IMG/VR virus record: IMGVR_UViG_2541047805_000004 | Source: a virus | Taxonomy: Duplodnaviria > Heunggongvirae > Uroviricota > Caudoviricetes | Reading direction: 5' to 3' (one strand) | Length of the DNA stretch: 16,123 nucleotides | Part shown: in pieces, positions 1 to 16,123 of the stretch | Layout: the number at the start of each line of letters is the position of its first letter | How positions within the stretch are numbered: position 1 is the first letter of the stretch | Made by a program: the position numbers and the translations under genes | The notes under the pieces: model-generated | The model's input: only the letters and a program-made list of their open reading frames with translations | Database searches by the model: none | Told to the model about the DNA's origin: nothing

Positions 1-662
1 TCACTCTGCCAGATGGCGCAATGCCATCTGGTATCACTTAAAGGTATTAAAAACAACTTTTTGTCTTTTTACCTTCCCGTTTCGCTCAAGTTAGTATAAA
101 AAAGTTGAATGTGAAACGGTAAAAACAATTAATATCAACGGCTTATAATTGATTCAGTCTAAAAAATAGACTGCAAAACGCGACAAAACACAACATATCC
201 AGTCACTATGAATCAACTACTTAGATGGTATTAGTGACCTGTAACAGAGCATTAGCGCAAGGTGATTTTTGTCTTCTTGCGCTAATTTTTTGTCGTAAAA
301 TCGGTAACGTCTGGAAATCATTCAATACTCGCACTATCGGAAGTTCACCAGCCAGCCGCAGCACGTTATTGCATACAACGTGCTGCGGCATAAAACCAAT
401 GATTATTCCTTCCCGCACATGACATACCGCGACTTTATTTATCCCCAGCAGGAAATTTTTCATACAACTTCGACCCACCAACATCACAGGTAATCGTTCC
501 GCCTGTGTATTCTCGCGCCAACATCTACCACAATTTGTTTTCTTAGGATTGTAGTCACTCTTCTGGTTGTTTCACATAATAACTTGTATACTTCAGATAG
601 TATTCATAACCTCAAACTATTTAATGTATAAATTAGATCTGAAAGTTTAGGAAAGATTTTCT

Positions 663-1382
663 ATGTTGATCGTTTCTGTACTACGCTGCGGCAAGGATTT
701 TACGCCGAAACATGCACAATGGCTTCATAAACAATTTGGTTCAATGCCCTCAATCTGCTTGACTGATGCTGGAAGTATTGATGGTGTGAATACTGCACCT
801 TTGTTATTTGATTGGCCTGGTTGGTGGTCAAAAATGGAGTTATTTAACCCAAACCATCCAGTAATCGGGAATCATGACATTTTATATTTTGACATAGATG
901 TTGTCATTACTGGAAAATTGGATATTTTTACAAAAGCTAAAAATTTTACCATGCTCAGGGAGTTTAATCATCATGACCGTGTTAACTCCTCAATTATGAT
1001 GATTCCCGTTTCTGCAAAGACAAAAATATGGGAGGAATTTACTGCCAATCCTGAACAAATAATGCAAGAATGCAAAACTGAAGATAAATGGGGTGATCAA
1101 GGTTTTATCGGTAGTGTTACTAAGCCAGACTTATGGCAGGACATTATTCCAGATGCAATTAAAAGTTATAAATGCGATATAGCAACAAAATCAATGATTG
1201 GATACAATCCAGACCTGGCATCAAAATCAGCAACTGGGAAAGTACCTGACAGTGTTTCAGTTGTGTGTTTTCACGGTAGTCCACGCCCCTGGCGCACTGG
1301 TTTTAACTGGGTTCCATCTTTTTCTTTAAAAGATACGCTTTATGGCAAAGTAAAAAATCTCAAATTAAAGGTTAAAGGTTAA
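663..1382 (+). CDS. Putative glycosyltransferase, GT8 family-like (LgtC/RfaJ-like retaining glycosyltransferase); low-GC moron
   Basis: 239-aa ORF with ATG at 663 preceded by AGGAAAG about 8 nt upstream. The translation has, in the canonical GT8 order, an N-terminal hydrophobic strand (MLIVSVL), a DxD motif in hydrophobic context (ILYFDIDVVI, cf. LgtC VLYLDIDVLV), NSSIMMIPV...KIW (cf. NAGVLLINLKKW), GDQGFIGSV (cf. QDQDILN) and CFHGSPRPW (cf. HYCGPAKPW). The region is AT-rich relative to the lambda-like flanks. Function is inferred from motifs only. Confidence 0.5.
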   Translation: MLIVSVLRCGKDFTPKHAQWLHKQFGSMPSICLTDAGSIDGVNTAPLLFDWPGWWSKMELFNPNHPVIGNHDILYFDIDVVITGKLDIFTKAKNFTMLREFNHHDRVNSSIMMIPVSAKTKIWEEFTANPEQIMQECKTEDKWGDQGFIGSVTKPDLWQDIIPDAIKSYKCDIATKSMIGYNPDLASKSATGKVPDSVSVVCFHGSPRPWRTGFNWVPSFSLKDTLYGKVKNLKLKVKG

Positions 1383-1390
1383 AGGTTAAA
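1365..1390. repeat. Tandem heptamer repeat (TTAAAGG x3 plus partial unit) spanning the stop codon of the glycosyltransferase-like ORF
   Basis: Direct reading: ttaaagg ttaaagg ttaaagg ttaaa at 1365-1390. It encodes the C-terminal KLKVKG tail and contains the TAA stop at 1380-1382. Confidence 0.8.
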
Positions 1391-1395
1391 ATCAT

Positions 1396-1418
1396 AACCA
1401 CTCGCATAGCGGGTGGTT
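1396..1418. terminator. Stem-loop between convergent genes (possible bidirectional terminator) at the terminase truncation junction
   Basis: aaccactcgc ATA gcgggtggtt forms a roughly 10-bp stem (one G-U) with a 3-nt loop. It lies between the 3' ends of the + strand ORF (stop 1382) and the truncated terminase (stop 1458). The flanking T/A runs are modest. Confidence 0.35.
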
Positions 1419-1457
1419 ATCTGTCTCAGCCACGATACGCCTGAAACTGGCTTTAAG

Positions 1458-2048
1458 TCAGCAATAATAAAAGGAGTAAATCCTTCCGTTATCCTCATCA
1501 AAGGCAGCAAGTTCATCATAACCCGCCACATCCACCGACTTTTCACGGTAGTTTTTTGCCGCTTTACCGCCCAGGCACCAGAAGCCACGCCCATTGGTGA
1601 AACGCTTCATGGTGAGCGTGTTATCCCGGTGCTTTTTGCCATACCACGGGGCCAGCGCAAGCAGCGAAGGAATATCGCGGATGGTCGGCTCAACGTGGGT
1701 TTTCATAAAGTTCTCGGCATCACCATCCGTCGGCAACCAGATAAGGGTGTTGCGCTGCTTATGCTCTATGAAGTAGGCATAAACACCCAGCAGCATTTTG
1801 GAATAACCAACACGGGCAGACTTCACCACATTCACCTCGCGGACGTAGTCACTGCCCATCGCATTCATGATGGCCCGCTGAAAGGGCAGTGTTTCCCAGC
1901 GCCCTTCCTGGTATGCGGATTCTTTCGGGAGATAATAATTGGCATCCGCCCATTCAACGGCGGTCTGTGGCTCCGGCCTGAACAGTGAGCGAAGCCCGGC
2001 GCGGACAAAATGCCGCAGCCTGTTAACCTGACTGTTCGATATATTCAC
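1458..2048 (-). pseudogene. A: Terminase large subunit (lambda gpA-like), N-terminal fragment only; truncated
   Basis: The translation MNISNSQVNRLRHFVRAGLRSLF...KSVDVAGYDELAAFD matches my recollection of the lambda gpA N-terminus for about 183 residues, then diverges (EDNGRIYSFYYC-stop). Start is GTG at 2048, overlapping the Nu1 3' end as in lambda. The homology breakpoint is near 1495. Full-length gpA is about 640 aa, so the ATPase/nuclease regions are missing. Confidence 0.85.
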
Positions 2049-2568
2049 TCAGCAACCCCGGTATCAGTTCATCCAGCGCGGCTGCTTTGTTCATGGCTTT
2101 GATGATATCCCGTTTCAGGAAATCAACATGTCGGTTTTCCAGTTCCGGAAAACGCCGCTGCACCGACAGGGGGATCCCGTCGAGAATACTGGCAATTTCA
2201 CCTGCGATCCGCGACAGCACGAAAGTACAGAATGCGGTTTCCACCACTTCAGCGGAGTCTCTGGCATTTTTCAGCTCCTGTGCGTCGGCCTGTGCACGCG
2301 TAAGTCGATGGCGTTCGTACTCAATAGTCCCTGGCTGGAGATCTGCCTCGCTGGCCTGCCGCAGTTCTTCAACCTCCCGGCGCAGCTTTTCGTTCTCAAT
2401 TTCAGCATCCCTTTCGGCATACCATTTTATAACGGCGGCAGAGTCATAAAGCACCTCATTACCCTTGCCACCGCCTCGCAGAACGGGCATTCCCTGTTCC
2501 TGCCAGTTCTGAATGGTACGGATACTCGCACCGAAAATGTCAGCCAGCTGCTTTTTGTTGACTTCCAT
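2023..2568 (-). CDS. nohD: Terminase small subunit (lambda Nu1-like)
   Basis: 181-aa ORF MEVNKKQLADIFGASIRTIQNWQEQGMPVLRGGGKGNEVLYDSAAVIKWYAERDAEIENEKLRREVEELRQ..., which I recognise as the lambda Nu1 sequence (winged-HTH N-terminus). ATG at 2568; it sits immediately downstream of cos, as in lambda. Confidence 0.9.
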   Translation of the reverse strand: MEVNKKQLADIFGASIRTIQNWQEQGMPVLRGGGKGNEVLYDSAAVIKWYAERDAEIENEKLRREVEELRQASEADLQPGTIEYERHRLTRAQADAQELKNARDSAEVVETAFCTFVLSRIAGEIASILDGIPLSVQRRFPELENRHVDFLKRDIIKAMNKAAALDELIPGLLSEYIEQSG

Positions 2569-2574
2569 TGTTCA

Positions 2575-2800
2575 TTCCACGGACAAAAACAGAGAAAGGA
2601 AACGACAAAGGCCCAAAAGTTCGTTTTCAGCACCTGTCGTTTCCTTTCTTTTCAGGGGGTATTTTAAATAAAAACATTAAGTTACGACGAAGAAGAACGG
2701 AAACGCCTTAAACCGGAAAATTTTCATAAATAGCGAAAACCCGCGAGGTCGCCGCCCCGTAACCTGTCGGATCGCCGGAAAGGACCCACAAAATGATAAT
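2575..2800 (-). other. cos: Lambda-type cohesive end site (cosQ-cosN-cosB)
   Basis: The reverse complement of 2746-2757 is GGGCGGCGACCT, the lambda 12-nt cohesive end, followed on the minus strand by CGCGGGTTTTCGCTATTTATGAAAATTTTCCGGTTTAAGGCG (lambda left-end/cosB sequence) leading into Nu1. On the other side, ...CGATCCGACAGGTTACG matches the lambda right end. Confidence 0.75.
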
Positions 2801-2956
2801 GATTATCATCTGCATGTCACAACGTGCATCTACGCCATCAAACCACGTCAAATAATCAATTATGACGCAGGTATCGTATTAATTGATCTGCATCAACTTA
2901 ACGTAAAAACAACTTCAGACAATACAAATCAGCGACACTGAATACGGGACAACCTC

Positions 2957-3190
2957 ATGTCAACGAAGAACAGAACCCGCAGAACAACAACCCGCAACAT
3001 CCGCTTTCCTAACCAAATGATTGAACAAATTAACATCGCTCTTGATCAAAAAGGGTCCGGGAATTTCTCAGCCTGGGTCATTGAAGCCTGCCGCCGGAGA
3101 CTGTGCTCAGAAAAAAGAGTTTCTCCTGAAGCAAACAAAGAAAAGAGTGACATTACTGAATTGCTCAGAAAACAGATCAGACCAGATTGA
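2957..3190 (+). CDS. ylcI: Small basic protein, YlcI/YnfO-like (DUF3950); possible ribbon-helix-helix DNA-binding protein
   Basis: 77-aa ORF with ATG at 2957. It has an N-terminal Arg/Thr-rich basic stretch followed by RNIRFPNQMIEQINIALDQKGSGNFSAWVIEA, a strand-helix-helix-like pattern. Its position next to cos matches the ylcI locus of DLP12 and the small right-end ORF of lambda. Confidence 0.55.
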   Translation: MSTKNRTRRTTTRNIRFPNQMIEQINIALDQKGSGNFSAWVIEACRRRLCSEKRVSPEANKEKSDITELLRKQIRPD

Positions 3191-3248
3191 AGCAATTTAG
3201 ATAATCGTGCAGACTACGCCCCCCTCATATCACATGGAAGGTTTATCT

Positions 3249-3659
3249 ATGGATCAGGTAGTCATTTTTAAACAAATATTTGATAAAGTTCGAAACGATT
3301 TAAACTATCAATGGTTTTATTCTGAGCTAAAACGTCACAATGTCTCACATTACATTTACTATTTAGCCACAGAGAATGTTCATATTGTATTAAAAAATGA
3401 TAATACAGTGTTATTAAAGGGCCTAAAAAACATTGTGTCTGTCAAATTTTCAAAGGATAGGCATCTTATAGAAACGACCTCTAATAAGCTGAAATCCAGA
3501 GAGATCACATTTCAGGAATACAGAAGAAACCTTGCTAAAGCAGGAGTTTTTCGGTGGGTTACAAATATCCACGAACAAAAAAGATATTACTATACCTTTG
3601 ATAATTCATTACTCTTTACTGAAAACATACAGAGCACATCACAAATGTTTCCACACTAA
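3249..3659 (+). CDS. ybcV: DUF1398-family protein YbcV-like
   Basis: The ORF frame is open from 3207 (GTG). In-frame ATGs are at 3234 and 3249. The 3249 start has GGAAGG about 7 nt upstream and gives a 136-aa product, the length I recall for K-12 YbcV. It is 16 bp downstream of, and co-oriented with, the ylcI-like gene. Confidence 0.6.
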
Positions 3660-3961
3660 ACCATAACGTCCGGTTTCTTCTACCCCTGCACCGGACTGGC
3701 TGACATGAAGAGCAACCCCGCGTTCAGTTGACGCGTTAATAACCCGGTGTGCATCGTTTTTGATTATTCCCGCACACTCACGCAGAAGGAATTCCCCGTC
3801 GGGCTACGGTCATGGTTAATGCGGGAATACGGCGACGATACAGCGCATGATGTGTCAGGCTTGAATACCTTTATCCGTTAAAAGGGATATCAGTTAAGTT
3901 ATCCCGTGCAGGGTATAAGCCATTATCAAGCCCCCCGTAGATAGGCTTTGTAATGACATCT

Positions 3962-4486
3962 TCAATTAATCAGCAGTTCAGGCTGTGTCACCTGCAAGAT
4001 GTATTCATGCTCGACAGTCAGGACACGCTTCTCTTTCTTCCGTTCGTTCATTAACCGACTGCCGATCGTACCTTTCAGCTTTGAGCGTGTTTCTTTGATG
4101 GCGTAGCGGTGCTGCATTTCTTCGCCAATTGCCATGCGGCGGCTCAGTTGTTCTGCCATCCAGTTGAATGCTGCGATATAGCTCTCCTTGATTGCCGCAG
4201 CAGCTTTCCCGGTGAACCCCATCACAACCATGATCCAGCCATCTTTCGTCAGGCTGTACATCGGGCGAACCTTGCCCTGCTCATCGATATAATCAGCCGA
4301 CGCAAAATTGCGTTGGCTAAACTCACGCGAGCAATCAGCCTTAACCTGCTCGATTTTCCTGAGAACATCACCGTGTCGCTTGCCGAAGTACTTGGCAATT
4401 TTTCTGGATGTGGTAACGACCTCTCCGTTTTTGGCTTGCACCATTTCTCGGAAGTCGAAGGCTGGAATAACTGAATGATTATTCAT
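3962..4486 (-). CDS. Phage regulatory protein, Rha family (antirepressor-like)
   Basis: A 174-aa product from the ATG at 4486: MNNHSVIPAFDFREMVQAKNGEVVTTSRKIAKYFGKRHGDVLRKIEQ... This N-terminal signature is typical of the Rha/ORF6N domain family. The longer 255-aa ORF in the track has an N-terminal extension with no protein-like character. Confidence 0.6.
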   Translation of the reverse strand: MNNHSVIPAFDFREMVQAKNGEVVTTSRKIAKYFGKRHGDVLRKIEQVKADCSREFSQRNFASADYIDEQGKVRPMYSLTKDGWIMVVMGFTGKAAAAIKESYIAAFNWMAEQLSRRMAIGEEMQHRYAIKETRSKLKGTIGSRLMNERKKEKRVLTVEHEYILQVTQPELLIN

Positions 4487-4630
4487 AGCGTCTTTACCTT
4501 TTAGAAAGTGAGCCTGTCTCACAGAAAAGCCGCCCGAGAGAGGTCGCCACCTATAACGGCATTTCTCAGGCTCGCTTACTGAAAGGCTCTCGTTAATATG
4601 CGCGTGAGATGCGCTGTGAAATTCAGATAT

Positions 4631-4654
4631 AAAAAGCCCCGCGAATGCGAGGCT
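4631..4654 (-). terminator. Rho-independent terminator downstream of the lysis cassette (Rz/Rz1)
   Basis: The minus strand reads GCCTCGC ATTC GCGGGGC TTTTTAT: a 7-bp GC-rich stem (one G-U), a 4-nt loop and a T5 run. It lies about 175 nt after the Rz stop and about 145 nt before the Rha-like start. Confidence 0.6.
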
Positions 4655-4828
4655 AAATCCTGGTATTTGTAATGAACTGGCTCTTATCTCAACGCAGCCC
4701 CTTACTGCGCGCCAGATGCTCAATATCAAGCATCAGCAATGAGATGTTTAATCTGGATTTACTCCAGAAGTGATCACCACCCTGTCTACAGAGCCAGATG
4801 TGAAGGATGATGAGTAAAATTATCGCTA

Positions 4829-5296
4829 TCATCGAAGGCATTGCGTCCTAATGTATTCCTGAAGCGTTCTCAGTGCTGTTTGGTCGCGGATAATTCCGTC
4901 CCGGATATCGAGAACGTTTCGTCCAGCAACTGGAGAGAGTTCGACGGTGGCATCATTGCCCATGCCGGAGGCGCTGGAGGTTTCGGCAGAGGATGGCACA
5001 GGGCATTTTCCTTTGACGAGCACCCTGCCACCATTATCAAGCTTCCGCAGAAGAGCATCATTTTCAGCTTTCGCATCAGCTAACTCCTTCGTGTATTTTG
5101 CATCGAGCGCAGCAACATCACGCTGACGCATCTGCATGTCAGTAATTGCCGCGTTCGCCAGCTTCAGTTCTCTGACATTTTTGTCGCGCTGGGCTTTGTA
5201 GGTAATGGCGTTATCACGGTAATGATTAACAGCCCATGACAGGCAGACGATGATGCAGATAACCAGAGCGGAGATAATCGCGGTTACTCTGCTCAT
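4829..5296 (-). CDS. rzpD: Spanin inner-membrane subunit (Rz, i-spanin)
   Basis: [40 protein letters not shown]..., N-terminal TM followed by a coiled-coil; Rz-like. The ATG at 5296 overlaps the endolysin stop (ATGA). The track's longer ORF starts four codons upstream. Confidence 0.85.
4870..5076 (-). CDS. rzoD: Spanin outer-membrane lipoprotein subunit (Rz1, o-spanin), embedded in the +1 frame of Rz
   Basis: 68-aa ORF wholly inside Rz: [21 protein letters not shown]... It has a lipobox (VAGC) and a proline-rich [11 protein letters not shown] segment, typical of Rz1. Confidence 0.7.
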
Positions 5297-5790
5297 TGTT
5301 TCCCCCACAAACAGACTTCACGCTCAATCTCACGGCGAGTCATCAGTCCTTTCCATTGATTACCGCCAGCGTATGTCCAGCGCCGTAGCTGATCACATGC
5401 GCCTTTGATATCACCGTGGTTTATTTTGCGAAGAAGCGTCGATGTTCTGAAATTGCCAGCACCCACGTTGTAGACGAACGAGTAAAGAGCGCCGCGCGTT
5501 GTTTCCGGTATATCAACTTTTATGTACGGGTTAATTTGTCTGGCGACCGTGGCAAGGTCTTTATTCAGGAGGGCTTTGCATTCTGCTTTGGTATACGTTT
5601 TACCGAGCATGATGTCTTTTCCTGTATGCCCGTGACATACAGTCCATACACCAACAATATCTTTGTATGGTATGTAGCTGACACCTTCCAGACCATCGTT
5701 ACCACTTGGGCCAGTGATTAACACTGATGCTATAGCAATTGCTCCGCCACCAATAGCAGCAGCAACGGCTTTTCGTAATGATGGAGGCAT
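5293..5790 (-). CDS. rrrD: SAR endolysin (T4-lysozyme-like, GH24) of the phage 21 type
   Basis: 165-aa ORF whose N-terminal Gly/Ala-rich weakly hydrophobic segment ([18 protein letters not shown]) is a signal-anchor-release domain, followed by a lysozyme domain. I recognise it as DLP12 RrrD / phage 21 R. The ATG at 5790 overlaps the holin stop. Confidence 0.9.
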
Positions 5791-6005
5791 TATTCACCTC
5801 TCGCAGCCTTGCGCTTATCTTCTTTAATCTTGAAATAAAGGTTTGTCAGGTACGTCAGCAGGCCAAATACCAGGCTACCCAGCACACCTATTGCTGCCCA
5901 CTGTGAGGGCGTGACTTTATCGAGCAGCTGTAAAAACCAGTAACCGGCACTACCTGCTGAGGTGCCATAGGCGACACCCGTTGTTAACTTATCCATGGAT
6001 TTCAT
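5790..6005 (-). CDS. essD: Pinholin (S21-family holin) with dual-start motif
   Basis: [71 protein letters not shown]. It has two closely spaced starts (ATG at 6005 and 5996, Met-Lys-Ser-Met), characteristic of an antiholin/holin pair. The RBS GAGGTGG lies upstream of 6005. The track ORF extends 15 codons further upstream. Confidence 0.85.
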
Positions 6006-6594
6006 AACCCCACCTCGCAGACAAAGCGGGTGTAAATTGAGGGAATACAACGTATCGCAAAAAAGCAGAAACGTAACAGACTCGGAGTCAGTGAATAACT
6101 CAGGTATTGAGTTATCAGCTAATATCGAGACTCAAAAAATGGAAAAACCAGCTCGACGGCGGGTTTAAGCTGTGTGACGAAGTAACCACTCTTAACAGCA
6201 TAACCAATTTTTTACGTACGTAAACCACTGAATGATATTTATGAGAATGCTACCGAGTGTTCAAAACACCACCACAAATACATAAGAAAACCTCAACAAA
6301 TAACCAATAAATAATTTCCGGCGTTATTTTTAGTTAATTTAAATTAAACCATCGAATTATAGACCCCCCCATAAATAACAGCCATTAATATAAATTAGCT
6401 AATAGGTTTATTTTTGTTCAAATAAGAGCCATAAATAGGTTTCGATAGAAAAAGTTCAGATAAAAATAGAGATCTACTTCACAAATTAAATGAGAAACTA
6501 AAACTTACATCTTGAAATAATCACATTGATTAGATGAATATTTATCGCGCAGTGACATCATTTTTTAATAATAGTTCAAAAAAAAGGGCTCACG

Positions 6595-7677
6595 ATGAAA
6601 AAATTAACAGTGGCAATTTCTGCTGTAGCTGCATCAGTACTGATGGCGATGTCTGCTCAGGCAGCTGAAATTTATAATAAAGACAGTAACAAGCTGGATC
6701 TGTACGGGAAAGTTAATGCTAAGCACTACTTCTCCTCTAATGATGCAGATGATGGTGATACTACTTATGCCCGTCTTGGCTTCAAAGGTGAAACCCAAAT
6801 CAACGATCAACTGACTGGTTTCGGTCAGTGGGAATATGAATTCAAAGGCAACCGCGCTGAATCTCAAGGTTCCTCCAAAGATAAAACCCGTCTTGCCTTC
6901 GCTGGCCTGAAATTCGGTGACTACGGCTCCATCGATTACGGCCGTAACTACGGTGTAGCATACGACATCGGTGCGTGGACTGACGTCCTGCCAGAATTCG
7001 GTGGTGACACTTGGACTCAAACAGATGTGTTCATGACTGGTCGCACCACTGGTGTTGCAACTTATCGTAACAACGACTTCTTTGGTCTGGTTGATGGTCT
7101 GAACTTTGCTGCTCAGTATCAGGGTAAAAATGACCGCACTGACGTAACTGAAGCTAATGGTGATGGTTTCGGTTTCTCCACTACTTATGAGTATGAAGGA
7201 TTCGGTGTAGGTGCAACCTATGCTAAATCTGATCGCACTAATAATCAGGTTATCTACGGTAACAACGGTCTGAATGCTTCTGGTCAAAATGCTGAAGTAT
7301 GGGCAGCTGGTCTGAAATATGATGCGAACAACATCTATCTGGCCACCACCTATTCTGAAACCCAGAACATGACTGTTTTTGGTAATAACCATATTGCCAA
7401 CAAAGCACAAAACTTCGAAGCTGTTGCACAATATCAGTTCGACTTCGGCCTGCGTCCATCCGTTGCTTACCTGCATTCTAAAGGAAAAGACTTGGGTGTT
7501 TGGGGTGATCAGGACCTGGTTGAATATGTTGATGTAGGTGCAACCTATTACTTCAACAAAAATATGTCCACTTTTGTTGACTACAAAATCAACCTGATTG
7601 ATAAGAGCGATTTCACGAAAGCATCTGGCGTTGCTACCGATGATATCGTTGCTGTAGGTATGGTTTACCAGTTCTAA
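6595..7677 (+). CDS. nmpC: OmpC/OmpF-family general porin (NmpC/OmpD-like), apparently intact
   Basis: 360-aa ORF with signal peptide [23 protein letters not shown]|AEIYNKD, porin hallmarks throughout, and a C-terminal aromatic residue (…VYQF). AAGGG RBS before the ATG at 6595. It lies between Q and the holin on the opposite strand, the position of nmpC in DLP12. Confidence 0.9.
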
Positions 7678-7687
7678 TTTGATTACT

Positions 7688-7727
7688 AAAAGATATGTTG
7701 TGGGAGGCTTTGCCTCCCCAACATATA
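7688..7727 (-). terminator. Predicted tR'-like intrinsic terminator for the short late leader transcript
   Basis: The minus strand reads ATATGTTGGGGAGGC AAA GCCTCCCACAACATAT followed by CTTTTAG: a long GC-rich stem with a T-run. Its position about 100-170 nt downstream of Q is analogous to lambda tR'. Confidence 0.5.
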
Positions 7728-7789
7728 AGTGGCTCCCTCAAGCCACTTCCTTTAGAAGCACAACCTTGCTTCTAACTATACAAACCTTC

Positions 7790-7850
7790 TGTTATATATT
7801 ACCCTTTATTTTTGGGGGCGTTTCAACGCCCCATTTTTAATAACTTTTAG
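7790..7850 (-). promoter_or_regulatory. Predicted late promoter (pR'-like) and Q-utilisation region
   Basis: Immediately downstream of the Q stop, the minus strand has TTGAAA followed 18-19 nt later by TAATAT. Assigned by position and by analogy with lambdoid late regions; the exact start and pause site cannot be fixed from sequence alone. Confidence 0.3.
7814..7838 (+). terminator. Rho-independent terminator of the porin gene
   Basis: GGGGCGTT TCAA CGCCCC followed by ATTTTT on the + strand, about 140 nt after the porin stop. It overlaps the predicted late-promoter region on the opposite strand. Confidence 0.6.
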
Positions 7851-7865
7851 TAAATAATTGGCGTA

Positions 7866-8249
7866 TTAATTAGAGTTATTAACAACGATATCCATCTCTA
7901 ACCGGATATCTAATGCCATTAACATCCCTTCAATTATGCCCTCAGCCTTCTGTAACCTTTTCCCGATATAACCATCAGAGCAGCAATGCTTACCTGCCAG
8001 TGACATGAATGTCATACCGACTACATAATAATCTACTAATAAATCGTGCAAATCGCTGTTGTTCTTTTTCAGACGGGCCATGCACCCGCAAATGATCATC
8101 GCGTCATCGTCACAACATTGCGGGCGAGATTTTACTTTTGAAGGAATTAATCCCTTAAAACCGGCGGCAATGGACGACCAGGTCACATCTTCATGATTAT
8201 TAGCCGCCCACGCTCCCCAACGCTCAAGAACCATCTGAATATCACGCAT
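7866..8249 (-). CDS. quuD: Late-gene antiterminator Q (phage 82/21-type)
   Basis: 127-aa product from the ATG at 8249: [24 protein letters not shown]...[16 protein letters not shown]... (Cys-rich zinc-binding region). I recognise it as DLP12 QuuD. The track ORF starts five codons upstream. Confidence 0.85.
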
Positions 8250-8352
8250 CAACTTACTCCACAAAAATCAGACCAGAACGCCAATTACAAGCAAAAATCA
8301 ATAAAACAGTATTAGTTGATTGTTATCTCTGACTTCATACTCCTGCTCCTGT

Positions 8353-8472
8353 CAGGGTTTTGGCGTAATTCTTCAGTATTCGGTAATCGGTCAAAACAGA
8401 ACCGGGGAAACGATATAAGCGCAGACGCCCCCAGCGGTGGCGAAGAAGTTCTGCTATATTAAACTCAAACAT
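8353..8472 (-). CDS. ylcG: Small ORF, YlcG-like
   Basis: Hand translation from the ATG at 8472 (overlapping the rusA stop): [39 protein letters not shown]-stop, 39 aa. It is below the ORF-track size cutoff. Position between rusA and Q matches ylcG in DLP12. Confidence 0.4.
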
Positions 8473-8834
8473 CATTCATTCCCCATTTCGGTGATGGTCA
8501 GTTCCAGCCTCCCACCTTTGGTAACAGGCATCTTCACAACGCGGTAATCAACGACCTGAGCATCATCCAGCCAGAAACCTGCTTTAGTGAGTGCGTCAAA
8601 AGCGGCTTTTTGCAGATTATCCAGGTCACGGCGACGGCGATCCGGCATGTGGCACTCAATGCGGATTTTCACAGGCATAGCCAGGCCGATATCCAGCATT
8701 GCGCTTTTAATGATTCGGGCGACGTTATCGCGGTATGCCTGCCCCTCTGCACTGACGTGCGTGCGCCCGCGATTATGGCGGTAATAGCGATTATTGCTCG
8801 GAGGCCAGGGTAATGTGATACTGTAGGTATTCAC
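8472..8834 (-). CDS. rusA: Holliday junction resolvase RusA
   Basis: 120-aa [45 protein letters not shown]..., recognised as RusA. GTG start at 8834 overlapping the ybcO stop. Confidence 0.9.
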
Positions 8835-9121
8835 GCCTTAATAACCCCCTCTTTCAGCCAGATAACCTGTGTTCTCGCCATACCTTCCAGCGCGCATTCT
8901 TTTGCATATGCAGCATCGACAAAATGTGTGCGGCGGTCGATTTCGTCGTGGCAGGCAGAACATGCAATGGTGGCAATCAGGTCTGGCGGTTTGATACCGG
9001 TACCGCACAATCCAGCCAGCCGGATATGTGCCAGTACAGACGTTTCAGAATTGCCATTACATACGCCAGGGATTCTTACCTGGCATTCCCGACCACGCGC
9101 TGCTTTTCTCAAATCAGCCAT
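8831..9121 (-). CDS. ybcO: YbcO-like protein (DUF1364, putative metal-binding nuclease)
   Basis: 96-aa product from the ATG at 9121 with AAGGAGG RBS: [62 protein letters not shown]... (Cys/His cluster). The track ORF uses an upstream TTG. Confidence 0.8.
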
Positions 9122-9284
9122 GATTCCTCCTTGCTGCCAGTCGCAACCATTTTTTATCAACCAGGCTAGCGGTATATCCGAGCAGTGTTGGTATTTCGGA
9201 TGGCTTCAGCTCAGGCTTACGCTTACGACGATTTGATACTCTGTAGATGTGTCCGTTCATGACACGAATAAGCGGTGTAGCCAT
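9114..9284 (-). CDS. ninE: NinE-like small protein
   Basis: Hand translation from the ATG at 9284 (TAATG overlap with the ybcN stop): [56 protein letters not shown]-stop, 56 aa. It overlaps the ybcO start by 8 nt. Below the ORF-track cutoff. Confidence 0.6.
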   Translation of the reverse strand: MATPLIRVMNGHIYRVSNRRKRKPELKPSEIPTLLGYTASLVDKKWLRLAARRNHG

Positions 9285-9739
9285 TACGCCTCCTGCTTGT
9301 CGCGGAGCAGCTGGAACTCGCAGCTCTGCGGAATAGTCAGGTGGCAGCCAATATTCACCGCCCAGGCTTCAACCTTACACAGGAAGACATACATCTCTCC
9401 GGTATCAAGATCGGAGGTATGGCGTAACGACTGGATAGTGGTGATATCACCGGTTACGACATCAACCAGGTCTTTGGTTTCATAACCGAGATATGTGTGT
9501 TTGAGAGCATCTTTTACCCAAGCTGGAGTGGCGAACGTTTTACCCCTGCTGATGAGGTATTCACTGATTTCGCTGTACCACATGTGGCTGAGTGCATTCT
9601 GGGAAAGACTGCGTTTCTCACGCCACGGTTTAAGCACCATGCGAAAGCATTTGCCCTCCTCCAGATAAGGCTGGATCTGCCGACCGATAGCGGTGAAGTT
9701 GCCGCGATGTAATTTGATGCCGTCTTGTGAGAGGTTCAC
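9284..9739 (-). CDS. ybcN: NinB-family recombination protein (YbcN-like)
   Basis: 151-aa ORF with GTG start at 9739 and GGAGGTG RBS 5 nt upstream. It contains ...[22 protein letters not shown]..., resembling the NinB core. Confidence 0.8.
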
Positions 9740-9837
9740 GCTTCACCTCCGCAGAGGTCAAACGCTAGATGCAAAGAATTGCAGGTGCATTTCTGCATCT
9801 GTGAAGGGAGAAGAGAGTTTGGATTGTATGTGCGCAT
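9736..9837 (-). CDS. ylcH: Small ORF (33 aa), possibly YlcH-like
   Basis: Hand translation from the ATG at 9837: [33 protein letters not shown]-stop. Length and position (between ybcM and ybcN) match ylcH of DLP12, but the sequence itself has no recognisable features and coding potential is uncertain. Confidence 0.25.
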
Positions 9838-9860
9838 AAACGTCCCCGTTTAGCGCAGAA

Positions 9861-9889
9861 GTCACCGGAGTTGTTCAGGCTCCGGTGAC
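9861..9889 (-). terminator. GC-rich stem-loop downstream of ybcM (possible terminator with weak U-tract)
   Basis: gtcaccggag ttgttcagg ctccggtgac: a perfect 10-bp stem with a 9-nt loop, about 65 nt after the ybcM stop. The T-run is poor on both strands. Confidence 0.3.
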
Positions 9890-9953
9890 ATAATTATGCC
9901 GTGTTGATTTCCCAAAATCAAAATCGATAGAATTGCTCCTTCTTAAAACACTT

Positions 9954-10751
9954 TTACTCTCTGGAAGCTTTTCTTATCTCTCTTGGTGTTATATTAAAAC
10001 GATTATGAAATCTTTCAGTAAAACGAGAAGGACACTTATAACCATTTTCTCTGGCAATCTCGCTTATAGGTTTTACCGTCGTTTGTATAGCAGACAACGC
10101 ATTATTTAACCTCACATCGTCCAGTATACTTTGGAAACTTACCCCCTCGCTTGCTAGACGGCGATGTAATGTAGAAACAGAAATGTAGAGATATCGAGCA
10201 ACCTTGTTTGCTGTCCATTTTGTGCCGGGTTCGGATAGCAGCAGGTTATAACAACGACTTATCAATGATTGTTTACTATATGATAAAAGTAAATGATTAA
10301 CATGATTCACTCCTAACGAAAGTAGAACGCCCATTGCTAAGTGCTCCTGAATTTTAGTTGAGAAGCCTCGGGAAACAGATGTTTTTAGTTGCTCCCAACA
10401 ATATATTAACTCAGGATTCTGAGGTAAAAAGAAACTTGTTTTGTTACGTATTTGATCAGTTACCGTATAAAGTTTTTGGAAACTCTCAATTAAATCAATG
10501 GGTAAGTAAAGCATTTCTGCAAGATAAAGCCCTGCTTCAGGATAATTCTCAATATAAAATTCATAACCACAAGGAAATAATATTATTTGATTATTATCAA
10601 CAGTTAAAGTATGCGTCTCCCAATTGATAACTTTCTTTCCCTGACGGATACGACACAAAGCTGGCATAAGAGGCTTAACCCTATGAATCTCATGATGTTT
10701 ATGCATCCGTATTTCTTCGATCTTTAAGTTAGTCTTACCTCTTGCCAGCAT
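9954..10751 (-). CDS. ybcM: AraC/XylS-family transcriptional regulator
   Basis: 265-aa ORF. The C-terminal region (...[41 protein letters not shown]...[29 protein letters not shown]) is a typical AraC-type double-HTH domain. Low GC. ATG at 10751. Confidence 0.85.
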
Positions 10752-10760
10752 ACTCTCACC

Positions 10761-11312
10761 CTACTTTATCTCATAAACTGGTGTTATCTCAGCGGTTGCG
10801 ATTTTATTAGCATTAAGCATATAACCAACTAACGCTCCGCTGGAGTTAGAATCTACAGGAATCTTTTCAGTTTTTAGAGCCCATACTTTAAACTGGTAAT
10901 GATGTGGTTTATCTCCTTTAGGAGGACATGCGCCACCAAACCCAGCATAGCCAAAATCATTTCGGCCTTGAACAGCACCAGTCGGCAGTTTTGTTCCATC
11001 ACGTCTCCCTGCATCAACGGGCAAATATGTTATTGTTGCTGGAATATTAACAACAGTCCAATGCCACCAACCACTGCCTGTAGGTGCATCTGGATCATAT
11101 ACAGTTACGGCAAAGCTTTTGGTACCTTCAGGAACACCAGACCAGGTTAATGAGGGCGATGTATTACCACCTTCACACCCAAATCCAGAAAAGACATGAG
11201 ACGTTGTAAGTTGCTCTCCTGTTTTTATTTCATTACTAGTGACCTGAAATGCTGCAGCCTGCGCAGAAAATGTTATGAATGCCAATACAGTTGAAACGAT
11301 AAGTGTTTTCAT
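10761..11312 (-). CDS. ybcL: Periplasmic PEBP/RKIP-family protein (YbcL-like)
   Basis: 183-aa ORF with signal peptide MKTLIVSTVLAFITFSAQA|AAFQ. It has the PEBP-like motif region ...VYDPDAPTGSGWWHW...HHYQFKVWAL. AAGAGG RBS. It is 10 bp upstream of ybcM in the same orientation, so the two probably form an operon. Confidence 0.85.
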   Translation of the reverse strand: MKTLIVSTVLAFITFSAQAAAFQVTSNEIKTGEQLTTSHVFSGFGCEGGNTSPSLTWSGVPEGTKSFAVTVYDPDAPTGSGWWHWTVVNIPATITYLPVDAGRRDGTKLPTGAVQGRNDFGYAGFGGACPPKGDKPHHYQFKVWALKTEKIPVDSNSSGALVGYMLNANKIATAEITPVYEIK

Positions 11313-11528
11313 AAAAACCTCTTTGTTATGACCTATCGTTATTTTATTTGATATTCCTTTATCTCATTATGCATAAAGGCGCAATGTTTATGCAAAAGCA
11401 ATCACAATTGTACCCCCAACCCAATTATTTGCCACAATATACACAAAGCACATTGATACTATCTAAAAACTCTGCTTTATTATTAGTAATACCTACGAAA
11501 GTCGGTGTTATTTTTTAACCTACCATTC

Positions 11529-11578
11529 AAAATACGTGACATACACCATTTTGCTCATAATAATTTGTCACGTATTTT
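11529..11578. repeat. 50-bp element: perfect 13-bp inverted repeats (AAAATACGTGACA / TGTCACGTATTTT) flanking a 24-bp AT-rich spacer
   Basis: Read directly from the sequence: 11529-11541 and 11566-11578 are exact reverse complements. It lies in the intergenic region between the ybcK stop (11777) and the ybcL start (11312). Confidence 0.8.
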
Positions 11579-11776
11579 CAGTATTTGAATCTGCGACCAA
11601 GAGTTCTCACCTAACAAATGATTAAGATTGTATAGCTCATTTACTACCCCAATACAGCCGTACAAAACTCGCTTGTGGGAGCAAACAAAGTAATTACCCA
11701 TTAAGTTTCGTCAAAGATAATTAATTCTGTCTTGCACTTTATCACCATAGCATAACTTAAAATCCGAGATCATTAT

Positions 11777-13303
11777 TTAGAAATAAATCTCACCATCAAC
11801 CATATATTTGAGAGCACTTATCGCCTGCTGGGCGGATATTACTTTCATTAAAGGATAGTGTTTAAAAACAATGCCATTCATAAAATAGATATCACAGGTT
11901 TTATTATCCGTATTAATTATGATTTTTTCGAATGTTTTATAGGCAAGTGTACGGCATAACTCTCGTCCATTTTTACTGGTTAAGTCAATAGCATAAAAAT
12001 CACTGAATGAATTTACACCTTTACTCTTCAAAGTTTTCAATGATACCGAAGCCCTTCGTAATTCCTTATCTAATAGTCTTATTTTCTCTGCTATAGCGGT
12101 AACTTCAGGCGCGACAGACAATGCAACGATTAAATTATTAATTTTCATCTGAAGCTCAATAATTTTTAACTCTAAAGTTTCATTAGCATCTTTCTTGTTT
12201 TCAACTGGTTGAATTTTGCTACAATTAAAAAGCAATTCATTAATGATATTATAATCAACCAAATCTCTTTTTATTGATGGCCTGTCACATCGATGTAATC
12301 TTCTCATCGGACAAACATAATAGCCATGCAAACTTCCAGATACCGCATGAACAATCATGGTATTACCACAAGCCTCACACTTCATAACTGTTCGAAGTAG
12401 ATTTATTAGCATAGGATTCTTGCTACTATTGCTAATACCAAAAGGTGCCAACCGAATTTCCTGTACAGCGTAAAACAAATCATCTGATATAACTCTGGGA
12501 TAATAGCCAGCGATTTCACTTATCCCTTTCCCTCTTGCACGATATGAAGGTACGCATATACCTATCAGAGCTTTATTCGCTAATAATTTTTCAATTACAG
12601 AAGGTCCCCATGCACTTTCTTTTCCTGAGAAATTCTTTACAGCATGATCATTTAAATACTTGGCTATTGCATTCAATGAGCGCCTTTCCATCCTGAGTTT
12701 AAAAATTAGCTCAATAGTTTTCACCCTGTCGGGGTCTGGAACAAAAGCCGTTCTTTTGTCATCTAAGGAGAGCCATCTCGGACAAGACGCCGTCATAATC
12801 GTACCTGATTCCATTGCATCCTGCCGTTTTTTCTTCCATGATAATTTAACCCGACTTGACTTTATCTCGCTTTCTTCATTTGCCCTTTGTGCTATAAGTA
12901 TGGCTTTTATTAATGAATATGGCTCATTCAAAGAGTCAATATTATAGACTGTATTGTCGCAAAGAGTTATAACATCAATACCGTGATTCAAAATCAATTT
13001 CAGACGTTCAATCGCTTCACCGACTTTTTCTCTTGAAAGTCTGTCCAGACTTTCAACTAACAATGTAGTTCCTGGCAATATATAACCATGCTCTATAGCA
13101 TCTAAAAATTCCGAAAAAGCTCCTGATTGTGCATGCTTTCCTTTGAATGCACTTAATCCTAAATCTTCATATGTTATGGTATCAAGATAATAATCACTAT
13201 TTACCTTTAACCATTCAGCAATAAGTCTTCTCTGTCGGTTTAATGAGTCACCAGACATCTGACCTGGTGATGAAAATCGCATATATGCTATGGCTTTTTT
13301 CAT
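11777..13303 (-). CDS. ybcK: Large serine recombinase (resolvase/invertase N-terminal catalytic domain plus recombinase and zinc-ribbon domains)
   Basis: 508-aa ORF. N-terminus AIAYMRFSSPGQ (catalytic Ser context) and LVESLDRLSRE (resolvase motif); a C-terminal Cys cluster (CEACGNTM...YYVCPMRRLHRCD) followed by a coiled-coil-like region. Very low GC. ATG at 13303 with AGGTG RBS. Confidence 0.85.
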   Translation of the reverse strand: MKKAIAYMRFSSPGQMSGDSLNRQRRLIAEWLKVNSDYYLDTITYEDLGLSAFKGKHAQSGAFSEFLDAIEHGYILPGTTLLVESLDRLSREKVGEAIERLKLILNHGIDVITLCDNTVYNIDSLNEPYSLIKAILIAQRANEESEIKSSRVKLSWKKKRQDAMESGTIMTASCPRWLSLDDKRTAFVPDPDRVKTIELIFKLRMERRSLNAIAKYLNDHAVKNFSGKESAWGPSVIEKLLANKALIGICVPSYRARGKGISEIAGYYPRVISDDLFYAVQEIRLAPFGISNSSKNPMLINLLRTVMKCEACGNTMIVHAVSGSLHGYYVCPMRRLHRCDRPSIKRDLVDYNIINELLFNCSKIQPVENKKDANETLELKIIELQMKINNLIVALSVAPEVTAIAEKIRLLDKELRRASVSLKTLKSKGVNSFSDFYAIDLTSKNGRELCRTLAYKTFEKIIINTDNKTCDIYFMNGIVFKHYPLMKVISAQQAISALKYMVDGEIYF

Positions 13304-13487
13304 GGTGACACCTGCTAACGTATGCTTTTATAAACCTTAGTGGTGGGATATAATTTTTGTTTAATTTTTATTTAAAAAGACAATTAAGGTCACATTATCT
13401 TGAATATACAACAATAATCGTATTGCAATTTTCTTACGCCATAATCTTGAAAGCACAAAAGAATACATAAAAAATAAAGACATTAAC

Positions 13488-13527
13488 AAAAAGCATAAAA
13501 CGAGGCTCATATAAATATAAGAGCCTC
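13488..13527 (-). terminator. Predicted rho-independent terminator of emrE
   Basis: About 30 nt after the emrE stop, the minus strand reads GAGGCTC...(12-nt AT loop)...GAGCCTC followed by GTTTTATGCTTTTTG. The stem is 7 bp with a long loop, so this is a moderate call. Confidence 0.45.
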
Positions 13528-13557
13528 CATATTTTAGTCGTTTAGAAACAAATTATT

Positions 13558-13890
13558 TTAATGTGGTGTGCTTCGTGACAATAAATTAATAACCAACACA
13601 CCGGCACAAATCAACATCATGCCTATAATGGCTGGCAGGTCCAGCCGTTGGCCGAAAAATCCCCATGACAGTAAACTAATCAGGACAATACCGACTCCTG
13701 ACCAGATAGCATAAGCAATCCCTGTAGGAATATAAGCCAGCGTCTGAGCTAATAACCAGAATGATGCACAATAACAAATAATTGTACCAACAGATGGCCA
13801 TAACCGTGTAAAACCTTCTGAAAACTTCATTAAGGTTGTACCAATGACCTCTGCAAGTATTGCACCACCAAGATAAATATAAGGGTTCAT
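13558..13890 (-). CDS. emrE: SMR-family multidrug efflux transporter EmrE
   Basis: 110-aa product from the ATG at 13890 (AGGAAAG RBS): MNPYIYLGGAILAEVIGTTLMKFSEGFTRLWPSVGTIICYCASFWLLAQTLAYIPTGIAYAIWSGVGIVLISLLSWGFFGQRLDLPAIIGMMLICAGVLVINLLSRSTPH. Four TM helices and the conserved membrane-embedded Glu (AEVIG). The track ORF includes an upstream in-frame extension. Confidence 0.9.
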   Translation of the reverse strand: MNPYIYLGGAILAEVIGTTLMKFSEGFTRLWPSVGTIICYCASFWLLAQTLAYIPTGIAYAIWSGVGIVLISLLSWGFFGQRLDLPAIIGMMLICAGVLVINLLSRSTPH

Positions 13891-13905
13891 AGCATATTCT
13901 TTCCT

Positions 13906-13940
13906 GTTCAAACTGGAGAGAATTGTACTACAGTTTGAAC
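13906..13940 (-). promoter_or_regulatory. Perfect 10-bp stem / 15-nt loop hairpin immediately upstream of the emrE RBS
   Basis: gttcaaactg (13906-13915) and cagtttgaac (13931-13940) are exact reverse complements. On the minus strand the hairpin ends about 1 nt before the emrE Shine-Dalgarno and lies 18-50 nt after the ren stop. Confidence 0.5.
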
Positions 13941-13957
13941 TCAACTCACCTGTTTCA

Positions 13958-14260
13958 TCATTGTGTTCCCATTGATGTTCTTTTATATACCCTCAATACC
14001 CGTTTCATCGCGGCACTCTGGCGACACTCCTTAAAAATCAGATTCGTGCTCACCTTTCCTTCCCGTTCTTCTCTGGTAGCGAACCGGTAATACACCGTTC
14101 GCCAGACCTTACCATCAACGACCAGGATTCCTGCCCGCGCCATTTTAGCCGCAGCCTGATTTATGCTGGTTACGGTTGCGCCTGTTACCGCGGCAACGTC
14201 CTGTGCACAGAAGCTCTTATGCGTCCCCAGGTAATGAATAATTGCCTCTTTGCCCGTCAT
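13958..14260 (-). CDS. ren: Ren protein (lambda Ren-like)
   Basis: 100-aa ORF MTGKEAIIHYLGTHKSFCAQDVAAVTGATVTSINQAAAKMARAGILVVDGKVWRTVYYRFATREEREGK..., recognised as lambda Ren. The ATG at 14260 overlaps the P stop, as in lambda. Confidence 0.85.
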   Translation of the reverse strand: MTGKEAIIHYLGTHKSFCAQDVAAVTGATVTSINQAAAKMARAGILVVDGKVWRTVYYRFATREEREGKVSTNLIFKECRQSAAMKRVLRVYKRTSMGTQ

Positions 14261-14958
14261 ACACTTGCTCCTTTCAGTCCGAACTTAGCTTTAATTTCTG
14301 CGATCTTCGCCAGAGCCTGTGCACGATTTAGAGGTCTACCGCCCATAACAGGAAGTTGTTTTACTGGTTCAGGTATCGTCTCACCACGGTTAATTCGCGC
14401 TGTCATACAGGTCAGTTCATCGGCAGCCTTGCGCCGTAATTCCGCGTCAGTCAGCGCATTGGCCCGCATGTTCTGGTACAAGTTGGTAACCAACCAGTAA
14501 TGCGCGTTCGATTTCCACGGATAAGACTCTGCATCCGGATACAGGCCACGCTTCCGGCAATACTCGTAAACCATATCAACCAGCTCGCTGACGTTTGGCA
14601 GCCCGGCGTTAACAGATGCTTCTTCCCGGCACCAGGCGACAAACTGCCCGGGTGATGGCAGGAATGGTCGATTCTGCCGACGGGCTACGCGCATTCCAGC
14701 GTTAACCTGTTCCATTGTGGTGATCCCGTTTTCCCGGAAAGCCAGAACCCACTGGCGGCGGATTTCGTTCAGTTCATTCTGGTCACGGTTAGCCAGGCTC
14801 GCCGGGAAAGTTGCCAGTAACTGGCTTAACACACCGTTGATGATCTGCGCTACCTGCTGTACCTGTGGCTTTTCGTCGTACTGTTCCGGCATGTTGTTGG
14901 CGATCCGGCGCATCTGCTCACAGTCAAAGTTAACCATCTGTGCGGCGATGTTTTTCAT
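14257..14958 (-). CDS. P: Replication protein P (DnaB helicase loader), apparently full length
   Basis: 233-aa ORF MKNIAAQMVNFDCEQMRRIANNMPEQYDEKPQVQQVAQIINGV...KAKFGLKGASV, recognised as lambda P at lambda P length. The ATG at 14958 overlaps the end of the O reading frame. Confidence 0.9.
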   Translation of the reverse strand: MKNIAAQMVNFDCEQMRRIANNMPEQYDEKPQVQQVAQIINGVLSQLLATFPASLANRDQNELNEIRRQWVLAFRENGITTMEQVNAGMRVARRQNRPFLPSPGQFVAWCREEASVNAGLPNVSELVDMVYEYCRKRGLYPDAESYPWKSNAHYWLVTNLYQNMRANALTDAELRRKAADELTCMTARINRGETIPEPVKQLPVMGGRPLNRAQALAKIAEIKAKFGLKGASV

Positions 14959-15425
14959 AGCTCCACCCCGTAAATCCAGTCAGTGTTCGTCAGGTCGAGT
15001 TTTGGTTTGCTGGCAGTCACACCAGCCTGTTGCTTGTTACGGTTGATTTCGAGTTGGGTCCACTTGTCGCGGAGTTTGGCCGGACTTAGCACGTTACCGG
15101 ACCAGAAGTTGTCCTGGCATGCCCAGCGGAACAGCACGCACATGTCGCGGTGGTTACGTCCGTCACGTTCACGCATCAGGCGGATATCGTTAGCCCACCC
15201 TGCAAAATTCGGTTTTCTGGCTGATGGCGCGATGGTCTTCACCATGTCAAACATCCACTCTGCGGCGGTCAGGTCTTCTGCTGTCCCCCACCTGCTGCCG
15301 CTCTGAATTGCAGCATCTGGTTTCTCCACAGGAAGATCGTTTTCTGGTTGGTCAGAGGATTCGCCAGAATTCTCGGACGAAAAAGGTTTTATATTGTCTT
15401 TTGTTAGTTTGTCTTTTGTGTTTAC
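14955..15425 (-). pseudogene. O: Replication initiator O, 3' fragment only (ori AT-rich region and C-terminal P-interacting domain); iterons and N-terminal domain absent
   Basis: The frame ending ...KPKLDLTNTDWIYGVEL-stop is open upstream to about 15518 with no ATG. Minus-strand sequence from about 15420 downward (ACAAAAGACAAACTAACAAAAGACAATATAAAACC...GAGAATTCTGGCGAATCCTCTGACCA...) matches my recollection of the lambda ori AT-rich region and the downstream O coding sequence. Sequence above about 15425 is unrelated. Confidence 0.7.
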
Positions 15426-15565
15426 CTGATTCGGGTAAACGCCTTTACCCCAGCTTCGGCTTCGCGGAGAATACTGATGATCTGTTCGTCGGAAAAACGC
15501 TTCTTCATGGGGATGTCCTCATGTGGCTTATGAAGACATTACTAACATCGGGGTGTACTAATCAA
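15422..15565 (-). mobile_element. Remnant of an IS3-family insertion sequence (left end plus the first ~21 codons of the transposase OrfA) at the int/O deletion junction
   Basis: The minus-strand ATG at 15508 encodes MKKRFSDEQIISILREAEAGV..., a typical N-terminus of IS3-family OrfA (HTH_Tnp_1) proteins. The frame then hits a stop after 28 codons, where the sequence becomes the lambda ori region. About 55 bp upstream of the ATG, a TGATTAG... sequence is consistent with an IS terminus. Boundaries are approximate. Confidence 0.35.
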
Positions 15566-15577
15566 CGGGGAGCAGGT

Positions 15578-16123
15578 CAGAGATCAAGACTTACGGCTGA
15601 CGAATACCTGAAAATTTATCAAGCAGCAGAATCATCACCATGTTGGCTCAGACTTGCAATGGAACTGGCTGTTGTTACCGGGCAACGAGTTGGTGATTTA
15701 TGCGAAATGAAGTGGTCTGATATCGTAGATGGATATCTTTATGTCGAGCAAAGCAAAACAGGCGTAAAAATTGCCATCCCAACAACATTGCATGTTGATG
15801 CTCTCGGGATATCAATGAAGGAAACACTTGATAAATGCAAAGAGATTCTTGGCGGAGAAACCATAATTGCATCTACTCGTCGTGAACCGCTTTCATCCGG
15901 CACAGTATCAAGGTATTTTATGCGCGCACGAAAAGCATCAGGTCTTTCCTTCGAAGGGGATCCGCCTACCTTTCACGAGTTGCGCAGTTTGTCTGCAAGA
16001 CTCTATGAGAAGCAGATAAGCGATAAGTTTGCTCAACATCTTCTCGGGCATAAGTCGGACACCATGGCATCACAGTATCGTGATGACAGAGGCAGGGAGT
16101 GGGACAAAATTGAAATCAAATAA
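15578..16123 (+). pseudogene. int: Lambda-like tyrosine integrase, C-terminal catalytic-domain fragment (N-terminal arm- and core-binding domains deleted)
   Basis: From about 15580 to the stop at 16121-16123 the translation (RSRLTADEYLKIYQAAESSPCWLRLAMELAVVTGQRVGDLCEMKWSDIVDGYLYVEQSKTGVKIAIPT...HELRSLSARLYEKQISDKFAQHLLGHKSDTMASQYRDDRGREWDKIEIK) matches my recollection of about the last 180 residues of lambda Int, including the catalytic R-H-R-Y region. The upstream part of the track ORF (15224-15577) is antisense to O and IS sequence and has no Int similarity. Confidence 0.85.

Follow-up and report, generated by a model that had tools for sequence, protein, structure and literature searches.

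The question raised by this locus is what the AT-rich DNA at its 5′ edge represents. Positions 1–662 of a 16,123-nt stretch of viral DNA (the whole of which is called the window here) precede a glycosyltransferase-like gene, and their GC content is 37.6% against 43.4% for the window as a whole, in agreement with an earlier note made from the sequence alone. That note had recorded a hairpin at the window edge and only short ORFs, and had proposed that the segment could hold a promoter, a small RNA or the remains of a neighbouring gene. It missed the main identity of the segment, an attR junction with a sib/tI element: 1–662 is almost certainly the place where a decayed lambda/HK97-type prophage, inserted at the classical attB of lambda, joins the host chromosome on its right side (attR, P-O-B′). 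No observation speaks against this identification.

The host–phage breakpoint and the attachment site

Comparison of 1–700 with complete E. coli genomes (BLAST) gave a match to part of the query in 5418 of 5426 genomes, and a match of 100% over 1–700 in strain SW070917, where the left flank consists of ybhB, bioA, bioB, bioF, bioC and bioD. In a 100%-identical record (NZ_CM129862.1) the stop codon of ybhB (kinase inhibitor) stands directly before window base 1, and bioA, bioB, bioF, bioC and bioD lie beyond. The upstream neighbour that the earlier note had recommended looking for is ybhB. The same note had suggested that the 3′ end of a plus-strand ORF might reach position 90, which proved incorrect: the TAA of ybhB occupies the three bases before position 1, frame 1 is preceded by a stop, and the frame-2 stretch ending at 92–94 opens within ybhB, no more than 100 nt upstream and not in the frame of that gene. 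Positions 1–90 (plus strand) are, by their identity to MG1655 and by the position of the ybhB stop, E. coli chromosomal DNA directly 3′ of ybhB, that is, the bio-side B′ flank of attB-lambda.

In alignments with MG1655 and with the attP of lambda, HK97 and Chlobot, window 1–104 is identical to the unoccupied ybhB–ybhC intergenic region of K-12; from base 105 onwards the sequence tracks the phage P arm while K-12 goes on into the B arm, so the change from host to phage identity falls at 104/105, at the core. On the phage side, 87–388 has 90–96% identity (E-values down to 1e-111) with the attP regions of several phages, including HK97, HK106, 434 and lambda derivatives, and these stretches bear the deposited annotations 'attachment site core; identical to lambda att site core', 'sib retroregulation site', 'attR site' and 'O core of attP'. 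It is known that lambda attB is located between ybhC and ybhB, and that it is occupied by lambdoid prophages in E. coli B and Crooks (PMC3467070, PMC3032704). Given this location and the switch from K-12 to P-arm sequence, the segment is attR, read from the bio side; attR is written P-C-O-B′ (PCOB′) in the nomenclature of PMC4880445, which also provides the att site map. As an attR should, the site runs on its B′ side without a break into the attB flank next to bio (ybhB), and the prophage is inserted in E. coli with ybhB on its bio side and ybhC on its gal side. For annotation, this fixes the left boundary of the element, with core chromosome at 1–104 and phage DNA from about 105.

The att core occupies 91–105 and is read in the window as TTAGTATAAAAAAGT; ACTTTTTTATACTAA corresponds to lambda GCTTTTTTATACTAA in reverse complement orientation, with one base different. 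Fourteen of the 15 bases are those of lambda, the difference falling in the C core-type site, where the variant base is shared with phage PhiR70_1, and the 7-bp overlap GTATAAA (lambda TTTATAC) at 94–100 matches at all seven positions. The misc_recomb feature of the lambda RefSeq record (27724–27738) maps to window 91–105, and the 'attachment site core' feature of HK97 aligns at the same place. The window contains a 33-nt B′-O string a single time, none of 200 shuffled sequences contains it, and there is one att core only in the whole window. The 15-bp core would be the place where Int exchanges strands.

The P arm of attR (106–243) was delimited by a motif scan and by alignment with lambda, the motifs being called with the Xis-site and arm-type consensus sequences. 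Its site map follows PMC4880445. The predicted sites are, from the core outwards, the IHF site H2 at 133–145 (TATCAACGGCTTA), an X2/Fis region at about 157–177 (an A6 tract, with AAAATAGACTGC at 163–174), X1 at 185–197 (AAAACACAACATA, identical to lambda), the arm-type Int site P2 at 200–209 (CAGTCACTAT), the IHF site H1 at 211–223 (AATCAACTACTTA) and the arm-type site P1 at 231–240 (TTAGTGACCT). At the sequence level, these motifs stand in the order and orientation expected from lambda; P2, H1 and P1 are 100% identical to their lambda counterparts, H2, X1 and X2/F are recognizable, and the 'int 2' and 'int 1' features of the lambda RefSeq record fall on window 195–214 and 227–246, respectively. 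Identity along the arm is uneven, since 200–243 is 100% identical to lambda and 106–199 is mosaic (74.5% to lambda, 79.8% to HK97 and 93.6% to PhiR70_1). Retention of the motifs suggests that Xis, Fis and IHF could still bind in this core-proximal part, where lambda identity is about 75%. Together, the Int, IHF and Xis/Fis sites of the arm would build the excisive complex.

Immediately distal to the P arm lies the sib retroregulation site/tI terminator (244–299, plus strand), which consists of an 18-bp imperfect stem (244–261/276–293) and then TTTTTTGT. The hairpin at 244–293 and its TTTTTT are on the int-sense strand; the predicted free energy is −24.4 kcal/mol (z = −3.99; 0 of 200 shuffles). 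The stretch 244–299 is 96.4% identical to lambda and 100% identical to HK97, whose record labels the aligned stretch 'sib retroregulation site'. In a free phage the terminator tI ends pI transcripts, and in pL transcripts that read through it sib is an RNase III site whose cleavage destroys int mRNA. There, sib is located downstream of int and lowers int expression from pL transcripts (PMC5300877). In the prophage state sib/tI is parted from int and faces the transcripts leaving bioA–ybhB; given this orientation, its present role may be to halt host read-through into the prophage. The attR at 1–662 is already explained by textbook lambda biology, and it poses no challenge to the current understanding of lambda site-specific recombination.

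Host hairpins between ybhB and the B′ arm

The hairpin at the window edge is as the earlier note described it. The arms of the inverted repeat, CCAGATGGC/GCCATCTGG at 9–17/23–31, are 100% complementary and enclose a 5-nt loop, and folding lengthens this perfect 9-bp core by one G-U and one U-A pair to 7–33 (plus strand), 6 nt past the ybhB stop. The predicted fold of 1–90 (−26.1 kcal/mol, z = −5.65) was equalled by none of 200 shuffled sequences; the first hairpin alone (first 45 nt, computed on the identical sequence of record L015) contributes −19.4 kcal/mol. The arms GCCAGATGGC/GCCATCTGG resemble the REP motif GCC(G/T)GATG...CATC(C/A)GGC.

DNA 3′ of ybhB was gathered from 80 enterobacterial species for comparison. 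Within Escherichia, the first hairpin is retained through compensatory or wobble changes: C9T is accompanied by G31A in one relative (L017; compensatory), C17T in E. albertii yields a G-U pair, and T32C in E. whittamii converts G-U to G-C. The orthologous stem of Citrobacter sedlakii has A11G together with T29C, and at the same position most Citrobacter, Salmonella and Enterobacter have canonical REP palindromes. The edge hairpin is a conserved, REP-like structure of the host 3′-UTR, unrelated to the prophage or to the element of the glycosyltransferase-like gene. It is probably a stabilizer of the mRNA 3′ end or a weak terminator of the bioA–ybhB transcript. As an intrinsic terminator of ybhB it is unproven because it has no U-tract: the stem is present, the tail that follows is GUAUCACUUAAAGG, and a terminator scan of it gave no call. 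In E. albertii the orthologous stem is followed by GGCTTTTGCC.

A second, AT-rich host hairpin (41–75, plus strand) abuts the B′ arm and appears in both the MFE and the centroid structures. At this position the DNA of Kosakonia, Phytobacter and some Enterobacter has a hairpin that is richer in GC, directly before CCGTTTCGCTCAACTTAGTATAAAAAAGCAGGCTT, and in these genera the conserved attB stands 53–54 nt after ybhB, directly past that hairpin.

Spacer, moron cassette and other readings of the segment

Beyond sib/tI, positions 300–389 form an HK97-type spacer (93% identity to HK97) that ends in a perfect 13-bp hairpin, 355–367/377–389, with a mosaic junction directly after it; homology to HK97, HK106 and phi80 ends at 388. 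Like the hairpin at 244–293, this strong structure (z = −5.3 on the plus strand and −6.4 on the minus strand) was missed by the earlier note. After the exact sib sequence, the DNA of 31 viral contigs falls into several mosaic types, and all the HK97-type contigs among the 31 keep the 355–389 hairpin. In one relative (L102) the stem is maintained by a double compensatory change, CCGCAGC/GCTGCGG becoming CCGTGGC/GCCACGG (CA to TG with TG to CA). HK97-type relatives continue from the stem into TTTCATTTATCT. Since a T-rich tail follows the stem in HK97, L102 and L112, the hairpin resembles another terminator on the plus strand; the window has lost this tail to a replacement at the mosaic joint. 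The hairpin could be a second terminator or an RNA-processing site that backs up sib/tI, or it could be a preferred site of illegitimate recombination for swapping morons in beside att. We consider it unlikely that it is an undescribed functional element and, separately, that attR and attL would let a superinfecting lambda/HK97-type phage excise and mobilize the DLP12-like element in trans. The hairpin sits exactly at the mosaic joint that is common to HK97-, HK106- and phi80-type phages.

The cassette that follows (389–1488) is rare: of the 5426 complete E. coli genomes only 4 carry it at full length, and one phage, Chlobot, has it as well. Its first part, 390–527, is filler that includes, on the minus strand at 435–494, the last 19 codons and the stop of a Pin/Gin-type serine DNA invertase (I.DVG.S.LY..FPAGDK*). 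Its nucleotides are 83% identical to those at the 3′ end of the 'DNA invertase' gene of vB_EcoM-689R6 and likewise 83% to e14 pinE in 330 E. coli genomes; in tblastn, 13 of the 19 residues are identical (29.6 bits), a result reached by 0 of 300 shuffles. A complete Pin/Gin/Cin invertase ORF would have about 185 aa, including the catalytic N-terminal domain, and of this the last 19 codons are all that is recognizable here. The stretch 435–494 is a remnant of a tail-fibre invertase gene and no longer a gene; in this small way the suggestion that the segment contains the remains of a neighbouring gene was right.

The gene at 663–1382 (plus strand) belongs to the PmgQ/HdmD family of 'glycosyltransferase' morons (phrog_1962, E = 4e-76), and its product is 36% identical to P1 PmgQ and P7 HdmD; a literature search on the function of PmgQ/HdmD yielded nothing useful. 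It is a moron complete in itself, which was inserted between sib and the tail-fibre genes. An unrelated P2-like prophage of E. coli AH19B041 carries a diverged copy (84.7%), and as the homology upstream of the two copies starts at window 528, 528–662 (plus strand) is the gene's own upstream region. It contains conserved blocks at 561–606 and 617–631, a candidate sigma-70 promoter (TAGTCA-17-CATAAT, 552–580; a 9/12 match, not above shuffle expectation) and an AGGA Shine-Dalgarno sequence at about 649–652, 10 nt before the ATG, all on the plus strand. Positions 528–662 probably hold the moron promoter.

The proposal of a promoter for the glycosyltransferase-like gene is plausible for 528–662, on account of the conservation, the hexamers and the AGGA, and fails for the segment as a whole. 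That all 662 bp are promoter and 5′ leader of the gene at 663 is very improbable: the sigma-70-like match and the Shine-Dalgarno sequence before the ATG, as well as the conservation shared with the diverged copy in the P2-like prophage, would fit such a leader, but gene-linked conservation begins only at 528, 1–104 are host DNA, and 91–299 are att and sib sequences common to phages that lack the gene. Moreover, the promoter scan was non-discriminating, returning 8 promoter-like matches where shuffles lead one to expect 5.2 ± 2.1. There is equally little to recommend a small regulatory RNA. Three strong hairpins are present, and the record of phage DN1 has an 'antisense RNA' beside its attR; however, the ncRNA region of DN1 is not homologous to the window, the match between the two ending at 294–300, and each hairpin has a simpler reading, as a host 3′ hairpin, as sib/tI and as a terminator-like element at the mosaic joint. 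An Rfam E-value search of 1–1500 gave no match at the gathering threshold; the two best scores, for mir-15 (21.3 bits, gathering 57.3) and CssrB (19.2 bits, gathering 76), are at chance level.

The short ORFs are as featureless as the earlier note had held, none of those within 221–662 reaching a meaningful score against Pfam, PHROG or NCBIfam; the same databases gave no match for the four small ORFs in 221–546 or for the 49-aa 'nucleocapsid protein' of VR50. Both RefSeq records (PGAP 'hypothetical protein', WP_234630972.1) and phage Chlobot have an annotation for the minus-strand ORF at 221–463 (221–487 from a GTG start), whose frame is open in five relatives. Against its being a real small protein gene, which we regard as very unlikely, stand not only the lack of a Pfam, PHROG or NCBIfam match but also its position, antisense to P1 and sib, both of which are conserved for known cis functions, and with an N-terminal third that spans the mosaic junction at 389. 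Substitutions relative to HK97-type relatives are distributed over the codon positions as 3/1/4, 3/4/4 and 2/1/4, small counts without third-position bias, and they are mostly non-synonymous (5/8, 8/11 and 4/7); the curators of HK97 and lambda annotated no gene at this stretch. In other genomes the corresponding stretch is labelled 'capsid protein' or 'nucleocapsid protein'; these RefSeq annotations, like that of a 'hypothetical protein', are almost certainly spurious.

State of the prophage and related elements

The junction reading, attR at the lambda attB, raises the issue of whether the site can still be used. The window corresponds to SW070917 in three blocks: 1–1488 to 1–1488 (identical), 1490–15449 to 3933–17891 and 15446–16123 to 25669–26346 (the latter blocks 99.98–100% identical). 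It follows that the window has two extra deletions. One removed an IS1, a tail-fibre-assembly remnant and most of a terminase large-subunit pseudogene, and the other the immunity, recombination and xis region; the 1488/1490 deletion junction was not found in any complete E. coli genome. The window ends at the stop of int, of which 15574–16123 remain, aligned to nt 521–1071 of HK97 int (residues about 174–356) at 99% identity and comprising the catalytic-domain part only. No homology to xis was found in the window, which contains neither this gene nor a full-length int with its N-terminal arm-binding domain, both of which a functional excision module would need besides attL and attR. In SW070917 a precise attL (P′-O-B) adjoins ybhC at the other end of the prophage; the window itself has no attL, which would lie just beyond the window end if the arrangement is that of this near-identical relative.

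Because xis is missing and int is reduced to its catalytic-domain part, attR can no longer be used by its own prophage. The intact attR, the precise attL of the close relative and the retention of all P-arm motifs are what one would expect of a working excision module in a prophage that is inducible and excisable alone, but we give this almost no credence: there is no xis in the window, int is without arm-binding and core-binding domains, the gene for the large terminase subunit is cut short, no head and tail genes are left, and the same prophage in SW070917 carries IS1 and IS3-family insertions and pseudogenes. The attR is a relic as long as no superinfecting phage of the lambda/HK97 type provides Int and Xis; the site itself is intact, and the prophage that carries it is grounded, as PMC6379469 uses that term.

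The lambda attR shares with the window the chromosomal site (between gal and bio, ybhB–ybhC), the 7-bp overlap, 14 of 15 core bases, the K-12 B′ flank, the P2-H1-P1 block (100%) and the order H2, X2/F, X1, P2, H1, P1 and then sib/tI. The window differs from it in one C core-type base, in the core-proximal 94 bp of the P arm (74.5%; nearest PhiR70_1, 93.6%), in the DNA past sib, which is HK97-type and not the lambda b region, and in its cognate int, which is truncated, and xis, which is absent. The attP/sib region of HK97 (NC_002167) is 90% identical over 87–388, with sib at 100%, the spacer with its hairpin at 93% and the int fragment at 99%; in HK97, however, the hairpin runs on to a T-rich tail, tfa and stf, whereas homology in the window breaks at 388/389, past which the moron cassette with its invertase scrap has been inserted. 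Chlobot (PP925838) is the sole phage record that shares 389–662 (99.3%) and the PmgQ-like gene (100% at the protein level), and it has the same order int-attP-sib-spacer-moron-tfa. Unlike the window, it is a free phage with attP (P′-O-P) in which int and xis are intact, and the core-proximal part of its P arm is closer to lambda (69% identical to the window over 106–199).

The rest of the window is the gene set of DLP12, the defective prophage of E. coli K-12: emrE, ybcK, ybcL, ybcM, ybcN, ninE, ybcO, rusA, ylcG and quuD, together with an nmpC/ompC-type porin, essD, rrrD and nohD. DLP12 is located at the argU tRNA gene (PMC3032704), whereas the element in the window lies at attB-lambda and has att and int of the lambda/HK97 type.

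Attachment site and predicted prophage boundaries

The B' core-type site of this attR (window 87-91) is polymorphic among the compared loci (L014, L017, L018, L003, L036 and L042). It reads CAAGTTAG in K-12 and in the window and CAAATTAG in the BL21-derived DN1 attR; in E. whittamii, two further Escherichia genomes, Kosakonia, Phytobacter and Enterobacter it is CAACTTAG, the same sequence as lambda C'. Kosakonia, Phytobacter and some Enterobacter (loci L036, L042, L046, L056, L073 and L089; positions about 2030-2045) have a conserved lambda-type attB (TTAGTATAAAAAAGCAGGCTT, with flank CCGTTTCGCTCAA) 53-54 nt past ybhB, directly preceded by a terminator-like hairpin. Most of the Citrobacter, Salmonella and Enterobacter genomes have no lambda-type attB at that place after ybhB.

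The sequence of the sib retroregulator hairpin lies at exactly 252-294 in seven IMG/VR viral contigs (L095, L099, L105, L117, L119, L120 and L124), coordinates identical to those in the window. Therefore, the predicted prophage boundary of these contigs was likewise set at the first base past ybhB, and about 104 bases of host DNA are included in each. At the right end of the window, an int fragment (15574-16123) with 99% identity to HK97 int covers only residues about 174-356, i.e. the catalytic domain; the ORF finder includes it in a 299-aa ORF (15224-16123). Since the int stop codon is the exact end of the window, attL is placed just outside it.

RefSeq annotates short ORFs over the spacer distal to sib (3378-3527 in L009 and 3293-3391 in L008, two of the compared loci); the names given are 'nucleocapsid protein' for WP_071587484.1, of 49 aa, and 'capsid protein' for a pseudogene. 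No family support was found for the 49-aa WP_071587484.1, and both names look like annotation artefacts.

DLP12-like content and deletions

Comparison with E. coli SW070917, which carries a near-identical prophage, revealed two deletion junctions in the window. At 1488-1490, the window lacks an IS1, what remained of a tfa gene and the greater part of a terminase large-subunit pseudogene; this junction was found in no complete E. coli genome of the collection. At 15446-15449, where the joint shows a 4-bp overlap, the loss takes in xis along with the immunity and red region, and an IS3-family element is for the most part gone.

Window 1383-16123 is a DLP12-like defective prophage, located at attB-lambda whereas DLP12 itself sits at argU. 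This segment contains homologues of nohD, rzpD, rrrD and essD, an nmpC/ompC-type porin gene (6595-7677), quuD, rusA, ybcN, ybcM, ybcL, ybcK, emrE, ren and P, together with a truncated O.

The moron gene and its 3' end

The moron gene at 663-1382, labelled 'glycosyltransferase-like', gave no Pfam or NCBIfam match and is a member of phrog_1962; its product shows 36% identity to P1 PmgQ and P7 HdmD. In lambda-like and P2-like prophages alike, the neighbour of this gene is a tail-fibre assembly gene, whose 3' end lies next to it. Between 1360 and 1420, a run of tandem pentamers (aaggttaaaggttaaaggttaaa) overlaps the stop codon of the moron and is followed by a hairpin (ataaccactcgcatagcgggtggttat), which is probably a terminator shared by the moron with the tfa gene that once lay next to it. 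On the minus strand, a scan reported this hairpin as a terminator at 1412-1398 plus TTATGATTTT.

Follow-up and report, generated by a model that had tools for sequence, protein, structure and literature searches.

The window, as we call the whole 16,123-nucleotide stretch of DNA analysed here, carries the remnant of a lambda-type prophage of E. coli that keeps one intact cargo gene, encoding a glycosyltransferase (GT). Modification of the LPS core, acting as receptor masking or lysogenic conversion, is the best-supported function of this gene, and from its gene neighbourhoods we give it a probability of about 0.5. It is best supported because the nearest non-phage relatives of the gene lie in LPS-core loci and its own clade sits beside tail-fibre and tfa genes.

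The GT gene and its prophage setting

A sequence-only reading of the window had picked out a low-GC frame of 239 codons beside a terminase breakpoint. This frame is real: the ORF list of the window contains it as an ATG-started ORF (Table 1), with a GC content of 0.34–0.37 (about 35%) versus 0.51–0.55 in the adjoining terminase region. The GT gene occupies its native place in the lambda b region, with tfa on one side and attR on the other. The prophage boundary is marked by ACTTTTTTATACTAA, which differs from the lambda att core GCTTTTTTATACTAA at one position (0.01 chance matches expected) and comes after ybhB/bioA in four related E. coli genomes; four E. coli genomes have the GT gene beside attR and ybhB. 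The free phage Chlobot has an identical GT gene in its b region, in the order stf–tfa–GT–attP–int, in keeping with the earlier suggestion that the gene is a phage moron. Other marks of a moron are its place at a module boundary, deviant composition, own terminator and patchy presence.

Table 1. Features of the window around the GT gene
Feature	Position	Strand	Remarks
Lambda att core, attR side	91..105	-	ACTTTTTTATACTAA; prophage/chromosome boundary, with host ybhB-side DNA to the left
AT-rich upstream stretch	561..662	+	Travels with the GT gene; possible own promoter (weak prediction)
GT8-like GT-A glycosyltransferase gene	663..1382	+	239 aa; PHROG 1962, P1 PmgQ family
GT protein, catalytic core	residues 1-218		
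GT protein, polybasic tail	residues 219-239		
TTAAAGG heptamer repeat	1365..1390	+	3.7 perfect copies; codes for the C-terminal LKVKG and the stop codon
Hairpin, 12-bp	1394..1420	.	ATAACCACTCGC-ATA-GCGGGTGGTTAT; between convergent GT and (deleted) tfa genes
Truncated terminase large subunit	1458..2048	-	gpA N-terminal, about 186 codons plus read-through tail; not in GT unit
Deletion junction	1489..1493	-	tfa stop codon and one base joined to gpA at about codon 187; TAT microhomology
Nu1/nohD	2023..2568	-	After the truncated terminase large-subunit ORF

The window has lost everything from about codon 187 of the terminase gene through the tfa stop codon. The breakpoint, previously placed at about 1495, lies at 1492/1493. 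The GT gene had seemed to occupy the place of the structural genes; this puzzle dissolves, because the head and tail genes were lost by deletion and the GT gene, in its usual b-region place, did not replace them. We ruled out an IS1-mediated deletion at the junction: the window has no IS1 and keeps four more tfa bases, and IS1 is therefore a later insertion in a sister strain. In sister strain SW070917, a longer gpA fragment is annotated.

The DNA match to a 91%-identical GT copy carried by a P2-like prophage runs from about 100 bp 5' of the ATG up to the stop codon. Promoter prediction gave no strong promoter for the GT gene and only a weak sigma-70-like site (TAGTCA-17-CATAAT at 552–580); a search upstream of the gene for a promoter conserved across contexts found conservation with the closest copy only. 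On the 3' side of the stop codon, a hairpin (MFE -20.2 kcal/mol, z = -3.6) was classed by a terminator scan as terminator-like on the minus strand, where the TTAAAGG repeat, read on that strand, forms the T-rich tract that follows it.

The repeat, which starts 18 nt short of the ORF end, takes in the final five codons together with the stop codon. The sequence-only reading had correctly noticed this tandem heptamer and had taken it for a potential slippage or phase-variation site, proposing a survey of copy number in relatives. Copy number does vary between 3.7 and 4.7, the higher number being found in phage Chlobot and strain ES5 with the protein unchanged; AJ1 (3.7 copies) and ES5 (4.7 copies) share one annotated protein accession, WP_021537014.1. 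Because the stop codon falls in the third unit, the heptamer cannot switch the GT gene, and phase variation by this route is ruled out.

A GT-A fold with GT8-like motifs

Assignment of the 239-aa protein to GT8 through Pfam, proposed together with an HMM search as its check, did not hold: a Pfam-A hmmscan returned no family even at E<=10, PF01501 included. Searches of NCBIfam with the protein gave no family, a single-sequence search of PDB sequences gave chance matches only, and PADLOC gave no defence-system family at E<=1. PF01501 was matched by 16 of 85 homologs, all below threshold (best E 0.0023). A profile of the 85 homologs matched GT8 enzymes (Gat1, 2.6e-7; glycogenins, 8e-6; GlyE). Structure prediction, also put forward as a check, did support a GT8-like fold, with an AlphaFold model at pLDDT 97.1 whose GT-A fold most resembles solved GT8 structures. 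Sequence profile and fold thus both support a GT-A glycosyltransferase whose closest solved relatives are all GT8.

The four motif blocks reported earlier are real and conserved in the 85 homologs, in which K57, D77-x-D79, N108-S109, G144-D145-Q146 and F203-H204-G205-x-P207-x-P209-W210 are invariant or nearly so. They line up with the blocks of glycogenin, Gat1 and RfaJ-like GT8 enzymes; in the Asp-Gln and DxD positions, D77-I-D79 and G144-D145-Q146-G147 align to D-A-D and G-D-Q-G of glycogenin. The last block had been misread, as it follows the pattern C-F-H-G-x-P-R-P-W (C202-F-H204-G-S-P-R-P-W in the GT protein). In profile alignments with glycogenin and an RfaJ-like GT8, Cys202 takes the place of the canonical GT8 His, the third metal ligand of that family, and the invariant His204 comes two residues later. 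The protein also differs from GT8 enzymes (LgtC, WaaI/J/R/T/O, glycogenin, Gat1 and GlyE) in its low sequence identity to them (12–15%), in being about 60–100 residues shorter than LgtC or WaaJ, and in having no GT8C domain and a Cys at the canonical metal-binding His position.

No membrane-spanning segment is predicted in the GT protein, and the sequence-only reading had also denied it a membrane-association tail. That denial is doubtful, since the protein ends in a clade-specific tail of 21 residues with a net charge of +5, found as a polybasic tail in 13/13 non-redundant clade members, through which it may putatively associate with the membrane. The low hydrophobic moment of the tail (0.11) rules out a classical amphipathic membrane helix at the C-terminus.

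An inactive relic, with an ORF intact only through the youth of the prophage and no current function in this strain, would agree with the rarity of the allele (5/5426 complete E. coli genomes), with the 99–100% identity of the five E. coli copies, which leaves too little time to test selection, and with the lack of a strong predicted promoter. We nevertheless regard this as quite improbable. The window protein keeps 14/14 family-invariant residues, including K57, D77, D79, D145 and H204, and the GT ORF has escaped the decay around it: the structural genes surrounding it in related prophages carry frameshifts, stops, IS insertions and deletions, and in five of five decayed E. coli prophages the GT gene is intact where J, stf and tfa are broken by frameshift, truncation or deletion.

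The PmgQ family in phages

PHROG 1962 matches the GT protein over its full length (E 4e-76, residues 1–225 on profile positions 1–226 of 230), and P1 pmgQ matches it in tblastn with 36% identity and 92% coverage (E 8e-32). P1 PmgQ and P7 HdmD (PHROG 1962, 'glycosyltransferase') thus belong to the same family as the GT protein, one with 5415 cluster representatives at E<=1e-3. Judged by sequence, the PmgQ family is a large, mostly phage-borne and uncharacterised sister family of GT8; in the literature on pmgQ, hdmD, Chlobot and related genes we found no functional study of it. P1 pmgQ is non-essential and dispensable for plaque formation (PMC10695390), an observation that is silent on the target of PmgQ.

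Unlike the window protein, P1 PmgQ has no polybasic tail, and its gene lies in a pmgO-pmgP-ppp-pmgQ operon that does not adjoin tail-fibre genes. This operon, controlled by a C1 operator and preceded by a late promoter, contains two weakly PF01973-like genes (pmgO and pmgP) and a phosphatase. The link between PmgO/PmgP and WaaZ consists of a looser 3-round search and shared weak PF01973 similarity; P1 PmgO/PmgP and the other phage partners have no NCBIfam WaaZ match, and a strict 2-round jackhmmer search from chromosomal WaaZ-like proteins does not reach them.

In unrelated types of prophage (lambdoid, P2-like and other myovirus), members of the query clade usually adjoin tail fibre and Caudo_TAP genes directly and may lie on either strand; 8 of the 13 non-redundant members have tfa within 2 kb. 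Their prophage companions include polysaccharide-type enzymes, namely a hexapeptide acetyltransferase in Salmonella and a GT4 in E. albertii. Distant homologs lie between capsid and head–tail connector genes in an Aestuariicella prophage, near genes that by look appear to form a head module in a Rhizobium prophage, and between Rz and terS in phiNP; some are beside large fibre-like genes. Such structural or late-operon sites, the P1 pmgQ operon included, fit virion glycosylation equally well, and tail-fibre adjacency is also expected with the fibre itself as acceptor. Rhizobium LpcA/LpcB were considered as characterised relatives and dropped, as the Rhizobium loci had no such context and the literature was uninformative.

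Mycobacteriophage and chlorovirus glycosyltransferases decorate capsids, and the enzyme could do the same to the adjacent tail fibre, or to some other structural protein, in lytic growth. The constant adjacency of the GT gene to tail fibre and tfa genes speaks for this, as do the distant homologs in or near head modules and beside fibre-like genes, the late promoter upstream of P1 pmgQ, and the protein-directed GT8 enzymes (glycogenin, Gat1 and GlyE) among the best sequence and fold matches. Virion glycosylation is nevertheless unlikely, given that the GT gene is antisense to the late operon in lambdoid phages, is intact in prophages without tail fibres, this window included, and occurs as solitary chromosomal and waa-cluster copies, in sites that offer no phage acceptor.

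Some GT8-like phage enzymes reportedly put a second sugar on glucosyl-5hmC (bioRxiv 10.1101/2023.12.21.572611), and on this precedent the enzyme might extend the sugar on glycosylated hydroxymethyl-pyrimidines of phage DNA. DNA hypermodification is highly improbable, however, because the GT gene persists in non-phage chromosomal loci and because no 5-methylpyrimidine dioxygenase or thymidylate-synthase-like name occurs among the annotated neighbours in the 16.7-kb Chlobot stretch, P1, P2-like prophages and five E. coli prophage regions; the ORFs of the window itself were judged by eye for such genes.

Chromosomal relatives lie in LPS-core loci

The nearest non-phage relatives of the GT gene lie in LPS-core loci, beside waaL, waaC/waaF and WaaZ-like Kdo transferases. 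Family members occur within waa/LPS-core clusters in Klebsiella, Raoultella, Morganella, Rosenbergiella, Halomonas and Pectobacterium, share 40–49% identity with the window protein and form the closest non-phage branches to the query clade in a neighbour-joining (NJ) tree without support values. Their usual partner is a WaaZ-like Kdo transferase and/or waaL, and most of them have no basic tail; we found no named or characterised protein among them. An LPS-core role, one of three offered by the sequence-only reading, gains independent support from these homologs in six genera.

Klebsiella sp. I138 has a homolog with 42% identity (E 3e-52), flanked by GT4/GT2 core genes on one side and an O-antigen ligase (Wzy_C) on the other; the next genes encode a WaaZ-like Kdo transferase (7e-21), RfaC (5e-180), RfaF (2.5e-222) and hldD. 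Morganella has the same GT–waaL pair with a WaaZ-like gene (2.5e-16), and a systematic scan found the same neighbour pattern in Raoultella loci. The Rosenbergiella locus consists of GT, waaL and a Sulfatase-family protein that is likely a phosphoethanolamine transferase. The Halomonas cupida homolog adjoins a bona fide WaaZ (211 bits, above cut-off), Ugd and an epimerase. The Pectobacterium homolog, at 48.6% identity, is the sister of the query clade in the NJ tree (no support values), and its neighbours are a Sulfatase-family protein, a canonical GT8+GT8C, a WaaZ-like gene and a GT25. Two Vitreoscilla species and Shimwellia carry intact copies that stand alone at chromosomal sites outside any phage, which speaks for independence of the enzyme from phage proteins. 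Pseudescherichia homologs lie between invasin-like (inverse-autotransporter) adhesin genes, a context that hints at protein acceptors.

A host target other than the LPS core, such as the undecaprenyl-linked O-antigen repeat unit, ECA, capsule or a surface adhesin, would account for the Pseudescherichia copies between adhesin genes, for the prophage companions (cytoplasmic hexapeptide acetyltransferase and GT4), which are typical of O-antigen and capsule loci, and for the position of the GT gene in waa loci, where it abuts waaL, the step joining O-antigen to core. The chromosomal neighbours are nevertheless mainly core-specific (RfaC, RfaF, WaaZ-like, GT8+GT8C, GT25 and Sulfatase-family), and we judge such a target to be an unlikely one.

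A proposed role in LPS-core modification

The GT protein is best explained as a soluble or peripherally membrane-bound, metal-dependent GT-A glycosyltransferase. By analogy with GT8, it would move a sugar from a UDP-sugar with retention, giving an alpha linkage. On the cytoplasmic side of the inner membrane, it would most likely modify the LPS core of the host, or an envelope glycolipid closely related to it. The lysogen would then have a changed LPS core, which would amount to lysogenic conversion and mask the receptor of LPS-binding tail fibres. The gene is a moron of temperate phages that occupies the tail-fibre end of their genomes, which in lambdoid phages means the b region, with tfa and attP on its two sides; in the window it outlived the deletion of the head and tail genes. 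The analysis shows the ORF, the fold, the conserved catalytic motifs, the place and history of the gene in the genome and the neighbourhoods of its relatives; the donor sugar, retaining mechanism, LPS acceptor, expression in the lysogen and phenotype in this scheme are those that we infer for the GT gene, including that its expression from the prophage would change the phenotype of the host.

Seroconversion cassettes such as GtrABC and Oac of P22 and SfV lie near attP and tailspike or fibre genes, and this cargo changes the LPS bound by the phage. The position of the Chlobot GT gene is analogous, between the receptor-binding protein gene and attP/int. Gtr systems use bactoprenol-linked glucose and a periplasmic membrane transferase, with O-antigen as acceptor; in contrast, the window gene is predicted to encode just one, cytoplasmic, GT-A enzyme that uses a nucleotide sugar, and its relatives suggest the core as acceptor, not the O-antigen.

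More tentatively, the PmgQ-type family, which has no Pfam model, may be a dedicated LPS-core remodeller, acquired by phages from bacterial waa clusters on repeated occasions. Most phages, among them P1 with pmgO/pmgP/pmgQ, would pair it with a PF01973/WaaZ-like ulosonic-acid transferase, and in the enterobacterial clade of the window it would stand alone, with a polybasic tail, travel with tail-fibre modules and mask the core receptor of the fibres.

Implications

If true, this proposal would make the PmgQ family a cytoplasmic, core-targeted form of receptor masking by phages, distinct from Gtr/Oac seroconversion, and a core-directed single-enzyme mechanism would join the known ways in which temperate phages change the host surface. 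This would matter for phage host range, for the design of phage-therapy cocktails against LPS-binding phages and for LPS core typing. For the window itself, less follows: in this defective prophage one cargo gene has stayed intact, and it may still change the surface of the cell. For the family, which includes long-standing 'putative morphogenetic' genes of phage P1, LPS-core modification would, if the inference holds, give a testable function to a very large unannotated group of phage proteins.

Native position of the glycosyltransferase gene

What remains of a lambda-type prophage, inserted at the lambda attachment site, occupies 16 kb in the window. The host genes bioA-ybhB precede the same DNA in four related E. 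coli genomes, and the window ends within a lambda-type integrase fragment, with DLP12-like genes in between (nohD, ylcI, ybcV, lysis genes, an ompC/nmpC-type porin, quuD, rusA, ybcM/L/K, emrE, ren and P). The glycosyltransferase (GT) ORF picked out in the sequence-only reading is real, and its low GC content is borne out, at 34-37% against 51-55% in the adjacent terminase DNA.

That reading had the GT gene replacing the structural genes, an idea that comparison with relatives overturns. The free phage Chlobot carries an identical gene (100% over residues 1-227 by tblastn, and over all 239 aa in the locus ORF) in the order J - lom - stf - tfa - GT (opposite strand) - two small ORFs - int - xis, a site in the lambda b region adjoining attP. 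The gene lies between attR/ybhB and tfa (tail-fibre assembly) in E. coli AJ1, ES5 and GDSC2227PM. The window is 99.98-100% identical to SW070917 minus two segments. Base-level comparison of the junctions showed the tfa stop codon plus one base fused to gpA at about codon 187, as anticipated by the breakpoint suggested at about 1495, and the replication region fused to the interior of an ISSen4 copy. Thus, the GT gene is at its native position, and the head, tail and fibre genes were lost through nested deletions.

The window is therefore a sister of SW070917 with two extra deletions, and it keeps an approximately 120-bp fragment of the shared ISSen4 insertion adjoining the integrase remnant. 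SW070917 has an IS1 beside the GT gene; because the window is without it, SW070917 gained this element later. The window has an intact ORF for the ybcK-type serine recombinase, which the SW070917 annotation gives as frameshifted. The porin gene is also intact; it lies within a pocket of the remnant that is very rich in AT (GC as low as 0.28 immediately upstream of the gene) and is a second surviving cargo gene affecting the cell surface.

Coordinates of features in the window and in collected loci (L-numbers)
Feature	Locus	Position	Strand	Remarks
att core	window	91-105		ACTTTTTTATACTAA
GT ORF	window	663-1382	+	ATG start, 239 aa
Heptamer repeat	window	1365-1390		TTAAAGG x 3.7 (TRF)
Site of IS1 in SW070917	window	1480-1488		9-bp target duplication
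tfa-gpA junction	window	1492/1493		TAT microhomology
Porin gene	window	6595-7677	+	360 aa
ybcK-type recombinase ORF	window	11777-13303	-	508 aa
Replication-ISSen4 junction	window	15446-15449		TACC microhomology
Two extra deletions	L007	1989-4432 and 18392-26168		window 1480-1493 and 15446-15449
pmgO and pmgP	L014 (phage P1)	3144-5702		both weakly PF01973
GT and acetyltransferase genes	L025 (Salmonella enterica s1)	5950-7256		same strand
WaaZ-like partner gene	L035	7902-8810		TIGR04437
WaaZ-like partner gene	L085	7910-8809		TIGR04437
WaaZ-like partner gene	L030	5058-5990		TIGR04437
WaaZ-like partner gene	L031	6725-7516		TIGR04437
GT and PF01973-like genes	L032 (Pseudescherichia MAG)	5995-7221
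Further short ORF	L032	11201-11758		PF01973-like by eye only

The heptamer repeat at the end of the ORF had been proposed as a potential phase-variation site. It is slippage-prone, with 4.7 copies in Chlobot and ES5 and 3.7 in the other relatives. However, it reads TTA AAG GTT AAA GGT TAA, and the stop codon falls within its third unit. Gain or loss of units downstream therefore leaves the protein unchanged and no switch results; the 3.7-copy AJ1 and SW070917 share accession WP_021537014.1 with the 4.7-copy ES5. A 91%-identical GT copy in a P2-like prophage is without the repeat. A 12-bp hairpin (-20.2 kcal/mol, z -3.6), followed on the other strand by a T-rich tract that the repeat provides, is probably the tfa terminator.

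A GT8-like family

Scans of the 239-aa protein against Pfam-A, even at E<=10, and against NCBIfam and PADLOC gave no match. PHROG 1962 ('glycosyltransferase') matches it over its full length (E 4e-76), and a search of 5.8 billion proteins returned 390 relatives, almost all unnamed. A family profile built from 85 of these (alignment A1) matched 5,415 of 1.84 billion cluster representatives at E<=1e-3, of which 1,380 reached E<=1e-30, and matched by sequence the solved GT8 enzymes Gat1 (2.6e-7), glycogenin-1 (8e-6) and GlyE (8.5e-3). Residues invariant among the 85 homologs (K57, D77, D79, G144, D145, F203, H204, G205, P207, P209 and others) line up with glycogenin at its Lys and its D-A-D, G-D-Q-G and G-x-x-K-P-W blocks, and also with the corresponding blocks of an RfaJ-like GT8 enzyme. 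In the alignment, Cys202, which at least 90% of homologs share, takes the place of the canonical GT8 histidine, and the invariant His204 follows two residues later.

Because direct scans fail, yet the profile matches and motif blocks are those of GT8, we assign the protein to a GT8-like, GT-A sister family outside the reach of Pfam GT8. It resembles GT8 enzymes in fold and motifs but misses the Pfam threshold, has a shifted histidine and is shorter. The earlier GT8 call is thus sound at its core, although the curated family does not take the protein in and two side claims made with it are wrong. P1 PmgQ and P7 HdmD belong to the same family, for which our literature search found no characterizing paper, these two proteins included; P1 pmgQ was dispensable in a CRISPRi screen (PMC10695390).

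Some profile matches are tandem duplications of the GT domain (for example P0124, 667 aa; P0131, 504 aa; P0237, 749 aa). Among family members of about 400 aa, a PF01973 (MptE-like) match is recorded in P0094 and P0096; the domain is N-terminal in P0094 and C-terminal in P0123. Fusion at either end is consistent with functional coupling of the two enzymes.

Residues 219-239 (FSLKDTLYGKVKNLKLKVKG) form a C-terminal extension of net charge +5. All members of the enterobacterial clade (identity >=48%) carry such an extension, with net charges of +3 to +9, whereas most of the family, P1 PmgQ among them, lacks it. Its low helical hydrophobic moment (0.11) indicates a polybasic tail rather than a classical amphipathic anchor, and electrostatic membrane binding is possible.

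Chromosomal relatives in LPS-core loci

Several chromosomal family members sit in LPS-core loci. In Klebsiella sp. I138 the order is waaA - GT2 - GT4 - GT4 / 502 aa - GT homolog - O-antigen ligase / WaaZ-like - RfaC - RfaF - hldD; domain matches identify Wzy_C (2e-14), WaaZ-like (TIGR04437, 7e-21), RfaC (5e-180) and RfaF (2.5e-222), and the waaA, hldD and GT2/GT4 labels were read from N-terminal sequences. The homolog shares 42% identity with the window protein (E 3e-52). Morganella morganii likewise pairs GT with waaL, accompanied by a WaaZ-like gene, and Rosenbergiella has GT - waaL with a Sulfatase-family protein (PF00884) nearby, likely a phosphoethanolamine transferase. In a systematic scan, the loci of Raoultella and other Klebsiella resembled that of Morganella, with a PF01973-like gene on the opposite strand about 1.25 kb downstream. 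Halomonas cupida has Ugd - epimerase - GT - bona fide WaaZ (211 bits), and Pectobacterium sp. B1J-3 has Sulfatase-family protein - canonical GT8+GT8C (5e-46) - WaaZ-like (2.6e-22) - GT homolog (48.6% identical) - GT25. A rough neighbour-joining tree, which carries no support values, places the Pectobacterium gene as sister to the query clade and the waa-cluster genes as the group after that, with P1 PmgQ further off.

The chromosomal partner genes are WaaZ-like by the Kdo III transferase model TIGR04437, with the Halomonas partner alone above its cut-off. Strict iterative searches from them did not reach the phage partner proteins, so the homology between the two sets is remote. Two Vitreoscilla species and Shimwellia carry intact solitary GT copies with no phage genes in the vicinity.

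Another envelope glycan or an adhesin is an unlikely acceptor for the family, although one branch hints at it. In a Pseudescherichia MAG, the GT homolog and one PF01973-like gene are flanked on both sides by large inverse-autotransporter genes of the invasin/intimin type, which carry Big_1 repeats, an arrangement that hints at adhesin glycosylation rather than LPS modification in that branch. The GT and PF01973-like pairing also occurs in loci L033, L043 and L045.

Phage neighbourhoods and the proposed role

We collected 183 loci and scored the neighbouring genes with profiles that started from known Tfa and PmgO/PmgP-like proteins; counts were restricted to non-redundant sequences flanked by 2 kb or more on both sides. 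All 13 members at >=53% identity to the query have the basic tail; tfa lies within 2 kb in eight and a PF01973-like gene in none. At <=51% identity (n=110), the tail is found in 6, tfa within 2 kb in none and a PF01973-like gene within 2 kb in 80, usually immediately upstream and in the same direction. Adjacency to tfa is seen in lambdoid siphoviruses, P2-like myoviruses and a further myovirus type, and both orientations occur.

The phage settings of distant family members are varied: between Rz and terS in phiNP; between capsid and connector genes, adjoining an FkbM methyltransferase, in an Aestuariicella prophage; and with MptE-like and Nucleotid_trans genes adjoining fibre-like genes in a jumbo phage. 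In P1, pmgO-pmgP-ppp-pmgQ form one operon behind a C1 operator and late promoter, and pmgO/pmgP/pmgQ look like a three-enzyme glycosylation cassette among 'putative morphogenetic' genes. Prophage companions include a split GT4 in E. albertii and a hexapeptide-repeat acetyltransferase in Salmonella, where it follows a 75%-identical GT between a tail-fibre gene and tfa, suggesting a two-step (glycosyl plus acetyl) modification cassette.

On the most economical reading, the family would act on the LPS core and temperate phages would carry a member as cargo, the query clade being a stand-alone version that travels with tail-fibre modules. Receptor-modifying genes commonly adjoin receptor-binding protein genes, an arrangement that this clade fits. 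We put the probability that the LPS core is the acceptor at about one half; donor sugar, stereochemistry, expression and phenotype we likewise infer. Glycosylation of the virion itself (fibre or capsid) seems improbable: lambdoid phages carry the gene antisense to the late operon, and five decayed prophages with broken or lost fibre genes keep it intact, both of which agree with LPS-core cargo. DNA modification deserves little weight, as does an inactive relic. A preprint (bioRxiv 10.1101/2023.12.21.572611) shows that sugars on 5hmC DNA can be extended by GT8-like enzymes of phages, but annotation and by-eye reading of the window ORFs revealed no 5-methylpyrimidine dioxygenase or thymidylate-synthase-like names among the annotated genes around the GT copies examined.

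An enzyme modifying the LPS core would resemble the Gtr/Oac seroconversion cassettes in function but differ in mechanism. The sequence-only reading had left the substrate open, and the link to waa clusters turns that question into a concrete experiment.

Follow-up and report, generated by a model that had tools for sequence, protein, structure and literature searches.

A Fur box beside cosQ and an FNR site upstream of ynfO in a DLP12/lambda-like Escherichia coli prophage: sequence comparison suggests separate regulatory targets

Fur sites have been described in two prophages of E. coli K-12, at nohA (Qin) and at nohB/nohD (DLP12) (Stojiljkovic 1994; Vassinova & Kozyrev 2000; Chen et al. 2007, PMC2189734). 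The published nohA and nohB sites titrate Fur in vivo and shift in gels with Fur, with site strengths of 25.3 bits for nohB and 22.3 bits for nohA. An in vivo selection for Fur-binding fragments recovered the Qin nohA copy, which also gave a gel shift with Fur, and among the Fur clusters predicted in K-12 the DLP12 copy ranks third in strength (PMC2189734). The corresponding position in a CFT073 prophage has a Fur ChIP-exo peak, detected under iron-replete conditions (PMC10164565). The intergenic regions nohA/ynfO and ylcI/nohB are also FNR targets, for which binding has been reported without an expression effect (Grainger et al. 2007, PMC1802558; Myers et al. 2013, PMC3688515), and Myers et al. 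class nohA/ynfO with feoABC-type co-control, in which FNR activates and Fur represses (PMC3688515). In the literature the Fur and FNR sites are both filed under nohA/nohB.

We analyzed a window of 16,123 nucleotides (the whole stretch of DNA studied), which is a defective DLP12/lambda-like E. coli prophage. The 1.1 kb queried, 2560-3700, is 100% identical to an E. coli chromosome, annotated there as a DLP12-like defective prophage adjoining bio/ybhB. The K-12 Fur sites are counterparts of the site in this window: like it, they lie 233 bp upstream of a Nu1-type gene and just past cosQ, with shared neighbours, and each K-12 copy differs from the window site by one base. Unlike them, the window copy belongs to a third prophage, which occupies the lambda attachment site in another strain.

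The Fur-site, FNR-site and gene-family sequences are also present in phage lambda, whose right end (about 47.0-48.5 kb: the DUF1398 gene lambdap78, lambdap79, a ylcI-like orf and cosQ) carries the same Fur box, FNR box and DUF3950 gene. Lambda 48485-48300 is the counterpart of window 2775-2960 with an identity of 94.6%, and the mean column identity to lambda over the nohD-to-ynfO intergenic stretch is 98%. Unlike the window, lambda has the 64-aa YlcI form, with an opposite-strand p79/ybcW-type gene between the pair, and its DUF1398 protein is 77% identical to the window protein. Earlier work on E. coli K-12 prophages describes the two regulatory sites and the two gene families, and the locus has little weight as a discovery; the sole useful residue is the re-assignment of the two sites to their targets, argued below. 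The features are collected in Table 1.

Table 1. Features of the cos-proximal region, in window coordinates
Feature	Position	Strand	Remark
nohD, lambda Nu1-type small terminase subunit, divergent neighbour of the gene pair	2023..2568	-	Pfam Phage_Nu1 E 9e-101; RefSeq nohD
cosB region, three R-type terminase-binding repeats	2598..2705		GGAAACG/CGTTTCC at 2598, 2638, 2699
cosN, 12-nt lambda cohesive end GGGCGGCGACCT	2746..2757	-	exact match
cosQ GGGTCCT, packaging-termination subsite	2781..2787	-	exact match; cosQ annotated there in the curated phage 434 record
Fur operator, 8-1-8 palindrome ATGATAATGATTATCAT	2793..2809		core 2794-2808 is a perfect 7-1-7 Fur motif
sigma-70-like promoter GTGACA-16-TATCAT, predicted	2793..2820	-	reads toward cos/nohD; score 10/12
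FNR site TTGATCTGCATCAA	2883..2896		exact TTGAT-N4-ATCAA consensus; absent from the first-pass annotation
Predicted -10 hexamer GACAAT, class II FNR promoter of the ynfO-like gene	2918..2923	+	conserved spacing
ynfO-like gene, 77 aa, DUF3950, basic	2957..3190	+	Pfam E 4.9e-21
ydfO-like gene, 136 aa, DUF1398	3249..3659	+	Pfam E 2e-46

The gene pair had been placed beside cos, and the positions of cosN and cosQ confirm that it adjoins a lambda-type cos: cosN, cosQ and the R repeats by the Nu1-type gene are all exact. The R-site consensus applied to the cosB repeats is that of lambda cosB. The aligned stretch around cosN is identical in lambda, Qin, DLP12 and CFT073. The Rfam scan of the window returned zero known RNA families.

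The first-pass annotation, made from the sequence alone, had read the palindrome as a Fur box about 150 bp upstream of a two-gene module. The exact 8-1-8 palindrome was found as described, as was its 14/16 alignment to the Fur consensus by direct reading, and its centre lies 156 bp from the first ATG. Against the 19-bp consensus GATAATGATAATCATTATC the best alignment is 16/19, in two registers and on both strands, and against the 7-1-7 motif TGATAATnATTATCA it is 14/14. The 16/19 score was reached in 1/300 block shuffles of the window and 14/14 in 0/300; 0.07 matches to the palindrome are expected by chance at no more than three mismatches. A single flanking base separates the Qin copy GTGATAATGATTATCATC from the window palindrome, and it is the flanking A of the window that extends the palindrome to 8-1-8, whereas the K-12 nohA and nohB copies are 7-1-7. 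The Fur-box reading holds, orthologous copies being already shown by experiment to be Fur-bound; from their demonstrated binding of Fur-Fe2+ we infer the same for the window copy. A second Fur-like match at 4806-4824 (15/19) was dropped as being at chance level.

The palindrome had been filed under the ynfO/ydfO pair, as against noh in the literature. We scored 75 related loci for the Fur box, ylcI/ynfO (DUF3950) and DUF1398. The box was accompanied by both genes at 33 of the 75 loci, by ylcI only at 24 and by neither gene at 10-11, some of these with Rz within about 200 bp; at 7 loci the box and both genes were absent. At some loci the flanking DNA has diverged and the box is still perfect. 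From this pattern, the Fur box appears to be part of the cos module, with or without ynfO/ydfO. Its assignment to the pair is not upheld: the box stays with cos where both genes are missing, and it overlaps a promoter-like site facing nohD.

The box begins 6 bp past cosQ at a near-constant distance from cosN (offsets 47-49), and at two loci (L075 and L076) it is retained though no accessory gene follows. The same observations would fit a role of Fur as a host architectural factor acting by cosQ in packaging termination, with the box a structural part of cos and not a transcriptional operator. We consider this extremely improbable, given that the seven loci lacking the box share cosN and at least 99% identical Nu1, with an identical cosQ in six of the seven, and that the CFT073 box acts as a transcriptional operator. 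We know of no report of a Fur requirement for lambda growth.

The consensus promoter scan of 2500-3800 gave only two overlapping matches, both on the minus strand and with the -10 in common, and the -10 hexamer and spacer of the predicted noh-direction promoter fall within the Fur operator. From the '-85.5' entry of PMC1802558, the nohA transcription start would lie at about 2804 in the window. In lambda and Qin the noh-direction -10 is TATCAC, weaker than the TATCAT of the window. On the plus strand, neither the scan nor manual reading detected a sigma-70 promoter across the Fur box. We propose that the operator, as part of the cos module, would be bound by Fur-Fe2+ and would cover the core of a promoter-like site reading across cos into nohD and the terminase genes. 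With the operator placed over this core, the likeliest direct effect of Fur at plentiful iron would be the silencing of transcription in the cos/nohD direction.

Direct repression of a ynfO-ydfO transcript by Fur, with induction of the pair by iron starvation, was also weighed. The Fur box lies in the divergent intergenic region, 156 bp upstream of the ynfO ATG, and masking of FNR activation by Fur has been proposed for this locus by Myers et al. (PMC3688515). In the CFT073 delta-fur mutant, genes on both sides of the box were derepressed, with log2 changes of +1.3 and +2.1 for the terminase-side genes and of +2.3 and +2.9 for those across the box (PMC10164565); the rise of the equivalent-side genes, 5- to 8-fold, together with the ChIP-exo peak, favours direct repression. 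However, the CFT073 DNA downstream is unrelated, and a promoter-like site abuts the box there (read by eye, unscanned). All 57 of the 57 ylcI/ynfO genes come with a Fur box, which would also favour direct repression, but the physical distance of 150 bp explains this linkage. In the window, the inferred ynfO transcription start is some 130 bp downstream of the box, which no plus-strand promoter overlaps.

The K-12 expression data likewise argue against direct repression and do not support the earlier proposal of an iron-regulated pair: no derepression was seen in delta-fur RNA-seq, for which we assumed aerobic growth. In W3110 delta-fur, ynfO, ydfO, ylcI, ybcV and nohD were all decreased, with low counts and a collapse of appY as well, so that the decrease may be indirect; in MG1655 delta-fur these genes were near zero and unchanged. 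The main text of an anaerobic delta-fur study (Beauchene 2015) does not mention them. Under copper, ybcV was among the most strongly down-regulated genes and iron-uptake genes were up. The copper response and the W3110 and MG1655 results also count against our favoured interpretation. Overall, direct Fur repression of the pair seems doubtful to us, and silencing in the noh direction is preferred.

An element missing from the first-pass annotation, the FNR site (half-sites 2883-2887 and 2892-2896), lies between the Fur box and ynfO, and the same upstream region has an inverted repeat at 2855-2867/2875-2887. Two matches to the exact FNR consensus were found in the window versus 0.05 expected. 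The identical sequence at K-12 nohA/ynfO and ylcI/nohB is FNR-bound by ChIP-chip, ChIP-seq and EMSA (PMC1802558, PMC3688515), the identity covering the 14-bp site and 24 bp of context. Its motif score of 16.68 is the highest among the entries examined of the published supplementary motif table. The site was detected at 57/57 loci having ylcI/ynfO and at 0/18 loci without them.

The ynfO-like gene has its own upstream element in this exact FNR site, with spacing that points to a class II promoter: the FNR centre is about 41 bp before an inferred transcription start near 2930. The GACAAT hexamer is only a 4/6 match to -10; the FNR-to-GACAAT and FNR-to-ATG spacings are constant within 1 bp across diverged alleles. 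The Fur-to-FNR distance varies between alleles (88.5, 90.5, 94.5 or 95.5 bp), being 88.5 bp in the window. The FNR binding of the identical K-12 sites and the class II spacing make anaerobic activation of ynfO, and probably of the co-directional ydfO 58 nt downstream, the most likely outcome. Fur may additionally mask this activation, as Myers et al. proposed for the peak labelled nohA, which is nohA/ynfO in their supplement (PMC3688515).

Myers et al. found no FNR-dependent expression, and their sigma-70 peak table omits the region (PMC3688515); the lone published reporter fusion, which reads toward noh, was weak with barely any fnr effect. The published tests for an FNR effect were all null and covered only the noh direction or iron-replete medium. 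Our class II reading toward ynfO differs in this from the published targets. The window resembles feoABC-type promoters in having a strong FNR and a strong Fur site together; unlike at those promoters, 88.5 bp separate the two sites, and each appears to serve its own, divergent promoter.

The comparison suggests a re-assignment in which the Fur box goes to cos and the terminase-direction promoter, and the FNR site to ylcI/ynfO. Our favoured interpretation, held with moderate confidence, is that the region consists of a cos-proximal control region and the first two accessory genes, with Fur acting on noh, FNR acting on ynfO, and the genes being independent cargo. If confirmed, the re-assignment would be the first account of how two genes of unknown function are regulated, genes of types that most E. 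coli genomes and also lambda carry. A more ambitious interpretation is that Fur and FNR on the cosQ side form a two-input host-signal switch, whose target YlcI/YnfO would be an Arc-like DNA binder made under combined anaerobiosis and iron limitation in lysogens and regulating phage or host genes. We regard such a switch as unlikely; if true, it would be an unrecognised environmental input, from gut-like conditions, into lambda-type prophages.

The labels ylcI-like and ybcV given previously to the two genes should be replaced, the pair being of the Qin type, ynfO and ydfO. The 77-aa protein is 96% identical to K-12 YnfO of prophage Qin and 81% to YlcI, and the 136-aa protein is 96% identical to K-12 YdfO of Qin and 77% to YbcV. 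The descriptions of a 77-aa basic protein (pI 10.6) and of a 136-aa DUF1398 protein on the same strand are confirmed, the Pfam scores being 74.8 bits for DUF3950 (gathering cut-off 25) and 157 bits for DUF1398 (cut-off 22). The 136-aa protein matches the solved YdfO structure, PDB 2HH8, with E 5e-85. Its AlphaFold2 model (pLDDT 49.5, TM-score 0.27 versus its own NMR structure 2HH8) was dropped as a source for the DUF1398 fold. The two genes had been described as 16 bp apart; there are 58 nt from the first stop to ATG 3249, the RefSeq start of the 136-aa product, with GGAAGG 7 nt upstream, and a 16-nt gap fits only a 150-aa GTG ORF starting at 3207. The dN/dS is about 0.05 for the N-terminal 49 codons of the ynfO-like gene and about 0.2 for the ydfO-like gene versus ybcV.

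A ribbon-helix-helix-like pattern had been ascribed to the 77-aa protein. The AlphaFold2 model has an extended segment at 13-18 and helices at 19-32 and 34-52 (pLDDT about 80), with an extra predicted C-terminal helix at 60-73. The best Foldseek matches of the model are ribbon-helix-helix-like (TCP domain, ParD2) with E 4.8 or worse, and hhalign against Arc and Mnt gave the expected register at a probability of 0.65%. BLASTP of YnfO against Arc, the PDB phmmer search and the PDB profile search gave no significant match. The pattern is confirmed by no significant match in any of these comparisons, and from the model YnfO is possibly an Arc-like ribbon-helix-helix DNA-binding protein.

The two genes had also been likened to a toxin-antitoxin pair, in which YnfO would be a ribbon-helix-helix antitoxin and autorepressor and its C-terminal tail would neutralise YdfO. 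Ribbon-helix-helix modules (ParD/ParE, HicB C-terminal domain) likewise have a small basic gene followed by a gene for about 130 aa on the same strand, and here ydfO follows ynfO in the same direction after 58 nt, with no terminator predicted between them. The small basic first protein with a helix-helix core and an extra C-terminal helix, and a weak PHROG match to HicB-like antitoxins (E 0.007), also favour such a pair. Unlike ParD/ParE-type modules, the window pair has no significant family similarity, and the partners are not co-inherited: 24/57 DUF3950 genes, including that of phage 434, have no DUF1398 gene within 2.6 kb, and the gap in lambda and DLP12 is 656 nt with an opposite-strand gene between. 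Six of six distant DUF1398 homologues examined (on seven contigs) are solitary and without DUF3950, located beside bluR, in the Q-holin slot or in chromosomal contexts. Pfam gave only the two DUFs and no toxin or antitoxin match. The PADLOC defence scan detected nothing for the 77-aa protein or the Rha gene, and for the 136-aa protein one insignificant match (Csx23, E 0.013). YdfO overexpression was reported to raise oxidative-stress resistance rather than to kill.

Since DUF3950 is often found without DUF1398, and distant DUF1398 genes stand alone, the toxin-antitoxin reading is unsupported and, in our judgement, very unlikely; the co-occurrence test and the homology searches both went against it. 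Genes for the 77-aa tail variant are followed by a DUF1398 gene at 56-58 nt in 26/26 cases, which would favour a functional pair and is also expected from a recombination junction in the 3' end of ynfO. YnfO might, in addition, be coupled to YdfO through its Qin-type C-terminal tail. We propose that YnfO and YdfO would be independent accessory 'moron' cargo, comprising a strongly conserved small basic DUF3950 protein, possibly an Arc-like binder, and a DUF1398 protein; ybcV in DLP12 has its own PdhR-dependent control region. A 233-aa 'YnfO-YdfO fusion' (P0121), in which the TGA stop is read as Trp, was taken as a gene-calling artefact.

The sequence ATGATAAT-G-ATTATCAT forms exactly the 17-nt palindrome that the first-pass annotation reported, and its reading as a Fur box holds. 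The 14 of 16 consensus positions counted there are right when the sequence is read directly; a better alignment gives 16/19 to GATAATGATAATCATTATC in two registers and on both strands, and the 7-1-7 motif TGATAATnATTATCA is matched at 14/14 positions. For the palindrome, 0.07 chance matches are expected at ≤3 mismatches, and in block shuffles of the window (n = 300) 16/19 was reached once and 14/14 in none. According to the motif positions, the palindrome starts 6 bp beyond cosQ, which the curated record of phage 434 annotates at the equivalent position.

Earlier publications already describe the Fur site, filed under nohA and nohB. Among predicted K-12 Fur clusters 'nohB' is the third strongest (25.3 bits), credited to a 1994 Fur titration assay, and the 'nohA' site (22.3 bits) precedes its gene by 233 bp (Chen et al. 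2007, PMC2189734), equal to the distance from the Fur box to nohD in the window (2801 vs 2568). The nohA oligonucleotide was gel-shifted with Fur, and the fragment had earlier been selected in vivo as Fur-binding (PMC2189734). The box is GTGATAATGATTATCATC in Qin and lambda and ATGATAATAATTATCATC in DLP12; between nohD and the start of ynfO, mean column identity to phage lambda is 98%, and lambda 48485-48300 is the counterpart of window 2775-2960. At the homologous position in a CFT073 prophage (box sequence GAGAATAATTATCAC), a Fur ChIP-exo peak was found under iron-replete conditions only, and the genes flanking the box on both sides belong to the direct Fur regulon: in delta-fur the accessory-side genes show log2 changes of +2.9 and +2.3, and those of the terminase side +1.3 and +2.1 (Gao et al. 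2023, PMC10164565).

Features of the cos-proximal region and neighbouring genes (window coordinates)
Feature	Position	Strand	Remark
nohD	2023-2568	-	Nu1-type small terminase gene
cosN	2746-2757		motif position
cosQ	2781-2787		motif position
Fur box	2793-2809		8-1-8 palindrome
Sigma-70-like site GTGACA-16-TATCAT	2820 down to 2793	-	10/12, predicted
Inverted repeat ATCAATTATGACG / CGTATTAATTGAT	2855-2867 / 2875-2887		13 nt, 85% complementary
FNR site TTGATCTGCATCAA	2883-2896		between Fur box and ynfO-like start; exact consensus
-10-like hexamer	2918-2923		GACAAT/GATAAT
ynfO-like gene	2957-3190	+	DUF3950, 77 aa
ydfO-like gene	3249-3659	+	DUF1398, 136 aa
Rha-family regulator gene	3962-4729	-	between ydfO and Rz gene
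Porin gene	6595-7677		intact, 360 aa, annotated ompC
Second exact FNR-type box TTGATTATTATCAA	10587-10600		within ybcM (AraC-family) gene

The assignment of the Fur box to the gene pair was not supported by comparison of related loci. The set comprised 80 viral contigs with Nu1 ≥99% identical to that of the window, plus the K-12, lambda and CFT073 loci; the tally covers 75 loci, mutually non-independent, with DUF1398 counted within 2.6 kb. The DNA past cosQ is a mosaic: 33/75 loci carry the box with both genes, 24/75 the box and ylcI/ynfO with DUF1398 absent within 2.6 kb, 10-11/75 the box and neither gene, and 7/75 neither box nor genes. The box-only class includes the CFT073 type and two loci with the Rz gene ≤ ~200 bp on. 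In three diverged loci (L067, L069 and L072) the flanks of the box have changed, with indels, and the 7-1-7 core is still perfect. Since box-only loci exist and the core is kept where flanks diverge, the box tracks cos and not the gene pair; that ylcI/ynfO always occurs with the box (57/57) is expected because they are only 150 bp apart. The CFT073 locus (L006, NC_004431.1 1422500-1426500) is a different lambdoid prophage that retains the cosQ-proximal box; the cargo behind it is unrelated and comprises a small ORF with a signal peptide, a TonB-family gene and iss.

Fur would probably act on the terminase side. Between 2500 and 3800, sigma-70-like matches were detected on the minus strand only, and no plus-strand promoter overlapping the Fur box was found. 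The best site has its -10 hexamer and spacer within the box and reads toward cos and nohD. With the FNR site at '-85.5' relative to nohA (Grainger et al., PMC1802558), transcription of nohA is assumed to start at about window 2804, within the palindrome.

Derepression of the pair, suggested earlier to be iron-regulated, was not seen in published K-12 delta-fur RNA-seq data. In MG1655, expression of ybcV, nohD, ydfO and nohQ is close to zero and does not change; in W3110, ynfO, ydfO, ybcV, ybcW and nohD decreased, a direction that a further check confirmed, with small counts (PMC10164565), and DLP12 appY fell ~17-fold alongside ybcV, ybcW, ylcI and nohD (PMC10164565 supplement). MG1655 has no comparable fall. 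The DLP12 drop is strain-specific, and the W3110 decrease may be indirect because counts are small and appY is also 17-fold lower. Under copper, ybcV was among the most strongly down-regulated genes, while iron-uptake genes increased. If the K-12 delta-fur data are aerobic, as we assume, they would be blind to regulation of an FNR-requiring promoter.

Such a promoter is suggested by a second conserved island in the aligned diverged versions, ATTAATTGATCTGCATCAA...GACAAT, missed in the first-pass annotation. It contains one of two exact FNR consensus matches in the window (0.05 expected). FNR ChIP-chip peaks 'nohB' and 'nohA/ydfO' with an identical 24-bp site were EMSA-confirmed (Grainger et al. 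2007, PMC1802558), and the 'ylcI/nohB' and 'nohA/ynfO' peaks were present in all data sets of Myers et al. 2013 (PMC3688515), with a motif score (16.68) that is the highest among the entries read in the supplementary motif table. No FNR-dependent expression was found in glucose minimal medium, and Fur masking was proposed (PMC3688515). The one reporter tested, equivalent to window 2566-3093, had low activity and a marginal fnr effect (PMC1802558); the restriction sites of its primers and the cloning into pRW50 suggest that it was oriented toward noh.

All 57 ylcI/ynfO loci carry the FNR site (54 exact), at -74/-73 relative to the ATG, and none of the 18 loci lacking the gene does. Its distance to the -10-like hexamer is invariant and that to the ATG is 66.5-67.5 bp (≤1 bp variation); the Fur-to-FNR distance is 88.5, 90.5, 94.5 or 95.5 bp. 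This conservation suggests that the FNR site belongs to ylcI/ynfO. Relative to a putative start near 2930, the centre of the FNR site (2889.5) would lie at about -41, a class II geometry. The 13-nt inverted repeat overlaps the left FNR half-site and may serve the DUF3950 protein as an operator. In K-12, the equivalent of the ybcM box is a predicted site that lacks an FNR peak and is occupied by H-NS, IHF and Fis (PMC3688515).

A two-part mechanism appears most likely, in which a Fur operator that is part of cos would silence terminase-direction transcription, and an FNR-dependent promoter belonging to ylcI/ynfO would drive the accessory genes, possibly being masked by Fur. The testable residue is the FNR site, perhaps with Fur masking, re-assigned to ylcI/ynfO in lambda-type prophages.

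The first-pass annotation was largely right in the palindrome, the two ORFs and their families, and wrong in the gene spacing and gene names. The first ORF encodes a basic protein (pI 10.6) matching Pfam DUF3950 (E 4.9e-21), and the second matches DUF1398 (E 2e-46). Identity is 96% to YnfO and YdfO of prophage Qin in K-12, and 81% and 77%, respectively, to DLP12 YlcI and YbcV and likewise to the corresponding lambda proteins. The Qin layout is the same (nohA, ynfO of 77 aa, 57-nt gap, ydfO of 136 aa), and the YdfO NMR structure, PDB 2HH8, was matched at E 5e-85; the pair is therefore ynfO/ydfO and not 'ylcI-like/ybcV'. The 16-nt gap is that of a 150-aa GTG ORF from 3207; the 136-aa product begins at the RefSeq ATG, 58 nt past the first stop, with GGAAGG 7 nt upstream. 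Purifying selection acts on both genes (dN/dS ~0.2 for ydfO vs ybcV; ~0.05 for the first 49 ynfO codons vs diverged alleles). Existing annotations call DUF1398 proteins either 'head protein' (PHROG 413, RefSeq lambda-like records) or 'putative envelope protein'; no support for either label was found, and both look like propagated annotations.

The toxin-antitoxin-like reading is not supported by the gene contexts. DUF3950 genes lack a DUF1398 neighbour in 24/57 cases; in phage 434, ylcI is followed directly by bor; in lambda and DLP12, 656 nt with an opposite-strand gene separate the two, and DLP12 ybcV has its own PdhR-dependent control region. The DUF1398 family is small (196 representatives at E ≤1e-3 among 1.84 billion), and the six distant members whose contexts were read (seven contigs) are all solitary: one adjoins bluR/bluF, the ycgX position in K-12, another sits between the phage Q antiterminator and holin genes, and the others are chromosomal. 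Neither protein matched a toxin, antitoxin or defence family in Pfam or PADLOC, and a PHROG HicB-like match (E 0.007) is the sole hint. YdfO overexpression is cited in one paper as increasing oxidative-stress resistance. In 26/26 cases the YnfO variant of 77 aa, for which AlphaFold2 predicts an additional C-terminal helix (60-73), is followed by a DUF1398 gene at 56-58 nt; a recombination junction within the ynfO 3' end explains this linkage, and Qin-type ynfO/ydfO coupling is possible.

The ribbon-helix-helix assignment of YnfO is tentative. Its N-terminal 50 residues are very conserved and the tail is variable; the AlphaFold2 model (pLDDT ~80), with two helices after an extended segment, fits a ribbon-helix-helix monomer and provides a lead for the fold. 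No comparison was significant (best Foldseek E 4.8; hhalign probability vs Arc and Mnt 0.65%), and BLASTP and PDB profile searches returned nothing. A DUF1398 fold inference was dropped since the predicted model was unreliable. The 'YnfO-YdfO fusion' P0121 (233 aa, 761 member sequences) is an artefact in which TGA, the stop codon, was translated as Trp, probably because an alternative genetic code was applied in gene calling. Among the 'homologues' of the two proteins, many (P0021-P0119, P0136-P0240) come from ~3.5-kb ENA contigs with error-like variation and inflate the apparent size and diversity of both families; our guess is that they probably derive from reads of a control amplicon for sequencing, taken from the lambda right end.

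A 1.1 kb query (window 2560-3700) is 100% identical to one E. coli chromosome, annotated there as a DLP12-like defective prophage beside bioA/ybhB, where lambda has its attachment region; the prophage has a truncated large terminase gene, with IS1 nearby. This stretch has matches in 4696/5426 complete E. coli genomes. The porin gene lies between the lysis genes and quuD, at the nmpC position of DLP12; K-12 nmpC is a pseudogene in two fragments in the RefSeq record. The Rha-family gene occupies the slot of bor in lambda and DLP12; its longest ORF is 255 aa from TTG, and the RefSeq annotation gives 174 aa.

Follow-up and report, generated by a model that had tools for sequence, protein, structure and literature searches.

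An intact lambdoid lysis cassette in an Escherichia coli prophage reduced by large deletions

Pinholins of the S21 family form small heptameric pinholes by which the membrane is depolarised and soluble endolysin is not released. The first transmembrane domain (TMD1) of these S21-type proteins is able to leave the membrane, and the second (TMD2) carries the G40/S44/G48 face. A SAR domain is an N-terminal, Gly/Ala-rich segment without a cleavage site. The lysis operon is normally turned on by the Q antiterminator, and the exchange of Q-S-R-Rz among lambdoid phages is known from the classical qsr' substitutions. In the curated record of phage 21 (OL657228) both the S21-71 and the S21-68 products are annotated, and the roles of the dual start, the SAR endolysin and the spanins are given. 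A second point of reference is PhiR70_1 (PV340577), a complete lambdoid phage of 48.8 kb with E. coli C as the host in its record.

Phenotypes that speak for host use of such a cassette have been reported for the DLP12 prophage of K-12 only (PMC7918800). Deletion of the K-12 operon raised the release of outer-membrane vesicles (OMVs) about 4-fold, and its regulatory region was active in a reporter fusion and responded to pH, osmolarity and temperature (PMC7918800). The immunity region is missing from K-12 DLP12, and the element is still reported to be transcribed (PMC7918800). The earlier studies that its authors refer to concern cell-wall maintenance, biofilm, and control by RpoE, Hha and Q. 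A genomic SELEX peak of the RpoS holoenzyme was found between insH and essD in K-12 (PMC5493296).

Here we describe a lysis cassette in a window of 16,123 nucleotides, by which we mean the whole stretch of DNA that was analysed. An earlier note on this DNA had taken the retention of the complete lysis module to suggest host use, and had added that the cassette is a known feature and not a new one. On the latter point we agree, as the roles of the DLP12 cassette are already published (PMC7918800) and the kind of element is known. On the former we arrive at a different reading, to which we give a probability of roughly 0.85: the locus is a standard lambdoid late lysis operon left in a prophage from which large deletions have recently removed the structural and immunity regions. 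The intactness of the cassette reflects recent prophage decay and not demonstrated selection for a benefit to the host.

Gene content and integrity of the cassette

Four open reading frames were found in the cassette (4829-6005, minus strand), with zero frameshifts or premature stops; their coordinates are listed in Table 1 together with those of the other features in the window. The alignment to S, R, Rz and Rz1 of phage 21 that had been proposed as a check likewise revealed no frameshift and no premature stop. All four proteins exceeded the gathering scores that served as the Pfam threshold: S matched PF04971 ('Bacteriophage P21 holin S') at 2e-35 with 121 bits against a cut-off of 26, R matched PF00959 (7e-45), Rz matched PF03245 (6e-31) and Rz1 matched PF06085 (8e-19). 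Each was also assigned to a lysis family in PHROGs, Rz to phrog_13 at 1e-74 and Rz1 to phrog_3198 at 7e-24, and a search of S, Rz and Rz1 against NCBIfam gave no family-level match. The stop codon of S overlaps the start codon of R in GAATAATGCC (TAATG), and that of R overlaps the start of Rz in CAATGAGC (ATGA). The four-gene pattern is far from chance. With uninterrupted reading frames, scores above the gathering cut-offs for every gene and both junctions in place, the description of four intact lysis genes joined by overlapping stop/start codons is borne out.

Table 1. Coordinates of the features annotated in the window.
Feature	Position	Strand	Length	Remarks
Lambda att core	91-105			1 mismatch
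Terminase A remnant	1458-2048	-	196 aa	first 196 aa; PF05876 profile positions 3-143 of 247
Nu1/nohD	2023-2568	-		intact; PF07471 at 9e-101
orf50	4689-4841	-	50 aa	13-nt overlap with Rz stop; phrog_11822 at 2e-37
Rz	4829-5296	-	155 aa	i-spanin
Rz1	4870-5076	-	68 aa	o-spanin lipoprotein; wholly within Rz, +1 frame
R	5293-5790	-	165 aa	SAR endolysin (GH24 / T4-lysozyme-type muramidase)
S	5790-6005	-	71 aa	class II holin of S21/EssD type
Porin-S spacer	6006-6594			AT-rich, between divergent genes; homologous to K-12 nmpC-essD regulatory region
Predicted stem-loop	6009-6030	-		over the S Shine-Dalgarno sequence
Porin gene	6595-7677	+	360 aa	Lc/NmpC/OmpD type; intact; PF00267 at 3e-152
Three consecutive hairpins	7693-7775	-		just 3' of quuD; the last followed by CUUUUAG (U-rich)
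quuD	7866-8249	-	127 aa	Q-type late antiterminator; intact; PF06530 at 9e-54
Integrase fragment	15574-16123			lambda-type; 99% identical to PhiR70_1 int

The holin S is 100% identical in protein sequence to EssD of K-12 and 86% identical to S21. It begins with MKSMDK, encoded by ATGAAATCCATGGAT, and has the same dual-start motif Met1-Lys2-x-Met4 as phage 21, with ATG at codons 1 and 4 as expected of the dual-start holin that had been claimed. The start codon of the 71-aa form lies at 6005 and that of the 68-aa form at 5996; by homology the longer form would act as the antiholin and the shorter one as the pinholin. Residues M1, K2 and M4 as well as G40/S44/G48 are conserved in the alignment with EssD and S21. 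TMD1 (residues 8-26) is composed of G/A/S/T to 63%, is weakly hydrophobic and falls under the hydropathy threshold. TMD2 is strongly hydrophobic, the mean KD reaching up to 2.1 in the stretch 31-60 that holds it. At the nucleotide level S and S21 are 76% identical with saturated synonymous sites and a pN/pS of 0.10, and the values for the cassette range from 0.05 to 0.10.

The 60 nt located 5' of S are identical to the K-12 sequence. RNA folding predicted a stem-loop on the minus strand in which CCCGCUUUG pairs with CGAGGUGGG and which would sequester the Shine-Dalgarno sequence (GAGG) of S. The z-scores of the fold around the S start (-0.4 and -0.8) are not significant, and this sequestering stem is only suggestive. 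A stem over the Shine-Dalgarno sequence of S is also predicted in phage 21, at an analogous position and with a different sequence.

The endolysin R shares 98% protein identity with RrrD and 97% with R21, and matches the solved structures of both proteins (4ZPU of RrrD, E 4e-110; 3HDE and 3HDF of R21, 3e-109 and 5e-93). The catalytic residues E35, D44 and T50 are present in the spacing of the Glu-8aa-Asp-5aa-Thr triad. Residues 8-27 contain 65% G/A/S/T and are identical in R21 and RrrD; by its composition this N-terminal stretch is read as a SAR domain.

Spanin allele and downstream genes

The N-terminal residues 1-27 of Rz are hydrophobic and form a transmembrane segment, and the periplasmic Cys98 and Cys153 align with cysteines in the Rz proteins of phage 21, HK620 and ST104. 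The signal peptide of Rz1 ends in the lipobox V16-A17-G18-C19, with serine at +2; the protein also has Cys27 and is proline-rich. The embedded Rz1 with a lipobox is as the earlier note had described it. This gene is not annotated in RefSeq, which is a small and correctable gap.

The label 'phage-21-type' given to the cassette holds for S, for R and for the overall architecture, but it does not extend to the spanin module. Rz is 67% identical to its counterparts in phage 21 and in K-12 DLP12 and Rz1 46% identical to each, whereas over its full length Rz shares 92% with Rz of HK620 and 88% with gp15 of ST104, and Rz1 shares 90% with the annotated Rz1 (orf44) of ST104. Residues 1-82 of Rz are common to phage 21, K-12, HK620 and ST104; beyond residue 82 few positions match phage 21 or K-12. 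At the DNA level, homology to both phage 21 and K-12 ends at 5052, within the Rz1 signal peptide, and resumes at 3847. A translated search returned the divergent half as an allele of HK620 and P22-like Salmonella phages. Judged from these alignments, Rz in its C-terminal half and Rz1 throughout belong to the HK620/ST104 (P22-like) allele and not to that of phage 21, lambda or DLP12. The locus is a clean case of lambdoid mosaicism in which a holin and endolysin of the S21/EssD type are joined to HK620/P22-type spanins, with the breakpoint in the Rz1 signal peptide.

Compared with PhiR70_1, the cassette has one differing base out of 1177 (position 4988) and is 99.9% identical with orf50 included. 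The S, R and Rz proteins are 100% identical to those of PhiR70_1; the change is silent in Rz and places L30 in Rz1, the residue being Q30 in PhiR70_1, in the ST2747 prophage and in ST104. Position 30 varies between Rz1 alleles, and Q30L is a derived change that is found in E. coli strain SW070917 as well.

The breakpoint at 5052 means that exchanges occur inside the cassette, and this bears on the possibility that the cassette has no cellular role and acts as a reservoir from which incoming lambdoid phages obtain Q-S-R-Rz alleles by homologous recombination. Phage 434B is a viable phage that has taken in a DLP12-type Q-nmpC::IS5 segment; in its curated record the segment running from ylcG through Q and nmpC::IS5 into S is non-434 DNA with the structure of K-12 DLP12. 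A review (PMC6379469), with reference to De Paepe 2014, also describes lambdoid phages that recombine with remnants of prophages, the lysis gene of DLP12 among them. However, supplying alleles would be a consequence of the cassette and not a selected function, and no exchange was observed at this locus. We regard this account as possible, if doubtful, and retain the reading of a late operon left behind by recent prophage decay.

Downstream of the spanins, orf50 and rha are found in place of borD. In the interval 3848-5051, which has no homology to K-12, lie the genes for the other spanin allele, for orf50 and for a protein of the Rha family. No Pfam match was found for orf50, and its residues 1-22 are hydrophobic. 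PhiR70_1 and SW070917 carry it with 100% identity, HK620 and the ST2747 prophage with 92%; the HK620 homologue overlaps the end of Rz and is unannotated there. It accompanies the spanin allele of the HK620 type in HK620, in PhiR70_1 and in several prophages, and from its sequence context orf50 may be a member of the lysis operon. That orf50 adds a fifth, so far undescribed component or a modulator to the operon we hold to be very unlikely, and the same applies, separately, to a second independent domestication of an S21-type cassette at att-lambda.

Prophage deletions and expression of the operon

The window is E. coli DNA that is essentially identical to strain SW070917, the nearest complete genome, and aligns to it in three pieces with 3 differing positions in 13,960 bp. 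Two regions kept by SW070917 are gone from the window: 7.8 kb with early and immunity genes and 2.4 kb from the terminase end. As a genome with 3 differences in 13,960 bp retains 10 kb more, the prophage has been eroded through recent large deletions. The terminase-end deletion has its junction at 1488/1490 relative to SW070917. At one deletion junction the ori iterons of gene O and an element of the IS3 family share a 4-bp microhomology (TACC); the other junction coincides precisely with the end of an IS1. The locus illustrates prophage erosion by IS-associated and microhomology deletions. On account of the three-piece alignment, an artificial join was considered as an origin of the window, and it was rejected in view of the TACC microhomology, the junction at the IS1 end and the intact ybcK, which is frameshifted in SW070917; this difference in ybcK fits a sister lineage.

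No head or tail genes were found within the window. The statement that the prophage lacks structural genes thus stands as far as the window reaches, where only Nu1 and a 196-aa piece of terminase A are present. Beyond this piece the sequence runs directly into the flank next to the lambda att core. In SW070917 the prophage occupies the lambda attachment site, with ybhC on one side and ybhB-bioA on the other. The element combines the gene content of DLP12 with the attachment site of lambda, and not with argU. The remaining genes in the 14-kb block all have full length in comparison with K-12 or PhiR70_1.

Upstream of the cassette, the late antiterminator gene quuD lies in an alignment with K-12 (7639-14171) that is 99% identical. 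The hairpins that follow it have a predicted folding energy of -48.6 kcal/mol (z = -6.4), and we infer that they are a candidate late terminator (tR') through which QuuD-modified polymerase would read; on the opposite strand they may also terminate the porin gene. The region 7600-8300, which runs from quuD to the porin gene with the spacer included, is 100% identical to PhiR70_1. Between Q and S stands the porin gene in antisense orientation, an arrangement common to PhiR70_1 and many lambdoid phages, and any late transcript must cross it. Across the porin-S spacer the alignment with K-12 (5052-7619) is about 92.3% identical. A consensus scan of 4500-8300 for sigma-70 promoters and terminators found no promoter-like site in the Q-porin or porin-S spacer, and the promoter-like sites in this region number 4 against 7.3 in shuffles. 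Since neither spacer holds a consensus site, the late promoter was not placed. Searches of the window for Rfam families and for tRNA genes gave no hits.

By homology with phage 21 and DLP12, transcription from a late promoter 3' of quuD would stop early unless Q is made. In the presence of Q, the polymerase would read through the hairpins, continue antisense across the porin gene and enter S-R-Rz/Rz1. Translation from codons 1 and 4 of S would yield the 71-aa antiholin and the 68-aa pinholin. R would be exported by Sec and held tethered and inactive by its SAR domain. Triggering of the pinholin would then depolarise the inner membrane, upon which R would be released, refold and degrade the murein, and finally the Rz/Rz1 complex would disrupt the outer membrane. 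Going by its genes, this copy would be expected to be competent for lysis.

The window lacks the entire region from the integrase fragment to mid-O, and with it pR and the repressor region. With these deleted, Q would be left without its native driver, and the cassette is probably silent, or weakly expressed from the porin-S spacer or by read-through. A further account holds that the cassette is silent and already crippled, with reading frames that look intact but no ability to lyse, either because Q30L in Rz1 disables the spanins or because the loss of pR and immunity leaves Q and the operon untranscribed. The derived state of Q30L, its presence in SW070917, the missing region from the integrase fragment to mid-O and the lack of a sigma-70 consensus promoter 5' of S would fit this account. 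On the other hand, Rz1 alleles differ from one another at position 30, the proteins S, R and Rz are the same as those of a complete phage, and K-12 DLP12, which is without an immunity region, is nevertheless reported to be transcribed (PMC7918800). A crippled cassette is therefore quite unlikely in our view, and we keep to the reading of a standard late operon in a recently decayed prophage.

Host use and comparison with described systems

Of the 5426 complete E. coli genomes, 5178 contain cassettes homologous to this one, the median number of copies being 2; SW070917 itself has a second one. At such a small distance from a complete phage, a cassette of 1.2 kb is expected to be intact under neutrality. 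The suggestion that retention of the module points to host use finds no support at this locus, as the cassette is 1 base in 1177 away from PhiR70_1, its neighbours are equally intact, the deletions are recent and a second cassette is present in SW070917.

A domesticated module would be under selection and expressed at a low level, for example from the porin-S spacer, with roles in peptidoglycan turnover, control of vesiculation, or biofilm and curli. The OMV phenotype of the DLP12 deletion, the stress-responsive regulatory region and the RpoS holoenzyme peak between insH and essD, all described in K-12 (PMC7918800; PMC5493296), argue for such a role, as do the identity of S to EssD, the close match of R to RrrD and the identical sequence immediately upstream. 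However, selection and lack of time are indistinguishable at a locus that is 1 nt from a complete phage; the rest of the block is intact too, large deletions are ongoing and the sister genome has a further cassette. The pN/pS values of the cassette are equally expected here, since such low values are what selection in replicating phages yields. The spanin allele and the downstream genes are also unlike those of K-12. We therefore consider domestication unlikely, with the evidence from the locus speaking neither for nor against host use, and favour recent prophage decay as the reason for the intact cassette. As a caution, domestication should not be read from an intact lysis cassette where the defective prophage that carries it is almost the same in sequence as a living phage. 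The importance of the locus is small beyond its correct annotation.

Among the described systems, K-12 DLP12 shares with the window the gene order quuD, antisense porin, S, R and Rz/Rz1. The content emrE-ybcK-ybcL-ybcM-ybcN-ninE-ybcO-rusA-ylcG-quuD-porin-essD-rrrD is present in the window, with 99.25% identity over 7639-14171, and in RefSeq the identical sequence of SW070917 is annotated with DLP12 gene names. The porin gene nmpC of K-12 is broken by IS5 whereas the porin gene in the window is intact; borD, which comes right after rzpD in K-12, is absent from the window; K-12 DLP12 is located at argU with intD, in contrast to the lambda att of the window; and the integrase fragment of the window is of the lambda type.

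Phage 21 (OL657228) has the same dual-start pinholin/antiholin, SAR endolysin, embedded spanins and overlapping junctions as the window. Upstream of S, however, phage 21 carries Q21 and two tRNA genes, whereas the window has QuuD and the porin gene and no tRNA. HK620 and ST104 have an Rz/Rz1 allele like that of the window but combine it with other lysis genes, HK620 with a lambda-S-like holin and ST104 with gp13/gp19.

In strain ST2747 a prophage of this type is present nearly in full and is located at argU. PhiR70_1 is collinear with the window over 1490-15449 at 99.1% identity, and like the window it carries the emrE/ybcK/ybcL/ybcM cargo and a lambda-type integrase. The full head, tail, immunity and recombination regions of this complete phage are what is missing from the window.

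Deletion junctions and relationship to SW070917

Two deletion junctions were found in the window when it was compared with SW070917, a near-identical E. coli genome. At the first of these (1488-1490), the middle of terminase A is fused to the exact outer end of the IS1 site of SW070917, and the IS1 itself is missing from the window. The second junction (15446-15449) joins the ori iterons within replication gene O to the interior of ISSen4, an IS3-family element, through a TACC microhomology, with approximately 128 bp of ISSen4 remaining next to an integrase fragment. The ybcK gene is intact in the window whereas that of SW070917 is frameshifted (at window nucleotide 11923), a difference that makes the window strain sister to SW070917 rather than descended from it.

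On its bio side, the prophage ends at the lambda attachment core (Table). The 239-aa ORF is annotated as 'hypothetical' in SW070917, has no Pfam match and was found to have no counterpart in the complete lambdoid phage PhiR70_1 (PV340577). This ORF may represent cargo from the right end of the prophage.

Features annotated in the window
Feature	Position	Strand	Remarks
Lambda attachment core	91-105	-	ACTTTTTTATACTAA; one mismatch to GCTTTTTTATACTAA
239-aa ORF	663-1382	+	Between attachment core and truncated terminase
orf50	4689-4841	-	50 aa; N-terminal hydrophobic segment; overlaps Rz stop by 13 nt
Porin gene (Lc/NmpC/OmpD type)	6595-7677	+	360 aa; intact; antisense between Q and S
Three strong successive hairpins	7693-7775	-	-48.6 kcal/mol, z = -6.4
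ybcK (large serine recombinase)	11780-13303	-	508 aa; intact
emrE (multidrug efflux)	13558-13890	-	10562-10894 in L005, the locus with the PhiR70_1 copy

The spanin genes and orf50

The short orf50 at the end of Rz matches phrog_11822, a family of unknown function, and shows 92-100% identity across PhiR70_1, SW070917, the prophage of strain ST2747 and phage HK620, the copy in the latter being unannotated. In every one of these four carriers it lies directly after a spanin allele of the HK620/ST104 type; no orf50 was detected at the ST104 locus. Within the spanin genes, a single base at window position 4988 differs from PhiR70_1, being silent in Rz while replacing Q30 with L30 in Rz1. Leucine occupies this residue in the window and SW070917, and glutamine in PhiR70_1, the ST2747 prophage and ST104.

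DLP12-type cargo and the porin gene

The so-called 'K-12 DLP12 genes' emrE, ybcK, ybcL and ybcM are all present in the complete phage PhiR70_1, which makes them the cargo of a phage lineage that is still living. The porin gene and quuD converge, and the three hairpins in the interval from quuD to the porin gene's end are probably terminators for both strands. The porin homologue in K-12 is interrupted by IS5 whereas the copy in the window is intact, and the same layout, with an intact antisense porin gene between Q and S, is found in many complete lambdoid phages.

Follow-up and report, generated by a model that had tools for sequence, protein, structure and literature searches.

A porin cassette between the Q gene and a predicted distal pR'-type late promoter in a DLP12-type lambdoid prophage

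A porin cassette very probably separates the antiterminator gene Q from its cognate, distal late promoter in the viral DNA analysed here (the window, 16,123 nucleotides, IMG/VR record IMGVR_UViG_2541047805_000004), and late transcription would then diverge from the porin gene. The inserted segment would be a lysogenic-conversion cassette in a variable slot, made up of a porin promoter, an nmpC/lc-type porin gene, a 166-nt IpeX-type 3' UTR and an intrinsic terminator. The porin is predicted to be transcribed on the plus strand from its own sigma-70 promoter, with an end at 7815-7841. Q would be made from the early operon on the minus strand, and would act in trans at a 933W/H-19B-type pR' at 6224-6189 (minus strand) with a start near 6190. 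From there, the late transcript would run past a leader hairpin at 6166-6134 and then through the holin, endolysin and Rz genes. Because this start would lie 370 bp upstream of the porin ATG and run away from it, the porin should be insulated from Q-dependent transcription. The features concerned are the following.

4829-5308, minus strand: gene for the Rz spanin (PF03245)
5293-5790, minus strand: gene for the endolysin (PF00959)
5790-6005, minus strand: gene for an S21-type holin with a dual start (MKSMDK; PF04971, E 3.5e-35), its ATG taken from comparison with K-12 essD
6134-6166, minus strand: candidate tR', formed by the first hairpin and U-tract in the late leader; its Stx-phage homologue is the first terminator annotated after pR'
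6189-6224, minus strand: predicted pR'-type late promoter of the Q933W/H-19B kind, from Stx-phage homology, conservation and covariation with the Q clade
6224-6211, minus strand: dyad TTTACGTACGTAAA, the predicted Q-binding element, overlapping the -35
6202-6197, minus strand: -10 TATGCT
6194-6182, minus strand: invariant TAAGAGTGGTTAC, with the predicted start near A6190 inside it
6396-6594, plus strand: region of the porin promoter and 5' UTR, the counterpart of K-12 PnmpC (-199..-1)
6595-7677, plus strand: intact general porin gene of the NmpC/Lc type, 360 aa (Pfam PF00267, Porin_1)
7678-7843, plus strand: porin 3' UTR of 166 nt, a homologue of the IpeX sRNA region, with four stem-loops of which the last is the terminator
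7693-7727, both strands: strong hairpin, the first stem-loop of the 3' UTR on the plus strand
7815-7841, plus strand: intrinsic terminator of the porin/IpeX transcript, GGGGCG-loop-CGCCCC and then AUUUUUAAU
7866-8249, minus strand: gene for a Q antiterminator of the QuuD/Q933W family, 127 aa from the ATG at 8249 (PF06530, E 1e-53)

By synteny with K-12, the window is a DLP12-type lambdoid prophage and the orthologue of K-12 DLP12, with 99.2% identity over 6.5 kb of the emrE-quuD segment. The same block was found in 35 sequenced phage genomes, some of them plaque-forming, and in 2393 of 5426 complete E. coli genomes (~44%). A preliminary description of this DNA had reported an intact OmpC-family porin gene on the opposite strand in the slot between Q and the holin gene, and this is confirmed: the gene at 6595-7677 lies between a QuuD-type Q and an S21-type holin gene. 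A Pfam search matched the full PF00267 profile (1-337/337) to residues 29-360 with E 3e-152. A signal peptide is present, and the product ends in ...VYQF, namely with a C-terminal Phe; this full-length domain, the signal peptide, the terminal Phe, the Q-lysis position and the opposite strand mark it as an NmpC/Lc-type prophage porin. Its closest PDB relatives are OmpK37, OmpC and PhoE, and it is 91% identical to the K-12 NmpC fragments. Disruption of the K-12 gene by IS5 had been stated correctly as well: nmpC is split there by IS5B, which is present in K-12 DLP12 together with an IS3 in renD, and both insertions are absent from the window. Related loci encode porins of 360 or 365 aa with 90.7-100% identity, and most of the differences fall in the 3' half, where variability is 0.05-0.13 among 70 unique relatives. 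The porin/Q/lysis arrangement is ordinary, known biology, that is, the prophage gene nmpC/lc with an IpeX tail; nmpC/lc in the Q-S region, the IS5 disruption in K-12 and the IpeX RNA were all known previously. As close to half of the complete E. coli genomes have the block, the porin finding itself adds little.

The Q protein of the window is 99% identical to K-12 QuuD and 79% identical to an Stx-phage Q, and with its PF06530 match it belongs to the Q933W/H-19B/QuuD type. The gene is intact and at least 98.5% conserved across 80 loci. Q21 in the PDB is a distant relative (E 7e-8 over 80 residues), and pR' of phage 21 was dropped as a reference since the window Q is only remotely related to Q21. 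The open reading frame of Q reaches 8264, the real ATG being at 8249, and that of the holin extends to a TTG at 6050. This position, given earlier as a start coordinate, is merely the TTG start of a mechanical open reading frame, and the holin ATG is really at 6005.

Evidence for a late promoter on the holin side of the porin comes first from homology. The minus-strand segment 6225-6143 has matches at 76-88% identity (E down to 4e-16; BLAST, 2.3 Gb) immediately behind Q in many Stx phages, H-19B and VT2-Sakai among them. In an annotated Stx phage, whose Q is the one 79% identical to that of the window, the aligned part takes in the pR' promoter as well as the first terminator. For Sakai Sp5, dRNA-seq has located the pR' start, and Term-seq has placed tR' 258 nt downstream of it (PMC7547250). 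Counting back this 258-nt spacing from tR', with the Sakai coordinates of PMC7547250 referring to version 1 of the genome record, places the Sp5 start in TAAGAG just after the -10 TATCAT, equivalent to 6189-6192 of the window. The invariant initial transcribed sequence TAAGAGTGGTTAC is present; no clear -10-like hexamer was assigned as a promoter-proximal pause element. We infer promoter activity, a start site near 6190 and binding of Q to the dyad from these sequence relationships. In K-12, a fragment across the nmpC-essD spacer drives a lux reporter (PMC7918800), and by primer mapping this "-121 to +650" fragment corresponds to about -650 to +121 relative to the essD ATG. Two other candidates were discarded: a start site ~48 bp upstream of the porin ATG taken from the same fragment, as primer mapping gives no start site, and a sigma-E-like GAACT-N16-TCACT upstream of the porin ATG, which was unsupported.

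Conservation and covariation point to the same place. Across 70 unique Q-to-holin segments, variability falls to 0.001-0.014 in the nearly invariant 6220-6101 (0.001 for 6220-6181), versus 0.05-0.10 in its flanks; no other non-coding segment of the block is as conserved as 6224-6134. The pR' motif occurs once in the window. It was found in 119 IMG/VR loci, 97 of which reach far enough upstream to show Q, and every Q found is of this family. Measured in the 97 loci from where the Q match ends, the motif lies 20 to 2479 nt away, and whatever this distance, the dyad at about -40 to -20 co-varies with the Q clade (11 clusters). The dyad types are TTTAC[GA][TA][AT]CGTA in 46 loci, GCGGTCCGCA in 24 and ACGCGTACGCA in 16, with further types in other loci. 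A promoter homologous to a mapped pR' and carrying a predicted Q-specific element is thereby located at 6224-6189 on the minus strand, away from Q.

The preliminary description had placed pR' right after Q (~7796-7838, minus strand), overlapping 7814-7838, with 7727-7688 as tR', so that any Q-antiterminated transcript must cross the porin antisense and the two transcription units would interfere with each other. This is very improbable. It is true that pR' directly follows Q in lambda, 21 and 82 and adjoins it in Stx phages, and that TTGAAA-N19-TAATAT exists on the minus strand, with a strong hairpin and a U4 tract ~70 nt downstream. However, this best minus-strand match near Q (9/12 consensus matches) has an unfavourable 19-bp spacer, is missing from the standard promoter scan and has several competitors that score at least as well. 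The loop of the terminator hairpin supplies its "-35", where the segment varies most (TTGAGA, TTGAAA, TTGCAA or TTGAAG among 79 loci). Comparison of the Q-proximal region with pR'-tR' of Sp5, the sole mapped pR' compared, gave no convincing alignment. Neither normal spacing, conserved hexamers nor homology to a known pR' was found for the Q-proximal pair, and the family motif with a Q-matched dyad occurs only at 6182-6224 and accompanies Q in 97 loci despite inserts of up to 2.5 kb. Consensus scoring cannot separate the two candidates, the distal promoter having 8/12 matches with a 16-bp spacer, no better than the Q-proximal site. Since the late promoter most likely lies beyond the porin and does not adjoin Q, a clash between late and porin transcription is unlikely.

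Phage 1H12 speaks for a promoter next to Q. Its Q is 89% identical to that of the window, the distal motif is lacking, and a promoter-like TATGAT and a tR'-like terminator come directly after Q. Thus, the Q family has more than one arrangement of the late promoter region. Other loci with a 1H12-like Q have the distal motif. The shared ATATAACAG after Q of 1H12 was rejected as a sign of a Q-proximal pR', as in alignment the segment falls on the Stx pR' transcript, in its 3' part and tR'.

The spacer next to Q behaves like plus-strand RNA in its pattern of substitution, because its loops vary, its stems stay and G.U wobble is tolerated on the plus strand only: an A-to-G polymorphism in 26 of 79 loci preserves a G.U pair solely in the plus-strand RNA. 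This maintenance of stems also argues against a pR' adjoining Q. The 3' UTR folds at -58.5 kcal/mol (z -8.5) into four stable stem-loops, has a variability of 0.009-0.04 among 70 unique relatives, and is 96-97% identical to the K-12 quuD-nmpC spacer, where IpeX was described. A review gives IpeX as an RNA of 167 nt that is processed out of the porin mRNA (PMC12197685), and as a prophage sRNA it lowers OmpC and OmpF (Castillo-Keller et al., 2006, via PMC12197685, PMC5069750, PMC3333887). The window counterpart measures 166 nt from the porin stop codon to the terminator U-tract, against the published 167 nt; it lies directly 3' of the stop codon and ends in an intrinsic terminator, as expected for IpeX. 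It is a putative IpeX precursor, and if processed it may act as in K-12 and PA-2, where IpeX lowers both porins. Rfam, having no usable IpeX/StxS model, gave no match at the gathering threshold over the whole window or at E <= 1 over 5950-7950, and ipeX is absent from the RefSeq feature table of K-12. The link of the Q-porin spacer to IpeX had been missed in the preliminary description.

At the end of this region, the stem-loop at 7815-7832 (plus strand), followed by ATTTTTAAT, is the sole intergenic canonical intrinsic terminator in a scan of 5700-8400 (-13.9 kcal/mol, z -3.4); its stem is conserved and its loop variable in 79 related loci. The porin terminator proposed at 7814-7838 is therefore real and on the plus strand, at 7815-7832, but its overlap with a late promoter is unsupported. 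In the same way, the hairpin taken as tR' at 7688-7727 is real and strong, but it is not tR', since the cognate pR'-type site lies beyond the porin. On the minus strand the hairpin at 7693-7727 folds at -22.7 kcal/mol (z -6.6) and is followed by CUUUUAG (U4-5); on the plus strand no U-tract follows. It could stop minus-strand read-through out of the Q operon. With a late start at 6190, the 3' end of the porin would be reachable only by early or Q read-through, and the 7727-7693 hairpin with its U-tract would be well placed to stop it.

Such read-through is the basis of another possible conflict, in which N-antiterminated or read-through Q transcripts run antisense into the porin during lytic growth, with the Q-dependent start still separate at 6190. 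We consider this possible though rather unlikely. The Q and porin genes face each other across only 188 bp, and the 7727-7693 hairpin with its U-tract is oriented against minus-strand transcripts. In lambda, N-modified polymerase reads through intrinsic terminators and would ignore such a structure, and the block is also found in plaque-forming phages. On the other hand, ins5CB-dependent IS5 transposition, a read-out of antisense transcription, did not change measurably when a strong terminator was placed in the K-12 nmpC/quuD spacer (PMC11677980), which argues for little antisense read-through in uninduced cells. Moreover, the element is the DLP12 orthologue, and interference would be relevant only after induction, when the cell is doomed.

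The nmpC gene is reportedly quiescent. In K-12, loss of the -199..-1 interval abolishes nmpC-driven transcription, and an nmpC/IS5 fusion mRNA was detected via 5' RACE (PMC11677980). Variability at 6461-6620 of the window is just 0.002-0.005 among 70 unique relatives. As the K-12 nmpC promoter is active (PMC11677980), it is plausible that the window gene gives a functional alternative porin.

On the other side of the predicted promoter, the leader hairpin allele of the window has a C.U mismatch in its stem and folds at -8.4 kcal/mol (z 0.7), versus -14.3 for the K-12 allele and -21.9 for Sp5. Two alleles, GCTGG and GCGGG, split 42:37 in 79 loci. The mapped tR' of Sp5 is the second terminator, 258 nt downstream of the start, and has no counterpart in the window. 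The hairpin at 6166-6134 is a candidate Q-dependent terminator rather than a secure assignment. The lysis genes of a largely defective prophage might instead be driven mainly by the host factors RpoE and Hha, with the promoter at 6190 as a relic, an improbable reading. The lysis cassette is said to be controlled by Q(DLP12) and RpoE. RpoE and Hha are indeed listed as regulators of the DLP12 essD operon, but the same list includes a Q-type antiterminator (PMC7918800). Also, the nearly invariant 6220-6101 is identical in functional phages, and the intact Q gene is conserved to the degree given above; both argue against a relic.

Beyond the distal promoter of this prophage, a wider reading is that the Q-promoter junction of QuuD/Q933W lambdoid phages is a dedicated cargo bay, with the dyad as Q-binding element and hairpin alleles as a means of tuning. 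Taken jointly, we give these three parts even chances. Inserts between Q and pR' have 0.6-2.5 kb and a low G+C content, and most lie on the opposite strand; genes for porins, a lipoprotein and an esterase are among them, as are candidate defence genes (KAP NTPase PDC-S20, HNH-like PDC-M68A and an NYN nuclease). Insertion appears to remove the ancestral C-terminus of Q. The Q-clade dyad would be a hitherto uncharacterised Q-binding element, palindromic unlike the direct repeat of Q21, and basal lysis-gene expression might be tuned by the weak leader hairpin allele, which is common. In practice, pR' of a QuuD/Q933W-type Q should be located by the conserved motif and the Q-matched dyad and not by nearness to Q, a correction relevant to models of porin expression, Shiga-toxin-type late regulation and prophage lysis genes. 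The Q-to-pR' gap, as a hotspot for host-affecting and probable defence cargo, is also a practical lead for prophage mining.

Among known systems, lc of phage PA-2 and nmpC of DLP12 are lysogenic-conversion porins in the same type of Q-lysis slot, and in K-12 DLP12 (qsr') the position and orientation of quuD, porin and essD are those of the window. The Stx phages 933W, Sp5 and H-19B have the same Q family and share with the window the -10 region, the initial transcribed sequence, the first hairpin and the dyad type TTTACG[TA][AT]CGTAAA. In Stx phages, the 3' end of the Q gene and pR' overlap, the motif lying 17 nt from the Q stop codon (20 nt from the end of the tblastn match), whereas in the window 1.67 kb of cargo lies between Q and the pR'-type motif. 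The window has no equivalent of the 258-nt leader of Stx phages, with the mapped tR' and the 3' part of StxS (the pR' transcript of these phages); here only ~185 nt separate the predicted start from the holin ATG. As for phage 21, Q21 shares PF06530 with the window Q, and the holin, endolysin and Rz of the window are of the phage 21 type. The Q-QBE, loading and loaded complexes of Q21 have been solved. In the Q21 QBE, two 8-bp subsites form a direct repeat (bioRxiv 10.1101/651190), whereas the element that co-varies with Q in the window family is a dyad.

The minus strand carries the late genes of the window (ORF listing and Pfam), and an intact OmpC-family porin gene lies between Q and the holin gene on the opposite strand, as the preliminary description stated:

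8831-9160, minus strand: ybcO (ORF listing/Pfam)
8472-8834, minus strand: rusA (ORF listing/Pfam)
7866-8264, minus strand, real ATG at 8249: Q antiterminator, PF06530
6595-7677, plus strand: intact porin gene, 360 aa, full-length Porin_1 domain (Pfam, E 3e-152)
6224-6211, minus strand: dyad element TTTACGTACGTAAA
6202-6197, minus strand: TATGCT, -10 of the predicted distal promoter
5790-6050, minus strand, real ATG at 6005 as judged from K-12 essD: S21-type holin
5293-5790, minus strand: lysozyme (ORF listing/Pfam)
4829-5308, minus strand: Rz spanin (ORF listing/Pfam)

Other genes are emrE, ybcK, ybcL, ybcM and a lambda-P gene. By BLAST, the K-12 DLP12 region matches 6.5 kb of the window (7636-14171) at 99.2% identity and the porin-lysis part at 92%. 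The window has neither the IS5 in nmpC nor the IS3 in renD; K-12 nmpC is indeed split by IS5B. The window is therefore orthologous to the cryptic prophage DLP12, with an uninterrupted nmpC. Its lambda-P replication gene is intact (233 aa, 14257-14958, minus strand), whereas just the pseudogene remnant peaD is left in K-12 DLP12; with this gene and a renD free of IS3, the prophage copy is less decayed than that of K-12. On the 3' side of Rz, a Rha-family regulator gene (PF09669; region 3962-4729, minus strand) stands in place of DLP12 borD; next comes a ybcV-like DUF1398 gene that shares just 81% identity with K-12 (region 3207-3659, plus strand). This stretch is a mosaic junction inside the DLP12 orthologue.

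The late promoter had been placed between Q and the porin gene (TTGAAA-N19-TAATAT, minus strand), overlapping the porin terminator, so that any Q-antiterminated transcript must cross the porin gene antisense. This site was not recovered by a standard promoter scan, and it ties with several others under a relaxed score. Its -35 is the terminator hairpin loop, and no part of the segment varies more among 79 related loci. In a distant BLAST search with the porin-holin spacer, 6225-6143 (minus strand) matched the sequence that directly follows Q in hundreds of Stx phages, among them H-19B and VT2-Sakai; in one phage annotated for both features, the matching stretch takes in pR' as well as the first terminator. 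The Q of that Stx phage shares 79% identity with the window Q, which is related only remotely to Q21. For Sakai Sp5, dRNA-seq located the pR' start and Term-seq placed tR' 258 nt further on (PMC7547250). Counted back from tR', the Sp5 start falls in TAAGAG, 7 nt past the -10 TATCAT, which corresponds to A6190 (+/- 2) of the window. The 13-mer initial transcribed sequence TAAGAGTGGTTAC has a single copy in the window. Across 70 unique Q-to-holin segments, 6220-6101 hardly varies (0.001-0.014 per site), against 0.05-0.10 in its flanks and 0.05-0.13 in the porin 3' half. A K-12 fragment, found by mapping its primers to span the whole nmpC-essD spacer, drove a lux reporter (PMC7918800). The predicted distal promoter yielded no assignable sigma-dependent pause hexamer. 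Q-modified polymerase would most likely start at about 6190, beyond the porin gene, and head away from it. On this reading it need not cross the porin gene antisense; the porin terminator is real (7815-7832), but pR' would not overlap it.

That terminator (-13.9 kcal/mol, z -3.4), followed by AUUUUUAAU on the plus strand, is the sole canonical intergenic one in 5700-8400. The hairpin at 7693-7727 (-22.7 kcal/mol, z -6.6), previously read as tR' (7688-7727), is also real and lies in the porin 3' UTR, of which it is the first stem-loop rather than tR'. A U4 tract follows it on the minus strand, and there it could terminate read-through of the early Q transcript. The Q-porin spacer (7678-7865) shares 96-97% identity with its K-12 quuD-nmpC counterpart and folds as plus-strand RNA into four stem-loops (-58.5 kcal/mol, z -8.5). 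IpeX, a 167-nt RNA of DLP12 and PA-2, is processed out of the porin transcript (PMC12197685) and lowers OmpC and OmpF (PMC12197685; PMC8065619; PMC5069750; PMC3333887). By homology, size and position the spacer probably corresponds to IpeX, for which Rfam has no model. Among the 79 related loci the loops vary and the stems are retained; an A-to-G change in the third stem (26/79) gives a G.U pair in plus-strand RNA and a C.A mismatch in minus-strand RNA. The kept stems and this plus-strand-only pairing indicate that the structures are maintained for the porin/IpeX transcript. A promoter-like CTAACT-N17-TATATT, a consensus match only, lies inside the 3' UTR upstream of the last stem-loop (7772-7800, plus strand) and could produce the IpeX 3' end as a short transcript of its own.

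Convergent transcription could still arise from N-antiterminated early transcripts of an intact phage in lytic growth. However, an antisense-dependent read-out in K-12 did not change detectably when a strong terminator was put into the nmpC/quuD spacer (PMC11677980). Overall, the porin moron of the preliminary description stands, and its transcription geometry is not supported.

Downstream of the predicted distal start, the leader hairpin (6166-6134) has a C.U mismatch in the window allele, and the leader folds at -8.4 kcal/mol (z 0.7), versus -14.3 for the K-12 allele and -21.9 for Sp5. At 6141-6166 (minus strand) the window allele GCTGG, weakly folded, occurs in 42/79 loci and the K-12-type GCGGG, with a perfect 8-bp stem, in 37/79; this polymorphism might alter basal read-through into the lysis genes. 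No further terminator was found in the 185-nt leader; the mapped tR' of Sp5 is a second terminator, without counterpart in the window.

A motif scan of the collection for TAAGAGTGGTTAC gave 119 loci. An upstream Q was identifiable in 97, always of the window's Q family; the other 22 mostly end close to the motif. The Q proteins formed 11 clusters at 75% identity (the largest with 46, 24 and 16 loci), and the element at about -40..-20 tracks the Q clade exactly across the 97 loci. It is TTTAC[GA][TA][AT]CGTA in the 46 loci of cluster 0, with Q of K-12, Sp5 and H-19B types (whose porin-class members match the window Q at 98.5-100% identity), GCGGTCCGCA in the 24 SfIV-like loci, ACGCGTACGCA in the 16-locus cluster, CTTGTGTTATAACA in a 5-locus cluster, and TTGTGGAATTCCA, TTCGTTACGAA and CCGCGGGCCGCA in single loci. 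The element follows the Q clade while TAAGAGTGGTTAC stays unchanged in all clades, as a binding site for Q should behave; this dyad of the 933W-type pR' is probably the Q-binding element of the family.

In the Stx type the motif lies 20 nt beyond the end of the Q match; elsewhere this gap measures 41-70, about 630, 806-864, 1104-1196, 1440-1710 or 2278-2479 nt, with the porin class at 1671-1690 nt, within the 1440-1710 group. In Sp5 the Q stop codon falls within the dyad element (AGTTTACGATCGTAA); the window retains GGTTTACGTACGTAA, and its Q homology to Sp5 ends directly after RLEMD. The cargo therefore entered an ancestral Q gene at its 3' end. This cargo extends over about 6227-7889, with a lower bound of about 6263 if weak, uncertain similarity is counted. 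The gap forms a variable slot for cargo, 0.6-2.5 kb long with G+C of 0.31-0.44, in IMG/VR loci L090, L091, L093, L095, L103, L106, L107, L120, L126, L128, L131, L137, L141, L162, L182, L189, L190, L199 and L200, with the main genes on the opposite strand in 17/19 insert classes. Among the cargo products are a KAP NTPase that matches PADLOC PDC-S20 (E 1e-177), an HNH-like PDC-M68A, a NYN-domain protein, an alpha/beta hydrolase and a small lipoprotein, besides several proteins without family; the slot also houses candidate defence genes.

The 3.7-kb Q-porin-lysis block is carried at 93-98% identity by 35 sequenced phages, including PhiR70_1, ev099, ev243 and mEp332, and 2393 of 5426 complete E. 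coli genomes match at least 80% of a 2.6-kb query. Among 80 IMG/VR loci with Q at least 98.5% identical to that of the window, 78 have a full-length porin (360 or 365 aa) in the same orientation after Q; of the other two, L006 breaks off within the porin gene and L170, from the motif scan, likewise has a porin. Their porin alleles are 90.7-100% identical. In otherwise near-identical blocks the proteins differ by up to 9% (360 or 365 aa), mostly within the gene's 3' half (7100-7660), with Q, 3' UTR and promoter regions nearly invariant, a pattern that would fit diversifying selection, or recombination, acting on surface loops. Many such prophage porins are labelled 'ompC' in RefSeq, a possible source of error in porin typing. 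The porin promoter interval -199..-1 is active in K-12 (PMC11677980) and nearly invariant at 6396-6594 in the 70 unique segments; expression of the window's intact porin is therefore plausible.

This biology is already known, namely nmpC/lc, IpeX and the 933W-type pR'. The cargo slot with its candidate defence genes and the Q-clade-covarying dyad are by-products perhaps worth a short follow-up. Phage 1H12 (L002, NC_049947; 2302-2983), with a Q 89% identical to that of the window, has the lipocalin gene blc next to Q on the opposite strand, a terminator resembling Stx-phage tR' directly after Q, and no TAAGAGTGGTTAC motif anywhere between Q and holin. Members of the Q family do not all share one plan. 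The predicted Q-binding element of the window is palindromic, whereas the reported Q21 element is a direct repeat.

Follow-up and report, generated by a model that had tools for sequence, protein, structure and literature searches.

A probable slot for stacked cargo modules, including emrE, ybcK, ybcL and ybcM, in a DLP12-type lambdoid prophage

Lambdoid phages carry lysogenic-conversion cargo genes known as morons in hypervariable slots of their genomes, bor and lom of phage lambda being familiar examples. Accessory genes are also found in recombinase-associated cassette systems, which comprise integron cassettes, the SCCmec ccr elements and Tn4451-type serine-recombinase transposons. Genes of the SMR efflux family, to which the proton-coupled exporter of cationic toxic compounds EmrE belongs, travel as integron cassettes as well. 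The closest described relative of the locus discussed here is found in the cryptic prophage DLP12 of Escherichia coli K-12, where emrE-ylcJ-ybcK-ybcL-ybcM (b0543-b0546) are flanked by ren and P on one side and by ylcH, ybcN, ninE, ybcO, rusA and quuD on the other.

The DNA analysed, hereafter the window, is a stretch of 16,123 nucleotides carrying the same genes as DLP12 in the same order and with the same neighbours, and the two share 99.7% nucleotide identity over window positions 10405-14171. DLP12 occupies the argU site, whereas the window copy lies between ybhB and ybhC, in the att-lambda context, as a deleted prophage remnant with a lambda-type tyrosine integrase (Int ORF, 15224-16123). 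The ren gene (13958-14260, minus strand), annotated as such in identical prophages, is intact in the window, whereas its K-12 counterpart (renD) is interrupted by IS3. An nmpC-like porin ORF is present at full length (6595-7677), and the four-gene block is also encountered in the complete phages PhiR70_1 and PhiR68_2. The emrE-ybcK-ybcL-ybcM region is well known as cargo of lambda-like E. coli prophages of the DLP12 type; it is ordinary in this respect, and the present analysis adds some useful comparative detail.

All four genes are encoded on the minus strand between ren and ylcH/ninB, and their identities, position and low GC content agree with the original prediction: each product is supported by Pfam, NCBIfam or PDB matches, and the variable interval from the ylcH/ninB-side backbone to ren (9923-13957) has a GC content of 0.362 against 0.509 in 8400-9922 and 0.535 in 13958-15300. 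Individual values are 0.36 for ybcM, 0.42 for ybcL, 0.35 for ybcK, 0.25 for ylcJ and 0.41 for emrE. The block had been placed at 9954-13944. The genes do lie where they were said to lie, but emrE starts at 13890, and the small genes ylcJ and ylcH had been missed; comparison across genomes shows that the variable interval really runs from 9923 to ~13957-13994. The small backbone ORF ylcH (9736-9837, minus strand), annotated in every related prophage, overlaps the start of the NinB-family flanking gene ybcN (9284-9739) and marks the end of the cargo slot.

Gene combinations were counted in 5426 complete E. coli genomes. All four genes occur together in 670-675 of them, and the ren-ylcH slot of lambdoid prophages is the only location of this block. 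The succession ren-emrE-ylcJ-ybcK is present in ~1400 genomes, roughly half of which then carry other cargo, and ybcK occurs without ybcLM in ~750. The sequences found downstream of ybcK in other prophages consist of an alpha/beta hydrolase gene, of a P22AR-C fragment with one of three hypothetical genes, or of only 280 bp. Prophages with such alternative cargo contain emrE-ylcJ-ybcK as one continuous homologous block. A further arrangement, emrE-ybcL-ybcM devoid of ybcK and recognizable by a ybcL-emrE-fliE junction, is found in 2594 genomes. Relative gene order is constant in every combination.

These counts bear directly on the proposal, made in the original prediction, that the four genes constitute one recombinase-mobilised cassette that YbcK would excise and insert as a unit. 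Three observations speak for such a cassette: the block contains a full-length large serine recombinase whose catalytic residues are intact, its base composition is foreign throughout, and the four-gene arrangement is nearly invariant in ~675 genomes. It is nevertheless hardly credible, as the other combinations populate thousands of genomes, the block is confined to a single prophage slot, its boundary 20-mers stay within the range of shuffled sequence and prophages lacking ybcK use the left junction equally. The comparison of this interval across lambdoid prophages had been suggested as the way to see whether the four genes move together; they do not, and are inherited in separate modules. 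Independent occurrence in variable order, with junctions coinciding with no repeat, had been named as the pattern that would contradict the cassette: independence and repeat-free junctions were largely what we found, but the order never varies. The interval is probably a slot for cargo ("moron") genes in a DLP12-type lambdoid prophage, filled with stacked modules and assembled by mosaic recombination.

The same interval comparison did place the junctions. On the left, homology to other lambdoid prophages ends at 9922/9923, a junction common to all variants and identical in two prophage loci without ybcK (L007 and L008). On the right, homology ends at 13966, 13994 or 14232 depending on the relative considered. 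An inverted repeat, TTGAT-N8-ATCAA, abuts the left mosaic junction (9904-9921) and belongs to the backbone, not to the cargo: the whole set of 11 related loci aligned to the window, L007 and L008 among them, shares it with conserved arms and variable loops, and in locus L002 the two arms have changed in concert (TTTAT..ATAAA). Within the window itself there is a single exact copy of the motif. Comparison of 20-mers across all boundary pairs with shuffled sequences revealed no direct or inverted repeat beyond chance at the boundaries of the block or of its modules, the best match (15/20) being attained in 5 of 100 shuffled sequences, a figure uncorrected for the 8 tests made. A general repeat search likewise gave no pair located at the boundaries. 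No motif common to both cargo ends was found.

The first module opens with emrE (13558-13890, minus strand), which encodes an SMR multidrug/H+ antiporter of 110 aa. The product scores 240.6 bits against the NCBIfam SMR_efflux_EmrE model (cut-off 226) and matches PDB 3b5d over residues 1-110; the essential membrane-embedded glutamate E14 is readable in MNPYIYLGGAILAE, and the protein has the four helices of the SMR family. Its annotated and structurally verified start is the ATG at 13890, position 13944 corresponding to the longest possible TTG-started ORF. Between the ren stop codon and the emrE ribosome-binding site lies an inverted repeat with 13-nt arms and a 9-nt spacer (13906-13940), whose RNA fold is no better than that of shuffled sequence (z = -0.43). 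Downstream, ylcJ (13361-13510, minus strand; Pfam YlcJ, 120.8 bits) is a small ORF for a hydrophobic product of 49 aa located in the ybcK leader, and is annotated between emrE and ybcK in K-12 as well.

At the other end of the interval, ybcL (10761-11312, minus strand) and ybcM (9954-10751, minus strand) are separated by 9 bp. YbcL is a periplasmic PEBP/RKIP-like protein of the YbhB/YbcL subfamily (PF01161, 143 bits; NCBIfam YbcL equivalog NF007330, 399.8 bits against a cut-off of 277). A signal peptide is consistent with its alignment to PDB 1fux, since the match begins at residue 20, where the 1fux crystal construct starts. YbcM, the product of the second gene of the ybcLM operon, is an AraC-family regulator with a C-terminal double helix-turn-helix (PF12833, HTH_18, 61.5 bits against a cut-off of 33.6; PF00165, HTH_AraC, 29.1 against 26.6); the only match of its N-terminal part, ExsA_N, remains under the cut-off (20.5 bits against 27). 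By far the strongest YbcM ChIP-exo site (signal/noise 357) is situated upstream of the ybcLM operon and indicates autoregulation, and RNA polymerase is bound at the ybcL upstream site in the same published data (PMC8464067). The site, 570015-570048 in NC_000913.2 numbering as confirmed by a metR control, was mapped to the window through locus L026 and would fall at ~11379-11412, within the stretch invariably co-inherited with ybcL-ybcM. This upstream region (11313-11467, minus strand) is inherited together with the two genes, homology to the fliE-locus trio extending through 11467. The pair also occurs alone, without emrE or ybcK, between housekeeping genes of a Plesiomonas chromosome, and the emrE-ybcL-ybcM trio is found beside a tyrosine integrase in E. 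albertii. The published ChIP-exo site and the solitary occurrence in Plesiomonas bear out the earlier view of an AraC-PEBP module: ybcL-ybcM is a self-contained, autoregulated pair. Promoter-like matches (17 in the block against 15.1 in shuffled sequence) and terminator-like matches (4 against 2.5) show no excess; autonomous transcription therefore rests on the published data and not on the present sequence.

Between the pair and ybcK, segment B (11468-11705) is a non-coding spacer that genome comparison associates with the four-gene arrangement only. It is present in one copy in each of 675 of the 5426 genomes, always with at least 95% identity and in no other context, being absent both from the fliE trio and from other ybcK prophages. 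Segment B holds a perfect inverted repeat with 13-nt arms and a 24-nt spacer (11529-11578; RNA fold z = -2.57). This palindrome is the sole candidate YbcK site and may just as well represent a terminator hairpin. No partner site exists for it, the rest of the window shows no enrichment of its half-site, and it is absent from all other ybcK contexts.

The arrangement without ybcK belongs to a decayed prophage adjacent to fliE that roughly every second E. coli genome contains. The remnant retains the equivalents of window positions 6265-7964 (porin and quuD 3' end), 9737-11467, with ylcH kept beside ybcM, and 13551-13966; the quuD-ybcN region, everything beyond ren and 11468-13550 are missing. 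As it consists of cargo and scraps of phage backbone, the direction of transfer was from phage to chromosome. Genes emrE, ybcL, ybcM and sometimes that of the nmpC-like porin are host-beneficial and have outlasted phage decay, ybcK and backbone genes having been lost at fliE. Comparison of the window with the fliE-locus copy yields dN/dS values of 0.011 for emrE and 0.124 for ybcM; the value for ybcL is 0.088.

The order of events would involve either deletion of ybcK from a four-gene ancestor or insertion into a three-gene ancestor. In the latter scenario, the emrE-ybcL-ybcM trio would be ancestral and a ~2.08 kb ylcJ-ybcK-B element with its own serine recombinase would have entered the emrE-ybcL spacer later. 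The trio is indeed more widespread (2594 genomes and E. albertii) and has diverged further, its L002 copy sharing ~90% identity with the window, and the segment that it lacks (11468-13550) holds both the recombinase and the 50-bp perfect palindromic site. Insertion is nonetheless unlikely. The direct ybcL-emrE junction occurs in none of the 12 matching records of the phage collection; ren-linked emrE and ybcK-ylcJ, compared as genome totals, are almost equal in number (1411 and 1427 of 5426); emrE-ylcJ-ybcK stays continuous beside other cargo; and no att-like repeats exist at 11467 or 13551, where only a short AT-rich microhomology, ATTATT, was seen. Because the fliE remnant already has other large deletions, a further deletion removing ybcK is the simpler account.

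Gene ybcK itself (11777-13303, minus strand) is intact, and its product, a large serine recombinase of 508 aa, has Resolvase, Recombinase and Zn_ribbon_recom domains. The catalytic domain scores 69.3 bits (PF00239), and residues R9, S11, D87, R88 and R91 are invariant in an alignment of 30 family sequences; the C-terminal domains score 54 bits (PF07508) and 33 bits (PF13408), the zinc-ribbon cysteines C309, C312, C331 and C339 being kept in at least 90% of the 30 homologues. The single sequence gave no PDB match at E ≤ 0.001; the family profile matched 9dxd (4e-21) and 4kis (2.7e-16) and its alignment with the serine integrases of SPbeta and A118 extends across the coiled-coil region. A role as prophage integrase was considered and rejected, since the prophage has a tyrosine Int of lambda type; ybcK is located in the nin region and not at a prophage end, and in the prophages that contain it a tyrosine integrase is encoded at argU, at icd or on the ybhC side. 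Neither att sites nor a directionality factor for YbcK were identified. The gene is under purifying selection (dN/dS 0.03-0.2) and all 7 of 7 copies are intact; such strong selection implies that ybcK does something, a role that the mosaic-slot account leaves unexplained.

One answer would be that YbcK services the adjacent variable slot, swapping the cargo downstream of its own gene in an integron-like manner. Cargo diversity starts ~70 bp past the ybcK stop codon, the gene is maintained by selection in prophages endowed with their own tyrosine integrase, and the perfect 13-24-13 inverted repeat found 200 bp downstream matches a serine-integrase att site in its geometry. Yet the far boundary at 9922/9923 is identical in ybcK-less prophages that also display diverse cargo, no motif common to the two cargo ends was found, the palindrome is neither enriched as half-sites in the rest of the window nor present with ybcK elsewhere, and an inverted repeat beside ybcK in L003-type loci has no conserved counterpart in those of L004 type, all of which renders this service very improbable. 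More broadly, YbcK-family proteins might provide a conserved, active accessory function, either cargo exchange or a second integration route, to lambdoid and other enterobacterial prophages with a tyrosine integrase, acting at the 11529-11578 palindrome or at an unrecognised site. We regard this as a long shot; if true, the ren-nin slot would be a recombinase-serviced cargo dock and not a passive mosaic hotspot.

According to the favoured mosaic-slot account, the interval combines at least three separately inherited modules: emrE-ylcJ-ybcK, constant in the prophage context; spacer B; and ybcL-ybcM with its own operator/promoter region. They would have been assembled by the usual mosaic recombination of phages at conserved boundaries of the backbone, presumably the fixed 9922/9923 junction next to ylcH and the ren 3' end. 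In this account each module functions independently: EmrE in export, as the literature and structures show, the YbcM-bound ybcLM operon in the production of a periplasmic PEBP protein, and YbcK as a recombinase maintained by selection. The K-12 ybcK leader contains a described Rho-dependent terminator (PMC4150792), which keeps YbcK low in that strain.

When set against known systems, YbcK shares the resolvase catalytic, recombinase, zinc ribbon and coiled-coil architecture of the large serine integrases of A118, SPbeta (SprA/YokA), phiC31 and TP901-1 but, unlike these phage integrases, is not encoded at a prophage end and coexists with a tyrosine integrase. The window resembles the cassette systems in that a recombinase gene neighbours variable accessory genes, one of which encodes an SMR efflux protein; it departs from them in having cargo boundaries without repeated recombination sites, a cargo boundary common to recombinase-less relatives and a single prophage slot as its only location. 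Relative to morons, the locus differs by its several stacked modules, by a recombinase of no obvious host benefit and by promoters and terminators of its own that, judged from sequence alone, are not above chance. It is moron-like in its foreign GC content, in its fixed junction between backbone genes, in the variability of its content among close relatives, in its host-directed functions and in its retention after prophage decay.

The lambda-like prophage genes of the window read on the minus strand, as does the whole block, which has ren (13958-14260) on one side and ybcN (9284-9739), of the NinB family, on the other. The ORF list and family searches identify ybcM (9954-10751) as encoding an AraC HTH protein, ybcL (10761-11312) a PEBP protein and emrE (13558-13890) an SMR protein, and family searches assign Resolvase, Recombinase and zinc-ribbon domains to the product of ybcK (11777-13303). 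The alignment of YbcL with PDB 1fux begins at residue 20, consistent with a signal peptide, and EmrE matches PDB 3b5d over its full length. The GC content of 9923-13957 is 0.362, whereas the two flanks reach 0.509 and 0.535. The original prediction of four low-GC genes between ren and a nin gene is thus borne out in its content, composition and position, except that it overlooked two annotated small genes of the same strand, ylcJ (13361-13510, Pfam YlcJ) and ylcH (9736-9837). The end that it gave to the block, 13944, corresponds to a TTG further upstream that opens the maximal ORF, and emrE truly starts at 13890. The ylcJ product is a very hydrophobic protein of 49 amino acids whose gene (GC 0.25) lies inside the ybcK leader; some relatives (loci L005, L016 and L019) have a shorter version of this gene (123 nt) or a frameshifted one. 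A further cargo gene, encoding an intact nmpC/ompC-like porin of 360 amino acids, lies on the plus strand at 6595-7677, between the lysis genes and quuD. None of the PADLOC models for anti-phage defence matched any of the six proteins, and no Rfam structured RNA was found within the window.

The gene block is real but already known. Positions 10405-14171 share 99.7% identity with the region of DLP12, a cryptic lambdoid prophage of Escherichia coli K-12 MG1655, that contains emrE (b0543), ylcJ, ybcK (b0544), ybcL (b0545) and ybcM (b0546), and an identical block is present in the complete genomes of Escherichia phages PhiR70_1 and PhiR68_2. The genes emrE, ybcL and ybcM have all been studied directly: EmrE is a textbook example of a transporter, a crystal structure and a role in uropathogenic strains have been described for YbcL, and the YbcM regulon has been mapped.

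The proposal that the four genes move together was confronted with 5426 complete E. coli genomes, among which separate combinations proved common. The whole interval is found at a coverage of at least 80% in 670 genomes, and spacer B (11468-11735), a non-coding stretch specific to the four-gene arrangement, as a single copy per genome and in no other context, in 675. The ybcK-ylcJ pair occurs in 1427 genomes, emrE joined to ren in 1411, and a ybcL-emrE junction lacking ybcK and directly beside fliE in 2594. From these counts, emrE, ylcJ and ybcK appear to form a constant unit in prophages, only about half of which also carry ybcL-ybcM. Elsewhere, the place downstream of ybcK is taken by an alpha/beta hydrolase gene on the opposite strand, by a P22AR C-terminal fragment accompanied by any of three distinct hypothetical genes, or by no more than 280 bp. 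In prophages of the same backbone devoid of emrE and ybcK, yet other genes fill the same slot.

The boundaries of these arrangements were compared. The left one falls at 9922/9923 in every comparison, prophages without ybcK included; the others lie at about 11705-11735, at 11467/11468, at 13550/13551 and at 13966-13994. At all boundary pairs, namely those of the whole block, of the ybcK module, of the ybcLM module and of the deletion leaving the emrE-ybcL-ybcM trio, att-like direct or inverted repeats did not exceed those of shuffled sequence. Given this result and the variable gene combinations, a cassette mobilised by its own recombinase is unsupported. The data are best explained by cargo modules that are stacked in the hypervariable ren-ylcH slot of DLP12-type phages and inherited separately.

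An inverted repeat, TTGAT-N8-ATCAA (9904-9921), directly precedes the left junction used by every cargo variant. Its arms are conserved and its loop is variable in the alignment of related loci, and the copy at the fliE locus of E. coli L002 carries a matched double change on both arms (TTTAT..ATAAA). This repeat is a backbone element and no argument in favour of YbcK. A second copy at the start of a cro-like gene in some prophages raised the idea of a repressor operator, which was dropped because the operator-like repeats at that gene are of another type (GCAAT). Upstream of ylcH, a GC-rich hairpin on the minus strand, GTCACCGGAG-N9-CTCCGGTGAC (about 9856-9884), is conserved in the majority of the aligned related prophages; folding 9838-9930 as RNA gives a z-score of -3.07, and the hairpin may be a signal for processing, antitermination or termination that precedes the nin genes. 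Another inverted repeat (13906-13940, 13-nt arms, 9-nt spacer) separates the ren stop codon from the emrE ribosome-binding site, and its RNA fold is no better than that of shuffled sequence.

The copy adjacent to fliE, located in the yedK-fliE interval of other E. coli (L002 8001-10153; L006 3305-7154), keeps the equivalent of 9737-11467, with ylcH, ybcM, ybcL and the region upstream of ybcL, and of 13551-13966, with emrE, 9 bp of ren and the spacer between the two. Further preserved is either a 103-bp piece of the quuD 3' end or the nmpC-like porin region in full. Remains of phage backbone on the flanks of the cargo mark this locus as a decayed prophage of which only the cargo was kept, and thereby rule it out as the source of the phage genes. 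The cargo, which is under purifying selection, consists of emrE, ybcL and ybcM, joined in some strains by the porin; that of the window is also kept in L006. This remnant, found in 2594 of the 5426 complete genomes or about one half, offers a clean example of prophage domestication. The trio could have arisen by loss of ylcJ, ybcK and spacer B or, conversely, could be ancestral and have received ybcK as an inserted element. The order of events is inferred, and deletion is considered more likely than insertion, since the direct ybcL-emrE junction occurs in none of the 12 matching records of the phage collection and the fliE remnant carries other large deletions.

The architecture of YbcK and its conserved residues (R9, S11, D87, R88, R91 and four cysteines) identify it as a genuine large serine recombinase. 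A PDB search with the single sequence gave zero matches, and a family profile was needed to reveal the similarity to the serine integrases of SPbeta and A118. The gene is intact in all seven copies compared, with dN/dS of 0.03-0.2 except for one nearly identical pair; selection therefore maintains the protein. Its role is not that of the prophage integrase, since the prophages carrying it have a tyrosine integrase of their own, at argU, at icd or next to ybhC. Homologues with 40-60% identity reside in other enterobacterial prophages: in the nin region in Pantoea, at the prophage end adjoining smpB in Atlantibacter and between two prophages in Yersinia. The Atlantibacter homologue (59% identity; locus L011, 7001-8530, 8530-10002) is encoded by the final gene of a Mu/P2-like prophage, with the smpB locus following directly, and might be the actual integrase of that prophage. 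In K-12, the ybcK leader contains a Rho-dependent terminator (PMC4150792). Overexpression of ybcK leads to terpene tolerance (PMC7181518), the only phenotype found in the literature searched. The comparison also singles out a well-conserved large serine recombinase in phages whose integration does not depend on it.

The sole candidate DNA site for YbcK is an inverted repeat at 11529-11578, with perfectly matching 13-nt arms set 24 nt apart, within a 240-bp spacer; it could be att-like or a terminator. It accompanies the four-gene arrangement only (675 genomes), has no partner site and is missing from all other ybcK loci, and the window shows no enrichment of its half-site. As RNA, it forms a hairpin with a U-rich end, so that the terminator reading is equally good; on these grounds the assignment to YbcK was not retained. 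L003-type loci have an inverted repeat by the stop codon of ybcK, which was likewise rejected, being unconserved in L004-type loci.

The original suggestion of a regulated AraC-PEBP pair holds, and ybcL-ybcM is a real module. The two genes are 9 bp apart, and YbcM ChIP-exo detected 12 sites, by far the strongest of which lies upstream of the ybcLM operon (signal/noise 357) and is bound by RNAP; deletion of ybcM lowers hydrogen peroxide survival about eightfold (Gao et al., PMC8464067). The coordinates of that study follow an older genome numbering, as checked via its metR site. Carried over through K-12, we infer that the strongest site corresponds to about 11379-11412, inside the stretch that accompanies ybcL-ybcM in every context. 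The pair stands alone in a Plesiomonas genome, between housekeeping genes (ASCH/eptA and ychF-pth-prs), and together with emrE it adjoins a tyrosine integrase in E. albertii. Two Shigella loci from the genome scan, L024 and L025, were left out since their matches are split across reading frames. According to a conference abstract, YbcM represses motility genes and promotes biofilm genes (PMC9966839), the former being of note given the location of the remnant beside fliE. A review describes the suppression of neutrophil migration by uropathogenic YbcL variants (PMC4810123).

A whole cryptic prophage lies within 1-16123. With respect to its closest relative, L027, it has undergone two further deletions, with junctions at 1488/1490 and 15446-15449, which cost it part of the terminase region along with the whole stretch running from the O N-terminus to the early-left genes. 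What is left of O (14955-15329) is now fused to, or abuts, a lambda-type int that is truncated as well (15224-16123). Next to the prophage lies the chromosomal gene ybhB, the paralogue of the cargo gene ybcL. This prophage, which sits between ybhB and ybhC and carries a lambda-type integrase, is not DLP12 itself.

Follow-up and report, generated by a model that had tools for sequence, protein, structure and literature searches.

The stretch of DNA analysed here (the window, 16,123 nucleotides) is a dead lambda-like prophage of Escherichia coli that carries the scar of two successive deletions, a product of ordinary prophage decay. That the scar, in a defective lambdoid prophage at att-lambda, is now inert we regard as the best explanation of the locus and as a highly probable one. 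The initial annotation had read the junction between int and O as the work of a single IS-associated deletion. The two gene fragments are indeed joined across a truncated IS3-family element, but by two events. The case is useful mainly because the intermediate is extant in relatives at near-100% identity, so that the steps can be read to the base. Prophage domestication is here resolved into stages, in which the excision genes would have been lost first and the control region and origin thereafter, by way of a trapped, still-inducible intermediate that would have been a liability to its host.

The prophage and its gene fragments

The window matches the NCBI scaffold KE700470.1 at 100% identity and, set against the prophage of E. 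coli SW070917, shows two SNPs and one indel in 16.1 kb, plus two deletions. The two prophages are colinear in blocks, with window positions 1490-15449 corresponding to 6869-20827 of the undeleted SW070917 locus (L003) and 15446-16123 corresponding to 28605-29282. SW070917 has in addition an IS1 with a 9-bp duplication. The idea that the window is simply a cut-down SW070917 record was rejected, as it lacks that strain's IS1 and 9-bp duplication and has SNPs of its own; it therefore represents a sister lineage. The SW070917-type parent lineage is rare, being found in one of 5,426 complete E. coli genomes.

The att-lambda core ACTTTTTTATACTAA lies at the ybhB-side end of the prophage (window 91-105, - strand), and the second core follows the int stop, which is also the right end of the window, at a distance of 74 bp in the colinear SW070917 record. 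With core repeats at both ends, and with ybhB and ybhC on either side in both SW070917 and KE700470.1, this is an att-lambda cryptic prophage. It is also a defective one: xis is absent, only truncated forms of int and of O with its origin are left, a cut at about codon 190 interrupts terminase A, and the head and tail genes are gone. The cut in terminase A belongs to a second, separate deletion of about 1.67 kb, which runs from a tail-fibre-assembly remnant to that codon and whose junction, with TAT microhomology, was placed at 1489-1492 (no strand assigned) by comparison with L003. KE700470.1 has the same junction, as do Logan assemblies of three sequencing runs. An Rfam scan of 13500-16123 found no RNA family.

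At the right end of the window, positions 15581-16123 (+ strand) encode residues 177-356 of lambda Int, as established by protein alignment and Pfam. This fragment, int', is identical to lambda Int at 178 of 180 residues, matches Phage_integrase (PF00589) over positions 2-168 of 172 (E 3e-41), and has all six catalytic residues (R212, K235, H308, R311, H333 and Y342), so the full catalytic domain that had been claimed is present, to its native stop after KIEIK. Residues 1-176, that is, the arm-binding and core-binding domains with the native start, are absent, and RefSeq treats the identical int stretch in SW070917 as a pseudogene that lacks the N-terminus. In-frame ATGs for int' lie at 15521 and 15530 within the IS remnant and at 15659 within int. 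The initial annotation had allowed that an assembly artefact at the window end might conceal complete genes; the source scaffold, however, continues into ybhC, and it is the window that stops at the int stop.

The facing fragment, O' (14955-15449, - strand), comprises the last 164 codons of a 339-aa lambda-type O, the P-interacting C-terminal half, as judged by alignments and PHROG. It is identical to parental O over residues 176-339 (164/164) and, at the nucleotide level, to L003 20333-20827 (100%); it shares 146 of 160 residues with lambda O 139-299 and matches PHROG 277 ('replication initiation O-like') over positions 147-317 of 318. A Pfam search of the 164 codons found no family, and hence no N-terminal iteron-binding domain (Phage_rep_O); parental residues 1-175 are missing, as had been proposed for the DNA-binding domain. 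The frame is open to the junction, the native start is absent, and the first in-frame start is a GTG at 15329.

The AT-rich segment of the lambdoid origin is retained at 15380-15420 (no strand; aligned with lambda 39019-39240 and the parent) and holds the tandem 15-mers TTATATTGTCTTTTG and TTAGTTTGTCTTTTG. The O iterons had been given as lost altogether. Most are gone, but one complete, palindromic iteron, TTTACCTGATTCGGGTAAA, remains at 15421-15439 (no strand), where it is ITN5 of the parental five and occupies the position of lambda ITN4. The last 6 nt of the parental ITN4 (TTTACC on the + strand) also remain at 15444-15449 (no strand), as placed by the overlap of BLAST blocks. One complete iteron, where at least four were looked for, compares with five in the parent and four in lambda and, because the DNA-binding domain of O is absent as well, the origin should be unable to fire.

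The IS remnant and a two-step history

Between int' and O' lies a 134-bp remnant of an ISSen4-like element of the IS3 family (15446-15579, - strand; BLAST and RefSeq), comprising the left inverted repeat, the leader and 21 codons of orfA. It is 100% identical to L003 28605-28738, the left end of a 1,221-bp element with TGACCTGC... inverted repeats, the full form of which RefSeq names 'IS3-like element ISSen4 family' in the relative; the IS derivation of this gap, and the truncated transposase frame noted within it, are thereby upheld. The left inverted repeat, TGACCTGCTCCCCGTTGATTAG... (in short form TGACCTGCTCCCC...), starts at 15579 on the - strand, and the truncated frame (15508-15422, - strand) runs for 28 aa, MKKRFSDEQIISILREAEAGV followed by seven out-of-frame codons. 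Full ISSen4-like copies have orfA (HTH_Tnp_1) and orfB (rve), joined by programmed frameshift. Unlike them, the remnant lacks orfB, and with it the DDE domain, and of the two terminal repeats (TG...CA) it has the left only, the right one lying in the deleted interval. Because the DDE domain and the right inverted repeat are absent, the remnant cannot transpose.

The deletion junction itself falls at 15446-15449, where TACC is common to the IS and O sides and where the BLAST blocks against L003 overlap by 4 nt (14900-15449 on the O side, 15446-16123 on the IS side). Thus the IS does meet the origin, as the initial annotation had it, but here and not at about 15425. The break lies 134 bp into the IS, at orfA codon 21, and 1,087 of its 1,221 bp are deleted.

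Comparison with the relatives shows how this arrangement came about. In a first step, the 1,221-bp ISSen4-like element was placed between an ea22-like gene and int codon 177, with loss of the end of ea22, xis and int residues 1-176. No target duplication was left, the full copy in SW070917 being flanked by CGCT on one side and GAGA on the other. An int break at the IS terminus without target duplication fits an IS-adjacent deletion and not a simple insertion. Excision was then impossible and the prophage trapped, with its SOS-type repressor, Cro analogue, O, P, five-iteron origin, kil and gam/bet/exo all kept; this state is extant in E. coli SW070917 and GCA_900449675.1. In a second step, in the lineage of GCA_000458495.1, a 7,777-bp deletion ran from orfA codon 21 to the end of iteron 4 by way of the TACC microhomology, taking with it the entire early-left operon and the immunity region, the greater part of the IS, O codons 1-175 and four of the five iterons. 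Parsimony points to this order, the IS-int' junction being shared and the O junction private.

The corresponding interval of L003 carries genes for the S24 repressor and for YdaS-like and YdaT-like proteins, together with kil, gam, bet, exo, ea22' and the part of O that encodes its N-terminus. The immunity region has therefore gone, as had been stated, but it was not that of lambda: its repressor was of the S24-peptidase type, its Cro analogue was YdaS-like, and it also encoded a protein with a YdaT domain. The prophage now has neither a repressor gene nor a pR-type promoter, since the interval with the repressor, the Cro analogue and the intergenic region is deleted. The reported loss of gam/bet/exo and of xis likewise stands, with xis already lost in the first step.

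Might a single, transposase-driven adjacent deletion have fused int to the origin at one stroke? IS-mediated adjacent deletions leave the element whole and end at its terminus. The int-side break is of just this kind, at an IS terminus and free of target duplication, and the IS3-family remnant sits exactly between int' and O'. The O-side break, however, lies within an element that is itself mostly deleted, at codon 21 of orfA and with TACC microhomology, and relatives with the same IS-int' junction (GCA_900449675.1 and at least 15 metagenome contigs have it with the full IS) still carry the full IS, immunity, O and P. We consider a single event of this sort extremely unlikely. A break inside the IS was not made by its transposase, and in the second of the two steps the IS was a bystander.

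The junction of O' with the IS is known from short-read-era draft assemblies only. It occurs in none of the 5,426 complete E. coli genomes, about 2,450 of which carry this origin allele, and the exact junction 36-mer has no match in GTDB representative genomes or JGI metagenomes. In exact-protein look-ups, the 299-aa junction ORF is not on record; the 124-aa O' returns only L004, an unrelated 47-bp iteron deletion; the 99-aa O' returns contig-end fragments, one frameshifted O and one IS5-type junction; and the 200-aa and 197-aa forms of int' return parent-type contigs only. A chimeric join arising in the library or the draft assembly would explain such a distribution, the more so as two sister junctions (see below) are likewise confined to draft or short-read assemblies, and as the iteron array has a strong tendency to form hairpins, which can promote the formation of chimeric molecules in a library. 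Nevertheless, a 4-bp overlap is far under any assembler k-mer, and in the KE700470.1 scaffold more than 6 kb on either side of the junction is uninterrupted sequence free of Ns. One further similar place and two samples are on record for the junction contig, and several independent sequencing runs bear out the 1.67-kb deletion of this window. Moreover, absence from complete genomes is to be expected, because the parent lineage is so rare among them. An artefact is thus very improbable, and we take the junction to be real.

P and ren

P (14257-14958, - strand) is an intact lambda-type DnaB helicase loader of 233 aa by Pfam, PHROG and alignment. It is identical to lambda P at 226 of 233 residues and is a full-length loader by its matches to PF06992 (E 2e-60) and to PHROG 109 (positions 1-233 of 236); the gene is equipped with a GGAG-type ribosome-binding site of its own, and its start codon shares the sequence ATGA with the stop of O. 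ren (13958-14260, - strand; ORF, PHROG and alignment) is likewise intact at 100 aa, matching the PHROG 'Ren-like exclusion protein' (E 6e-42) and lambda Ren at 83 of 92 residues. The initial annotation was thus right to call both genes intact. It went on to ask how P is kept silent or whether it has been co-opted, and the idea that intactness might point to either finds no support in the comparison with the undeleted parent. P is nucleotide-identical to the parental gene, and the Ren protein is that of SW070917 (WP_000145915.1), the one SNP in the gene (14228) being synonymous; there has therefore been no time for decay, and the intactness of P is uninformative on co-option.

With the pR-type promoter lost, P and ren are probably, to judge from the sequence, transcribed very weakly if at all. 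A scan of the - strand over 13800-16123 gave no sigma-70 consensus promoter and no terminator, consensus promoter scans being weak evidence. The best of the relaxed promoter matches are AAGACA-N16-TATAAA at 15415 to 15388 and, in the IS left end, TTGATT-N18-TAATGT (7 of 12 positions, read by eye). A weak transposase promoter in the IS left end appears to be the only candidate upstream of P and ren, and Rho polarity is likely, since about 460 nt separate the end of the 28-codon IS ORF from P.

If the IS left-end promoter drove a low, constitutive expression of P and ren, the host could in principle benefit, for example by curing ColE1-type plasmids or by interfering with incoming lambdoid phages. 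P, with its own ribosome-binding site, does share a strand with the transposase promoter region and lies downstream of it, no terminator being predicted in the interval, and at sub-induction levels P cures ColE1 plasmids and can trans-activate (PMC3640518). However, the near-identity of P and ren to their parental counterparts carries no signal of selection, no consensus promoter is present, and PADLOC assigned none of five proteins (P, ren, O', int' and ybcK) to a defence family. The same P allele is also widespread in ordinary prophages: the public collection lists the exact protein in 2,300 blocks, and O is complete upstream of it at every place shown. Co-option is accordingly doubtful in the extreme, and a deletion scar gives no reason to assign P or ren a new role.

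Replicative killing, neutral decay and the iteron boundary

A derepressed prophage that cannot excise would be expected to kill its host, both by in-place replication and by the toxicity of Kil and P. Trapped lambda prophages do bring about replicative killing, the survivors of which have insertions or deletions in O or P, and constitutive P is lethal whereas low P levels are tolerated (PMC3640518; PMC6022878). The 7,777-bp deletion may have disarmed just such a trapped, still-inducible prophage, its joint loss of repressor, promoter and origin being what would place it in the survivor class selected in the classical 'replicative killing' experiments. Here we infer selection from the parts that were lost; a neutral deletion would look identical.

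Neutral decay alone would make the 7.8-kb deletion a product of random illegitimate recombination, with no fitness effect, in one sampled lineage. Consistent with this, its junction is private to one assembly lineage, the dead structural genes of the same prophage have suffered the unrelated 1.67-kb microhomology deletion, and related att-lambda prophages have many other deletions, such as a gam'-'int fusion. On the other hand, the parent has all the parts for in-place replication yet cannot excise, a state that is lethal on induction in lambda (PMC3640518; PMC6022878), and O and the origin have been destroyed in the same parent by two further deletions, both independent, that end at the same 3 nt. 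We thus view decay without any fitness effect as possible but unlikely, and favour disarming of the trapped prophage.

The RK- survivors of the Hayes laboratory arose from a non-excisable, derepressible lambda fragment with intact O-P-ori; their lesions are insertions or deletions within O or P, or else large deletions by which immunity is lost too, and the immunity-negative ones are mostly large deletions of more than 10 kb (PMC3640518; PMC6022878). The window deletion is smaller, at 7.8 kb, and takes repressor, promoter, O N-terminus and iterons together. The RK- survivors, however, are laboratory selections (cI857 at 42 C), whereas the window comes from a natural isolate for which we infer selection, and its lineage has an S24-peptidase type of repressor with YdaS/YdaT-like neighbours, as opposed to the cI/cro/cII of lambda in the RK- system.

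The three deletions, all independent and in the same trapped prophage type, have a right breakpoint that is common within 3 nt. They span 1.2, 3.6 and 7.8 kb, and on the left they reach into the cro analogue, kil and the IS; two of the three are in sister genomes and end at the same GTA/AAGGCG site as the one in the window. This point (window 15445/15446, + strand) is the boundary between the last two iterons. We tentatively suggest, as a possibility short of a probable one, that the boundary is a hot spot at which deletions form in a site-specific manner. A fixed DNA end or a template-switch acceptor may arise there when the O-some binds, the origin fires or a hairpin is processed, and this end may be joined to variable upstream partners via 3-6-bp microhomology. 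If the pattern is upheld in a larger survey, there would be a defined DNA break or strand-switch site at the lambdoid origin and, with it, a natural-population read-out of replicative killing, so far a laboratory phenomenon. Natural E. coli would then carry recurrent 'escape from replicative killing' deletions, with the common end marking an origin break in vivo.

The other two hot-spot junctions are also found in none of the 5,426 complete genomes. An anchor scan of 120 IMG/VR loci found intact arrays except for two iteron-to-iteron deletions, and a 'not-parent' pattern in the 100 nt left of the last iteron was found nowhere in IMG/VR and once in JGI metagenomes, as a further iteron-to-iteron deletion. 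The iteron array folds as a single strand into a very stable structure (-28.6 kcal/mol, z -7.8), with the hot spot not in a distinctive loop. Protection of the fixed end by a Chi site was considered and rejected, the sole GCTGGTGG in the 31-kb locus lying outside the prophage.

A further point of comparison is DLP12 of E. coli K-12, which has in common with the window prophage both cargo and late-gene backbone (ren, emrE, ylcJ, ybcK, ybcL, ybcM, ybcN, ninE, ybcO, rusA, ylcG, quuD, porin, essD, rrrD and nohD). DLP12 likewise lacks the immunity region and O, its deletion, as here, butting a left-arm fragment against a replication-gene fragment (exoD' and 'peaD, 14 bp apart), and it too has an IS3-family element in this neighbourhood. 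However, DLP12 resides at argU with a different, intact intD, whereas the window prophage is at att-lambda with a lambda-type int fragment. The DLP12 deletion enters P, of which a 312-bp fragment (peaD) is left, and renD has IS3 inserted in it, whereas P and ren are whole in the window. Unlike in DLP12, the IS remnant of the window itself forms the junction, and the undeleted parent is extant in relatives.

Origin loss within O is known from the lambda ori- 'r' mutants (r93, r95, r96, r98 and r99) and ti12, in which iterons or AT-rich sequence are lost. The r mutations are 12-24-bp in-frame deletions that leave O translatable (PMC6022878), whereas the window deletion, at 7.8 kb, takes away the N-terminal domain of O and has an end in DNA outside the origin. 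Natural iteron-to-iteron deletions that do resemble the r mutants occur at four of the surveyed loci (L004, L077, L173 and L178).

A deletion scar in a decayed lambdoid prophage

The whole window is a single decayed lambdoid prophage with a DLP12-like gene order (nohD, lysis genes, porin, quuD, rusA, ninE, ybcN, ybcM, ybcL, ybcK, emrE, ren, P) and an att-lambda core at 91–105. It matches NCBI scaffold KE700470.1 (assembly GCA_000458495.1) at 100% identity over 1–12048 and 9659–16123, and because this scaffold continues into ybhC, the prophage is placed between ybhB and ybhC, the lambda attachment site. The porin gene (6595–7677) is an uninterrupted 360-aa ORF, annotated as ompC in E. coli SW070917 and occupying the nmpC position of DLP12.

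SW070917 is the nearest complete genome, and three colinear blocks match: window 1–1488, 1490–15449 and 15446–16123 correspond to 2937–4424, 6869–20827 and 28605–29282 of its locus (L003), which is taken as the undeleted parent state. Differences within these blocks amount to just two SNPs and one indel; P has none of them, the one in ren is synonymous, and the other two fall in ybcK, at 11899 and 11923. The latter gene, encoding a large serine recombinase (11777–13303), is intact in the window (508 aa) and frameshifted by a 1-nt indel in SW070917. Absent from the window are 7,777 bp that lie between the second and third blocks in SW070917, comprising O codons 1–175, a YdaT-domain gene, a YdaS-like Cro analogue, an S24-peptidase repressor, a kil-like gene, gam, bet and exo, several small genes with an ea22 fragment, and 1,087 of the 1,221 bp of an IS3-family element (ISSen4 family by RefSeq annotation). 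The two blocks share TACC, the microhomology at the window's O/IS junction.

That the window is a cut-down SW070917 record was rejected, since the IS1 of SW070917 and its 9-bp duplication (ATCCTTCCG) are missing from it. Where SW070917 has this IS1, the window carries a second deletion of ~1.67 kb with TAT microhomology at 1489–1492 (L003 4424–6869); it takes a tail-fibre-assembly remnant and terminase A past about codon 190, is unrelated to the O deletion, and has a junction that recurs in Logan assemblies of runs SRR25824837, SRR12302563 and SRR18230974.

The initial annotation allowed that the join might be an artefact of assembly. The window's O/IS junction is indeed found in none of 5,426 complete E. 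coli genomes, nor in GTDB representatives or JGI metagenomes; the parent lineage is scarce as well, being represented by a single complete genome of the 5,426. KE700470.1 has no Ns in this region and is contiguous across the junction, the overlap there is 4 bp and hence not the product of a k-mer assembler, and one more similar place is reported by look-up. An artefact is thus an unlikely source of the junction.

What the scar retains was largely described correctly from the first reading: an Int C-terminal fragment to its native stop, an O C-terminal fragment with whole P and ren, and between them an IS3-family transposase ORF broken off after ~21 codons. The minus strand carries ren (13958–14260), P (14257–14958; a 233-aa protein agreeing with lambda P at 226/233 residues, its matches in both Pfam and PHROG being full-length) and O' (14955–15449), the final 164 codons of the O gene, whose frame is open to 15449 and past, with its first start a GTG at 15329 lacking an obvious ribosome-binding site. 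The truncated IS ORF (15508..15422, minus strand) has 28 codons, the first 21 of which, MKKRFSDEQIISILREAEAGV, are the beginning of IS3-family orfA. On the plus strand, int' (15581 to the window end, 16123) comprises 180 residues against lambda Int 177–356 (178/180 identity), matches positions 2–168 of the 172 of Pfam Phage_integrase, and retains the complete set of six catalytic residues, ending with KIEIK at the native stop. The join of IS to origin also stands, at 15446–15449 rather than about 15425; most iterons are lost, though not all as had been claimed, one full repeat (15421–15439) and 6 nt of its neighbour surviving. Tested as a replication module, an IS or an integrase, none of these remnants qualifies as functional. 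The initial observation is therefore confirmed, and its interpretation partly supported.

Two breaks and the role of the insertion element

In SW070917 the full element has inverted repeats TGACCTGCTCCCC... and TGACCTGCCCCC... and is flanked by CGCT and GAGA, hence without target duplication. Its neighbours are ea22 without its end on one side and int from codon 177 on the other, with xis missing between, which is the structure that an IS-adjacent deletion leaves on the int side. A full IS is joined to int' in the same way in GCA_900449675.1 and at least 15 metagenome contigs; this junction therefore predates the one in O and is common to these relatives. The O-side break lies 134 bp within the IS and destroys it, and so was not made by the transposase. 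"IS-associated deletion," as the event had been called, is accordingly valid for the int break only.

Other rearrangements are seen here. A human gut metagenome contig (k127_78170; L006:1–720) keeps the IS|int' junction with a truncated IS that stops at window-equivalent 15458 (12 bp from the break in the window) and is joined to foreign AT-rich DNA encoding a 205-aa protein without match in the parent locus; in another locus (L012), that element abuts, on its inner side, a porin fragment and a further IS. A 154-aa C-terminal Int ORF (15659–16123) beside ybhC is found in 773 blocks of the public collection, after many different truncations, so dead lambda-type int remnants at att-lambda are very common; among its neighbours (L038–L046; L189:11312–12472) are IS3-family elements, frameshifts and, in strain Z1323HEC0011, a gam'-'int fusion.

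A shared break point at the origin

Look-up of the 96-aa O' ORF reported by gene callers for the source returned further O truncations with intact P, two of which represent independent deletions in prophages of the parent type. One (L050, Logan SRR31527761) lacks L003 20830–24411 and joins the kil-like gene to the origin; the other (L054, GCA_907172615.1 and similar places) lacks 20827–22026 and joins the Cro analogue to it. The left sides of both are 100% identical to SW070917. L050, L054 and the window all read ...GTA|AAGGCGTTTACCC..., the common right break GTA|AAGGCG falling at the end of iteron 4 (window 15444–15449; L050:2795–2800; L054:2798–2800; L052:2797–2800; equivalent to L003 20824–20829), and the left partners end CAGGTA, GGAGTA and GGGGTA, giving 6, 3 and 4 nt of microhomology, respectively. 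These deletions of 1.2, 3.6 and 7.8 kb thus share one end in the same trapped prophage type with different left partners, and no one of them can have arisen from another, since each preserves DNA or parental junction bases that are gone from another. Were breaks spread evenly over the ~300 bp in which this O' ORF would still be called, three would fall within 4 nt with a chance of order 1e-4 to 1e-3, by informal estimate.

From these three events, found by one ascertainment route, we hypothesize that GTA|AAGGCG may mark a hot spot for deletion within the origin. As a single strand the iteron array is strongly structure-prone (z −7.8). Scans of IMG/VR and JGI for more cases gave iteron-to-iteron deletions only, and the two sister junctions are absent from all complete genomes searched. 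Protection of the fixed end by Chi was rejected, no Chi site accounting for it. The scar in the window, an ordinary and very recent one in a cryptic prophage, is itself of low interest; the break point merits a proper survey.

The same architecture is also reached by a fourth, separate route: insertion of an IS5-like (DDE_Tnp_1) element at CTAA in the AT-rich segment, window-equivalent 15407 (L049, L051 and L055 at 2839; L036 at 61; several assemblies), which leaves O' and P without immunity in att-lambda prophages with intact int and xis. The small iteron-to-iteron deletions in otherwise complete O (L004:379–387, 47 bp; L077 and L173, both from IMG/VR; L178:2280–2410) are natural counterparts of lambda r-type ori mutants, although some of these deletions may be repeat collapse in metagenome assemblies.

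Fate of P and possible selection

With the deletion went the sole promoter from which O-P-ren is known to be transcribed in phages of this type, and a consensus scan of the minus strand over 13800–16123 found no promoter and no terminator. A relaxed scan of that strand gives AAGACA-N16-TATAAA at 15415→15388, in the AT-rich origin segment and present in the parent too; by eye, the IS left end reads TTGATT-N18-TAATGT (7 of 12 consensus positions). The 28-codon IS ORF ends about 460 nt before P, and if the IS promoter fires, this untranslated stretch would be expected to invite Rho termination before P. Upstream read-through on P's strand is unlikely because ybhC points away. P has its own GGAG-type site, so any transcript reaching it could be translated; constitutive P is lethal, and low levels are tolerated by cells (PMC3640518). 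By default, P is taken to be silent or almost silent.

For the suggestion that P and ren had been co-opted there is no evidence. The intactness of P is uninformative on selection because the protein is identical to that of the undeleted parent; the public collection lists the exact same protein in 2,300 blocks, with full O upstream in every place shown. P, ren, O', int' and ybcK match no PADLOC family, and no Rfam RNA family is present over 13500–16123.

The parent retains an SOS-type repressor, O, P and a complete origin, with excision and particle formation both impossible. In lambda, a derepressed trapped fragment replicates in place, with rapid death, and survivors of such replicative killing have O or P altered by an insertion or deletion, or have lost immunity as well in a large deletion (PMC3640518; PMC6022878). 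In the window one deletion took out the repressor, the promoter and kil along with the O N-terminus and four iterons; this is the safest outcome, since no derepressed promoter remains in front of P. Selection against in-place replication may thus have favoured the deletion, in agreement with the laboratory survivors; a neutral deletion is a possible alternative. The nearest described object, DLP12 of K-12, shares the cargo backbone and is likewise missing immunity and O, there via an exoD'|'peaD junction and with an IS3 inside renD; it differs in its argU site, its intact and different integrase, and the loss of most of P.
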